64,000 bases of DNA from Epiperipatus broadwayi (Eukaryota; Animalia; Onychophora). The notes beneath the pieces are model-generated. The model was not told the origin of the DNA. It made no database searches and saw only the letters and a list, made by a program, of their open reading frames with translations. The stretch lies in contig JAQFVV010000009.1 of assembly GCA_028023455.1 (NCBI GenBank), positions 17,112,001-17,176,000 of the forward strand. The letters are read 5' to 3'. A program made the position numbers and the translations under genes. Within the stretch, counting starts at the first letter, position 1, and every line of letters starts with the position of its first letter. Positions 1-64,000 of the stretch are shown here, piece after piece.

Positions 1-1679
1 ATTAAAAATGATGATATGCAGAACAGCAGAATTAAGCAAACTGCAAGTAACTTATATATTCTAATTTGCATTGCAATAATTATCTAACAATATGCAAATT
101 AGTAGGGTTATTCAAAATGCCTGCAGAACTTCTAATGGGGTGAAAAAAAGCAGACTAGTGATATTAGTAGAGCAGAATGAAAATAATTTAATGTGTGCAA
201 TGCAAAAGGTACAGTTGCAGATCAGATAGTGCAGAAGAAAAGAGATACAGTCAAATCTAATTGGACTGACTAAAAAATGTGAATGCTTATCAAAATTGCT
301 AGGGAAAACTAATGTAGAAAGTTATGAAAGTAAAGTGATAACTTCGAATAAAGCAAGTAGATATTAAAAGAAGTTTTAATAAAATGTGAAAATAAAATCT
401 AAATCTATTATGAATTGTTCAGTGATTAATATTATTTGTTTGTTATGGAGTTTGACCAGCCAGGTGCCAATTGGATCTACTAATCTATTACCAACTTACT
501 CATTATTCTGAGTAAATAATTCATTGTTAAATTATTAAAACTTTAGGTTTGTTTAATTTATAATTAATAAATATGCGACTGCTGAGATTATAATCTGGCA
601 CCGTAAGTGCTAAAATTAAAATGTACTGTATCAAAATTAATAATACTTATAGAACATAAACAATCCATAATTCTTATAGAACACAAGTTTCATCAAGCCT
701 AAATTAATTGTCAGTTTTATAAACTATGCTAGAATACAAAAAATATCTCACTCTTTATATCAATACAGCAATATTAAGTTGTTTACAACTATTTTATGAA
801 ACTAAATGAAACACACTAAATAAAACCTCTGAATTCAATTTGAACAGAGACTTTTAATTACTTATATATATGTAATGCAACAGAATATTTGTACATAAAT
901 ATATTTTTATTATAAATTAAATTATTTGTATAACTTTGTAATTACCTTTCTAATGCAATCTGAATTATTTAGAGAAAATTTGTTCAAAAATAATAAATAA
1001 TCCATAGCTATTCTTAATCCACATTCTTTTTTTTCTTTTTTACAAATCTTGTTTTATTTCACCGAATTCATAAATATAAATAAATTATTCTATTATTTTT
1101 TTACATTTCAAGTATTTTTATATTATCATTGTCAAGATAGTTATAACTTTTCTTTATTTTAATTACATTTTTATGTTAAATTAAAAAGAGAAAAGATGTA
1201 AATATCATGACAGCTTTCATACTACCATAATGTTTATTAAGAGAATGAGGGTTTTGAACTACAGCATGGGCAATAAAGCTAACAGATAAGCCTTAGCGAT
1301 CCAATGAGAAATTGGATTATTTTATGATATAAACAAAATATACCATGCTTTAAATTTAATATTAGTGTGCTTCAATTGTTGATTACAAATAGTCTAAATG
1401 CAAGTGTAAAAATTATACATAATTTATTATCTATTACAAATATGAATCATAGTTAATCATTAAAATGATTCTAAAATGGTGCTTATCTAAAATGTTTAAT
1501 ATTGTATGATTTGCATCTGCAAGAATTCTAAATGTTTCCTTCTCTATTCATCAAATAATATAATACTTATATATATAACTCATTATAATCGAGTACTATG
1601 AAAAGGTAATGTTGAAGTTCAAAAATTTTGTAATGCACTAAGCATACTTTCAGCAGATTACTGCCGTAATTACATAAAT

Positions 1680-4600
1680 TAATGGTACATAAATTACCTC
1701 AGATGACAGCAACTAAAAAGCATTCCATCAAAACTAGTAAAAGTATAAATAGAGCAAAAATTGAATGCAAGGGAGTTCAATGTCTTACTTGAAAAGCAAT
1801 GGCCAAATTACTCCATGCCGGTCGAAGTTTTAATTCAATGTGCATACAGTAGAGGAAAAATTCACGTTTCCCGTTCATTCTAATACAAATTCCCGCAAAG
1901 ATATCACCCTGGACCTGTCAATCTATGAACTATGTTTGCTTGAAAACTAAATAATGGAAATGCTACCTGCCTGACAAAAAAGAGATTAACTAGATCTAGT
2001 AAACATATGAATTACCTAAGGAAACCTTATGGATGCTTCAATCAAGTGAGGATCGCTAATTAATAACTATGGTAGTAAAACCATGCCGTTATAAAAGGTT
2101 TATCAACTTTCTTATAATAATCTAAACCTTAGTCTAATTGCCCTATGTAAAAAAAATCATAAATATAATTACTTCTTTTTTAGCCGATCTTGAGATCAGT
2201 GATTAATTTTCAATATTTGCATTTTTCTTTCTTTTTAAATTTCTACTCGACTCTATATAAAACTCTTATTACAATATTTCTCCTATCATTAAGCCTCAGT
2301 AATATAATCTTTTTTTTATTTTGTTTGGCAACAGTATTTTATTATTACTCTTTATTATTATGTTTTACATTTTAATTGAATTAATATGCCAATAACCTCC
2401 CTCAGTTTTTTACCTCCCCCTCTTTTTCGAAAGGGAGGCTAATTAATCATAAGTTAAAAATATATTTTGTTCTTATTTTACTGTGGACACTTGCCAGATT
2501 GAAAAAAACCTTGTTAATCATGTTTTCAATATTATAATAATGGTAGAGTGGAAATCTGTCTTCCAATTAAATAACTTTATGAAATTTATTTTACCAATTA
2601 GAAAAATTAATAGCTCTAAGTTTAAAATCATGAATGTATTAATATGAAATTAAATGATTATGTTTTCTTTATCAATTAAATCTGTGACCACCGCCCACTA
2701 TTTGTATATGAGTTTTATTATCTTCTAAGTTATTAATGCGCACTTATAATCGCAAATTTGTATTTTCTCTAATGTTTGTGGGAAGTTACTATGACAGATA
2801 ATAAATAGGGGAAAGGGATCTCAATTCAATTTAGGTCAGATTCTTAGCCATGTAAATTAAATTATACAATGTTGTTCAGTACTTTGGTCGACCTAGATAT
2901 TTCAAAATATATTGGTATTAGTTCAAATAACTTTGATTTATAATTTTATAATATCATTCCAAGTGTTGTCAGCATAAGGCTTCTCGCTTCATTCAAATTC
3001 GCTGTATCCTACCGGGCATGTCGGAAAACCAAGCTCCATCTCTTTGTATTCTGATCCTTGAACAAAGGCATGATTCACCCCTGGGACTATTTTTCCCTTC
3101 CCTGCATGTCATAGCTCTGAATGGGATGAGTCCAGGATAACTGGCCCATCGCATCTCCCACCAGGTCACTCCCGACAAATGAACTGATTCTGCTAGAGAT
3201 GCAGAAAGAAAATTGGTCTATATTCTAAAAATAAAAAAGATGAAGCACTTCTTCAGATAAATAGACTGGATCATAAATAAAGTTGTCATCATACTCGCAC
3301 CACTGTTAATTACTAATCTAAATAAAAGCCTATAAATATCTATTACCCATAATGTTGTGACCTTACTGAACATGTCTTTCTAAATTGTTAATATTCTTGG
3401 GTGTACACTATTCTGCAATACCATTTATGTATCTCAAAAAATGAACTCTCCCACATACGTTTATGGCTCAGTATAAGCAGGGTAAATTTATTTTCATTTT
3501 ATTAAAGTCAACAGCAATTCTGTAATCTTGTAATAAAACCATAAGACATTTACTGGTTGAAAGTCAATCAAGTGTTGCTATTTATCACTAGGGGGTTTGT
3601 TAAAGAATCTTAGTTGTAACTTATATTATAGCACTAATGGGGTCATATTCGCATTATTTAATCAATTTGTTATTAGCCTATCAATCTGCCCGCATCAAAG
3701 TAACACTTTAATGAATATATATGTATGATTTACCAATGTGTAAAATAAAGTTCTCTGTCTATTAACAAACTGAAAAAGGAAGCTAATGAGGAAATCGGAA
3801 AATTACTGTATAAATATTAAGAATCATTTTGTTTATAATCATGTTGATTAAAATATATATATAACTCAAGCAGTTGTATCATTTAATCAATCCGTTATTA
3901 GCCTATCAATCTGCCCGCATCAAAGTAACACTTTAATGAATATATATGTACGATTTACCAAAGTGTAAAATAAAGTTCTCTGTCTATTAACAAACTGAAA
4001 AAGGGGGCTAATGAGGAAACCGGAAAATTACTGTATAAATATTAAGAATCATTTTGTTTATAATCATGTTGATTAAAATATATATATAACTCAAACAGTT
4101 GTATCAAATCATTCATTATTTATCAAATACTATTATATTTAAGTATGCGAACTATGTTGACTATGATTACATGATAAGATCTTGCTAGTATTTATATGTT
4201 AACCCTATCATATTTAGCTATTTCTGATGTTTTTCTTTATCTCACACGTAAACGTGTCTCACATGTTTATGTAAAATATATGATAAAATGATTATTACTT
4301 ATCAGAAAGTAACAAATTTAACTTCATTTGATAGATATTCTTGTTTACTACTGAAATAAATTTTAAATGTTCATGTTTTGTTTCTGTAAATATTAAAAAA
4401 ATGAAAATGTAATCAAAACAAAGACTTTATATGTCATCGTTTCTAGAAAAATTACTTTCAGTTTATGTTAACGTAAAATATATGATAAAATAATTATAAC
4501 TTATCAGAAATTAACAAATTTGACTTCCTTTGATAGATACTGTTTACTACTGAAATAAATTTTAAATGTTCACATTATACTTCTGTAAATATTAAAAAAA

Positions 4601-5580
4601 ATGACTGTAATCAAAACAAAGACTTATACATCATTGTTTCTAGAAAGATTATTTTCAGTTTATAACATCAACGAAATCTTCTTTGTTTCTGAATATTTTT
4701 AAAAACTTGAATGAACAACTATTTATTTCTCTAATATCTAACGAATTATGTTTTAAAAGTTTAAATTTTTTAAATATTTATTGCAAAATTGTGATTATTT
4801 TCTTCCTCGTAAATATAAGTAGACTCTTTACATCATAGCAAGTCTCCAAATTTGCTTCAGGCCATATTTATGTTAGCTGCTAATATAATGTTATATTTTT
4901 GAAAATAAAGTATTTCAAGTTAAAATAAGTTATTAATAATTTATATTTGTTGATAGTGTAAATTATTTTTTAAAAAAAATCTAAACGCATAATAAATTGC
5001 AAATAAATATGTTTTTGCATCATTGGAAATTTCAATGTCATAAAACGCCGAACATTTTACAGCCTTGGTAATACATAATGGCTGATCATGTCAGGGTGGG
5101 GTTTATGTCTATTGTTAGAGTGAGAATTTTGAATTTCGCATTTTTTTTGTAGAAAATTCAGGCAAAAAATTTACTATAATAAAATATACCGTTTTACACA
5201 CATTTTCACATATAATACTTATAGAATAATTCACCAGGGGAAATTGGCCAAAAGACATTTCTCTGGCATTTGAAGTATAAGTGGGTTAAGCAATGTGAAA
5301 GCTCATGATCTTTTAAATATGTTAATTTGTGTGATTATGAGTATGCTAATGGCTTCACCATGTCAGTTTCTAAATAGTTTCCTTGCTTCTCTGCTGTGTC
5401 TCTGGTCCTGAAAGATAAAAACAGATCAGGTATCATCAAAATTGTTGTTCATAAGTTGGTAGATCTGGAGAACAAGCAAACAGGGTGGAGTTCATAAGTG
5501 CTCCAGATATATGTATCTTGAACATGATTGGACTAGAGGTACTAGGTCTCGTTACACGAACATACAAAACCGATTGGTAG
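1680..5580 (-). repeat. Diverged ~3-4 kb repeat, copy A (paralogue at 10970-14835); possibly a decayed retroelement
   Basis: 1681-2560 matches 10971-12385, 2570-4200 matches 13140-14530, 5286-5580 matches 14527-14835. Minus-strand translations give only weak motifs (KREGLCWQCLE; YIHDF resembling YxDD). Contains a ~228-bp tandem duplication at 3661-4105. Confidence 0.75.
4203..5285. mobile_element. piggyBac-like non-autonomous element in a TTAA site
   Basis: TTAA at 4199-4202 and 5286-5289; ends CCC...GGG with imperfect TIRs (CCCTATCATATTT / CCCACTTATACTT). The paralogue shows the empty site tatatgTTAAgcaatgtgaaag at 14521-14542. Confidence 0.75.
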
Positions 5581-6439
5581 ATTTTTCCCCAGGTTTGGTG
5601 CCCAACAAGGGGCTTGTTAATTATTCCTACACTCTCAATAGGCTGTTAGCATATATGTATAATTTTTTCTGCATTTAAGCCTATGCTCCAAATAATAATG
5701 AATTTTATTATAAAGCTGACCCCACAGTACAGCCTCAACAAGTGAAAAGTGATATGTATAATCTTGCATAGAGTTGTAAAAGCATATCATCTAGACAGTT
5801 ATAATATAAATGAATTAAAAACCCATAAAGTAGTGTAATAACAATCATACCCCATTGGCATGATGCTCAGAAATAAAAAAATTTCCAACAGGTGATGGAT
5901 TGAATAAGAAAAAATTACCAAGAACAATGATCCGAACTTAAAAAAGTGAGTAATATAGTCACTCCCAAGATACTATTATATCATTATGTACTCGTGTTAT
6001 TAAATGATAGTCTACAAATAAAGGAATTTATAAGTATGTTTCAGATGTGGAGGAACAACCAAAGCAAAAGATCTGAAAGTGAAAGAAAGATTGTTTAAAA
6101 ACAGTAGAAATTTATATTTTGATATAAGATTTAGAGTAAATATTTTAGTGATAGGAAATGATACTAAAAAAATATAAAAGTAGTCAGGGCAGGGTAGAAT
6201 AAAACAAAAATAAACAAGCAGAGACAGGGTTTATGGGAATGGAGGAGTATGGTAAGAAGTGGGATATAACTGAAATAATGGGGGGAGGTGTATGACTCCA
6301 GTAATAAAGAATAAAAGATAGAGGAATTACATTTTTTTTATCTTTCAAAAATAAAAGTAGAATGCATCACCAGAAAATGGAAAATAAGGATGGTAGGAAC
6401 CATGAAAGAATAAAAATAAAACAGAGCAGAATCAAAATG

Positions 6440-7480
6440 ACAACAGCAGCATGAGATGCATCTGAGAAGCACTAAGGGAAATAAACTATCTGGAAACACC
6501 TAGCCCAGAAAGTCATCAAGGAACCGAGAAAGCTATTGTATAACTTAGAGTTGGGACTGAAAGTAGCAGAAATAGATCAGACACTGATAGCAATAATGCA
6601 CAGCATGAAACAGAATTTACTCAAAGAAATGAAGCAGGAATTAAGAAAACATGAGTGAAGAGGCAAAGAAGAAAGCAAAATTGGTGATAGAAAAAGCAAT
6701 AAAGTTTGTGAGAAGGGATAGAAAAAATAAAAACTGACTGAGAACTTACAAATAGTAGCAGAGAAGAAATAACAAGGAATAATAAAACCCATGAAGTCTG
6801 GTGACCTATGCAAGGACTGCAGCTCAAAAAAAATGAGAATATGCAAAGAAAAGATTCACAAATCAATAAAGATAACAAAAGAGCAAACAGCTGCCAAGAT
6901 CATGAAAAGCCCAGGCTAGCCAAACAATCAGGGTGGACCATCTAATATTGTACCCTTTGTGCAAGTACAACTTTTTCATGGTGAACCAGGAGAAAAATCC
7001 GCAGGAGCATCTGGAAAGTTTAAAAGATTTCTTTTTCATCTATCCATCTAACCATGATGAACAGATGGAAATCAAGAGTCATTACCTGAAAAAGACTACC
7101 CGGTAGCATTTGTTCAAAAGAAAACCAAATACCTTCAGAGATTACCAAGTAGCAATAATAAAGCATTATTGGAACGAGGACAGACAGGAAGGAATCCTTC
7201 ATCTTCTGATTACTGAAAAAGACAAAGAAAATGGCAGAAAAACTTATATGCAATTCTTCCTTGCCAGGTGGCCAGATGTGAGCACTGGCAGTGTTTTCAT
7301 ACTCAAATGCTCACCTTATCAGAATTTTCAGGTACAATATACTCCCAGGGCTGCAGAAAATGTTACGGAATTGAACTATCAACATAGAAGAAAAGACTCA
7401 TTTCCTTACCTCAGTAGATTATGAGCATCTTGCCCTGGAGCCATTTGAAAGAACATGAAGACCTGATGTACCTCCACATT
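6440..7480 (+). pseudogene. Ty3/Gypsy-type gag relic
   Basis: Frameshifted FHGEPGE..PQEHLESLKDFF (~6975-7040) runs into ORF 7110-7424 (...FRDYQVAIIKHYWNEDRQEGILHLL...), resembling a retrotransposon gag domain. Confidence 0.5.
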
Positions 7481-8529
7481 GAGGAAAAAATGCTGGTAAC
7501 AATGAACAGACAGTATTCACAAAAAAAAGCAAAAATAATTTTTGAGATTCAATCATGTTAGGTGATGATAATATGTAAAGAGAGAAGGGTAGTTAAAAAT
7601 TTTCTTTAGAACAGTCAGGGTATTTTTATTGATGCGTTTGCTCAATATATCAATAATTCAGAGTAGAGAAGCATTCAAGCATCAAATCGATAATGTCAGT
7701 CAGACACTTGATCCTATAGACATGCAGCCTCATTTCAAATCTGGTCGTTCTTTTGTCACCAAAGCATGAAGTAGAAAATTTTTTTTAAAACATTTTTTTT
7801 GTTAAGCTGGGAAAAATGAAACAGTCAATTTGAAAGTAAGATTGTGATTCATAGCTCCATCTCACCTTCCACCACCAGACCAAATTCAACCGCATCTGCT
7901 ATGCAAATATATGCACTTATCTTGCTGAAAATTTTTTACTCTAAAAAAATAACCTTGATGGAGGTATCTATGGATATCTCACATAAATAAATGCTTGCTT
8001 TCTATTCTATCATGTCAACTACATGATAGCACTATTTTTAGGTCAATTCCTAGAAATATGTCATTTCAGCAGGTTTCTTTCTATGATGAAACAGAGTCCT
8101 GGTGCATCAACCAACAAAGAGGCCTCTTCCTATGATAAAAGTGTTACTGATACCTGCCGATTATGCCTTTTTTCTATGCTCAATGCAAAGACAAATGCCT
8201 TTATTGGCTGCCGTAGTTGGTTGTGTTATTCACTTTATCATAATAGTACAATGTCTATTTTCTCTATAGTTTCGTGCGAGAATGTGTGTATTTGAGCCAG
8301 TCATAATTTTTTAAAATTTGATTAGATAGGTATTTTTTTTCAAGTAGTTTAACCTACTGTAATATTGTAACTTTATTAACAATGTCATGAAGATTCCATT
8401 ATGCATGTGTAATGCTCAAAAATTATTTTTAAGGTTGTGGCACAGCAGTATTTCGACAGTCACATGAAAAGTAACATTATCATGAGAATTTGCCACTGTC
8501 AATTTAAGATGTCTACCTCAAACTCCGAG

Positions 8530-9378
8530 TATTTGAAGCTGTGGCAATTGCCATAAACTGAAGCCAGCGCTGTGGCATTTTTACAAGGTAACAATATCCT
8601 GCTGAAACAAAAGATATGTTTGTGCAGTGAGGCAATGCGAATGGAGGTTCATAAAGATATGTGGACTTTTATATGTAAGTCACATTGTTGTCAACGAAAG
8701 TGTTCTATTCATAAAGGTAGATGGTTTGAAGGATTCCAAATACCCTTCATAAAATCTTTAGTTGCTTCATTATAGGAGCTGTGAAGAGCTGACTGTAGAG
8801 CATGCTATAAAAGTTCTGGAAATGTGTCAAGGTGCCTTTGTCAGGTGGAAGGATGCTCTTTGTGAGCTGTCAGGAAAGTCTTTTGTCGAGAGCATGTAGT
8901 CAAATTGGAGGCGCAGGAATGATGGTTGAGGTTGATGAAACCCTTTTCAGTCATCGGAAGAACCACCAGGGCAGAATGCTTCAATAGGTTTTTGGAGGGT
9001 TGTGCTGAGAGACTAGTGAATGTTTTGCCATAGTGATTCCATCATGATGTGCCGTCACCTTGATGCAGGCCATACATGACAATGTCAAGCCTGGAGCCAC
9101 TATCTACTCTGACTGCTGGAAGGATTACAAAACATCTGATGTAGAGGCTGCAGGATTTAAACATTTGTGTTAACCACTGCTACAACTATATGGACCCTAA
9201 TACAGCGTGCATACCCAAACAGCTTTTTGGGGGCTGTCTAAAGTCCCAGAACAGAAAACAGTGTGGGACACATAGACAATGCATGGACGATTTCTTGTGC
9301 GAGTTCCTGTGGCGACGTCTTCACAAAAGTGATCTTTTCTGTGTGATCTTGTGTGAGATGCAACTAATTACAAAGTAG
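8530..9378 (+). pseudogene. ISXO2-like (Merlin) DDE transposase pseudogene
   Basis: Motifs VEVDETLFSHRK..GR, VFGG, KPGATIYSDCWKDY, VNHCYNYMDPNT and DDFLCEFLWRR; several stops and frameshifts. Confidence 0.85.
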
Positions 9379-9739
9379 TTTATGGCTGTTTTGTTTTTAT
9401 TTTCTTAGAGTTCAATAACCAGTTATAGTGTTTCTTTTGTTATTGATGTTTTTGTGCTCATACATGTTTTTGTAAAAGTTTATCGCCACGAAAAATGTCG
9501 GAAAATGTTGTTGGGGGTGTTTGTTGAATTTGATCAAGAAAGAAAAACATCTAGGTAAGTTTTGTTATTTGTATATTAACTATTGATTTCTTTATTCATT
9601 TAGGGATATATTTTATCCAAATGTTTTACTATTTAATACAAACAGCAAGTTTTTCCCTGCATTAGTTGTCTTTAACGTGAACTACCAAAAATGTATAATA
9701 ACAGATTATTTTCTATTAAAATAATGACGTTACTTTTTA

Positions 9740-10345
9740 GATATACACACAAACAAAAACAACCCAGTTTCTGAGTATTAATTGCTGTCAAAAAAAAGCA
9801 AATTAGTCAGATAATAAATTTAAATTTAGATTACTTTTAATAGACTCACATAAACAAAAACAACCAAGTTTCTGATTAATTATTGTCAAAAAAAAAAAGA
9901 AAATTAGTCAGGTATCATTTTTAAATTTAGTATTTAAATAATGTTACTTTTTATATATACCCACTAACAAAAATAACCCAGTTTCTGATTAATTAATGTC
10001 AAAAAAAGGGGGGGAAATTAATTGGGTATCATTTTGAAATTTAGTGTGAATTTATACATTTTGTGTACATTGAAAAATATAGAATTGCATATTATTTTCA
10101 ATTTAAAAAATACGGTAAACTTTGGAGACACACATACAAACAAAAACAACCCATTTTATGATTAATTACTGTCCAAAAACCGTAAATTATTATTATTTAG
10201 CAATGTATACATTTTGTGTACATTGAAAAATATATAATTGCGTATTATTTTGTATTAAAAAAATACCGTAACTTTGGAGCCACACGCACAAACAAAAACA
10301 ACCCATCTTATAATTAATTACCGTCAAAAAACGTAAATTATTATT
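9740..10345 (+). repeat. Subterminal tandem repeats in the Merlin element (~100-170 bp, 5 units)
   Basis: acaaacaaaaacaaccc...attaatt.ctgtcaaaaaa recurs near 9745, 9846, 9960, 10130 and 10284. Confidence 0.75.
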
Positions 10346-10969
10346 ATTTAGTGTGACTTTTTAAATTTTATTTAAAGTCATATTATTTACTATTAGTTAC
10401 TATAATTTTCTATTACAAAATTAAAGCCGATATTTGTATAGAATCACAGGCCCAGAATCGTAATATTATGTGTTTTTGGTTAGCATCAATACCATCAAAG
10501 GGCTGACACGATAGAATAGAAAACTACCATAAATAATAATAATAATAGTATTAATATACTCAAGAGTCATTTATGTGCATAAATGACATGTATATATAAT
10601 AGGTGATGGGAGGTGATATATAAACTAACAGTTGTTTCAATTTAGTATGTATTATACCATGTATTAAAAATATTAATATTATTTATTTTTTTATAATGGT
10701 GGTCAGAAGAGCTGATGCAATTCTATTGAATATTCTCGAATGCAATTAGAATAATCAGTACCAAAATCCATTAGTCAAATTAAAAAAATTGTATGATTTT
10801 CATAAATACTAATATAACACCCACTAATGAAAACTTCACTATTTTAAAGTTGGTTTTAAAATCTAAGACTATATTTTGAAACAATCCATCGAGAAATTCT
10901 CAGCCGGTGTGTATTATTTTTCTGACTAACAAAACAAAAAGCGGCATCTGGTTAGTAATTACACAGGTT

Positions 10970-13900
10970 AATGGTTTGTAAATTACCTCAGGTTATAGCA
11001 ACTAAAAAGCATCAAAACTAGTAAAAGTATAAATAGGGCAAAAATTGAATGCAGGGATGCAGTGTCTTACTTAAAAAGCAATGGCAACTTACTCCATGTT
11101 GGTCGAAGTTTTAATCCAATGTGCTTCAGTAAGAGGGAAAATCAACCTTTCCCGTTCATTTCAATGCTGTCTCCTGCAAAAATTTCATCCTAGACTTGTC
11201 AACCTATGAACTGTTGCTATGCTTGAAAACTAAATAATGGTAATGCTACCTTCCTGGCAAAGAAAAGATAACTAGATCTAGTACTCGTATGAATTACCTA
11301 AGAAAACCTTACAGCTGCTTCAATCGAGGACCATCAGTTAATAACTAAGGTAATAAAACCATGCCGCCATCAAGATTTATCAACTTCCTTATAATAATCT
11401 AAACCTTAGTCTAACTGCTCTATGTAAAGAATTCGTAAATGTAATTATTTTTATTTAGCCAACCTTGAGATCAGTAATCAATTTTCAATATTTGTATTTT
11501 CTTTCTTTTTAAATTTGTACCCGACTCTATATAAAACTCTTATTACAATATTTTTTCTATCATTAAGCCTCAGTAATGTAATTTTTTTGTATTTGGTGCA
11601 GCAACAGTATTTTATTATTACTATTTGTTGATTATTATGTTTTATATTTTAATTGAATTAATATACCGATAACCTCCCAAACTTGCAAATACGTTCGCTT
11701 TTTCTTAACTCCCCTTCAATGCTGTATCCTGCAAAAATATCATCCTGGATCTGTCAACCTATGAACTGTTACTATGCTTGAAAACTAAATAATGCAAATG
11801 CTACCTGCATGGCAAAGAAAAGATAACTAGATCTAGTATGCATATGAATTACCTAAGGAAACCTTATGGCTGCTTCAATCGAGGACCATCAGTTAATCAC
11901 TAAGGTCATAAAACCATGCCGCCGTCAAGGTTTATCAACTTTCTTATAATAATCTAAACCTTAGTCTAACTGCTCTATGTAAAGAATTCGTAAAACTAAT
12001 TATTTTTATTTAGCCGATCTTGAGATCAGAAATCAATTTTCAATAATATTTGTATTTTCTTTCTTTTTAAATTTGTACCCGACTCTCTATAAAACTCCTA
12101 TTACAATATTTCTCCTATCATTAAGCCTCAGTAATGTAATCTTTTTTATTTGGTGCAGCAACAGTATTTTATTATTACTATTTGTTGATTATTTTATATT
12201 TTAAGTGAATTAATATACCGATAACCTCCCAAACTTGCAAATACGTTTGCTTTTTCTTAACCCCCCTCTTTTTCAAAGGGAGGCTAATTAATCAGAAGTT
12301 AAAAATATATTTTGTTAAACCTTGTTAATTGTGTTTTCAATATTATAATAATGACAAAGCGAAAATCTGTCTTCCAATTAAATAGAGATGGGGGTTTAAA
12401 AACAATCTTAGCATAAGAAAATAAATATAAAAAAGGGTAAAAAATTAAAAGTGAAAACTAATAAAAGATAAAATAAATAAGTAGTTTGTATAATAGATAA
12501 TAGAGGGAGCTGTATATAAATATAAAAAAAGGAAAAGGAAGTAGGAAAAATGATGAGATAACGAAACTGGTGGAGGAAAGAAAGAAAAAGTAGAGAATAA
12601 GGTAAAAAATAAAAATATATATAAAAATAATTTTATAAAAATTAAGTAAATGAAAGAAGCAGGAATAAAATATGGATAAAAAAAAAATTAAAAAATGGAA
12701 TAAGATAATAAAAAAAATTAAGATATGTAGAAATAAGTGAAATGAAAAATAAGGTTAAATATATGAATATAGTAATATAAGAAAGATTTCTTAAATATTA
12801 CAATGAATTTCTAAAATTATGGCAAAGGTAAAATGTGAATAAATATAAATATGATAATAATTAAAAATAAAATAAATAAGAAAAATAATGGATAAAATAG
12901 AATTAAAAAGTTAAAAGTTATAGAATAGTCTGTTTAATAAATAAAGTGATTTTAATAATTAAATTGATAAAATTTATGATTATAAAAGATATATATATAT
13001 ATGAAATATGGTTGTATTGATATATTGTTTAAATTTTATGGACCTGATGAAGATTGCTAGGAACAGTCGATACTATAGAGAATAAATAAATATATTTTGC
13101 TTTAAAGTGTAAGAAGAGTGAAATGTTATTATATGTTAATTAAATAGCTTTATGAAATTTATTTTATCAATTAAAAAAATTAATAGTGCTAAGCTTAAAA
13201 TCATGAATATATTGATATGAAATTAAATGATTATGTTTATTCTCAATTAAATCTCAGTGACCACTGCCCACTATTTGTATATGAGTTGCATTATCTTCTA
13301 AGTTATTAATGCACACTTATGATCACAAATTTGTATTTTCTCTAACATTTGTGAGAAGTTGCTACGACAGTTAATAAATAGTGGAAGGGGATCTCAATTT
13401 GATTTAGGTCAATTCTCCACCATATAAATTAAATTATACAAAGCTGTTCAGTGATTCGGCCATACCATTACACAAGATATTCCAAAATATATAAGTATTA
13501 GTTCAAATAACTTTGATTTATAATTTTCTATTATCGTTCCAAGCATTGCCAGCATAGGCCTTCTCGCTTCCTTCAAATTCACTTTATCCCATCGGGCATG
13601 TTGGAAAAACGAACATGGGCATGATTGACCCTTGGGATTATTTTTCCCTGCATGTGGTAGCTCTGCATGGGATGATTCCGGGATAACCAGCCCATCGCAT
13701 CTCCCACTGGGTCAGTCTCATCAAATGAACTGATTCTGCTACAGTTGAGAAAGAAAATCAGTCTATACTTCTAAAAATAAAAAGAAAGAAGCATTTTTTC
13801 AGATCTGCAGATTGGATCACAAATAAAATTGCTGTCATGCTCGCGCCACTGTTAATTAATAGTCTAAATAAAAGCCTATGAATATCTATTAGCCATAATG

Positions 13901-14835
13901 TTGTGACCTTACTGAATATATGCCTTTCTAAATTGTTAGTACTCTTGTGTGTACACCATTCTGTGACATCTTTTACCTACCTCAAAAATGAACTCTTCCA
14001 CATATTTTTATGACTCAGTATAAGCTGGGTAAATTATTTTCATTTTATTAAAGTCAACAGCCTTTCTGTAATCTTATAATACAACCATACAATATTTACT
14101 GGTTGAAAGTTGCTCAAGTGCTGCTATTTATTACTAGGGGGTTTGTTAAAGAATCTTATTTGTAACTTATATTACAGTGCTAACTGGATCATATTCACAT
14201 CATATAACCAATATATTATCAGCATATCAATCTGCCCACACCAGAGTAACATGTTAATGAATATATATGTATGATTTACTAACATGTAAAATAAAATTGT
14301 CTGTCTATTAACAAACTATAAAAGGAGGCTAATTAGGAATAACGAGAAAATTATTGTATAAATATTAAGAATCATTTTGTTTATAATCATGTTGATTAAA
14401 ATGGATATATATAACCCAAGCAGTCATATCGAATCATTGTTCTTTATTTATCAAGTACTATTATATTAAAGTATGCAAGCTATGTTGACTATGACTAGAT
14501 GATAAGATCTCACTAGTATTTATATGTTAAGCAATGTGAAAGATCGGGATCTTTTAATTACGTTCAAATCTGTGTGATTATGAGTATGTTAATGGATTTA
14601 CCGTGATGTCAATTTCTAAAGTCCCCTTGCTTCTCCGCTGTGTCTCCGGCCGTGAAAGTTAAAATAGATCGGGTATCATCGGGATTGTTGTTCATAAGTT
14701 GGTAGATCTGGAGAACAGGCAAACAGGATAGAGTTCATGAGTGCTCCGCACATATGTATCTCGAGCATGATTGGACTTGAGGTACTAATGCTTAGATTTT
14801 AGGTCGTTATATGAACATACAAAACCGACCGGTAC
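10970..14835 (-). repeat. Diverged repeat, copy B (paralogue of 1680-5580)
   Basis: Collinear with copy A; has an internal tandem duplication (~11150-11710 vs 11715-12250) and an extra insert at 12387-13137. Confidence 0.75.
12387..13137 (+). mobile_element. Insertion absent from copy A, ending in a degenerate hammerhead-like motif
   Basis: aattaaatag duplicated at ~12377-12386 and ~13138-13147, where copy A has one copy (~2565). 13044-13078 reads CTGATGA-A-GATTG-ctaggaa-CAGTC-GATA-CTATAG, followed by AATAAA. Confidence 0.5.
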
Positions 14836-14889
14836 AATATATATTGGATGTAATTTGATATGTAAATAATGCTTAATATGTAAATGAGG

Positions 14890-15060
14890 CATTTAAATGT
14901 TCCATTTTTTTTTATAATATAACATATAATCCAAGCCTCTTCATATTTTATTTTTCTGTTGATTCTTTCAACACAGATTGTTCTCACATTAGTGGAAGTG
15001 AAAGTGTAGCCCGTAGTGAGCTCATGATCAAGAAACATTGATTTGTATTGTTATTCTGTA
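14890..15060 (-). pseudogene. PLE GIY-YIG endonuclease C-terminal relic
   Basis: FLDHELTTGYTF...NVRTIC.E...KIKYEEAWII (ORF 14799-15038) resembles the H...GH.F...V.IL..E...KRK.KEA tail also seen at 59228-59470. Confidence 0.5.
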
Positions 15061-15479
15061 TGGTTCTGTTGTACAAGTATGTATGCTGGGCAATTCTCAT
15101 GGATTTAAAGAATTGCATTAATGAATTAATAATTTCCACATCCTTAAATCTTTTATCAATTATGTATATGAAATTTTAAATTTTTTATAGTAATTAATAT
15201 TTCAATTATTTTTTAAAAAAAAAAATTAAACATATATGCTATTTAAACAAAAAAATTGTGACTTTTTGCTTCTGATTTATTCTGAAGATACTTTTAGTAT
15301 TTTAATTATTGCCATAATTATTTGTTTATGTATACAACTTATTTAATTTACCATAAGATATCAATAATATATTAACACCATCTATATGTAAAGTAAGAAA
15401 GGTCGTTATGCACTGATCTAGCCAAAGATTGTAAAAGAGGAATTTTTTTGAGAAGCACCACTATTTTTAGCCAATCATT

Positions 15480-16250
15480 TCAATTGTTATTAATCCATAG
15501 CAGGATGAAAGTCTAGTTAAATCAAGTTTATCTGATAAATAGACTTTCTTCTCCACTTCATACCAAAAAAAACTTTTAATTTCATCCATTCATTTCATAT
15601 GTGGCCTTCTTTAGATCATTTACATTCTTTGGGAATATAATTAGAGATTGAAACTGACCATTTATTATCATCTTTTATAGAAATATGTCCAAAATCAATT
15701 CCACTTCAATCTCTTTCTTTCAATAAAATCAATGATATCTATTTATTCCTTAACTCATATATTTCGCTCTCAATCCCTTCTTGTTACTCCTAATATATAT
15801 CTTTCATATTTCAATGAGTAACCTGAAGTTCGTGTAATGCTCTTCTATTAAATGACCAAGTCTCAGATTAGGTAAAACCTGGTAAAACACATTTATTAAA
15901 AAACTTTTTCAAACACATAGATAAAGTTCCTTTTATTATTAAATTATTTACACCAAAAGCATTTCACTTACGTTTAATTCTACAATTAATTTCATTTAAA
16001 GTTTCCATTCATATATTTGTAATCATGAACTTCTACTTCATGATTATCAATCTTTATTTTTTTCTTCTATGAAAAACCATTGGGATTAACTTGTTGTTGT
16101 TTTTTTTTTTTAATCCTATTTTCTTACTTTCATCTAATAACTCCTATAATACACTTTGAAACTCTGAAACATTATTTGACAAAATAATCACATTATTTGC
16201 AAATTCTAGATTTAAATAAGATCTATGTATTTTTATTCCTTTAGCTACGC
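15480..16250 (-). mobile_element. Older, decayed RTE 3' fragment
   Basis: Collinear degenerate similarity to 16380-17100 of the adjacent RTE. Confidence 0.6.
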
Positions 16251-16357
16251 ATTTTAATCTATAAAATACTTTTATTATAACTGCTGTAAAAAGTTTTAGA
16301 GATGTGGAATCACCATGTCATATACTTTTTTTAATGTTGACCATCCATGATGTTAAT

Positions 16358-19300
16358 CATCATCATCATCATTATCAACCATTATCAATCCACTGCAGGA
16401 TGAAGGTCTCTCCAAGTTTAATCCATCTTCTCCGATCTTTAGCTTCTCTTCTCCACATCACCCCTACACATTTTCTTATTTCATCCATCAATCTTACATG
16501 TGGTCTCCTTCTGGGTCTTTTACAATCTCTTGGACTCCAGTTTAAAATTTCAACTGTCCATCTATTATCATCTCTTCTAGCAATATGTCCAGCCCAACTC
16601 CACTTCAATCTTTTAATTTTTTCAATGAGGTCAGTAACACCTGTTTGTTCTCTTACCCATACATTGCATTTTCGATCTCTTCTTGTTACTCCCAACATAC
16701 ATCTCTCCATACTTCTTTGAGTGGTCTGAAGTCTCTATATTGATCTTCTATTAAGTGTCCAAGTCTCAGATCCATAAGTAAGAACTGGTAAAACGCATTT
16801 GTTAAAAACCTTTCTTTTCAAACACATAGGCATATTTCCTTTTAATATCAAGTTATTTCTACCAAAAGCACTCCAACCAAGTTTAATTCTATGATTAATT
16901 TCCTCTATTATGTTTCCATCTCTATTAATAATCTGACCAAGGTATTTGTAACTCTTAACTTCTTCTAATTCATCATAATCAATCTTTATTTTCATATTTT
17001 GAGCAAATCGATTAAACATTACTTTAGTCTTTTTAACATTTATCTTTAGTCCTACTTTCATCTGATAACTCCTGCAACATTTCCTGCAGCTCGGAAGCAT
17101 TATTTGCAAAAACAACTACATCATCTGCGAAATCTAAATGACTTAAATAATCTCCATTTACTTTCACTCCTTTAGTTTCCCATTTTAATCCACAAAATAC
17201 TTCTTGCAGCACTGCTGTAAAAAGTTTTGGAGATATGGAGTCACCTTGTCTTACACCTTTCTCAATGTTGACTTTCCCAGTATCATTATGTAATCTAATT
17301 GTTGCTGTTGTATTTTTATAAATATTCTTTAAAATATGACAATATCCTGGATCTATACCTTGATGATCCAATGCTTTAATCACTGAAGAAATGTTTATAG
17401 AATCAAATGCCTTTTCATAATCTACAAATCCAAAACATAATGACAACTCATATTCATTTGTCCTTTCTATAACTTCTCTCAATACTTGAATATGATCTAC
17501 TGTACTAAAACCACTTTTAAATCCAGCTTGTTCTCTTGGTTGGTGAAAATCCAAGGTTCTCTGTAGACGAGTTGTAATTATCTTGGTAAAAATTTTATAT
17601 AAAACTGATAAAAGGCTGATAGGTCTGTAATTTCTAATATCTTCTTTATCACCTTTTTTAAATATTAATATTATTACTGCATTCTTCCAATCATCCGGTA
17701 CATCTTTATCATTTAGACATTTGGTATATAACTTTGCTAATATTTTTTCTGTTTCGTCACCTGCTTCTTTTAATATATCAATTATAATTCCATCATTACC
17801 TGGAGCCTTTCCTTTTTTCATACATTTAATTGCATTTCTCACTTCTTCATTTAAAATTCTGGGCAATTCGGAAGATGTAATAGATATAGGAGGTACTTGT
17901 TCTTTATTACTATATAATTCTTGATAAAAATCTTCTACCAATTTCATAATGTCATCCCTCTTTTTAGTAATAATTCCATCTTTTTTCCTTATTGCAGATA
18001 TAAATTTCCTACCAATACCAAAATGTTGTTTTACATTCTTAAGACTTTTATTTTCTTCTACAGCTTTTCTTGCTAGTTCACAGTTATACTTTCTTATATC
18101 ATTTTCAACTCTTTTCCGCACCATTTTACAAAATTCGAGATATTCAATTCTTTTTAATGCATCATTCTTGCATATCTTCATATTCCTTCTTTTCTTCATA
18201 AGTTCTCTAGTCTCAGTAGAAATTTTATTAGTCAATTGCTGCTTTTTTCTACCAGCTATCTTTGTTGCAGTTTTTAAAAGTGTATCAGTTATTTTCATAT
18301 TAATTTCATTCAAATCTGAATCATGTTCAAAATCTACTAATACTTGAAACCGATTTGTAATTTCTAATTTAAATTCATTAGAATGTTTCTGAAGATTAGG
18401 AATATCAACTGTAAATATAGTTTTTCTTAATAATTTTTGTCTCTCTAGTTTTACATTAACATGTATCTTACCCCTTACTAATCGATGATCACTTCCTGTG
18501 TTAAATTTATTAAGAACATTACAATCTTGAAATATGTATTTCCTGTTAGTCAAAATATAATCCAATTCTGCTGTACCTTCATTTGGATGCTTCCATGTCC
18601 ATTTCCTTCTAACATTTTTCTCAAAAAAAGAATTCATAATATAAAGTTTTTCCTTCTCTGCAAACTCCACAAGTCTATGTCCTCTCTCATTTCTATTACC
18701 ATAACCAAAATTACCTACAACACTTTCATCTTTCATTTGTTTACCAATTCTAGCATTAAAATCTCCCATAACAATTTTAAAATGTTGTTTACTCTGATCA
18801 AAAGCGTTTTGTACATCCATATAAAAATCTTCTACTACTTCATCACTGTGAGAACTTGTTGGGGCATAAACCTGAATTATCTGCATTTGATATCTGCTAT
18901 TAAGTTGTATAACTAATCTTGCCACTCTGTCTGATACACCATCAATCTCCACAATATTGTTCTTCCACCTTTTATTTATAATGAATCCTACTCCACTTGT
19001 ATTTCCAATATTTGTGCCTTTATAAAAGAGCATAGGTCCACTTTTTAAATCAATTGTCTCTTCACCTTTTCTTCTAACTTCACAACGTCCAATAATATCC
19101 CATTTAATATAAGAGAGTTCTTCTTCTAATTCTTGCAATCTTCCTTCACTTGAAAGTGATCTGCAGTTGTAAGTACCTAAATAAAAAGTCGTCATCAAAT
19201 GGCAGCCTGGGTCCGCCTCCAGGATATTCTTAGCACCCTCCGCCTTCGGCCACCAACCGCTGCCTTGGTTGGTGACTTTACAGCCTCCTGGGATTAAGGG

Positions 19301-19644
19301 CCATGCTTTATTTTTGTCTGTCATAATTGTATAATTGGGAAAAATCTTTATCATTTACACAAACATTCATTCTGCCTTATCAGGCACTGAGAAGAAAGAC
19401 CATGGTGTTTCTTGATCTTAAACTCAGAGGTAAAAAGCCAATAAACTCACCACGCTGGCTAATGCGTGTTGGTGAGCAGCCCATCCATGTTCGTATACTA
19501 TATGAATAAACATATAGTAATAACAGCTGCAACGACAAGAACGTATGGAGTGGACATTAGGAATTTGCCCTGCTCGGTTCCTTTAAGGCCTCCAAGAGGA
19601 ATCAAAGGGTCTCCTTTCAGTTAATAGCAAACTCCTTTCTGCAG
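16358..19644 (-). mobile_element. Full-length RTE-clade non-LTR retrotransposon (3287 bp)
   Basis: 13-bp TSD ccatgatgttaat at 16345-16357 and 19645-19657; (TGA)n 3' tail at 16358-16372; single APE+RT ORF; ~290-bp 5' UTR. Confidence 0.95.
16375..19354 (-). pseudogene. AP endonuclease-reverse transcriptase ORF with one frameshift and one premature stop
   Basis: APE motifs ([36 protein letters not shown]); RT motifs ([33 protein letters not shown]); frameshift near 17050; in-frame TAG at 16735-16737; C-terminal KWSWAGHIAR. Confidence 0.95.
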
Positions 19645-20908
19645 CCATGATGTTAATATAAATTGGTAAATAATTCATGGTATTTATTACAAATAACTTA
19701 TATTAATATAAAGTATTTTGAATTCTAGCAGTTTATACTCAAAGGAACACTATCCTATTATAGTTTCTTTTTATAGAAATGGTTGGTAATTTCCAAAATA
19801 AACTAACTACATTTTAAATTTAATACAAAGAGAGCAGAATCTATGTTATAATCATGTGATCAAATTTCAATACTCTCTTGCAAGGACAATTTAAAATTAA
19901 TAAATATTATTCAACATAAAGACCAGACCAATCTCTTATACTATATAATTATGTTTCAGAGAGCTTTTTGTATTAATAGATGATTTTCTTATCTATTTTA
20001 ATATTTAAATTTTATAAACACATACTTATAATTGAGCAACAAAATTAAACCATCTTCCCAATAATAACACATATTGTGAAAGATAGAGATAATTTCTATT
20101 CCATTTACAATCTTTATACATCTTATTCAATGTGTAATTAATAATCATATGCCAAATTATATATAATCATGTGAGTAAATCTCAATGCTTTCTTATAAGC
20201 ATAAGTTAATACTGATAAATGCTATTCAACACACATATGTATTTGCTCAATATGTAATTTATTTCTTATTTACTAAAATATTTTCTAACATTATTAAGTC
20301 TTCCAAAATAGATATGTTCTCCAAATCTTCTTGCTGAATTCTTGGCCACAAATTATTTAGTTAATATTTAATTGATGATAATATTTAATATAACATTTAG
20401 ACAAAGAGTACTTTTTTTTTACTTTATAAATAAGAAATAATAATTTGAAAGTTAATTTAATTTACTTTTCAGTATTGTTTTTCTTGTTAGTTTTTTTTTA
20501 AGTAGCTGCATTTATGTGTATATATCTTTAATGATTTTTTTTTTTTTTACTTTGATATTATGATTGATATAACACATATGGCTGAATAGATTATCAAGTT
20601 ATTATAGCTTGAAGTTAGTTACATCCATCATTTAGTAATCCAGATATTTATGTTCTATTATATATTTACTAGCCTGTTTCCATCAATATTTTTTTACTTA
20701 CCCACTGCAACATGCATTAGATATGAAGTATCTAATTTTTCCATTAAATATAAAGTATCTAATTTTTCGACCCCAGAATATTTTTCAAATTTTTGACTTT
20801 AAAATCCCCCTGTACTTAACTAAAATTTCAGTAACATTAAAACTTTAACCAATATAAAATAAAAAATATTGGGAATAAAATAGATTAAAATTGACCAATT
20901 TACCTTAC

Positions 20909-21016
20909 CTTATCAAGGTATTTTTCAAGACTTAATAATTGGGTACGAAGTTGATCAAGTGAAAAAACTGCTTCAGAAACTTTTCCTTTAAATTTTTTTA
21001 CATTGACAGCATCATT
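20909..21016 (-). CDS. Candidate internal exon of an unidentified host gene (NDAVNVKKFKGKVSEAVFSLDQLRTQLLSLEKYLDK)
   Basis: 108 nt, open in phase 0; acceptor tttatttgtag and donor AAG/gtaagg; non-repetitive. No partner exon confidently found. Confidence 0.55.
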
Positions 21017-21429
21017 CTACAAATAAATATTTTTGTTGTTTGTTTTTTTTTTAAAAAAAAAATCACAGTAAATATATTTTTAAAAATATTTTTAAACCTT
21101 TAAATGTTTTAGATAAAATAAGTTTTTTTTTTTTTAATTTAGTGTCATTTTATAACTCTGTCTAATAAAAAAAATTATTTGTATTGCTCCAAAATTTAAC
21201 ATCTAAATAAAATTCTACATTAAAAATGTTTTATCTATTTTAAATAGTTAATTTAAATATCATTTAACATAAGAATTTCATGATATACTGTACATCCACT
21301 ACCATGTACATCAACTGGGTTAAAATCCTGGCTATCTTTTTCAGATTCAATCAAGCTTAAGAATTTTCTTTCAAGTTAGAGATCCATAGTCAAATCAGCT
21401 AATTAACCAACCAATAGTGCTCTGTAAAT

Positions 21430-22235
21430 AGATTTTGATACTCGTACATTATCCTGTCTACCAACCTTAGCAGACTTTTTTTTTTTAATATACAGTTTCA
21501 GGGACATACAAATTCCATTCAGAAGATGTATTTCAATTTCTTTTTTTTTATAATATGATATTACATTTCTATTTTATTTTTATATTAATACAAAAAAATA
21601 ATAAAATGGAAATATAATTAATTATAATTAATAATAATAAAAGAATTTTTTTTATATATATTAATACAAAAGAATAATAATTAAGTTGAAATATTATAAT
21701 TAATTATAATTAACAATAATAAATAAAAGGTAAATGTTATAACATGTAAATGCTAATGTCTATATTTTAATACAAAAAAATAATATACTGGAAATATTAT
21801 AATTAATTATAATTTCAATAATAATAAAAGATAAATATTGTAACGCGTAAACAATGATGTCAATATATATAAAACAGTAATCAAATAACTTCAACCTTTT
21901 TTACAAATAATGAATCATCTTGATATGCATTATTTATAAAGGATAAGTGAGGATATTTGATTACTGTTTTAATATATATAAGCATTGGTGTTTAAACATT
22001 ATATTTACCTTTTATTTATTATTATTAATTATAATACTTCACTTTATTTTGCTTTTGTGTTAATATAATTAAAATAGAAGCATAATGTTATAATAAATAA
22101 AAAAGTAAATATTAAATACGAAATGTTTTTTTTTTTTTTAATATGTATTGTATTCCCCTGAAACTGTATATTTAAAAAAAAAAAACATCTGCCAAACTTG
22201 ATAGTTAGAATAATGTACAAGTACCTAGATTTCTA
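21430..22235. mobile_element. Fold-back/MITE-like element
   Basis: ~90-bp imperfect inverted arms (21430-21520 vs 22140-22235, core aatatacagtttcaggg / ccctgaaactgtatatt) enclosing AT-rich tandem repeats. Confidence 0.55.
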
Positions 22236-25200
22236 ATAATTCTTAATTAGTGGGTAAAAGAAGAACAAAGAACTGCTAAAACTGTTACCATGAGACATTT
22301 GGCAAGCGTGGTGAGTAATCCATTCCTTTTCAATATTTCTCTCTGGGAATAAAGGCTATTGGAGAGGCCTTTCTCCAGCAATAACTGTTAAAAGGCTGTT
22401 TTACTTATAATTAAAATCATACATTTGAAGGAGAATATAATTATGTGAAGTATTCAAAATATCTCTGAATAATAAAATATTACAGCACTTACAAAGCATT
22501 TGCAATTCTTACAATTTATTTTATATATCTATGAGAGTATTATATGCATTATTAATGTTTATTTAATTAACATGGAATAATAACAGTAATAATAAAAAAG
22601 ATACTTTAATAATTTATTGATCAATATGAGAATTTGACTACACTAAAAAATTTATATCAATAAATTAATGGATGCTACAGAATAAATTTCAGACCATAGT
22701 AAAAAGAAGCCAAGACAGTTTTAAGTGGTTAATAGAATCACATAGATTATGAATATTGAGAACTAAAATATTCAAAACAAAAAATGTATAGAAGTGACAG
22801 TGATAGATGAAAAAAATTGATTAAGAAGCAATAACATTAATATAGAATAAAAAAGACATTTGCATTAGTATCAAAAATAAACTTTCATGAAGTAGATAAA
22901 TGTCATAAGCAAGGCAATTATATTGAGTTTAGAAACATCATTTAACACAATGTTGGGGAAGAGTTAATTTCATATATCCAGCAAAAAAATAATTGAAAGT
23001 GATATAAATAAAAACAGTGTTTAATATAAAGTTATGCTTTCAGCAATTAAACTATGCACAAAACATTGATAATCAATAAAAAGTAATGTTTTTTTCCCCA
23101 TTTAAAAGTATTTTTACAGGAAATGTATCACTAAGAACATTAAAAAGCATTTAATTTTGTTGTGATAAATGACCTTTTATTGTTTTCTCTTTTTTAGTTT
23201 TCATTTAATTAAAAATCTTCTTCAGGAAAAGACAGATTAAAGTTGAATATTATCTACATAATTTATAATACAAATTCTAAATAGTAAACCAAGGCATGAC
23301 ATGTCTTTCATACACAGTTTATCCTTGAATATTAAAAATCCTTGGAAACTAACAAAGTATTAAAGAATAGTTCTACACTGAAATGGAAATATCCATTTTA
23401 AATTTATTTTAAGTAGTTTGCAAACAGGAGAAAGATTAATTAGTTTTTAATATCAAATTTAAAAAGAATTAGTTAGAAGCTAACAAGTAAAGCTTTCACA
23501 TTTTAATTTTGCAAATATACACATATATACATATATTGGGTATATAAATTAAATTTTATTTGAATAGTTTTATTTTGATAAAGGGGAGATTGTTGGTTTT
23601 TTTCCCTTTTCTTTCAAGAAAAAAAAAAGAAAAAAAAAGTTTAATCCCTATTTTAAAAAATAGTTTTAAAAAAAGTTTGACCTTTCTTTAAAATAAAAGA
23701 TAAAAAGATTTATTTTTGAAAACATTAATTAATGGATTAATTAAAATAATATAAAATGAAATCTTTCACTTTAATTAAAGTAAAATGTAATAAAAGTCAA
23801 GAGTCTTATTACATTAACTTTGTGTTATCAAAAGAAAACTAAGAAATTTTGTACTTTACTAATACATAAATGTGAATTTATTTTAATGTATAGAATAGTC
23901 CATTGGGAATAATTTCAATTAGTCCCCAAAATAAAATGTTATAATTTGTCTTGATAATTAAAATTTGATGAGATAAGACCTATGTATAGATAATTCTAAA
24001 AAAAAAAATTGCCTTTTACTTATTTCTTTAGGCTAGTGTTGTCATCATAAAAGTGAAATTGCAAACTGTGACAAAATTGAACCTCTCTATATTACTGGGA
24101 AGCTTTTCTATGATATGCTTACTTAAGTAAATCCTTCCTGGTAGGTATTCATCTTCCTTAGAAATGATCTGGCGGCATTTAATTTATTATATGCTAAATT
24201 ACTAGCTACCATGTCAAAGTCAATGGAAGGACCTGATCAAAACCAAGTAAATCCCCATAAATGTGGAAACCTGATTGTGACTCAAATAAGTAACAATAAA
24301 TGAAAGCTACAGAATGCTGAATTTTAAATTGCAACTACAAATTTTGTTCAATGTGAGCTCTAAATACATGTAAATGATGAAAAATAAAATATGCTACAAT
24401 GGTAGTTATAAAGTACCAGAAAATCTGTTGAACATTGAACTATTTTAACCATATAAAAGCCAAGATAAATTTATAAATTCACTTAAATTTATAAAGTTTC
24501 TTTTGGAATGTCATTTTAATGAATCATTGCAAAAGAGTTTCTAGTATAACATTTATTATGCTATTTTTATATCTTGTTTTGACTTTTTATTTAAATTAAC
24601 ATATACAATCTATCTGTTAATTGCAGTTATTTAATATATTTATTAAAATCTTAATTTGTAAGATTAGAAATGAGTTGTAAGGATTCAATTCTTAATAATT
24701 TTATTTTAAATTGTTATAACATGAAAATCAAGAGTTATCATCAGAAATCACTCATCATGAGAAATAATAATTTTATTATTGTATTATTATTGTTCTAAAT
24801 AAGTTATAAGACAAAGCATAATCGAAATTATAGGGGAAATCAAGTTTACGAATATAAAAAGGAGAAAAGCTGAATATCTTGTTAGTTGCTTATTGAAATT
24901 AGGATTTGAGTGTGTGTTTGTTATAAATTTAACTGAAATATAATAGATGTTACTTAAAAACTTTTAATTATAATTCCATTTTGATATTACACATAAGACT
25001 TATATGCAAGAAAAGAGTTTAAAAGATTTGGAATACATTTAAGAAATTTACACACATCATAAGTTCGATATATATTATATAACATATGAAAAATCTTAAT
25101 CATTTATGCATATTTTTATATTTAGAGAAATTTTGATATGATTAATATTTATGCATTTGATATTGTTATATGAATTTAATATATTTTCTTAAGTTTGCTA

Positions 25201-25699
25201 GGGTATGCATTTTCTTGTTGAATTATTCAGATGTGCAGTGACTAAATACTTATTATGAATGCTAAGATATTAAAATCATATAATAATTAGAATAAGCTTA
25301 CTTGGGCACAATCATGGTGAATTTGATTTGCTGTAAGACTGACATTTGAAATCATTGCACACACATCAATGGCTTGGTTTTAATAGATATAACCATCAGT
25401 TTTAAATTTAATTAAATATATTACTGGAAATTTATATAAAGATCCAAGAGGGTATATATAAAAGAGAAATATATTGCTATAATGAATAATATTTCAGTAG
25501 TGTAATTACACTACAAAAGCATTATTCATTAAGTAAATAATCTCTAGTCTAATGAATGACTAATAAAAATTATTAATATATATTGCTTTACCTTGTAAAT
25601 GTTCACATCAAATAATTAAGAAAGGAGTTATTTGTCAAAATATCTGTTAAGATATTTATGTTAATTTATAGTATAACAGAAATACTAAATTATTATTAA

Positions 25700-26200
25700 A
25701 TATGCACTTTAATCTATTTGAGTCTGATAACTCTCTGCGATCTAGGAGACAAACTGAAATATTAATAATGGTTAAAGAGTCTATAGGGCTTATGATTGAA
25801 TATCTTCATCAGTAAATTGGAAATTTCCTACAAGGATCAGTAAATGGAACCTCTATTGCAGCCTGATTCTAACTGGTAACATAATAACACCACTAAGTAA
25901 TATAAATTGAAAAATTCTATAGGATAAATCTAATGGTACCTTTTGATAATTGATATTGATCATATCTGCAGGTTCCTTTGTCCATTACAATATAAATATG
26001 GTAAAATAAAATATAGTTTTTAAATATCCAGTGAGATTCTAAAGTCGTTGGAATAGAAATGAGCATTAAGAGCACTATTCCATTTCTATCATTCTACTCC
26101 AAAGATACAATTATAAGCATCTGTAATCAATTAAAAAACTGATGGAAATAATTAACTTTAATGCAGATGTTGAATATAACTGGAAAGAGAATACAGACTG
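25700..26200 (-). pseudogene. Highly decayed PLE-type RT relic
   Basis: Minus-strand ISLDI*KLYFILP and, downstream, YQLESGC..GS resemble the PLE motifs SLDV.SLYT.IP and Y.Q..G.AMGS. Confidence 0.35.
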
Positions 26201-26902
26201 AATCTTTTTTATGGTAAGCTACATTTTCTTCACAATATCAAACACATAAAGAATAAGATATAATAAAACAGCTTTCTACAATGCCTGAACAATGTAACAC
26301 ATTATAAGCCTATTAAATATTCAATAAATATTTCAATTATGCAGTGATGCTCTGACTTAGCATATACAGATTATCTACAAGATACTTCTATTATCTAGAG
26401 ATTATCCATTTAATGAATAATATTTCTGTAGTATAATTTTCACTATGCCATTGTCACACAAGGTGCGGACTGGTTTGTATCCACTTTTAATCTTGTGTGG
26501 AATGACTAATAAAAATTCTTAATATATTTCTATTATAGTCAAATGACATAAAAAAAAAAAAAAAAAGTGATAGTTCCATTCAAATGAACAAATAAATTTT
26601 TACTTTCTATAACCCTTTTTTTATTTTCTTCATTTAAGAATCAAATCAGAAACTTTCAGTTCTAGAATTTGCTGCTGCCACTAAAACAAATCAAACTTGC
26701 TATAACAATTAAATCATGTGGTAGTTAATTTAACGATTTGATTTGGTAAATCTTCTGGAGTTCTAATAAAGAATGATCAACAATTCCCCTCTAATTGTCA
26801 TGATGTTTCATGTTAAATCTACTGACCAAAAGTAGCTTGCAGTTAGGTCAAAATAATTAATCTAATGACGATGACTCATTTCTTTTTTATTTTAATATTA
26901 TT

Positions 26903-26906
<4 letters not shown>

Positions 26907-26933
<27 letters not shown>
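26907..26933 (+). repeat. (TC)n microsatellite
   Basis: Direct reading. Confidence 0.95.
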
Positions 26934-29900
26934 TTGGAATATAAATCTTCCCAATGCTTTTTTCTTTTTAATATATGGTTTAATTATCATTCATTTCTAT
27001 GCATAATTCTGTCCACATATTAATGTTTATTCTTCCACTTAATAAAACATACTAAAAAGAAATGAACATTCATATTAAAATGTAAACTCATTTCATAATC
27101 CTTTTGTGCTTTAATTAATAATAATAAATATTAGTGGCCAATCCTTTGATTAATTTATAATTATGCAAACAAAGATACTTTATTTTTAATGAATTAAAAT
27201 AGCAATTATCAAAATTTAATGTATAAATACAAAAATATATAAAATAGAATGCAAAGCAAAAGTAATATTATAATGAAAAACTTCTCCCTCTAGTGGACAC
27301 ATAATGAAATGAGTAATATGTTTATTATATTATTTGAAAAATATCTTTAATAAAAAAGAATCATTTAAAAAATATTTTTTTGTAACTAAAGTTAAAAAAA
27401 AAAAAGCTCCTGAATCAATCTACATACAAGGACTTTCAGCCTAAATTATTATTATTATATTTTGGCTTTTAAATTTAAAGTGGCATTTTTCAATTAATGT
27501 ACTTGAAATAACATTATTCTGCATAATTATGAGAGAAAAGTAATTTGTAATTATTAAACAAGTATAGTTTTCCAATTAAATAGTTGAATAAAAAAAAAGG
27601 AAATAAATGTTCTTTGAATATTGTTTAAATATGAAGTATATTTAAACAAAAAACAAACAAGTAATAATCATATAATTATAATTTTTTTTAAAAAAAAAAA
27701 AGTAAAATGTAAATAAAACTATACAAATGCTGTCATTTAGAAATTTTAAGTATTTTGTATCATAAATATTTGCTTGGTTAACAATTTAATTATAGCTTTG
27801 ATTATATGATTCCGAGACAAGTTTTACTGGTTTGCCACTTGATTTTAAAATATAACATTAAGTATATACAGTATATGTATTATTAACTAAAAATTTGAAA
27901 AAAAAATAATAATAAACCTTAAATTTAGTTAAAGTAAATAAAAAGTTTTTCCAAATATTTAATTAATTTAAATTCATACTAACAGGATTTCTCATGAATT
28001 TTAAGTAATACGGAGAAACACTCATGATAAATAATGAAAATGAAAAATCAAATAATATTTCAATGGAATCTGCTTATGCAATAATGAAAATAATGATTAA
28101 ATGATTATGGATTACAATAAATTTTCAATTTAACATATGCATGTTAGTCAATTAATCATACATTTTAAATACATATATGTAAGGATAATAAAATAAATAT
28201 ATTATAAGGTCAGGGTCTTATGATATGGTGGTTATTGCCTCAATCTGTCACATCCTGATCTGAGATTTGAATCCAAGTTAGATGAAACTTGGTAATTTTT
28301 ATAGAGTACAAGCAGTCTTAGAATTTTTATTTTAGGTAGTCTGCCTATAGCAACTAATTAGACATCCAATTATTTGTCAGTGAATGGATCTCTAGCTTTT
28401 CTTAATCAGAGTAATTAGAAATAAAACAAGAAGTAAAATCTAAATTTCAACAGTTAGCATTTGTCAAGCATATTAATGCTTTCTCCATTATTGTAGAGAT
28501 TTTTGCTTTATAATGGAACTATTTAAAGGCTGCTTTAAATTATATAATAAATTTAAAAAGGAAAAAAAAAAGTAATACATTTTACTTTTTTATTTTAAAC
28601 TTTTTCTAAAAAAAAAAATATTTAAAATTAAAAGGCAAAATTTTAAAAATAAATTATGTTTTATTTAAATTCCATATAAAAAATAGTTAAATAAAGAATT
28701 GAGCATTATTAATGCATGTGAATGAAACTATATTAATCAAAATATAGTCCTGTGTAATTTAATGATCAGACTTTGGAGAGTAAAGTCCTCGAAGTAATTA
28801 ATTCTAGCATCCCTGGAATGAGAGTATCTTATGAAAACAATAAAGCCATTCAATTATTTACTTTTAACAAAAATATATAATAATAAAAATGTAAATAAGA
28901 TAACATGTAATGATAGTTTAACTAAATCCATAAGAAGGGCAGAGCACTATAATGTATAATAATATTTCCAAATGAGGAATGTTTATCTTTTTTGGTATGT
29001 AAAAAATATATAGAAGTGTCCAATTTTAAATGTACTAGAATTTTTTCTCCTGCCCAAGAACAAGCAAAAAGCAAATGGCCTGGATGAGCATGAAAAAAAC
29101 CAGTACTGTTTTCTATTTGAATTTGTTATAACAAATATCAATGATTGCTTCATCAATAAGTAGTTCATATCAATAATTCATTTTTTAAGCTTTGCATTAA
29201 TAGTTATAACACAAATGTCATAGAATGTTAAAGATAAAAACTATTTCTCAAGCTTGTTAAGTATATAAACTTATTCAAAAATTATATTTTGGTGAGTTTT
29301 TGTTATTGTCTGGTAGATATCAGACTGTCAGTAAAAAAAAAATCATCGAAGTTTAAAAAATTATTAAACTCTAGAATTTTATTGCATATTGCTTACCAAA
29401 CATACTTTTTTTTGTAGTCAATATCTAACTGTAGATTTTTCAATAATGAACTTAACTAGAAGCTTGAAAAGTATAGTTTTTAAAATTATTATCTTTAGTT
29501 CAGTTATATAGCTTCCTTTGTAACAAGTTAGAATTAACATAATTATTCAAAAAGTTATATATTAATCATAATAATTTTATAAATATATAGAAATTATTCA
29601 GGTAGAAATCAGCAATTTCTTTTAAATTCACAGAAGATAATTGAATTTCAAATGTATACTGATATTGTTAAAATTGTATAAAGTATTAATGGTGATGTCA
29701 CCTAAAGAAATTCAATGTTTAAGTAATTCAAGATATTTATTAGAAAATATACTGATTTATGTAACAGTACTATGTGGATATCAGTATCCCTGCAATGAAT
29801 GTCAATTCAGATAGCAATATGTAATAAAGTAGAGAATGAAAAGTTAGTAGTCTATTAATCTCTGATTCAGTTTGGTGCCAATTTTTTTGATAATAATTTA

Positions 29901-32900
29901 TTTAAAGTATTAATTATAATTCTTTGATTGTTTTAAATGAACAATACTAATTTACGAATATTATTATCTGATAGGTTATGATTTTATTTTTTTTACTTTG
30001 AGCACCACAATGGTATACACTGACCAGTATGTATTTGATCAAGCATAAACCCGTACATCTATTCATAAAGATATGAGAATAAATATATACCAATATTTTA
30101 CATGATGGCAATAATAATAATAATAAAATAGTAAATTGAATAAGATTTTAGTTCAGAAATTTATTCAATGTCAAAATTACTATTTTCCATTCATGAAATA
30201 TTAATTAGTAAAATCCTGAGAGATTTAATATTTTAAAAATTGACCATTATAAAAAAAAATGTACCTTAAATATCTAATCCACCTATTAAATATTATAGTT
30301 AGGATACTATGATTACAAATACATTCAGGTCTTTGAATTACAAATAGTTTATTATTATTCCCATCTTAGCATAAAAACAAAGTTATTTATAATTCTTAAA
30401 ACTATAAGAGTAATTTCAAATGCATTTTCCAGACAAACTTTAATAAATAAAATCAAACAGATTATTTGTTTTAATTCTAGGGCAAAAGACTTTTACCTTT
30501 CAATTAGCAGTCTTTGATCCTGGCATATTTTTCTATAACTTTCTTTAAAAGATAAAGCTAGACATAAAATTTACTTAATGAATTTTTCTCCTGTCATTTA
30601 AATATGTAGATATAAAATCATTTGGAAAACAAAGGGTAATTTTTTAAAACAGCAGCAGAATTGTTGACAAAGCTCTATGTCATAATATGTCCAAGGAATA
30701 AAAATCTTGAAAGAAAATCTTGATATATTTTGATATGGTTAATTTTTAGAATTACTAATAGGTCTTAATGAAATATGCATTTTGTAGATTTTTGATAGTA
30801 TTTGAAATTTTTACTGAATACGTTATTAGTTTACTTATTTTCAGAATTAATGAAATACCTGTGTTGTTTTCTGAGTAATGCTTATAGCTTTGTTTCTGTA
30901 GTTGATTTAGTGCAGTGATAATATGGCAGTTCTTAAGTTTAAGGCTCAGTTTTGTCACTTCTAGTGCTGGAACTTTTTATTAACACCCAAACAATAAAGC
31001 CATCTCATTATTTATTTATAGCATTTTTTGCCTTTTTTTTTATTGACCATGCTAATAGAAAGTCTTTTATTTTGTTGCTATCAATAGGGTCCATTACAAC
31101 TGTAATATTGATTTTAGCAGAGAGAATGTAATTGCTGATGTCTCTTAAATATTTTTTTTTTATTTTCCAGAATAATTCTGCACATGGTTAACAAGAATAT
31201 ATTATTATATTATCCTTATTATTGTAGAAGATCTTATTATTGCTAATTATGAAGATAATACCATGCCAATTTTAAAAATTATCTAATATTGCAATTATAT
31301 TAAGAATATGACGTTTCTGTAAATGACACATAAGAAATAAAAAATTTATAGCATAATGATATAAAATGCTTTAGAATTTATTAAAAATATTCTATATGAT
31401 GTTTTTATAAGAATTTATAATCTTATTTATGTTTACTGAGGAGTAATAGTTAAGTAAATGTATTATTTTAAGAATCTTGAAAATATTCTAGTTGTTTTGG
31501 AAGAATAGTTGAATATATGTAAAATTCCTCATTATATTTAGCTACATTGTATTAATTTGTTTATCATTATTATTAAGAGATGAACCTGAGATGTTGAATA
31601 ATTATAAGAGTTAGTTAAGTGATAATGAGTAGGAATTTTTAGTTAAAGTTAAAAAAAATATTATCTTTTATGAAAAAATAGTAATTGCTTTATTGTTTAA
31701 TAATTAATTTTATAAATTATTTAATTAGGATTTATTTTATGTATGTTGTGAGCCATGACAATATTACAAGATAGTTTCTTTGAGCGTATATCTTTCAGGA
31801 TACATCTTCAATGTTAAACCAGTGTACTTTGCTAAATGTCTCGTGCAAAGTTTCATAATTTTCTGTTAGTATTATTAATTAAAAATATTTTTATGTTAAA
31901 TTAACATAAAGTTAGATGAGCTGATTATTTAATTTGAACCCTAATTACTCATTATTGTCATTACTATTATATTTTGACTTGATTAATTTATTACATTTAA
32001 TTATTATACAAATATTAATTTTATTAGATATGGTATTTTAGAAAAGCATTCTGAACTAATTAAAATACTGCTTTAATAAATATTGTTTTGATAATTCGAT
32101 TGTGATTTGAAGTGTAGTAATTTAGAGTTTAAATGGAAAGTTTCCAATGTAGGCCATTTGGCAAGTCTCCAGTATAGCAAGGAAGGGTACAATATATATA
32201 TATATTATTTTTGAATTTATTTAATAGGTATATAGGCACTATAATTTTATTATTTTATTCATTTATATATAATGCAAACTTCTATAGTTATTAATTACCA
32301 TTGTATAAATAGTTTTATATGCATATATATAAAATACAACTATTTTTATAAAGAAATAATTTTTAATATATTTAAAACTAATAATTTTAAAACTTTTAAA
32401 ATTAATTTTAAATATTCCTTTCCAATTAAACATGTTATCTTTTACAATATCAATATTTATTTTATATTTATAAATAATTACCATTATATCATATATTTGT
32501 TTTTGTTTTTTTAAATTGTTTTACAATATTTTTATAATAGCAATTTTATTTTAAAAAAATTCTTAAGCATATTCTTTGATTTTTTTAAAAATACCTTTGA
32601 ATTTTTAATTTTAATTATAAATAAACATTATGTGAATTCAAAATAATTTTATATAGTTAATTTTAAATTTTATTTCCATTTCTTTAATATATTTTGTATA
32701 TAAATATATAATTTTTATTATGTTTATCAATATTTTATTATTTACAATTTTTTGGACTATATTTATTATCTGAATATTATTTTGACAAAAAGTTGTTGAT
32801 ATAGTATTGGTTTATTTTAAATTTTGACTGAGTGAATTATGTATGATAATCAAGTAGCTATGCACACTTCACATAGATAATAGGTAATAAAATAAATTCT

Positions 32901-33080
32901 ACAAAAGTATGTAAATAATTATTATTATGGCAATAAATTTTGGTATAAAACAATATTTATTATTTGTAAAGACAGGTTTTCAATATAATGTATCTTTGTC
33001 AAAGCATGACTGATACATAGTATCAAAAATCTGGCTTACCCAAAGTAATAAATATTGGTTTAATACACACATATAGACAT

Positions 33081-33919
33081 ATATTTTATTAATTAATTAA
33101 TCATTAATAATGTCAGGCCTGAATCATTATTTACTTTTAGATTTATTAATTATATGGATATAAATTTTTAAAAATATAAAAAATAACAAACACAATAAAA
33201 TCATTAGTAAAATAAAATAAACACACAGATAATAAATACAAAAAAACAATAAATGTATTGAATAATAAATATTTAAATAAAAACAACAAAATGATTTAAA
33301 TGAAATTTATGAAATAAAATGTAAACAAGAAAACATAATACAAATGTAGAAGAAAGAAGGAACTCAATTAAAACAACAAAATATGATAAAAAAATCTATT
33401 AATATACATACAAAACAAAGATCATGTATTTATTAAAAATTACAAACCCATTTAGCTTGAGCATTATTATACTTATTATTTAAATAATACTTTGGGTTCG
33501 ATTAGAAAATTATAATTGTAGATTGTAAAGTTATAATTGAATATTTATTTATCAGCATTCAGAACAGGTTATATTTACCTGTTTAATGAGGTTTATTTAA
33601 ACTTCTTTGTATCAATAATTTCAATCTCTGTGATCAAGTTGCAATCTTTAGTGTCTATATAACTATACTGAACCATTAATAAAGGTTGGATTCCATCTTT
33701 ATTGTTAAAATGATGTTGCCTTGACAACAGTTTGAAAATGTTGATTGTTATTGATATTGGGATTGTCAAAGTGTTGATTGGTTTTTAATGATTAGCAAAA
33801 ATGATATGTTTTTATCTAAAATAAAATATAAAGAAAAAGAATAGCTCTATATTTAAAAAATAAAAATAAATAATGATTCAAGCCAAAAATTATTAATGAT
33901 TAACTAATTAATAAAATAT
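33081..33919. repeat. Segment bounded by ~54-bp imperfect inverted repeats (MITE-like)
   Basis: 33081-33134 is the approximate reverse complement of 33867-33919. Confidence 0.45.
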
Positions 33920-34149
33920 GTGTTTCTATATATATATATGCAAAGAAGAGAAGATAAAAAATAAAAATGGTAAAATACAAAAAAGATATACATATTGAAA
34001 ATCATATATTATGGTACAAAAATAAATAAATAATATAAAATTAATAATACAGTATTATTTTTGAATTTGTACACTAATTACAAACTAAAATTAAAAAATT
34101 AATGATATTTAAAAAAAAAAAATCCAATAGAGGAATCAAAAAAGTATAT

Positions 34150-37110
34150 AGACATAACATTATTAGTACAAGGAATAATTCTGGAAATAATAATTTTCAA
34201 AGACATGCCAATAGCAAATGCTACAGAGAAAGAAGGGATGTATGAAAATTAAAAGTGGGTAGAATGTATTATTGGGTGATTAGATGGTTGCAGGTTATAG
34301 GAATATATTAGGCAGAAATGATAGAAAAAAAAATGTAAGGATTGTGACTGCCAGGAGCTGGAATTTTATATATTAAAGTGTTAGGAAAAACAAATAAAGA
34401 AGACTTGTGGAATTAATTTAAAGTTAAAATGTTTGTGTGAGAATAGTGGTGTTATTTTTTTATTTATATGTGTGGAATATGATTATTAGAAATACAGATT
34501 TATTTAAAAGACATGGATTACTTTTATTAGCAAGAGAATAAAATATTAGAGGAGTTAATTTATAATAAATGCTATTATCCATTAAACTAAAGAAGGGAGG
34601 GAGGAGTAAATATAGATTAAAAATAAAGATGCAATGTTGAAGGTAATAATGAAAAGAAAGGATCAGTATTCATATTTAATGATGTGAATGTGATAAAAGA
34701 TAATATGAGTGAAGATAGAATGAGACATTTTTGATGGCAGATATCTGGAAATAGTTATTAGAAAAAATTACTTAAAAGAAAAAAAATCCGAGAGTATTAA
34801 TATAAACTTGGTCTTATAAATATGGAAGAGGGAAAGATATGAATAAGTGAAGAGAAATAGAGGAAATTATATAGAAAGATTAGAAGCAGTGGCAGAGACA
34901 TTTTTGAGAAAGAAAGAACTGCATCTTCAGAAATGCGAATGAAAGGGGTTAAAGGTATGATGAGGATTTAAAAAAAAGATATTACTGTTTAAAATGACAT
35001 CTTAAAATGAAAATCTAAAAAACAAATGGGGATTAGATTGACATTGGATAAAAAGAAATAAATATTTGGAGTATTTTACCATATAAAATGGCGGAATACG
35101 AGTAGGGAAATATTACATAGGCATATAAGTGAGTTTAAAAATATTAATTGTAAAATACTACTTGCAGATAATACAAATAAGCATGTGAAATTGATGAATG
35201 AAAAAATGTGAATATAGAATTATTAAAAAAAATATGTATGAGAAAGATCTATTGAGAATTAAAAATTTGAATAAAGTACATGATGGAAAATTTATATGAC
35301 TGAGATAGAATCTAAAATGTGTTGTTGATAAAGAATTAGTGCATAAAGAGGAATTGGTAAGAATAAAAAGAATTAAAGTATTAAATGAAAAAATTAAAGA
35401 ATGTAGTAATTAATAATAATAACTTTATATTTTTAGAATCAGAGATATTTGAAAGGCAAAATAATGAAATTTATAAAAATGTTGACAGGAAAGAATTGAA
35501 AATAAACAATGAGATTAAGTTGAAAAGCTTTAATGATATCTTGGAAACAATTATGAAAGATAGTGATTTTAAAAATTATAAAGAATGAATGGATACAGTA
35601 AAGAAATTGTAAATAAGTGTTTATTTAGAATCAATAGAATTAATAAAAGAAAATGGAAACTTTTAATAAGTATTTAAAAAAAAAAAAAAATGTAGGAATT
35701 ATAGAGGCCACTAAAGAGTGAGCGAAAGAAAGTAGTGATTAGACGGCATAGTTACTTAAGGAAAAAAAAAATAACTAGAATAAAATTACAACAGAAATAG
35801 ATCTTAAGAAGTTAATGAAAGAAATTAATAATACAGGAAAAAAGTTGGTAATTTTTTTTAGAGATAAATGAAGATGAAAAATAATTTTGAAAAAAAAAAA
35901 TGCAGAGGAAAGAAAAAGTCAGGATAGGAAGAAATTTGAAAAAATACAAAATAGCTTTATAATAAAAACTTTGGGTGAAAAGGCATTGATAAGGGAATAT
36001 GTTTCATTAGAGAGCTTTATAATAAAATGACTAGAATGACAGATACAGAATTAAATAGAGCAATAAGTAAATTGGAAAAAAAAGAAATCAAGAAGATTGG
36101 ATAGTATTGCAGTTGAGATGGTAGTAGATATGGAATAAAAGAAAGCTTAGTTTAAAACAAATTTTAAAAAAATTATGATCAATAAAATTCTAGAAAAAAG
36201 GGAGGGGGTAGATTTTAGATTGTTAACTAGCTATAAGTAGTAGCAAAATCTTCCATAATTTTTATAAATTATCTACATATATTTTAATGGATAGGATTAG
36301 TGCCACTTAGATGGGAAAAAAAATGAAATTTTGGGGACATTCAGAATAAATTTTGTTCAGAGAAAAGGATATGGAATGTAGGAGATAATTCATTAATCTC
36401 ATTTGATTGAAATGTTTTTAAAAGAAAATAAACCATTATTTATTACATTTTTAAATATAGAAAAAGCTAAGGTGGATAAAAATATATTGTAATAAGACAT
36501 GAAAAATATGAAAATAGATTTAGAATTGTTAAGAATAATTTAAAATCTTTAGAAGGATAATTGTATAAATTATCAATTAGAAAATATAGAATTAGTCAGT
36601 TATATGTGGAATTAGATTGAAACAAGGATGTCCAATATCATTCTATTATTTATTTTGTTTCTAAAAGAATTAGATGTTGAGATAAAAAGATTAAAAATAA
36701 GGGTGAAGATTTTTTTAGTTGGAATCAAGAGAATGTAAAGTGTTGTAGTTCTTTGGCAATTTTTGTAAAAAGTGTAGAAAGATTTGTTATTATAAAAGGA
36801 TGGTAATGTAGGAATAAGCATAAAAATTAAATTTAGTGAAGAAAAATTAAACAAATCCACATTTCTAATGGGAAGTGTAAAACTGAAGAATGGAAAATGA
36901 GAGTTTCGGTATTTTGTTAAATAAAAAAACAAATTATACAGATAGTTAAAAAAAAAAAAAGAAAAAAATATAATGGAATTGATTTAAAATATGGTATATT
37001 TCTCATATAATAAATATAAACTACGTAGAATTATTTGCAAAAGAGTGGTGCAGCCTGCTTTAGAATTTGGAAATGATATATTTGGAAATTCAAGAAAAGA
37101 AGATAACATG
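34150..37110 (+). pseudogene. Old, heavily decayed APE-RT LINE
   Basis: Purine-rich strand with residual RKGYG (~36360), FLNIEKA (~36450), LKQGCPIS (~36620) and RVVQPALEFG (~37045). Confidence 0.6.
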
Positions 37111-40100
37111 TTAGAGCTCACATCAAATACAGCACCAAAAAATCTTCTTTCATTCAATGTTATGCTCCCAAGTTTAAATCCTGACAGTTTTGTAGCTATA
37201 ATTGCTGCCCAATCAATCTTCTACTTTGTCACTTTTACTGAGATTATAATGGTTTTTACTATTTAAATGAATCATTAAGCAAGCATAGTGACTTAGCTAG
37301 AATTGTGAAACTAACTAGTTTTAGATCACCTTTTTTAAATCCACATTTGTGGAAAACAAACAAATTTCTAAATAGAGCAGCATCATTTTTCAAATAAAAC
37401 TCCTATCCAAAATCCAATTCCAAAATTACTCTATTGACTGTACTATATTATATAAGATCACAACTAAAAATCAAGTCTGCTAAATCTGTCATTTGTATTA
37501 ACTTTCTCTATACAAATGGCTTTGCAAACTTACATACATATTAGCACACTCACATACACAAAATAACAAAGACTGAAGTCAAAATTAATGAGTGTATAAT
37601 TAAGGAATGAAAATACAGTTACATAAAATCACTACTTCATTGTCATAGTTAATGCAAAGAGATAGTAGCAGCAGGAGAGGTTTAGGTCAACCAATCATTA
37701 ACAAAACTAAATAACTAAAGACAAAGAGAATAAGAAATGAAAGAGCTCAAAAAATCAAATATCTCTGCTAAATTGATAAAAATAATACATAAAATATCCC
37801 TTACTAAAGAAAATATATATATAAGATAGGCAAAATAATGAGAACACTTAATTTATTAGTACTATTTTTTGAGACCATGTAGACGACAAAAGAAAATACA
37901 CATCAATATATTTTTTAGTTTACTTTTATAATTAGAAGCAATAAGAATATATAACAGAAAAAAAATGTAATAATCATAAGCTTATGTTAAGAAATATAAA
38001 ACAACTTTGAATTTTAAGATCAAATAACTGATGTCTAATTAGGTGATTTCTTTGCACCAAAAGCATTTAAATGTTTGATGTTTTAAGATTGAGACTCAAA
38101 GTGATAATGGTATTTATTATACATAAAAACAAAACTTTCTAAAAACCAGCTTTAATTTGAATCCAATGTTTAAAGTGAGATCCTATGTCAAAATTCACAA
38201 AATCAAATTGGAGCAAAACAGAGCAGATAAGACCACATCTGAATCTTTTAGATCTCTCAAAATAATCCATTAAGAGCTTCACAAGCAGAATATTTAAAGA
38301 CAAACTGCTATTTCAAAGCCATTAATTTCTAATGTGAACTAGAGTGCACTACCAAGAACATAAGAACTTGGACAATAAATGAAATCGAAAAATTTATGTC
38401 TGGTAGTCTTCAAAACAAATTTATTAACCAGATTGGCTTCTTACAACTATAAAACAAAATAATGGAATTGTAATGATTTGGGCAATTATATTATGATATG
38501 ATTCTTGATCCAATTATTACTGCAGGTGATTTGAACATTTTGGGACAAAATTAGGCTATCTCATGATCAAAAAAAATTTTTTCTATCTTCCAAAATAATG
38601 ATCCGATTCATATAGCTCAAACAGCCAAATACTGGTTAAATAGCATGAGAACATTTCACATCTCCTATGTCTTCATCAATTACTTGATTTAATTATTATA
38701 AAGTCTTTGTTAAACATTTTTGAATAATAAATGAGAGGTCAAAGTTCTTTGACAATATTTTTCAAAGAATTAGAAGCTTTTATCCATGAAGAATGACTGC
38801 ATATTACTTTACTTAAATATTATATAATCTCACTTCACATATAAGCAGTTATTGATAAAAACATAATTCTATACGACATAAAATTATCAAAAAGTATATT
38901 CATTACTTTGTCCAATCCTTACATACTTATATACATTAAAATAAAGCTTGCTTTTTTTATGCTTTAAGATATTAAAGATACTAAAATTAAATATATAAAA
39001 AAAAATTATTCACACTTATTGAAAATAAACATAATTATTCATAATTTAAATATAATTCTTAATTAAAAAATACATATCTAAATTGCAGAAATAATGTTGT
39101 TAACTAATACTAAAATAATGTAAGAGATAACAATCAAATTAATAGAATACATGTGAATAATTATAGGTTATTACTATCTATAACAAATAAACGATTATGT
39201 GTTAAATAAATGTAAATGTCAATGACTTTAATAGAAAAGCTTCAAGTAAAAATATTTTTTAAATAATAAATATGAATATACATACATACACATGTATATA
39301 TAAAATGTACATATAAAATAAAGAAACTTTTGTGGTATATCATGTATCAGTCCTCCACATTGAGAAATTCTATTCAGCAATCTAATGTCACAAAAATTTC
39401 TTTTATTTCATCTTTTAACCATAAAAATCTGTTATAAAAATTATATATGTATTCATACATACATTGTTATGTATATATATGTACATTTCAACAGATAAAT
39501 AAGAATAATTCAAAAATGAAAATAATTACATCTAATGTCTGAAAAGATATGACATAAATATTTGTATGTAATTTGGAAATTTATATATCAAATTCTAAGC
39601 AATATGATACTACAACCAAGAAATAGCTCTTGATATAATCACTATTATTCATAATTGCCTCACACTGCAGACAATTTGAACATTTTGGAGATCAAACCAT
39701 CTCATGGCACAACTTTTTTTTTTTTTCAGACAAGTGTCACTTTCAAAGTGCATATAGCAAAATATTGGTTAAAGTTAGCATGAGATTGATATTATACATT
39801 TACCATGACTTATCCAAACATATGATTTAAATACTATAGATACTTTCATCATTATTTTCTGAATTACATTTATCCAATTACACATACATATAATGAGCTC
39901 ATAGTTTGAGTGGAAATGTAAAATATTGAAATCAACAATATAAACTTTTCTTTCAATCAATTCATTCTTGTTGAAAATTTACAATTATTATAATAAAATT
40001 CAGCATTACACATAAATACAAAATGTTATGCAAGTAAATACTTAATATTTAGAATGTGTGATATCATAAATTTATTTAATTTCCTTGTTCATAACATTTA

Positions 40101-41942
40101 CTTGCTCACAAAAATATTTTATGACTCCAAAAAGTTAAGAAATTACTAATTATTTTGTAATATAATAATGGCACATGAAGCAATTACACAATTTTAACAC
40201 CTATACAATATCTATATATAAGCAAATTATAGTCATCAAGAATAGCAAGAAATATATTATTGAGACTGCATTACAATAAAAAAAATGATTCTTAAAAATT
40301 AGGCAAATAAATAGGAAACTTATAAAATAAATCTCCTCCATAAAAGAGAAAAATGATCAAGAAGAAGAATCATGATCACTGAACATTTTATTTGCTTGCA
40401 AGATTTTGTTGAGTTACAATAAATTTGTTAAACATGTGTAATTACATTCAAATTATCACACACACACACATTTCATTAAATATTATAATATGATGTTGAT
40501 CTATGACAATAATATATCAAACTAAATAAAGATGTAATTACAAAAAAAATTAAAAATATATAAATATTGCTTTCTTCATACACTATTTAAAAAAACAGTA
40601 ATAAATATTTTTATGTTAATTTATATTACATTATTTAAGAACACATAAATTATATTTAAAAAAATATATTACTTACAACAAATAAATTATATTTTTAAAA
40701 AATAACAAAAAACAAATAAATAGAAGTTGCATAAAGATTATGAATGAAATGACTTACATCTTTCTATTATAGATAATCATACACACATACATATATATAG
40801 GTATAATACTCTATTAATCCAAGTTCCAAAAATGTAACAACTTCTATCATTTGAATAAAGTTGTGAAAGAGTCTAAATTTTCATGAATGCCCAATTTTAT
40901 TAAAATGAACTTAGTCAAGCATGATATAGTTCTATATTAGAAATTATCTTAACCCAAATAAAGAAGCAGACCAAACACTTTAAAATAACAAAAGAAAATT
41001 AAACTAAATAAGATTCTCTTGATTAGTGATTATCATTACAACTAGAGTATGAAAAAAAAAATCAACTTATTAAACAAGGAGGAAAATTAATATTCTTTAA
41101 AATCCAACCTGAAACTAAAATATGTGCAAAATTAACTGTATTTTAAGTTATACACTTAATTAGTTATTAAGACCATCATATTTTCGGATTTTTAAAATAT
41201 TAGCTTAGGAGAGGATTCAAAATAAACAGCTAGTAGTTTTTTGTAAAGAAATGAGAATATGCATATATAAGTAATAAATATAAATAATCAAAGTTGAATA
41301 AAATACACTTAAGTTTCCAAAAGCTGGAAATGAATTTTTGTACTTATAAAATTTTTTTTTTCTTTTCTGGAGATCCATTTGATAGTTTAATTAAAATTAA
41401 ATTCAGCAATAAAATTTGATTAAAAAACAGTTGATTAGTGTTAATTATTGAATTAAAATACAAGAACAAAGAAACACAAACAAAAACAATAAAGAAACTG
41501 GAACTGAGAGTGATTGAAAGATATGTTCTCATCGCATGTTGGCATATATATATATATAAAAAAAAAGGAAGAAATAAAAAGATGTTAACCAATATTCAAA
41601 GTGCACATAATGAGCATTGTACAGTTACAAAAAAAAAAAAAAAGCCTCCATCAATGCATGGAAAGATTTAGAAAACTCTTTTATTCTCCTAAAGATTCTA
41701 AATTATCGCAGTTGTCTCATCACAATAATTCAGCTACAGTTATTTGTCTCACAAAGAATACGCTTATTAAAATTATTTCTCAGTGCTAATTTAATTACAG
41801 CTATAATGAAAAAATATCTTGAGGATAAAAACTATCAGATAAGTTCTAAAAATAGAATAAACGTATTAACTGTTGCCTGAATCATGGTATCTTATCTAAT
41901 CATGACACAATGCCTGTTGCAAATCCAGAAATGGTAATGTTC

Positions 41943-42455
41943 TAGTGGTCTTCAACCTTTTCACACTTGTGGACCGGTAAAAATAAGGATAAGGTTCCGC
42001 AACCGGTAAGCAGACCAGCAGAAGTCTATAGATAAATTTTCTTAAAGATAAGCATAATTGTTACAACTGATCAAAACAATAATGTTAAATATATAAGATA
42101 AAGTTTTATATATATATGGAGTTTGTATAATAAAAAACTTTTTTTTTAATTTTGAATTTTTTTTTTAAAAAGTAATAAAAATATTTAATTCTATCCCCCC
42201 CCCCCATAAACATCTGTGATAACTAGAAAAACAAATTAATTTATGTATAATTGATTAGATTTTGTTTTCTTTCCGTTTTTTTTTTAATTGGGTAAAAATG
42301 AGATGAAAAAATAAATAAAAATTGGTTATATTAATTAAAAGTTTAAACTCTTATTATTTTGTTATTACAAACTTTCTTGCCAGTCTAGCGCACTGCGCAG
42401 CAGATAAGTTCCATGGCCCGGTGCCGGGCTGCGGACCAAGGGTTAAAGACCACTG
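41943..42455. mobile_element. hAT-like MITE
   Basis: TIRs (t)agtggtcttcaacc / ggttaaagaccactg; GC-rich subterminal ggaccgg motifs; flanks gttctag and ttttagag resemble an NTCTAGAN target. Confidence 0.6.
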
Positions 42456-43058
42456 TTTTAGAGTACAGTTTTTAACCTGATTATAATAGAAGTGTTTTCT
42501 CACTGCCTGCATTTATCAAGCTTACCGATAATGTTACAGACATTCAGAAGATAAAATTTTACACAAAAGAAATCAGTGAAGACCAAGCATCATCTAAGAA
42601 TTTTAACTTAATCAGAAATAAAGGTTATAGGATAAATGCAGAATTACTGTGATGTATAAGTATATTTATAGTCAAAAGTAAGATTATGAAATTATCAAAG
42701 AAACTGTGGATAATATTTAAAAACAAATAAAATGTCTTTAAAAACAACTTCATTACAATAAAATATTTTACTTTTTTTTTATTATAAGCATTATGTTAAA
42801 TTTCAACATATGTATATACAGTGAAACCACGATATACACTATGTTTTGTTCCAAACCCTCCTCATGTACATAGTAATAGTGTATAATAGCCCACATTTTG
42901 AAGATAAAATTTGATTAGAATAGAATATATATTATTTAACAAACTGCAAGTGTATAATACTTTTCAATGTTCACATGTACCTAACATACACTTTTTTACA
43001 TGTATAATAAGCATATATAAAGCAAAATTATAGTATAAACAAACATTTTTAAAAATAA

Positions 43059-43422
43059 AAACAGGCAAAACTTTCTATACGTATTGCCATTCAGTGCAAG
43101 CCAGAGTAATCAATGGATGCCAGAAGGCTTGTACGTAAAATCCCCATCTAGTGCCTACTCATCCAATGTCTCCAGACTAGTTTCTGGCTTGTGATCTTCA
43201 TCAGTGAGGAGCTTTGGATCTGAGAGCACTGCACCTAGATCTTAGGATCTAATGCAACCCTCCAGTAGCCACCTTTTATCTCTACTTAACTACAAAACTA
43301 TGAGTCTTAAATTGAAAACACCATAATATTTTCAATCCAAGCTCATTAGCTTATATAGCTATACATTTTGTGTTTTAATAACAGTTTTGAGCAAGCATAA
43401 AAAATGGTGATCATGTGATGTT
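43059..43422 (-). mobile_element. Retrozyme-like insertion 1 (fold-back: long minus arm plus short inverted tail)
   Basis: Matches the 458-bp family; arms join at ~43372-43378; perfect 14-bp TSD atttttaaaaataa at 43045-43058 and 43423-43436. Confidence 0.85.
43161..43219 (-). ncRNA. Type I hammerhead ribozyme (stems I and II each with a mismatch)
   Basis: CTGATGA at 43204-43198; GAAA-CTAG-TC; GUC site with predicted cleavage between 43175 and 43174. Confidence 0.75.
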
Positions 43423-44404
43423 ATTTTTAAAAATAATAATAACATAGTTATTAATAATAAATTGAAAAAAACACATTTGCATATACTCTTCATTTACTGA
43501 AAAAATAAAAATAAAAAAAACTTCCAATACTGTATTGTATTTTTTAGATAAAGTAAATAGCAAAACGTCTGACTTTCATTGTAATTTAATATATTCTGGA
43601 TAATACTTTTTTTCCCAATAACTTTTTGTTCTTATAGAAATATAATATAGTCTTGTTAACAAAAAACTATTATCTAACTGCTTTGATGTTTTTAAGTCAG
43701 TATTAACTTTAATTATATTCCACAATTTTATAAAACCTTTAGCATTTCATTTAGAAAACATTTTATTACATGAAATATTGGACATCAAATTTGGAAAGGA
43801 TAAAAAGAATAACATGCATGCGTTTTCAACATAAACCAAAATTTTTTTATTAATGAACATGATTGTTTATCATTCTCAGAGACAGAAAAATAGTTATTGC
43901 TATAATTTAAAATTTACTTACAAAACTGTTTTAAAAAATATAATCACATACAACACTCAGAAATGGAAAATGGCTCCTTGAGCATTATAAAATGTATTAA
44001 ATTTGCAAATTTTAATGTTTTTTTTTTGTTATTGTTTTTTGTTTATTTTCATTTTTGTTTGTTTACATTTTTTTATGAATAGCATATAATTGAAGTCATG
44101 TACTTTGCAGCTTCACTGTAATTACTAATTTTTTATTATAATTATTATTATATTTATAAAATAATCACGTAAAGTGGGGATGCATGTATATCAGAAATAA
44201 AGGGTCTGTGAATAGATTTAAAAGAAGAGATTAACGCCTATTATAATTAAATTTTCAAAATAATTAGCCTATGTTTCAATATATATATACATTCAATAAT
44301 CATAATATCTGTATATATATATATTTAATATCTATAAAAATAGATATCAATCAATATCATTTTCAATAAATGATTTTGCTATATAAATTATTTAGTGTTC
44401 TGTG

Positions 44405-44840
44405 TTTTTCTGAAGGTTTGTGATGATGGTGTTCTAGCTGTATTTTTATATTGGACTATTTCCATCATCTAATATCTGTGTTGAATGTCTTTAGAAAAGT
44501 TTAATTTTAGTTAAATATTCCAAATGCATTCAACTGTTAGTAATATCACAGCAAACAGGTTAGTCTATGCACCAACTGTTAATAATATCACAGCAAACAA
44601 ATGTTAGTAATATCACAGCTAACAAGTTAGTATATGCACTAACTGTTAGTAATATCACAGCAAACAGGTTGATATTACTAACAGTTAGTGCATATACTAA
44701 CTTGTTTACTGTGATATTACTAACATTTGTTTGCTGTGATATTACTAACAGTTGGTGCATATACTAACCTGTCTGCTGTGATATTACTAACAGTTGAATG
44801 CATTTGGAATATTTAACTAAAATTAAACTTTCCTAAAGAC
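44405..44840. mobile_element. Fold-back insertion made of a PLE 3' end with ~41-bp minisatellite arms
   Basis: Palindrome 44486-44841 centred at ~44663; 15-bp TSD atttagtgttctgtg at 44390-44404 and 44841-44855; 44440-44571 is the reverse complement of ~46565-46690. Confidence 0.85.
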
Positions 44841-46017
44841 ATTTAGTGTTCTGTGCCATTTTTATCTCATGAATCTCATTTCAAATATGTACACTTGAGA
44901 AATCATATTCTGAGTTGGAAAAGTGCTGACATATTAAAAGTATAAAATTGGGATGGTGTTGCCAGAAAGTAATATATTCATAGATATTCTTTCAAAAATG
45001 AAAGTAGTACTCAAAAAAGTTAAGGGGTGGCATAATTCAAGTCTCATATAAAAAAAAAAATACTTATTGATGAAAGTTAAGTTCATCGCTTTAAATAATG
45101 GCTTGGTATATAGTGATCAGGAATTATAATCTGGGTACCTTATATAAAATAGTTATATAAATGATATATGATTTGACCATCAATCTTAATCAAACCTAAT
45201 TAAGAGATTTAAATGTTTATTATTATATTTGTTTACGATAATAAAGAGAATAGAACTTCTTGTGTTACATTCATCTATCTGTGTTTTTGTCAGTCATCAA
45301 CAATAACACTATTCATGTTCCTGATATACTAAACAAGTTGCAATTTATTTACATAACTTTTTTTTTAATCTTGAATTAACATGTATTAATAAAATAATAG
45401 TAAATATAATACAGTAAATAAATATCATTTTAAAAGAAAAATTAAAAATAAAACCTCGTTCAATCAATATTTGTAAATTAATAAACCTAATTGGCATAGG
45501 CACCATGTTCCTATTTTATCTTTCATAATTCAATAACTCTACTTAAGACTTCCTCCTGTTTGCTTAAATATCCTCATATGGAGCTGAGGACATTCTATTA
45601 TGCATCATGAGAATCATTTTGCATCTATTTTCACTGCAGCTAACTATATTTATGAGTTAAAAACTATTATACTTTAGTTTTTCTGTCAGTTAATGGAAGC
45701 TATAGTCAAAGGGGATATGCATTTACATTTTAGAAAGGTCAAATTTAAGCGGGAATCAATTACTCGGTTTAGAGCTAAAGATGCTATGATACTACTTGAA
45801 AATATTGCTAAAAAAATCTTAAATAACAACAATCTTAAAGAGACAACAAAAAGAACTATCAAAAGAAAAAACAATTACTGGTACTGTAATGTACCCATAC
45901 ATTCCAAAAATAGCAGACAAATTAAGAAAAATCTGCAATCAGTATAATATCACAACAGCTTTCCAAAACTATACTACACTATAAGGAATTCTAACATCTA
46001 CAAAGCCTAAAATTGAA

Positions 46018-46359
46018 ATGCTAAAAAGAAAAAACCGCATCTATAAAATACAATGTGAATGTGGAAGAATGTATATTGGTGAGACTTGTCGTCCCATTGA
46101 AAATTACTTACAAGTACACAAACTGATGATTAGAAGAGAGAAAACAAATGTGTCTAAGGTAGCAAACCATGTATGTACCAGTAAACATATGTTCAATTTG
46201 GTAAATATAAAAATATCGGATAGAGAAGAAAAGATACAAAGAAGAAAATTTAAAGAAGCTGCTCATATGATAATGGTGAACAACCCCATAAGTCAACCTA
46301 GTGTGACTATACATAATGTATGGAAATCACTAATCATCTTTGCTCTTAGGAAAAAGTGA
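46018..46359 (+). pseudogene. GIY-YIG endonuclease domain of a PLE
   Basis: IYKIQCECGRMYIGETCR...H...ANHV...H.F...KFKEA. Confidence 0.85.
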
Positions 46360-46417
46360 AGAAATCAGGTGGAATTTCATAGATAAGTATATGAAATTTC
46401 TACTGACTGTTGTCTTT

Positions 46418-46500
46418 GGCAGTTTGGCTCAGTTGGTTAGAACATTACCTTAAAATTCAATATTCAAGAATCTAAGGGTCCACGTTCAATTCCCATGCTA
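46418..46500 (+). other. tRNA-like module (A and B boxes) in the PLE 3' region
   Basis: TGGCTCAGTTGGTTAG (A box, from 46425) and GTTCAATTCC (B box, ~46484-46493); no intact cloverleaf. Confidence 0.55.
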
Positions 46501-49473
46501 GTATTGTCACTGATCAGGCCAGCAATACATGAAGAGTGAAGAATAATACTGCTCGAAAGATGTGCATATACTAATCTGTGTGCTATTACTAACAGTTGAA
46601 TGTATTTGGAATATTTAAAAAGTTAATTTTTTCTAAAGGCATTCAATACTAATATTAGATGAAGGAAATAATCCAATATACAAATATAATTTATAATGAA
46701 TGAATAAAAGTTGTATGTTTGAATTATTAGTAAATTTTACTTATTATGGAAACACTAGAAAACCATGAGTGGATTAATAAATGCTATCACAGTTGTATAT
46801 ATATATATATTTAGTAAGTGCATATTTTAAATACTTAAGCAATTCAAAACATTGTTAATGATTCTTTTATTAAATTAAAAATATACCAGCGAGCCATTAA
46901 TTATATAATATTAATTTTCCATATTCCCTCAAGACTTTATTGTTTAAGTATCATCATGAGAATTTTTTATCACAAACTTTTAAATAGCTCAAGATATGAT
47001 TGGGTAATATGTGTACACATATATCAAAGATTAAAGGTTATCTCTATTTACATGGATATTATCTCCTTATTTCTATATAAAGATTTTCATCTTTATTGTT
47101 TAAAGGAGGTTGTCATGACAACAGATTGAGATTGGTGATTGTTATTACTATTGACATTGTTTAAGTGCTGAGTGCTTTCAAGTATTTATATATTCTTGTG
47201 TATATATATTGTTTCTATTTTAAATGAAAAATTTGCCAAATAGTCATAGTTTTGGATTAAACTAATATTTTATCTAATTCCAGATTTTTTTCCCGGAAAA
47301 TAATAGTTTAGATTTTTTCCTTTACAAAGATTTTGGTGAATTTTGGCTAATTAAAATTTTAATAATTTCCATTTTTAAATTTCAAATTGACATTTTATTT
47401 TTAATCTGCTATTCTTTGCATTGCTATTCAAAATTAAAATCTCCAATCCTTTAAAAATAATTAATATCCTTTTCTCAACTTAATATGAATGGCATAGAAA
47501 AGTTTATTCAAAAGTTTTCTGCTAGATAATTCAGTTTTTAAAAAATCAAATCTAAAGAAAAAAATAAAATGTAAATAACCTTAAAACTTAAATATTATAT
47601 AGATCAGAATGTTGTTTCAAATCCTCCAAATCTAATATCACTGCAGAATTATCTAATTATGTCACTTTTACTATAAATAATATTGTTACTAAAGTTTTAC
47701 TTCTTTCCATTCTTCTGTTTGTAAAATAAAAAACTAATAATTAATTGTGTCTGCTAATTTTTCTGAGAAAGCCCAATTAATTCCTGAAACTTTTGTCAAC
47801 TATAAATCTAATATTCAAATCTTAGCCGTTATCCTTTCCCCCCTCTACATATTCTATCATGAGGAGATCAACTGGAACTATCTTTCAATATTTTATCATA
47901 ATTTATCTATTAACTCAGCTAAACTTAAAGTTCTTCCAAGCTCTTCATTAATTATTCAGATCTTTATAAATAGTATTAACTTTATTCTTATTTTAATATT
48001 CATATACTGAAGTGACTTTATTGCAAACTCATAAACAAGCCAGTTAGCCAACCAATATTAGTTGGTAAATTATCTACTTAATCTTAAGTTGGAAAATACA
48101 GGTCTCAAGATAATATAACAATCAAATAAATATTGATTAATTGGTTTATAAAATAATAATTTGATAGTAGCATGATGTAGTTTTCATATGCAATGAGCAT
48201 ATTAGAAGCACAAAGCTAAATTTTTTTAAAATAAAAAATTACTCTATTAAATAATTTAATAAATAAACTTATCTTAGGCAATAGTTTAGATTTAATATCA
48301 AACAAATATAGAAAACACATGCCCATCTTATTTAAAAAACTAAAGATACTTTTAATTTATACTACTGACTACAAAAATTTTAACTGCAATAATTTTTATT
48401 CTGAAAAATAAAGCAACATATAAAATTTAATTTATTATTTTTATAAAAATAAATCATATAATATTCTAAAATTGTCTATAGTTAACAAGCTACTATTAAA
48501 GTGATACTTTCAAATAGATGAGCAATAATCTATTGTTGTTGTTGTTTTACAAACTATACAAATAAAATAAAAATTAAAAAAAACTGAAACTATTTATGAC
48601 ATATAAACCTGTTATTAAGAATGATGAAGAAGTCTAAAGTTAAATTTTCCAGTTTCTAAAAAAATGAGTTTATTCATAGACGTTTTTAGTTAATATATAA
48701 ACACTCTTATAAACTGCAATAAATTTGGATGAACATGATTCAAGAGACTACTTTGCTGTCTACAGAATTTTATATTTAATGATTTATTTGTTCTATAATA
48801 ATGGTACAGTTAAAAGATTATGGTTGTGCCATAGGAGCAATATGACATAAATTTAAAAAAATATAAGGAAATTTTTTGAATACGATAAATTATAAGAGTA
48901 AGAATAAACCTATTTACATTTAGGTTGTAGTTTGGAATTCTCACTGAGATGTAACAATACTGAGACCTTTAATATAAAAGATATTATATTTTTCCTAATT
49001 ATAAACATGTTTTAATTAATTATTATTTGTGTAATGAATTTCCTTAATATAAAAGTGGCAATAGTTTGTTTTAGTTTTTCATACTTATTTCATTTTATTG
49101 TCTTTAATCATTTAGGTTAATAGAAACTGGCCATTGGGGGTTTCTTATCATTAGTTATCTACCCCAACTGACAGATAATTATGCAACCATATCTCCACCC
49201 TTTAATTTTATATATAGAAATTCCATAACCAAATTTTTTATTTCTTTGTTTCTTTGATTTTAACTTTTGATTCTCTCACTTTCTATTTTTCTTTCTTTGT
49301 TTTTAACCTTTAATTCTTTGACTCTCTAACTTTTTTTTTACTTCTTCTGAAATTTATGGTAATTTACAATCTCTTTAATAGAAGAATAAATAAAATGCAT
49401 TATTAATTAAGAATTATATTAAAAAACTTTGATTAACATAGTTGCCATCAATATTAAAAAGATATTTCCTCAG

Positions 49474-50005
49474 AAGCCTTCTGGCATCCATTGATTACTC
49501 TGGTTGGCCCTGAGTGGCACTACTGTATGGAGAGTTTTGCCTGTTTTAATAACAGTAATGTGCTAGCATAAAAAATAGTGATCATATGATGTTTAGTGGT
49601 TTAACACCAATCCTGCCTAATAGGATAGTGGTGGCTATGGTTGTTAAAGAGCCAAAGACATCAAAATGTATAGGTACTGAAGTGGATTCAGACCCATATG
49701 ATTATATAAGCTATTGAGCTTAGATTGAAAATATTATTGTGTTTTAAATTTTATTCTAATAGTTTTGTAGTTAAGTAGAGATAAAAGGTGGCTTCTGGAG
49801 GATTGCATTAGATCCTAAGATCTAGGTGCAGTGCTCTCAGATGCAAAGCTCATCACTGATGAAGGCCACAAGCCAGAAACTAGTCTGGGGATATTGGATG
49901 AGTAGGCACTAGATAGGAATTTTGTGCACAAGCCTTCTGGCATCCATTGATTGCTGTGGTTGGCACTGAGTGGCACTACTATATGGAGAGTTTTGCCTGT
50001 TTTAA
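49474..50005 (+). mobile_element. Retrozyme-like insertion 2: one ~456-bp unit plus ~76-bp terminal redundancy
   Basis: aagccttctggcatcc...gttttgcctgttttaa occurs at both ends (from ~49474 and ~49930). Confidence 0.85.
49841..49899 (+). ncRNA. Type I hammerhead ribozyme
   Basis: CTGATGA 49856-49862; GGC/GCC stem II; GAAACTAGTC with predicted cleavage after 49885; one stem I mismatch. Confidence 0.85.
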
Positions 50006-50406
50006 GAAACAATTATTTAAGGAACTTTTTTAATTGTTAACAATTTGCTGGAAAGAAGAAAGAAATAATTACTATCAAATTTTCTTTATTAGTTTAAATT
50101 CTGTTGAGATATCATAGACTGACATTTTTATCTATGATTCATTATAATATTCAGATATACTATTGGTCTTTCAAGATATCAATGACATTTAAAAGATAAC
50201 AAATTAATAATATATAAACTGCCATTACTTGCACATATATTTTATATTATCAAAGTATATATTCACATGATCACCATTTCTTATGTTTGCTCATAACTGT
50301 TTTAAAACAGCAAAACTCTCCATATAGTAATGCAACTCAGTGCAAGCCAGAGTAATTAATGGATGCCGGAAGGCTTGTGCATAAAATCCCTAACTATTGT
50401 TTACCC

Positions 50407-50458
50407 ATTCAATATTTTCTGACTAGTTTCTAGCTTGTGGCTTTCATCAGTGAGGAGT
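50407..50458 (-). ncRNA. Hammerhead ribozyme with decayed stem I
   Basis: CTGATGA-A-AGC-CACAA-GCT-A-GAAA-CTAG-TC; 3' strand of stem I mutated (AGAAAA). Confidence 0.6.
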
Positions 50459-50964
50459 CTTAAGATCTAATGCAACCCTCCAGCAGCCATATTTTCTCTC
50501 TACTTAACTACAAAAGTATGAGAATAAAATTGAAAACACAATAATATTTTTTCAATCCAAGCTCATTAGCTTATATAGTGATATAGGTCTGAATTCAGTT
50601 CAGTACTCATACATTTTGGTGTTTTGGTTCTTTAATAACAATAGCCACCACTATCCTATTAGGCAGGATTAGTAATAAACCATTAAACATCACATGATCA
50701 CCATTTCTTATGCTTTCTCATAACTGTTATTAAAATAGACAAAACTCTTCATACAGTAGTGCCACTCATAATGGTACCTATGGTTACTAAAGAACCAAAG
50801 ACACCAAAATGCATGGGTGCTGAACTGAGTTCAGACCTATATGACTATATAAGCTAATGAACTTGGATTGAAAATATTATTGTGTTTTCCAATTTTATTC
50901 TCATAGTTTTGTAGTTAAATAGAGATCAAAGGTGGATCCTAAGATCTAGGTGCAGTGTTCTCAG

Positions 50965-51023
50965 ATCCAAGGCTCCTCACTGATGAAAGCCACGAGCTAG
51001 AAACTAGTTTGGGGATATTGTAT
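50965..51023 (+). ncRNA. Type I hammerhead ribozyme
   Basis: CTGATGA 50980-50986; AGC/GCT stem II; GAAACTAGTT with predicted cleavage after 51009; stem I TCCTCA/TGGGGA. Confidence 0.85.
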
Positions 51024-53398
51024 AGAAAAGCACTAGATAGGGATTTATGCACAAGCCTTCTGGCATCCATTGATTACTCTGGCTTGCACTGAGTGGCACT
51101 ACTGTATGGAGAGTTTTGCCTGTTTTAATTCAAATTATATATTGAATCTCATTCTTGAAAGCATATAAATCTCAATAATTTTTAGGATATAATTATTACC
51201 AAAAAAATTATTTGCACTCTTTATTGATATTTAAAAATATAAGCCAAGAAATATACCAAGACAATATTTAAATAGACATTTATAACCAATTGTAAATATG
51301 TATTAAATACTATATTAGTGTCATTCATGGGTAAGTCCTTTTTAAAATAAAAATAGCTGTTTAAGATCATCAAAATGTTTATTTAATACCTTTAAAAAAT
51401 AGTACAATGTAAAAACATTTTATTTTTTTAGTGATTGTATTCTAAAAAATATAGATTTTTTTTTTTCTATTATAAGATTTGAAATATAAAATACATTGGT
51501 TAGTTGTAATTAGTAAATTTTGAAACCAAAATTTTGGCCAACAAGAAAACTGTTTTATCTTTATTGACAGAATTGTATAACAAATAATGAATTGATACAT
51601 ATGATTATGATGCTATTAAAAGTTCTTTATCATTCCATGTCACATCACATATGATTCCTCAGCCATCTACCTCATTTGACTTCATCAATAAAGATTTATG
51701 ATCCAAGGCTGGAACTAATTAATTCCTTCAAACTATTTAACCTAATAATCAGATATTCAAAAAACCATTAAGGTTTTAAACCTAAACCAGCTTGCTTCAA
51801 TATCTAGCATCAATATGTTTAAGTTATGCTACTGTAGTTTCTTTCAGCTCTTTGGCAAGAAACACTAAAACCAACAAAACAAAACGATTTTCTCAATTAA
51901 ACTAGCTTAAAGAATAAGCGGATCCATTCTATTCTTGATCCTTTAACAATAAAGTATTATTCATTCATAACTTGAGAGGAGAATGGTTTACTCCACTATT
52001 CAAGCTAATAATCTGAAATTAAAAATAAAAAAAACTAGGAAGATTTTGAATCCAAGTCATAGTCAAATAAATCATTTGCAATTATAGAGATCTGAAACAA
52101 TATCACTAGCTATATGTATATATATTCAAGCACACAAATGAATTTTATTATAGTTGTATTATTGTACCATAATAATGTAAATTTTCAAAACAAATAAATT
52201 ATTTAACGTCAATTAGTTCTTCCTAAATGAAATATGTGATTAATTAAGTACACTTAATTCATTCTAATATAATAATCTTGAATACAAATAGTCTACTAAT
52301 TAAATATTAAATCTTGAATGAATATGGTTTACAAAACTTATTTGGTTGTTATAATAACTGTAATTTAGCATTATATATTCATGGATAAAAGGTATGAATG
52401 CAACTTTCAGGAGAGAGAGAAAATAAAAGTTGATTAATATTATGCAGATAAAAATTCTAAAACAGATTAATAGGTGCAATATAAATAAAAATAAACAGCA
52501 ATCAGAAGAATTGAGAAAAATATATACAAAATAAAACTTAGAATGATAATTCAGTATTATTCTTAATAACAATATTTATATTTAATGTAAACATAAATTA
52601 TAAATTTAAAAGTAATGTCAATATTGATGTTATAAAGTATAAACAGTTTAAAAAACGAAATAATTTAAAAATATTAATCTTAACAAATTATATATAAATT
52701 AAATATAATTTCAAATAATGTTGATTAAATCATTTTAAAGAGGTCTACTAGAAAAAAAAATGAAGATAAGAAACATATTTAAAAAAACCACATCAATAAG
52801 GAACAACCTGGGGGTAATTAATAATTAATAGGTATGAAAATGACTAAATATCCTTTTCTTCTTTCTTTCTTTTTTAACAATTAATTTTATTAATTCAAAA
52901 GACTAAAGGTCTGTCTCACTTTATTTTCTTAGAATATACAGCCAAATAATAGTAAAATACTAATGAAAAAAATAAAGCTAATTGATTATCATTTTAAGAA
53001 AAAAAAAAAATTCTCTTTAACTAACCTGACCCACTTCTAGTAATGATGGATTAGTGATATAGGTTTTCTTTAGAAAAACAATGGAACTTTTAATATATAT
53101 AAGATGTTTAATAATGCAGTTAACCATGTACATACCATCTCCACACCTATAAGAAAAAAAAAAACCTTAGATATATATTTATATCTGTGGGTGTGTCTTC
53201 CAGCAAAGTGTAATTAATAAAATTCTAAGATAAAATGAAGGGTAAATCAAAACAGTAGGATGCTATTTTGTTTAAACAATATGTTGAAATACATAATAAG
53301 CAAAACTCTCTCCATACAGTAGTGCCACTCTAAGCAAGACAGGGTAATCAATGGATGCCAGAAGGCTTATGCATAAAATCCCTATCTATTGCCTACTC

Positions 53399-53457
53399 AT
53401 CCAATATCCCCAAACTAGTTTCTGGCTTATGGCCTTCGTCAGTGAGGAGCCTTGGAT
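53399..53457 (-). ncRNA. Type I hammerhead ribozyme
   Basis: CTGACGA, GGC/GCC, GAAACTAGTT; complete stem I and extension. Confidence 0.85.
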
Positions 53458-53856
53458 CTGAGAGTACTGCACCTAGATCTTAGGATCTAATGCAAACCTC
53501 AACCAGCCACCTTTTAACTCTACATAACTACTAAACTATGAGAATACAATTGAAAACACACAGATAACATCAATCTAAGCTCAATAGCTCAAATAGTCAT
53601 ATGGGTCTGAACTCAGTTCAGCACCCATACATTTTGGTGTCTTTGGCTCTTTTACAACCATAGCCACTACCTTCCTATAAGGCAGGATTGGTATTAAACC
53701 TTAAAACATCACATGATCACTATCTCTCATGCTTGCTCATAACTGTTGTTATAATAGGCAAAACTCTCTCAATACAGTAGTGCCACTCTAAGCAAGACAG
53801 AGTAATCAATGGATGCCAGAAGGCTTGTGCATAAAATCCCTATCTATTGCCTACTC

Positions 53857-53915
53857 ATCCAATATCCCCAAACTAGTTTCTGGCTTATGGCCTTCGTCAG
53901 TGAGGAGCCTAGGAT
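53857..53915 (-). ncRNA. Type I hammerhead ribozyme
   Basis: Same motif 458 bp away; one change in the stem I extension. Confidence 0.85.
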
Positions 53916-54319
53916 CTGAGAGTACTGCACCTAGATCTTAGGATCTGATGCAACCCTCCAGCAGCCACCTTTTAACTCTACATAACTACTAAACTATGAG
54001 AATAAAATTGAAAACACACAGATATTTTCAACAGTTATGAGCAAGCATGAAAGATAGTGATCATGTGATGTTTTAAGGTTTAATACCAATCCTGCCTTAC
54101 AGGAAGGTGGTGGCTATGGTTGTAAAAGAGCCAAAGACACCAAAATGTGTGGGTGCTGAACTGAGTTCAGACCCATATAACTATTTGAGCTATTGAGCTT
54201 AGATTGAAAATATCTGTGTGTTTTCAATTTTATTCTCATAGTTTAGTAGTTATGTACAGTTAAAAGGTGGCTGCTGGAGGGTTGTATCAGATCCTAAGAT
54301 CTAGGTGCAGTACTCTCAG

Positions 54320-54378
54320 ATCCAAGGCTCCTCACTGACAAAGGCCATAAGCCAGAAACTAGTTTGGGGATATTGGAT
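54320..54378 (+). ncRNA. Hammerhead ribozyme with a G8A core mutation (CTGACAA), predicted inactive
   Basis: Core at 54335-54341 reads CTGACAA. Confidence 0.8.
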
Positions 54379-54777
54379 GAGTAGGCACTAGATAGGGATT
54401 TTATGCACAAGCCTTCTGGCATCCATTGATTACTCTGTCTTGCTTAGAGTGGCACTACTGTATGGAGAGAGTTTTGCCTATTATAACAACAGTTATGAGC
54501 AAGCATGGAAGATAGTGATCATGTGATGTTTTAAGGTTTAATACCAATCCTGCCTTATAGGAAGGTGGTGGCTATGGTTGTAAAAGAGCCAAAGACACCA
54601 AAATGTATGGGTGCTGAACTGAGTTCAGACCCATATGACTATTTGAGCTATTGAGCTTAGATTGAAAATATCTGTGTGTTTTCAATTTTATTCTCATAGT
54701 TTAGTAGTTATGTAGAGTTAAAAGGTGGCTGCTGGAGGGTTGCATTAGATCCTAAGATCTAGGTGCAGTGCTCTCAG

Positions 54778-54836
54778 ATCCAAGGCTCCTCACTGACGAA
54801 GGCCATAAGCCAGAAACTAGTTTGGGGATATTGGAT
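54778..54836 (+). ncRNA. Type I hammerhead ribozyme
   Basis: ATCCAA-GGC-TCCTCA-CTGACGA-A-GGC-CATAA-GCC-A-GAAA-CTAG-TT / TGGGGA-TA-TTGGAT; predicted cleavage after 54822. Confidence 0.9.
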
Positions 54837-55235
54837 GAGTAGGCACTAGATAGGGATTTTATGCACAAGCCTTCTGGCATCCATTGATTACTCTGTCTTG
54901 CTTAGAGTGGCACTACTGTATGGAGAGAGTTTTGCCTATTATAACAACAGTTATGAGCAAGCATGGAAGATAGTGATCATGTGATGTTTTAAGGTTTAAT
55001 ACCAATCCTGCCTTATAGGAAGGTGGTGGCTATGGTTGTAAAAGAGCCAAAGACACCAAAATGTATGGGTGCTGAACTGAGTTCAGACCCATATGACTAT
55101 TTGAGCTATTGAGCTTAGATTGAAAATATCTGTGTGTTTTCAATTTTATTCTCATAGTTTAGTAGTTATGTAGAGTTAAAAGGTGGCTGCTGGAGGGTTG
55201 CATTAGATCCTAAGATCTAGGTGCAGTGCTCTCAG

Positions 55236-55294
55236 ATCCAAGGCTCCTCACTGACGAAGGCCATAAGCCAGAAACTAGTTTGGGGATATTGGAT
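55236..55294 (+). ncRNA. Type I hammerhead ribozyme
   Basis: Same motif as 54778-54836; predicted cleavage after 55280. Confidence 0.9.
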
Positions 55295-56223
55295 GAATAG
55301 GCAATAGATAGGGATTTTATGCATAAGCCTTCTGGCATCCATTGATTAATCTGTCTTGCTTAAAGTGGCACTACTGTATGGAGAGAGTTTTGCCTATTAT
55401 AACAACAGTTATGAGCAAGCATGAAAGATAGTGATCATGAAATGTTGAAACATATGGATATGGTGCTATTTGATATTTATAATCAAACTAAAACTTAGTT
55501 TATTTTTCATTTTCAATTGTCTGTTTCGTTAAATAATTAGTAAACCTTCAGAAAATTACAAATTCATTTCAAAACTTTAAAAATGCTGTAAGTATAAAAA
55601 GTAAAAAAAAAAAACATTTAAATACAGCTCACATAAAATTTAAATACAGCTCACATAAAAGTTTTTAAATAATGATAAAAATGCATGACTTAAAATACCC
55701 TATTTCAAGGTCATTCTTGAGAGTCCTTTTACATCACTGAAAAATAATGAAAAAAAACAACAACTCATCTTCCAGATTAAAAAAATAAATTGTTTACTAA
55801 TTTAATTAGAATTAAATATTAATATAAGCCCAGTATTGAAAAAAATTACTAATCTTGTTTAGAAAATCCTCTATTATCACAATCAATTGGCCAAACACAA
55901 ACTCATGACTTCACAATCAACTTCATCATGAAATTAATTTGTTATATATATATGTAAACACAAGGAGTAAATCACCCTACCTCTAGGTTATGAATTAAAA
56001 GCAATCTAAATTTACTCTCTTTGTTCATATCTGAGCTATGTTTAATTTAAAGTTTATATACACACACATGCAAGATAAAACAAAAGTAGAGTGACTTATT
56101 ATATAAGCAAGTAATTTATGAACATATTTAAATTTTTCTGATATAGTGATCAGAAACAAAATTTATATTTTCATCTATGCAAATGTACTTTATTCATAAG
56201 ATATATGACAAAGCACTGACCTT

Positions 56224-56321
56224 TATAGTCAAGCATTGGTGATCGAGAGGTGCTTTACAAGCAGTTGTCCCGAGTTAGCGGGTTCGCTTCCAGGCTGATG
56301 CTATGACACACGAGAAAAAAA
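56224..56321 (+). mobile_element. Short tRNA-Gly-derived SINE/retrocopy with poly(A) tail
   Basis: 14-bp TSD aaagcactgacctt at 56210-56223 and 56322-56335; GCATTGGTG...GGGTTCGCTTCCAGGCTGATGC resembles the 5' and 3' ends of tRNA-Gly(GCC); A-run before the TSD. Confidence 0.75.
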
Positions 56322-56559
56322 AAAGCACTGACCTTACAACATTAAAGTCTAATTTACACACTACAACTAACTTTTTTATATGATAATATTAAATCGTGCT
56401 ATCACACTTCCAACGTAAAGCTGTAACTACAAATAGAAAACTAAATTAAATGGCTGAGCTCTTTCAAGAAGATGTACTTCTCATATTCACAGCCAGTTAT
56501 GATTCTTTCTTTGAAATCATTATATAAATAAATACCATATGCAAATTCTATGCAAATGA

Positions 56560-57000
56560 GTCACTAAGACCATCTTTTAGATATAGCAAAACATGCATCC
56601 TTACGATTAATGGCGAAGGAGTCCTCTGCTATAAAGTAAGCTTATTTTACCTTTCGCTTAATATCATGCCTCTCAGTGCACACTAATTTTGCAGATGTGG
56701 ATTCGAACACATGTCCTGACATTTTTTGATGTTGTGCAAAAATTGAAGTGCATTCTGGATCACTATGAGCCTTATTGTATCTATACTTGTGTTGTGATAT
56801 CCTAGTAGCTATGATGGCTCTTGTTTCACCATAGTATGATGCTTTGCATCCATTATGAGAGCATGCCACTCTGTACACAGCCTGTGGGGTCTGATCAGAA
56901 AGTATAGTGTCTTTAATGTTGTTAATAAGCCATTTAATTTAGTTTTCTATTTGTTGTTACAGCTTTACGTTGGAAGTGTGATAGCACGATTTAATTTTAT
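56560..57000 (-). pseudogene. PLE GIY-YIG relic
   Basis: VYRVACSHNGCKASYYGETR..ATRISQH...IFAQHQKMSGHVF...KRKVK (ORF 56642-56878). Confidence 0.8.
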
Positions 57001-57893
57001 CGTATTGAAGACAAACATAAAGTATAAATCTACTGGTTATAACTAACCTTTTTATATATTAATGTTTAGAAAATCCCATTTTAATAAAAAAGTTCATTCC
57101 AAAGCAATTAAATAAATTAATAAATAACATTATTATTTAGAGCCTTCTTAGTTATGATTCATTCTTTATGTATATATTTATACTGAGATAATAAGTAAAA
57201 ATAAATCATGGCTATATTCATATGATACTTCCTCTATCACAAACAAAAAAGTTTGTATCATATTACAATTAACTTTTTCTTATAACATCAGTACATCAAA
57301 ACTCATCTGTCTAACCCATTTTTTTAATCCTGTCAGATGACAATACCTACATATTCTTCTAGTTAGGTTGGATGCTAGAAGAATCTTAAGCTTATCTGAA
57401 AATTTCTCAATTATCTAAAAAAGAAATCTCACTCTCTTCCAAATTTGCACTCCAGATCCTAAGCATCACAATTAAACATAACAACAAAAGGCATACTAAA
57501 CAACCAAGTTAAAATTACTAAAATATCATGTGAAAATATTAATATTTAATTTATCCTGAAAATTATGAGATATTTATTTCTTCTTTTCTAAGTTTGCCTA
57601 ACTATGATCCTATGCTATTTGAATGGTGTCAGCATAGGAAGTGAACATTGCGGTAGAAGCTTAAAAAAAATTTGCTTCTTGAAGATTTTACAATTAATTT
57701 CTGACTATTATGATAAAAGTATCTTACTCTAATATAAATAAGACAGGCCAATAAACATCACATGATCACCATTTCTTATGCTTGCTTATAACTGTCACTA
57801 AAATAGGCAAAACTATCCATACAGAATTGCCACTCAGTGCAAACCAGAATAATCAATGGATGCCAGAAGGCTTGTGCATAAAATCCCCATCTA

Positions 57894-57952
57894 ATCCAAT
57901 ATCCCCAGACTAGTTTCTGGCTTATGGCCGTCGTCAGTGAGGAGCCTTGGAT
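57894..57952 (-). ncRNA. Type I hammerhead ribozyme
   Basis: CTGACGA-C-GGC-CATAA-GCC-A-GAAACTAGTC-TGGGGA; GUC site with predicted cleavage between 57908 and 57907. Confidence 0.85.
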
Positions 57953-58568
57953 CTGAGAGAACTACACCTAGATCCTAGTATCTAATGCAACCCTCCAGCA
58001 GCCATCTTTTATCTCTACTTAACTACAAAACTATGAATCTTAAATTGAAAACACAATACTTTCAATCCAAGCTCATTAGCTTATATAGTCATATGGGTCT
58101 GAATCCACTTCAGTATCTATACATTTGGGTGTCTTTGGTTCTTTAATAACCATAGCCACCACTATCCTATTAGCAGGATTGGTTTTAGCCAATAAACATC
58201 ACATGATCACCATTTCTTATGCTTGCTTACAACTGTTATTAAAACAAGCAAAACTCTCCATACGGTATTGCCACTCAGTGCTTGTTTTAATACGTTATAA
58301 GCAGACATAAGAAATGGTGATCATGTGATGTTTTTGGCTTAAAATCCAATCCTGCCTAATAGGATAGTGGTGGCTATGATTATTAAAGAACTAAAGACAC
58401 CAAAACGTATAGGTACTGAACTGAATTCAAACCTATACGATTATATAAGCTTATGAGCTTGAATTGAAAATATTGTGTTTTCAATTTAAGACTCATAGTT
58501 TTGCAGAGATAAAAGATGATTGCTGGTGGATTGCATTAGATCCTAAGATCTAGGTGCAGTGCTCTTAG

Positions 58569-58628
58569 ATCCTAAGGCTCCTCACTGATGAAGGCTACAA
58601 GCCAGAAACAAATCTGGGGATATTGGAT
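58569..58628 (+). ncRNA. Hammerhead ribozyme with disrupted stem III (GAAACAAATC)
   Basis: CTGATGA 58585-58591; the ACTAGT palindrome is lost. Confidence 0.65.
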
Positions 58629-59169
58629 GAGTAGGCACTAGATGGGGATTTTATGCACAAGCCTTCTGGCATCTATTGATTACTCGGGCTTGCACTGTGT
58701 GGCAATAGTGTATGGAGAGTTTTGCCTGTTTTAATAAATGAAACAAGTAAAAATCTTATATATCACATTGTACAGCAAAATCCTCTTTAGCATAAGCTAA
58801 AGATTTTCATGATTATTCTTATTTATATTAAAAGGTAGTTAAACATATCTAACTACCTATTTATTAAGTAATATTTGAGAAACTAGCTAAGTTAACTATA
58901 GGCCAGCTCACTAAAAAAAAAACTTAAACTTATTTGGTACCCACAGTTATCTGAAATAACTCTCAAGATCATCCAGATTCCAATACTATACAATGAAACT
59001 TTTATATATATACCCAAATAAAATGTCCCTTAATTAAAAACTATTGTAATAACAATAAAAATAATAAATATAAAAATAATTAACTATTATACACAGTCTT
59101 TAAATCCGCAGAAGTACTTTTGGTTAATTCCTTAATCCACCTCAACTGACGATAAATTAAAAAAACATA

Positions 59170-60830
59170 ATGGAAGCAAATGACATCAACTCAAATACCA
59201 TGAATCCCAAATTTTATTGCTAGCAGCTTATCTCTTCATTATATTCATTTTATTTCTATTTATTAAAATTGCTGCCTTAATTTTTCTTTTATTGTGGTTT
59301 CTCTCTTCATGAAGAATCTTAACATTTTCAATATCAAACTTAAATTTATATTTATATGTCCTTTCATGATCCAAGAAATTCTCTTCATGAAGAATCTTAA
59401 CATTTTCAATATCAAACTTAAATTTATATTTATATGTCCTTTCATGATCCAAGAAAACTGAAGCAGTCATTAAATCATTATTAATTTGATCTTTTATTAA
59501 TACTGCACCTCAATTCACCTATATATAATACCATACATCCATAAAAAATTTGATACACAACATTATTTTTCTGCTTGACAGGTATGATATTTTTAGAATT
59601 ATTCACTAACTTATTAACTTTATTTGTAACATAAAATGAAACATTATACACATCCTTATATATATCCTTAAAAAATTTCACTTGATTATTTGAAATATAT
59701 GGAACACATATTTATTTTTTATTATCAATCTTCAACTCCTTTAAATCATTATAAATCTTTTTAAATTGACATCAAGTATTGTTAATCTGTTCAATCTTAT
59801 AACCAACTTCAAACAATTCCTTGGCAAATATCTCAATTTTTTTTTTTAATTTATCACACTGGTAATGACATAATTTTTCATTACAAAATAAGAGAGATTT
59901 AAAACTTGCCATCTTATGCATAATTGATACTTTTGATTTACATTTTATATAGCCCTCTTTTTGTAATAGTTTGATTATTAATTTATAACTTAACATGCTA
60001 TTATCTCTTGTAATAATTAAATCCAAATACTTAATATTTTGGTCCTGTTCCTTTTCAAAAGTCCATTTCAAGCCATTTAAATTGTTTAACTCTTCTACAA
60101 GCAAATTTATAGTATTGGTATTTCCACAAACAAAAACATCATCCACATACCTTTTGTAAATTTTAATATCTTTAAAATTACACATATCTAAAATACTACT
60201 CTCATATGTAGACAAAACCAAATTGCAAACTTGTGCAATGACAGATAGATCCATAGGCCAACCTTTAGACATTTTATAATATCCACCTTCAAAAGAAGCA
60301 ACAATGTTATCATCAAAAAAATGTAAAAAATCAGTAATAAATTGTATCACATATTTGCAAACACCTTTACTTTTTAATGCATGTTCAATTATTTTTATAA
60401 AATCCATTCTACCAATAGAAATGTACATTTCTGTCACATCTAATGAAGCAATGACATCACTATATTTTTAATTATCTACAAAATCAAATGATGAAGCAAT
60501 AGTATTTTCTCCAAATCCTAAAAACTCTTGTAACATCTTACCAGTATATTTAGACATTTAATATATAAATGAACCACCAAAATCAATCTAATTTGCAAAG
60601 GATTATCTTCTTTATGTAACTTTATATTTGCAAAAATATGAGGATATATAGCGTAAGAAGAATATATCTTATAGTACTGAAACAGTTCGATCTGAGGATC
60701 GATCTTAGTTTCATGGTTTTTTTTTTTCTTTCCTTGTTTGTTTTGGTTGTTTTCAAATATTAGTATAGCAGATTTGCTGTAAACCATTATTTCGCACGAG
60801 GCTTTGTTCATCCAAGCTACATAAACTTAA
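59170..60830 (-). pseudogene. Penelope-like element RT + GIY-YIG, disrupted
   Basis: IKLHKEDNPL (ORF 60518-60811); YYKMSKGWPM and YKRYVDDVF (ORF 59772-60437); NNVVYQI..GC..LYIGE (ORF 59481-59681); C-terminal KIKAAILI with a 78-bp in-frame tandem duplication at 59302-59456. Confidence 0.9.
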
Positions 60831-61156
60831 ATTGTTCATGTCATGTTTTATGTAGATAATTAAATAAATCCTTTAGATAAATATTGTAAGTAATAAAATA
60901 TATACATCGTGTGTGTGCGTGGTTTAGATTAATATAAGATTATTTTAAAGAGAAAGAGAAAGTTTCATTGCGCGAATAATTCTTAATTTTAAATAGTTAA
61001 TACTTGTACAGATTTATTTAAAAAAAAAAGAAAAACATTTCAATGTACCGACTGGATAATAAAAGTGAAATCGCTAAAGGCCAGAAAATCAAGGAAGGCA
61101 GAGTCCAAAATGAGGTGACCAACAACCAGGAGAATTGTGGGAACTTTGGCCATTTT

Positions 61157-61242
61157 AAATTGCATCATGTTAGATTGCATCATGTTAAATTGCATCATGC
61201 AGATTGCATCATCCTGGATTACATCATTCTGTATTGCATCAT
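61157..61242 (+). repeat. ~15-bp minisatellite (attgcatcat core, 6 units)
   Basis: Units start at 61159, 61174, 61189, 61203, 61218 and 61233. Confidence 0.9.
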
Positions 61243-63654
61243 TTTTTTTTTCTTCTTGACCACTCCGAAAGAGGGGAAAACATCAGAGTAAATTTGGAGA
61301 GTGCAATGTTAAGAAGTGATCTGTAAACTTTGATAATGTCGGGCTAGGTCCAGTAAGCTGATCCCTGTCCTGCCGAAAGATCATGTGCTGTGATTCCAGT
61401 TGTCCAACTTTCATATGCCTATAGTTCCAGTTTCCAACCCTAAACTTTGAAAGCCAATATGTCATTATGTCAAAAACCAAATGCGCGCCTACGTTCTAAG
61501 TAATCATCATCGCAAGAAACGCGTCCGGACGAAGAAAGAATGGAAAATCTAATTTACATAAACTTTTACTTTCTTTAATGCCAGTCCCTTATATAAGTAG
61601 ATTTAAATCTGTACTAAGTATGCTAAATATTTGTTATTATGTTTTTTTTTGTTCGTTTGATAAAATATATATAGTAAACCTGTAGTAAACGTATCCCTTT
61701 CCACCTGTTAAATTTCTTTACTCTAGTCTTTAATAACAAATTGCTAATGCCTTAAGTTTTATGATTTTAAATAGATATGTTACCCATCATTATATATATA
61801 TATATATATTGGTTTTAAAATTGATGTATGTGTTATAGTTTAATGAAGGATGTTTTATTCTATGCCACCGAATAGTTAATATCTAAAATCTATTTTATCT
61901 ATTTAGTTGCACGTTTTCTGATACAGGGGGAAAATAATAATCAAGGGTAGCCATTGTTGTGTTACTACTTCCGAACGGTCAAAGGGGGGTATGAGATTCA
62001 GAGTGTAATTAATTAACAGTTAAATATATGATTCTCTAAGCTTATCGTGTGGTTTTAAATTACTTTATCAGACGGTTACGTGGGAAAAGTATGGTGGAAT
62101 AAATAAAATCTTATATAGATATTTATAATTTCTGCTTCGAGCATTCGTTCACCATGTTACTAGTTTAGTGCTATATTTCGCTTCCCAAAGCTTGATATGG
62201 TGTCTAGTCCGTGATTTCAAACAAGGGAGAGAGAAATTCTCCTAGCCTCCTCAGTGGGTGTGAATACTTGCCAAAGTGCGAGCCACCCAGTCTTCGTTAA
62301 TACACCGCAAGCTATTACTTCTGATTATTATGTTTGTTTCATATAGCAGCCAGTCACATAACCCTATATTGGAAGATATAAGCTTATTCCCCATCCCCGT
62401 AGTACGTGATGATTTGATTTGTTTAAAACCAACGAGGTGACCTTAATTTAATAAAGAATTTAGTCTAATAAAGATAAAACAGTTAAAGTTTTGTTTGCTC
62501 TGATCCTCATATATCTCATACATAATTAATCACGTAAACAAATTAATTGTTTAAGTTACGCTAATATTATATTTAAAATAAATCATCTGTGGTATTGCCT
62601 ACACCGGTCATAGATAAAATGATTATAAAGCAAACCGAAATATTGAATGCAATGTTGTCCGTAGATTACATCTGTATAGATTTCCGTTAAAGACTAGAAG
62701 TAAAATAAGTAATGTTGTATATAACAAGTAATTATATTGTGTTTAAATTTTATCTAATCGTAAGAATAATTATTAAACATTTGTGTAATCTAATTTGTCT
62801 CTCTCTTCATTAAATAATTATTTCACCGTCATTTGATTACTGTCTGTATCGACAACACGAGAATATATATATTGCATTGATTGTACCTAGTGTTGAGCAT
62901 CCACCGCGCAGTTATATATAGATAAGTTAGGCAGAATTATTGTCTGTGTTCCCACCGAGCTAGTGTTAGGCGATACCATATACTATGGATTCTGTTATAC
63001 CCCAGTCACTTGTGCGCAGGGTTTGGGTTTGAACTCGGTTTGGTTTCGGATTTAGTTCTGGAATCGGTCTGGGTTTGAAGTTGGTTTCTGTGTGTAGTTG
63101 ATGGGTTGCGGTTGACAGGTACAGTACACATTATTACTTAAGCTTTATTCTTAGCTTTTTTTTAAATATTGTTAATAAATTTTACTCTCTGACCATCCAT
63201 ATTATATTCTTCAATCAAAAAGAAACCAAATTTATCCACTTGCACTTTAACTTTCTCAATATATACTGGCATTTTGTCATTAAACACATCCACAGCCCTT
63301 ACCTTCTTCCAAACAAATCATATTATCATTTTTTAGCATCTGTTTAAATTATGAAATGGCCAGTTTCCATGAATTTTCATATGGAATCATATTAAATTTA
63401 TGACAATTAATTTTCTTGATTATTTCATCAGCAATATGACTAACACCAGGAATCACTTCACATAAATTTTGAACAGCTACAATTAATTCCAAAATTATAA
63501 TCATCCTAAGAACCGCCACCATATTTACCTCTGTGACATAAAATGTATTTCTGAATCAAATGTATCTTTTTATTTGACAAATTGCCACAATTCATACCTT
63601 TATAAGTTTGTGGACGCTGCTTTTTAAATAAAAAATCAGTTTCTTTTTAAATTA

Positions 63655-64000
63655 TCAAACTTCTAAATATACTGGTATGTTGTTACAAGAGTTTTTAGGA
63701 TTTGGGAAAAATAGAATTGCTTCATCTTTTGATTCTGTACATAGATTTAAAAATATAATGATTAATGACAGTGATGTACATAGATTTAAAAATATAATAA
63801 TTAATGACTGTGATGTTATTGCTTCATTAGATGTAACAGAAATGTGTGGTTCTATTGATAGGGTGGGTTTCATTAAAATAATTGAACATGCACTAAAAAG
63901 TAAAAGTGTTTTCAAATATGTAATATAATTTATTATTGATTCTTTAAAATTTTTTGATAACATTGTTGCTTCTTTTGAATATGGATATTATAAAATGTCT
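63655..64000 (+). pseudogene. Second copy of the same PLE RT family, cut by the window end
   Basis: LLQEFLGFG..IASSFD...IASLDVTEM.GSIDRVGFIKIIEHALKSK matches 60300-60570 (minus); 39-bp in-frame duplication at 63737-63814. Confidence 0.85.

Follow-up and report, generated by a model that had tools for sequence, protein, structure and literature searches.

Introduction

The newt satellite 2, Schistosoma Sm-alpha and Dolichopoda pDo500 repeats are transcribed in their own species. Like the family described here, they measure a few hundred bp, occur both in tandem and dispersed, and carry type I hammerheads. In the canonical metazoan form of this motif, helix I has 6 bp, helix II has 4 bp, and helix III has 1–2 bp with a palindromic loop, the motif being active as a dimer (PMC4209133); the newt motif was active solely as a dimer, according to the account of Forster 1988 given in PMC4209133. 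Metazoan non-LTR retrozymes are ~230 nt long in coral, ~350–390 nt in mussel and ~350 nt in axolotl (Cervera and de la Pena 2020, PMC7229834).

Hammerheads are also found in Penelope-like elements (PLEs), the insertions of which contain partial tandems and an inverted 5′-truncated copy, and often have a tail on just one side (PMC8557442). Biochemical work showed that PLE reverse transcription starts at two adjacent internal sites and that both strands of AT-rich targets are cut and extended (PMC11167929). In the PLE studied in vitro, hammerhead cleavage requires protein, hammerhead mutants insert normally and no reads end at the cleavage site (PMC11167929). The minimal hammerheads of PLEs have low in vitro activity (PMC4209133).

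Here we describe a hammerhead-bearing repeat family in the onychophoran Epiperipatus broadwayi, found in a 64,000-nucleotide stretch of contig JAQFVV010000009.1 (hereafter the window). Because its insertion anatomy matches that of PLEs, the family is best read as a non-autonomous, PLE-mobilised non-LTR retrozyme, with hammerhead cleavage predicted from its architecture; we assign this sequence-based reading a probability of roughly 0.7. The family adds a new, well-documented case to the known animal retrozymes and is not a new kind of element.

Eleven hammerhead-type motifs in a non-coding 458-bp repeat

A search of the window for CTGANGA-N8-20-GAAACTAGT returned nine exact matches versus none in 100 shuffles, and BLAST with a 101-nt motif region located 11 copies, on both strands, between 43059 and 58734. 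These results bear out the 11 hammerhead-type copies reported by a first-pass annotation, and the motifs are copies of one repeat family, not independent chance events. The anatomy it had proposed also holds. Helix I contains 6 bp (UCCUCA/UGGGGA) and is continued past an internal loop by AUCCAA/UUGGAU, the core is CUGANGA, and helix II is GGC/GCC with a 5-nt loop, flanked by an A·A opposition that is replaced by a U-A pair in one subfamily. On the 3′ side of helix II follow GAAA, the palindrome ACUAGU and then GUC in older copies or GUU in young ones. This layout is the canonical one for metazoan type I hammerheads, with 6 bp in helix I and 4 bp in helix II, in contrast to the "minimal" PLE form with its long helix II (PMC4209133).

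The reference motif (54770–54842, plus strand) comprises distal helix I (54778–54783 paired with 54832–54837), helix I (54787–54792 paired with 54823–54828), the core CUGACGA (54793–54799), helix II (54801–54803 paired with 54809–54811), GAAA (54813–54816), the palindrome ACUAGU (54816–54821) and U17 at 54822, after which the cut is predicted. The register is correct for the cuts predicted earlier, after 54822, 55280 and 49885. An intact core is present in nine of the 11 motifs, one of the others having a G8>A change and one lacking the helix III palindrome. Among the young copies, the motif at 55228–55300 (plus; predicted cut after 55280) and those at 53393–53465 and 53851–53923 (both minus) have intact cores and GUU sites, the last with one distal helix I position altered. 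The copy at 54312–54384 (plus) has the core mutation G8>A (CTGACAA), a product of CpG decay, and is presumed inactive. The motif at 49833–49905 (plus; predicted cut after 49885) is of the older type, with CUGAUGA, the loop CACAA, GUC and two mismatches in helix I. A compensated helix II variant, AGC/GCU, occurs both at 50401–50473 (minus), which has an intact core and lies in the most diverged unit (79% identity), and at 50957–51029 (plus), which has a GUU site and a degraded distal helix I. Cores are likewise intact at 43155–43227 (minus), with a GUC site and a degraded helix II (GAU/GCC), and at 57888–57960 (minus), with C at position 10.1, a GUC site and a 10-nt deletion immediately 3′ of distal helix I. 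The palindrome is lost (ACAAAU) at 58561–58634 (plus), which presumably cannot make a dimeric helix III.

The repeat period is 458 bp (TRF: 54029–55446, 3.1 copies, 98%) and the longest ORF in a unit trimer is 49–62 aa, confirming that the unit is non-coding and of the length first estimated (~458 bp). Its RNA is predicted to be strongly self-paired, with a folding energy of −159.8 kcal/mol (z = −6.6).

Head-to-head insertions with two fixed 3′ ends

The 11 motifs fall in five separate insertions, four of which are head-to-head, two-armed composites flanked by target site duplications (TSDs) of ~12–14 bp. The arms end at two putative reverse-transcription start sites, located at 54936–55001 (plus) in the reference unit. 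Site A is at unit position q458 (window 54944), the unit boundary, within a small AC-rich hairpin of the predicted fold, and site B is at q44–57 (54988–55001), ~45–57 nt downstream; the stretch between them is termed the tail.

The first composite (43059–43422) has an inverted arm at 43058–43358 (q153–456) that ends at site A and a forward arm at 43371–43422 (q451–458 plus q1–44) that consists of the tail piece only, between exact 14-bp TSDs, ATTTTTAAAAATAA, at 43045–43058 and 43423–43436. In the composite at 50263–51128, the inverted arm (50263–50767) runs from q419 through one unit to a tail end at q40 and the forward arm (50772–51128, q80–458) ends at site A; its ~12-bp TSD contains one mismatch, and the right-hand copy is shifted by 2 nt. 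The young composite at 53293–55446 consists of an inverted arm (53293–54031; q176–458 plus one unit) ending at site A and a forward arm (54029–55446) of 3.1 tandem units ending in the tail (q37–44), with the TSD ATGTTGAAA(+3) at 53281–53292 and 55442–55453. In the fourth (57748–58734), the inverted arm (57748–58281) runs from q414 through one unit to a tail end at q50, the forward arm (about 58282–58734) ends at site A, and the likely TSD (57734–57747 and 58734–58747) has 14 bp, 11 of them matching. The remaining insertion (49474–50005, plus) is a single 5′-truncated forward arm, q381–458 and one full unit, with its 3′ end at site A (..GCCTGTTTTAA); neither an inverted arm nor a clear TSD was found for it.

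This anatomy recurs across the genome. Head-to-head composites account for 35 of 41 sampled insertions, and 61 of 67 3′ ends fall within two windows of the unit, q441–16 and q40–62. One end of each kind is present in 31 of the 35 composites, and none has two tails (binomial P 8e-9). Exact flanking repeats of at least 11 bp flank 16 of the 35, versus 4 of 1190 mismatched-flank controls. The arms span up to three complete tandem 458-bp units with no coding part, and 5′ truncation is variable among dispersed insertions. These TSDs, 5′-truncated arms and defined 3′ ends, together with more than 100,000 dispersed copies and a self-paired unit RNA, support the initial proposal of a non-autonomous retroelement whose type I hammerhead-type motif has a palindromic helix III.

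The tandem copies, and the five arrays clustered within 15.7 kb, would also be expected of ordinary satellite DNA, or of a DNA-level fold-back rearrangement, with a relic motif and without retrotransposition. Such a reading does not account for thousands of dispersed short insertions that have separate TSDs, defined 3′ ends and a varying degree of 5′ truncation, and the sequences flanking the individual arrays in the window bear no relation to each other. It is already strongly disfavoured, and we regard it as extremely improbable.

Mobilisation of a SINE-like element by a LINE with an AP endonuclease, with inverted arms arising by twin priming, would have a candidate enzyme source in the intact LINE ORF (endonuclease and RT) at 17033–19354 of the window, and TSDs of 12–15 bp with 5′ truncation fit LINEs too. 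However, twin priming would place the end of the inverted arm at a variable internal position, whereas both outer ends here map to two fixed positions within the unit, each insertion having one of either kind. The repeat insertions showed neither a poly(A) nor a simple-repeat tail, and ARAGORN detects neither a tRNA-like gene nor a tRNA-derived head in the repeat. The combination of a hammerhead with multimeric arms and a one-sided tail has been published as specific to PLEs (PMC11167929, PMC8557442). We consider LINE mobilisation very unlikely.

Penelope-like elements as the likely mobiliser

The Penelope-type footprint of the five insertions suggests that they were mobilised by PLE machinery. 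PLEs and the present family have in common partial tandems, a neighbouring 5′-truncated copy in inverted orientation and AT-rich targets (PMC8557442, PMC11167929), as well as an optional extension, or tail, at one end only (PMC8557442), although it measures ~45–57 nt here versus the 30–40 nt quoted for PLEs. EN+ PLEs are very abundant in the genome (10,240 and 78,772 first-look candidates), and PLE copies are present in the window itself.

This abundance also bears on whether the copies form a separate family at all, as they might be solo or tandem pseudo-LTR (pLTR) fragments of a 5′-truncated autonomous PLE with a hammerhead in its pLTR. PLE insertions are strongly 5′-truncated (PMC8557442), their hammerheads sit in pLTRs (PMC4209133), and such fragments would leave an identical insertion footprint. 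Yet the arms cross up to three whole tandem units without reaching a coding part, and for 30 motif loci sampled at random, no PLE ORF was found within 1.5 kb. Across 28 PLE loci from at least three families, no autonomous PLE sharing the unit sequence came to light, the only matches being separate neighbouring insertions. We consider a pLTR origin improbable. The family differs from PLEs in size and content, as PLEs are 2.3–4 kb long with an RT/GIY-YIG ORF and the 458-bp unit has no such ORF, and no resemblance was found between its sequence and those of the PLE families sampled from the genome.

A mechanism can be proposed on this basis. Genomic arrays would be transcribed into multimeric RNA that folds into the strongly self-paired structure predicted for the unit. 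Since helix III has only 2 bp, within the palindrome ACUAGU, the active fold would form only when two copies pair, and unit-length RNAs may then be released and could be circularised, a step modelled on the motif architecture and on published retrozymes. A PLE RT/GIY-YIG endonuclease, the enzyme that the observed footprint suggests, would act in trans and nick both strands of AT-rich DNA with a ~12–15-bp stagger. The cDNA would start at two fixed internal RNA sites ~50 nt apart, one per DNA strand, and the two cDNAs would run inward through one to several units, halt at variable points and be joined, giving a head-to-head composite that is flanked by a TSD and has its tail on one side only.

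Conservation of the hammerhead and its possible role

The 5.6-Gb genome contains 103,491 motif matches, versus 5 for a control, and nearly all copies belong to one superfamily, the young ones being 98–100% identical. No subfamily consensus departs from the hammerhead at any core position. In a family alignment, pairing is seen in 94% of the cells that make up the proposed structure, compared with 21–45% when partners are slid. Helix II shows G-C to A-U compensation in this alignment, and further variants occur genome-wide (AAC/GUU, AUU/GAU and U-A at 10.1/11.1). The covariation within the family is thin, a single pair, and probably represents one lineage. In contigs of four other organisms, GUC occupies the predicted cleavage site in ~99% of cases, and the variants listed in 54735–54851 are found only at N7, loop 2 and H17, positions that the hammerhead leaves free.

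The element may nevertheless be mobile with a hammerhead that no longer self-cleaves in vivo, the motif being kept as a structural or protein-binding RNA part inherited from PLEs, or only within a long RNA-closing helix. At 10.1/11.1 most copies carry an A·A opposition, and GUU is the site in the youngest and most successful subfamily; by established hammerhead biochemistry, both features may reduce cleavage activity. The search with Rfam RF00163 that had been suggested at the outset gave no match even at E ≤ 10, nor did any of the Rfam 15 hammerhead models at that threshold with 131–141-nt pieces. Only one of 77 arm starts lies within q321–340, around the predicted cut, so that cDNA 5′ ends show no excess there and reverse transcription does not appear to use self-cleaved monomers as its usual template. 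The normal insertion of PLE hammerhead mutants and the protein requirement of cleavage in vitro (PMC11167929), as well as the weak activity of minimal PLE hammerheads (PMC4209133), fit the loss of self-cleavage. Against it, the core is preserved in each subfamily consensus, helix II changes are compensated, the listed between-species variants are confined to free positions, and in animal retrozymes, hammerheads with this architecture self-cleave, either as monomers or as dimers, and circular RNAs are produced in abundance (PMC7229834). Loss of cleavage seems unlikely, though it is a serious contender. Because the DNA copies give no sign that cleaved ends are the usual template ends, the hammerhead, under the favoured reading, is more likely to serve RNA processing, the formation of circles or the assembly of RNPs than to define the cDNA.

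Comparison with other hammerhead elements

The unit, at 458 bp, lies at or above the top of the 150–450 bp range reported for retrozymes (PMC7229834). Both have TSDs of more than 4 bp and highly self-paired predicted RNA, and both reach ~10^5 copies (up to 120,000 motifs in axolotl; PMC7229834). The short palindromic helix III would imply dimer-dependent cleavage, as in amphibian retrozymes (PMC7229834). Cleavage and circles have been demonstrated for retrozymes (PMC7229834), whereas the present family is known from DNA copies. These copies display a resolved footprint, with two fixed 3′ ends, a one-sided tail and an inverted arm; we did not find such an integration footprint described for retrozymes in the retrozyme literature examined. 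Plant LTR retrozymes (PMC4918200) are also non-autonomous retroelements with hammerheads and structured RNA, but their hammerheads are of type III, they possess LTRs, PBS/PPT and 4-bp TSDs, and they depend on Gypsy elements for mobilisation; none of these features is seen here.

Newt satellite 2, Sm-alpha and pDo500 differ from the present unit in sequence and are represented in Rfam, by which the present family is undetected; the pDo500 hammerhead also has a different helix layout (PMC2837043). In the present unit, ARAGORN finds no tRNA-like gene of the kind expected of a Pol III SINE head. As in PLEs, the hammerhead lies upstream of the two RT start sites, which are putative in the present family, with the predicted cut ~120 and ~170 nt from them here versus roughly 90 nt in the Poseidon element PAc (PMC11167929), and site A, like the PAc start site, is located in a small AC-rich hairpin (PMC11167929).

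A non-coding 458-bp repeat carries a hammerhead-type motif

The pattern CTGANGA-N8-20-GAAACTAGT gave nine matches in the window, which lie on both strands and span 43.1 to 58.0 kb, and none across 100 dinucleotide-preserving shuffles of the same sequence. BLAST with the 101-nt motif region as query recovered 11 copies. The first-pass annotation had counted eleven hammerheads, and this number stands for the copies; the complete conserved core is present in nine of them, and two are damaged, one by a G8>A change (54312–54384) and one by loss of the helix III palindrome (58561–58634). The copy at 43155–43227 has a degraded helix II. Tandem Repeats Finder reported a 458-bp period at 54029–55446 (3.1 copies, 98% identical), in keeping with the unit of ~458 bp described earlier, and the longest ORF in a trimer of the unit is at most 62 aa in any frame, so that the unit indeed has no meaningful ORF.

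By direct reading of the sequence, helix I of each copy is composed of 6 bp (UCCUCA/UGGGGA), and beyond an internal loop a further 6 bp (AUCCAA/UUGGAU) extend it. CUGANGA forms the core, and helix II consists of GGC/GCC around a 5-nt loop with a flanking A.A opposition. In the 3′ part of the motif, GAAA leads into the palindrome ACUAGU, after which position 17 is C or U. The catalytic core (C3 U4 G5 A6 N7 G8 A9, G12 A13 A14, A15.1-U16.1 and H17) is complete in the family consensus, where H17 is C; in the young copies it is U. Helix III has 2 bp under a 2-nt loop, and two copies must come together to form it. The anatomy and the predicted cuts after 54822, 55280 and 49885 are thus as the first-pass annotation had placed them.

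Comparison with known hammerheads

The canonical metazoan type I hammerhead of Cervera and de la Pena has a helix I of 6 bp, a helix II of 4 bp and a helix III of 1–2 bp under a small palindromic loop, and is active on pairing of two copies (PMC4209133). The unit motif has a matching layout. In an alignment of 46 copies that covered helix I (6 bp and the 6-bp extension) and helix II (3 bp and A.A or U-A), the named structure was paired in 94% of cells, compared with 21–45% for slid partners. A two-sided change occurred at only one pair among these 46 copies, covariation being thin in a young family. Helix II shows a G-C to A-U compensation, with the further variants AAC/GUU and AUU/GAU in the genome list, and in one subfamily a U-A pair replaces the A.A opposition to give a 4-bp helix II.

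The family is also present in contigs of four other organisms (runs not recorded as RNA), where its tandem joints, inverted joints and termini are as in the window family. The majority form in these contigs is CUGAUGA...GUC, and every variant listed within the segment corresponding to 54735–54851 is at N7, in loop 2 or at H17. These are the positions that the hammerhead leaves free.

A search with RF00163, the check proposed in the first-pass annotation, did not supply confirmation. No Rfam 15 hammerhead model, RF00163 or other, matched when the window was searched in full at the gathering score, and at E ≤ 10 there was no hammerhead match in 17 kb or in two 131–141-nt pieces; six Penelope-like element (PLE) loci from the same genome likewise gave no Rfam hammerhead match. 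The RF00163 model may be blind to the short-helix-III form, and operationally the unit lies outside the curated Rfam hammerhead family. The predicted cleavage activity may be lowered by the A.A opposition at 10.1/11.1 and, in the youngest subfamily, by its GUU. The RNA between two predicted cuts has a folding energy of −159.8 kcal/mol (z = −6.6), which none of 100 shuffles equaled, and in the predicted fold of the unit RNA a long closing helix extends helix I. Retrozyme RNAs have been described with such a long closing helix (PMC7229834).

The hammerhead motifs in individual copies decay freely. The young unit has a single CpG, formed by C7 and G8 of the hammerhead core, and the product of the decay of this CpG, CTGACGA>CTGACAA (G8>A), recurs in many genomic copies (for example in the core at 54335–54341). 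The window as a whole is strongly CpG-depleted (CpG o/e 0.30, GpC o/e 1.25, GC 27%).

Five insertions in the window and a large family in the genome

Self-BLAST resolved the eleven copies into five insertions, c1 (43059–43422), c2a (49474–50005), c2b (50263–51128), c3 (53293–55446) and c4 (57748–58734). The target-site duplication (TSD) is exact and 14 bp long for c1, and is 12–14 bp with one to three mismatches for c2b, c3 and c4. Four of the five are head-to-head composites in which an inverted arm is followed by a forward arm, and the 5′ truncation point differs for each arm. As arms from different insertions are just 77–90% identical and the flanks are unrelated, the insertions represent separate events. 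There are five of them in 15.7 kb (43059–58734), whereas the genome has a motif every 54 kb or so, which suggests that insertion favors this locality or that the copies are nested close to others of Penelope type. Units of opposite arms of c3 also have variants in common (q260 C, q284 A, q360 A and q380 T, numbered along the 458-bp unit) that are private to this insertion, being absent, or nearly so, elsewhere; these derive either from a heterogeneous multimeric template or from gene conversion between the arms.

A first-look search of the 5.6-Gb assembly matched the unit at least 2,305 times, and many of these matches are 98–100% identical. For copy number, the core pattern CTGANGA-N13-GAAACTAGTY gave 103,491 genomic matches, against five for the reversed control. 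The flanks were alike at all matches but one among ~30 loci taken in order on one contig, which indicates one superfamily. Sampled locus L014 holds, at ~1990–2080 (+), another repeat that is unrelated to the unit but also has a hammerhead-like core; the two have the GAAACUAGU helix III palindrome in common and differ in helices I and II.

The unit family has the DNA anatomy of a non-LTR retrozyme, a non-coding tandem with a type I hammerhead-type motif in each unit that is dispersed with TSDs. The dispersal with TSDs, the ORF-less tandem units and the more than 100,000 motif copies also bear out its earlier designation as a non-autonomous retroelement. In anatomy and presumed function it belongs with the described non-LTR retrozymes (PMC7229834). 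ARAGORN found no tRNA-derived head in the unit. Since a literature search by motif sequence, a weak test, returned no paper matching the family, the 458-bp family itself appears to be undescribed. The pDo500 repeat of cave crickets was also considered and was rejected, its hammerhead having another layout.

Insertions of the unit bear a Penelope-type footprint

PLEs leave partial tandems with an adjacent inverted 5′-truncated copy and a short “tail”, often at one end only (PMC8557442). In vitro, the Poseidon element PAc starts reverse transcription at two adjacent internal RNA sites, the tail being the stretch between them, and both DNA strands of AT-rich targets are cut and extended (PMC11167929); this behavior explains the published footprint. 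The unit copies likewise combine a partial tandem, an inverted 5′-truncated arm and a one-sided tail. To describe them at scale, arms were mapped in the window and in 41 genomic loci (L002–L042). Head-to-head composites made up 35 of 41 insertions, and 61 of 67 3′ ends fell within site A (q441–16) or site B (q40–62), the two inferred start sites of reverse transcription. One site-A and one site-B end were found together in 31 of the 35 composites, two site-A ends in one and two site-B ends in none; the other three had one unclassifiable end. The binomial probability of 31 mixed composites among 32 classifiable ones is 8e-9. Exact flanking repeats of at least 11 bp were present at 16 of 35 composites compared with 4 of 1190 mismatched-flank controls, and the AT content of the flanks is 76%. 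The tail measures ~45–57 nt here versus 30–40 nt published for PLEs. Site A lies within a small AC-rich hairpin in the predicted fold, and the predicted hammerhead cut is located ~120 and ~170 nt upstream of sites A and B, a geometry of cut and start sites similar to that of PAc (PMC11167929).

Composites with inverted arms could in principle also have been made by twin priming of a LINE with an AP endonuclease. Such an origin fits poorly, as the unit copies lack an A-rich tail and their inverted arms have a fixed outer end rather than a variable one. Mobilization of a hammerhead retrozyme family by PLE machinery is the best explanation of these data, and we would put its probability at roughly 70%.

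That PLEs mobilize retrozymes has already been suggested (PMC7229834, PMC8557442, preprint 10.64898/2026.07.22.740005), and arguments about which enzymes move animal retrozymes still depend on co-occurrence and, in frogs, on resemblance to pseudo-LTR sequences (10.64898/2026.07.22.740005). A non-coding hammerhead repeat that bears the full Penelope footprint in dozens of sampled insertions is a different kind of evidence on this question. In the retrozyme literature examined, the footprint of tail, inverted arm and long TSD was not found on retrozyme copies themselves; its presence on such copies is a modest new element, the kind itself having been described already. With its recently active copies, 98–100% identical, the family lends itself to assays of cleavage, of circRNA and of integration in vitro.

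Template and cDNA ends

The 5′ starts of the arms are spread over the unit, with enrichment at q261–320 and q401–458. Around the predicted cut (q336/337) they are rare, with 1 of 77 within q321–340, so that self-cleaved linear monomers seem not to be the usual template for reverse transcription. The same holds for PAc, in which mutating the hammerhead left insertion normal and no reads ended at the cut (PMC11167929). The insertions thus form a large natural data set on cDNA starts and stops with no pile-up at the predicted ribozyme cut. Arms reach ~3 units, and those longer than one unit need multimeric or circular templates. As to rolling-circle versus multimeric templates, units of one insertion are as diverged from each other as units of different loci, and gene conversion could also account for private variants common to both arms. 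A comparison of the outermost units of the two arms, made to see if both came from the same RNA, gave no consistent pattern.

Two-armed insertions have, almost without exception, a tail at one end and none at the other. A tentative and rather unlikely reading of this one-tail rule is that a single coordinated event primes the two DNA strands from the two adjacent start sites, ~50 nt apart, with the hammerhead not setting the cDNA template ends. A possible route would be a dimeric Penelope RT/endonuclease acting on a single RNA, with one start site per protomer. Under coordinated priming, a hammerhead that does not define template ends would have its conserved role elsewhere. If true, the ORF-less hammerhead RNA, replicated >100,000-fold, would serve as a natural reporter of the mechanism and as direct structural proof that Penelope machinery moves animal retrozymes.

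The inner arm junctions of the window composites and of L002–L042 are also non-uniform, with enrichment at q401–458 and at q261–320, a stretch that begins shortly 5′ of the hammerhead and extends into it. Several are near-symmetric, as if from snap-back.

Autonomous PLEs in the genome and other elements of the window

PLEs with a GIY-YIG endonuclease (EN+) are very abundant in the genome, and the commonest EN+ family has 78,772 first-look candidates genome-wide and an ORF of up to 797 aa. One copy of this family lies at 59033–60676 (−) and another is head-to-head, with 63177–63646 (−) joined to 63653–64000 (+). Its window copies thus have the head-to-head anatomy too, with 3′ ends at two sites ~18 nt apart, and a pattern scan of them found no canonical hammerhead. 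The unit itself is not an autonomous PLE, as it has no RT or GIY-YIG ORF and none above 62 aa.

BLAST comparison of the unit with 28 PLE loci, sampled from three or more families in a genome that holds many more, found no similarity to an autonomous PLE. The PLE loci examined comprised GIY-YIG loci, six long-ORF loci and the abundant 797-aa family, and no canonical hammerhead was found in them; a hammerhead-like string in sampled locus L063 was rejected as unshared flanking DNA. A tblastn search of 42 motif loci with PLE proteins likewise uncovered no partner, and a PLE ORF lay near the motif at none of 30 random motif loci. Pfam returned no domains in three PLE ORFs (PF26215 was not among the models searched). 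A tail-to-tail adjacency of PLE and unit copies was rejected as meaningful, since it is trivial when both are head-to-head composites.

Several further features were recorded. The PLE copy at 59033–60676 contains an exact 78-bp tandem duplication (59302–59456), and a weak remnant at 45988–46260 (+) has 32% aa identity to a different PLE family, in its C-terminal GIY-YIG region. In sampled locus L059, a tRNA-like sequence lies at 3020–3099 (−) in the 3′ region of a further PLE copy (Rfam tRNA, 28.1 bits versus a 29-bit cut-off), and no hammerhead motif adjoins it there. At 44531–44796 there is a ~270-bp palindrome of 67-nt units in opposite orientation, with sub-threshold miRNA-precursor-like Rfam matches (best 37.5 bits versus a cut-off of 70). 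Finally, the window holds a LINE with an intact 773-aa ORF at 17033–19354 (−), which encodes Exo_endo_phos (AP-type endonuclease) and RVT_1 domains.
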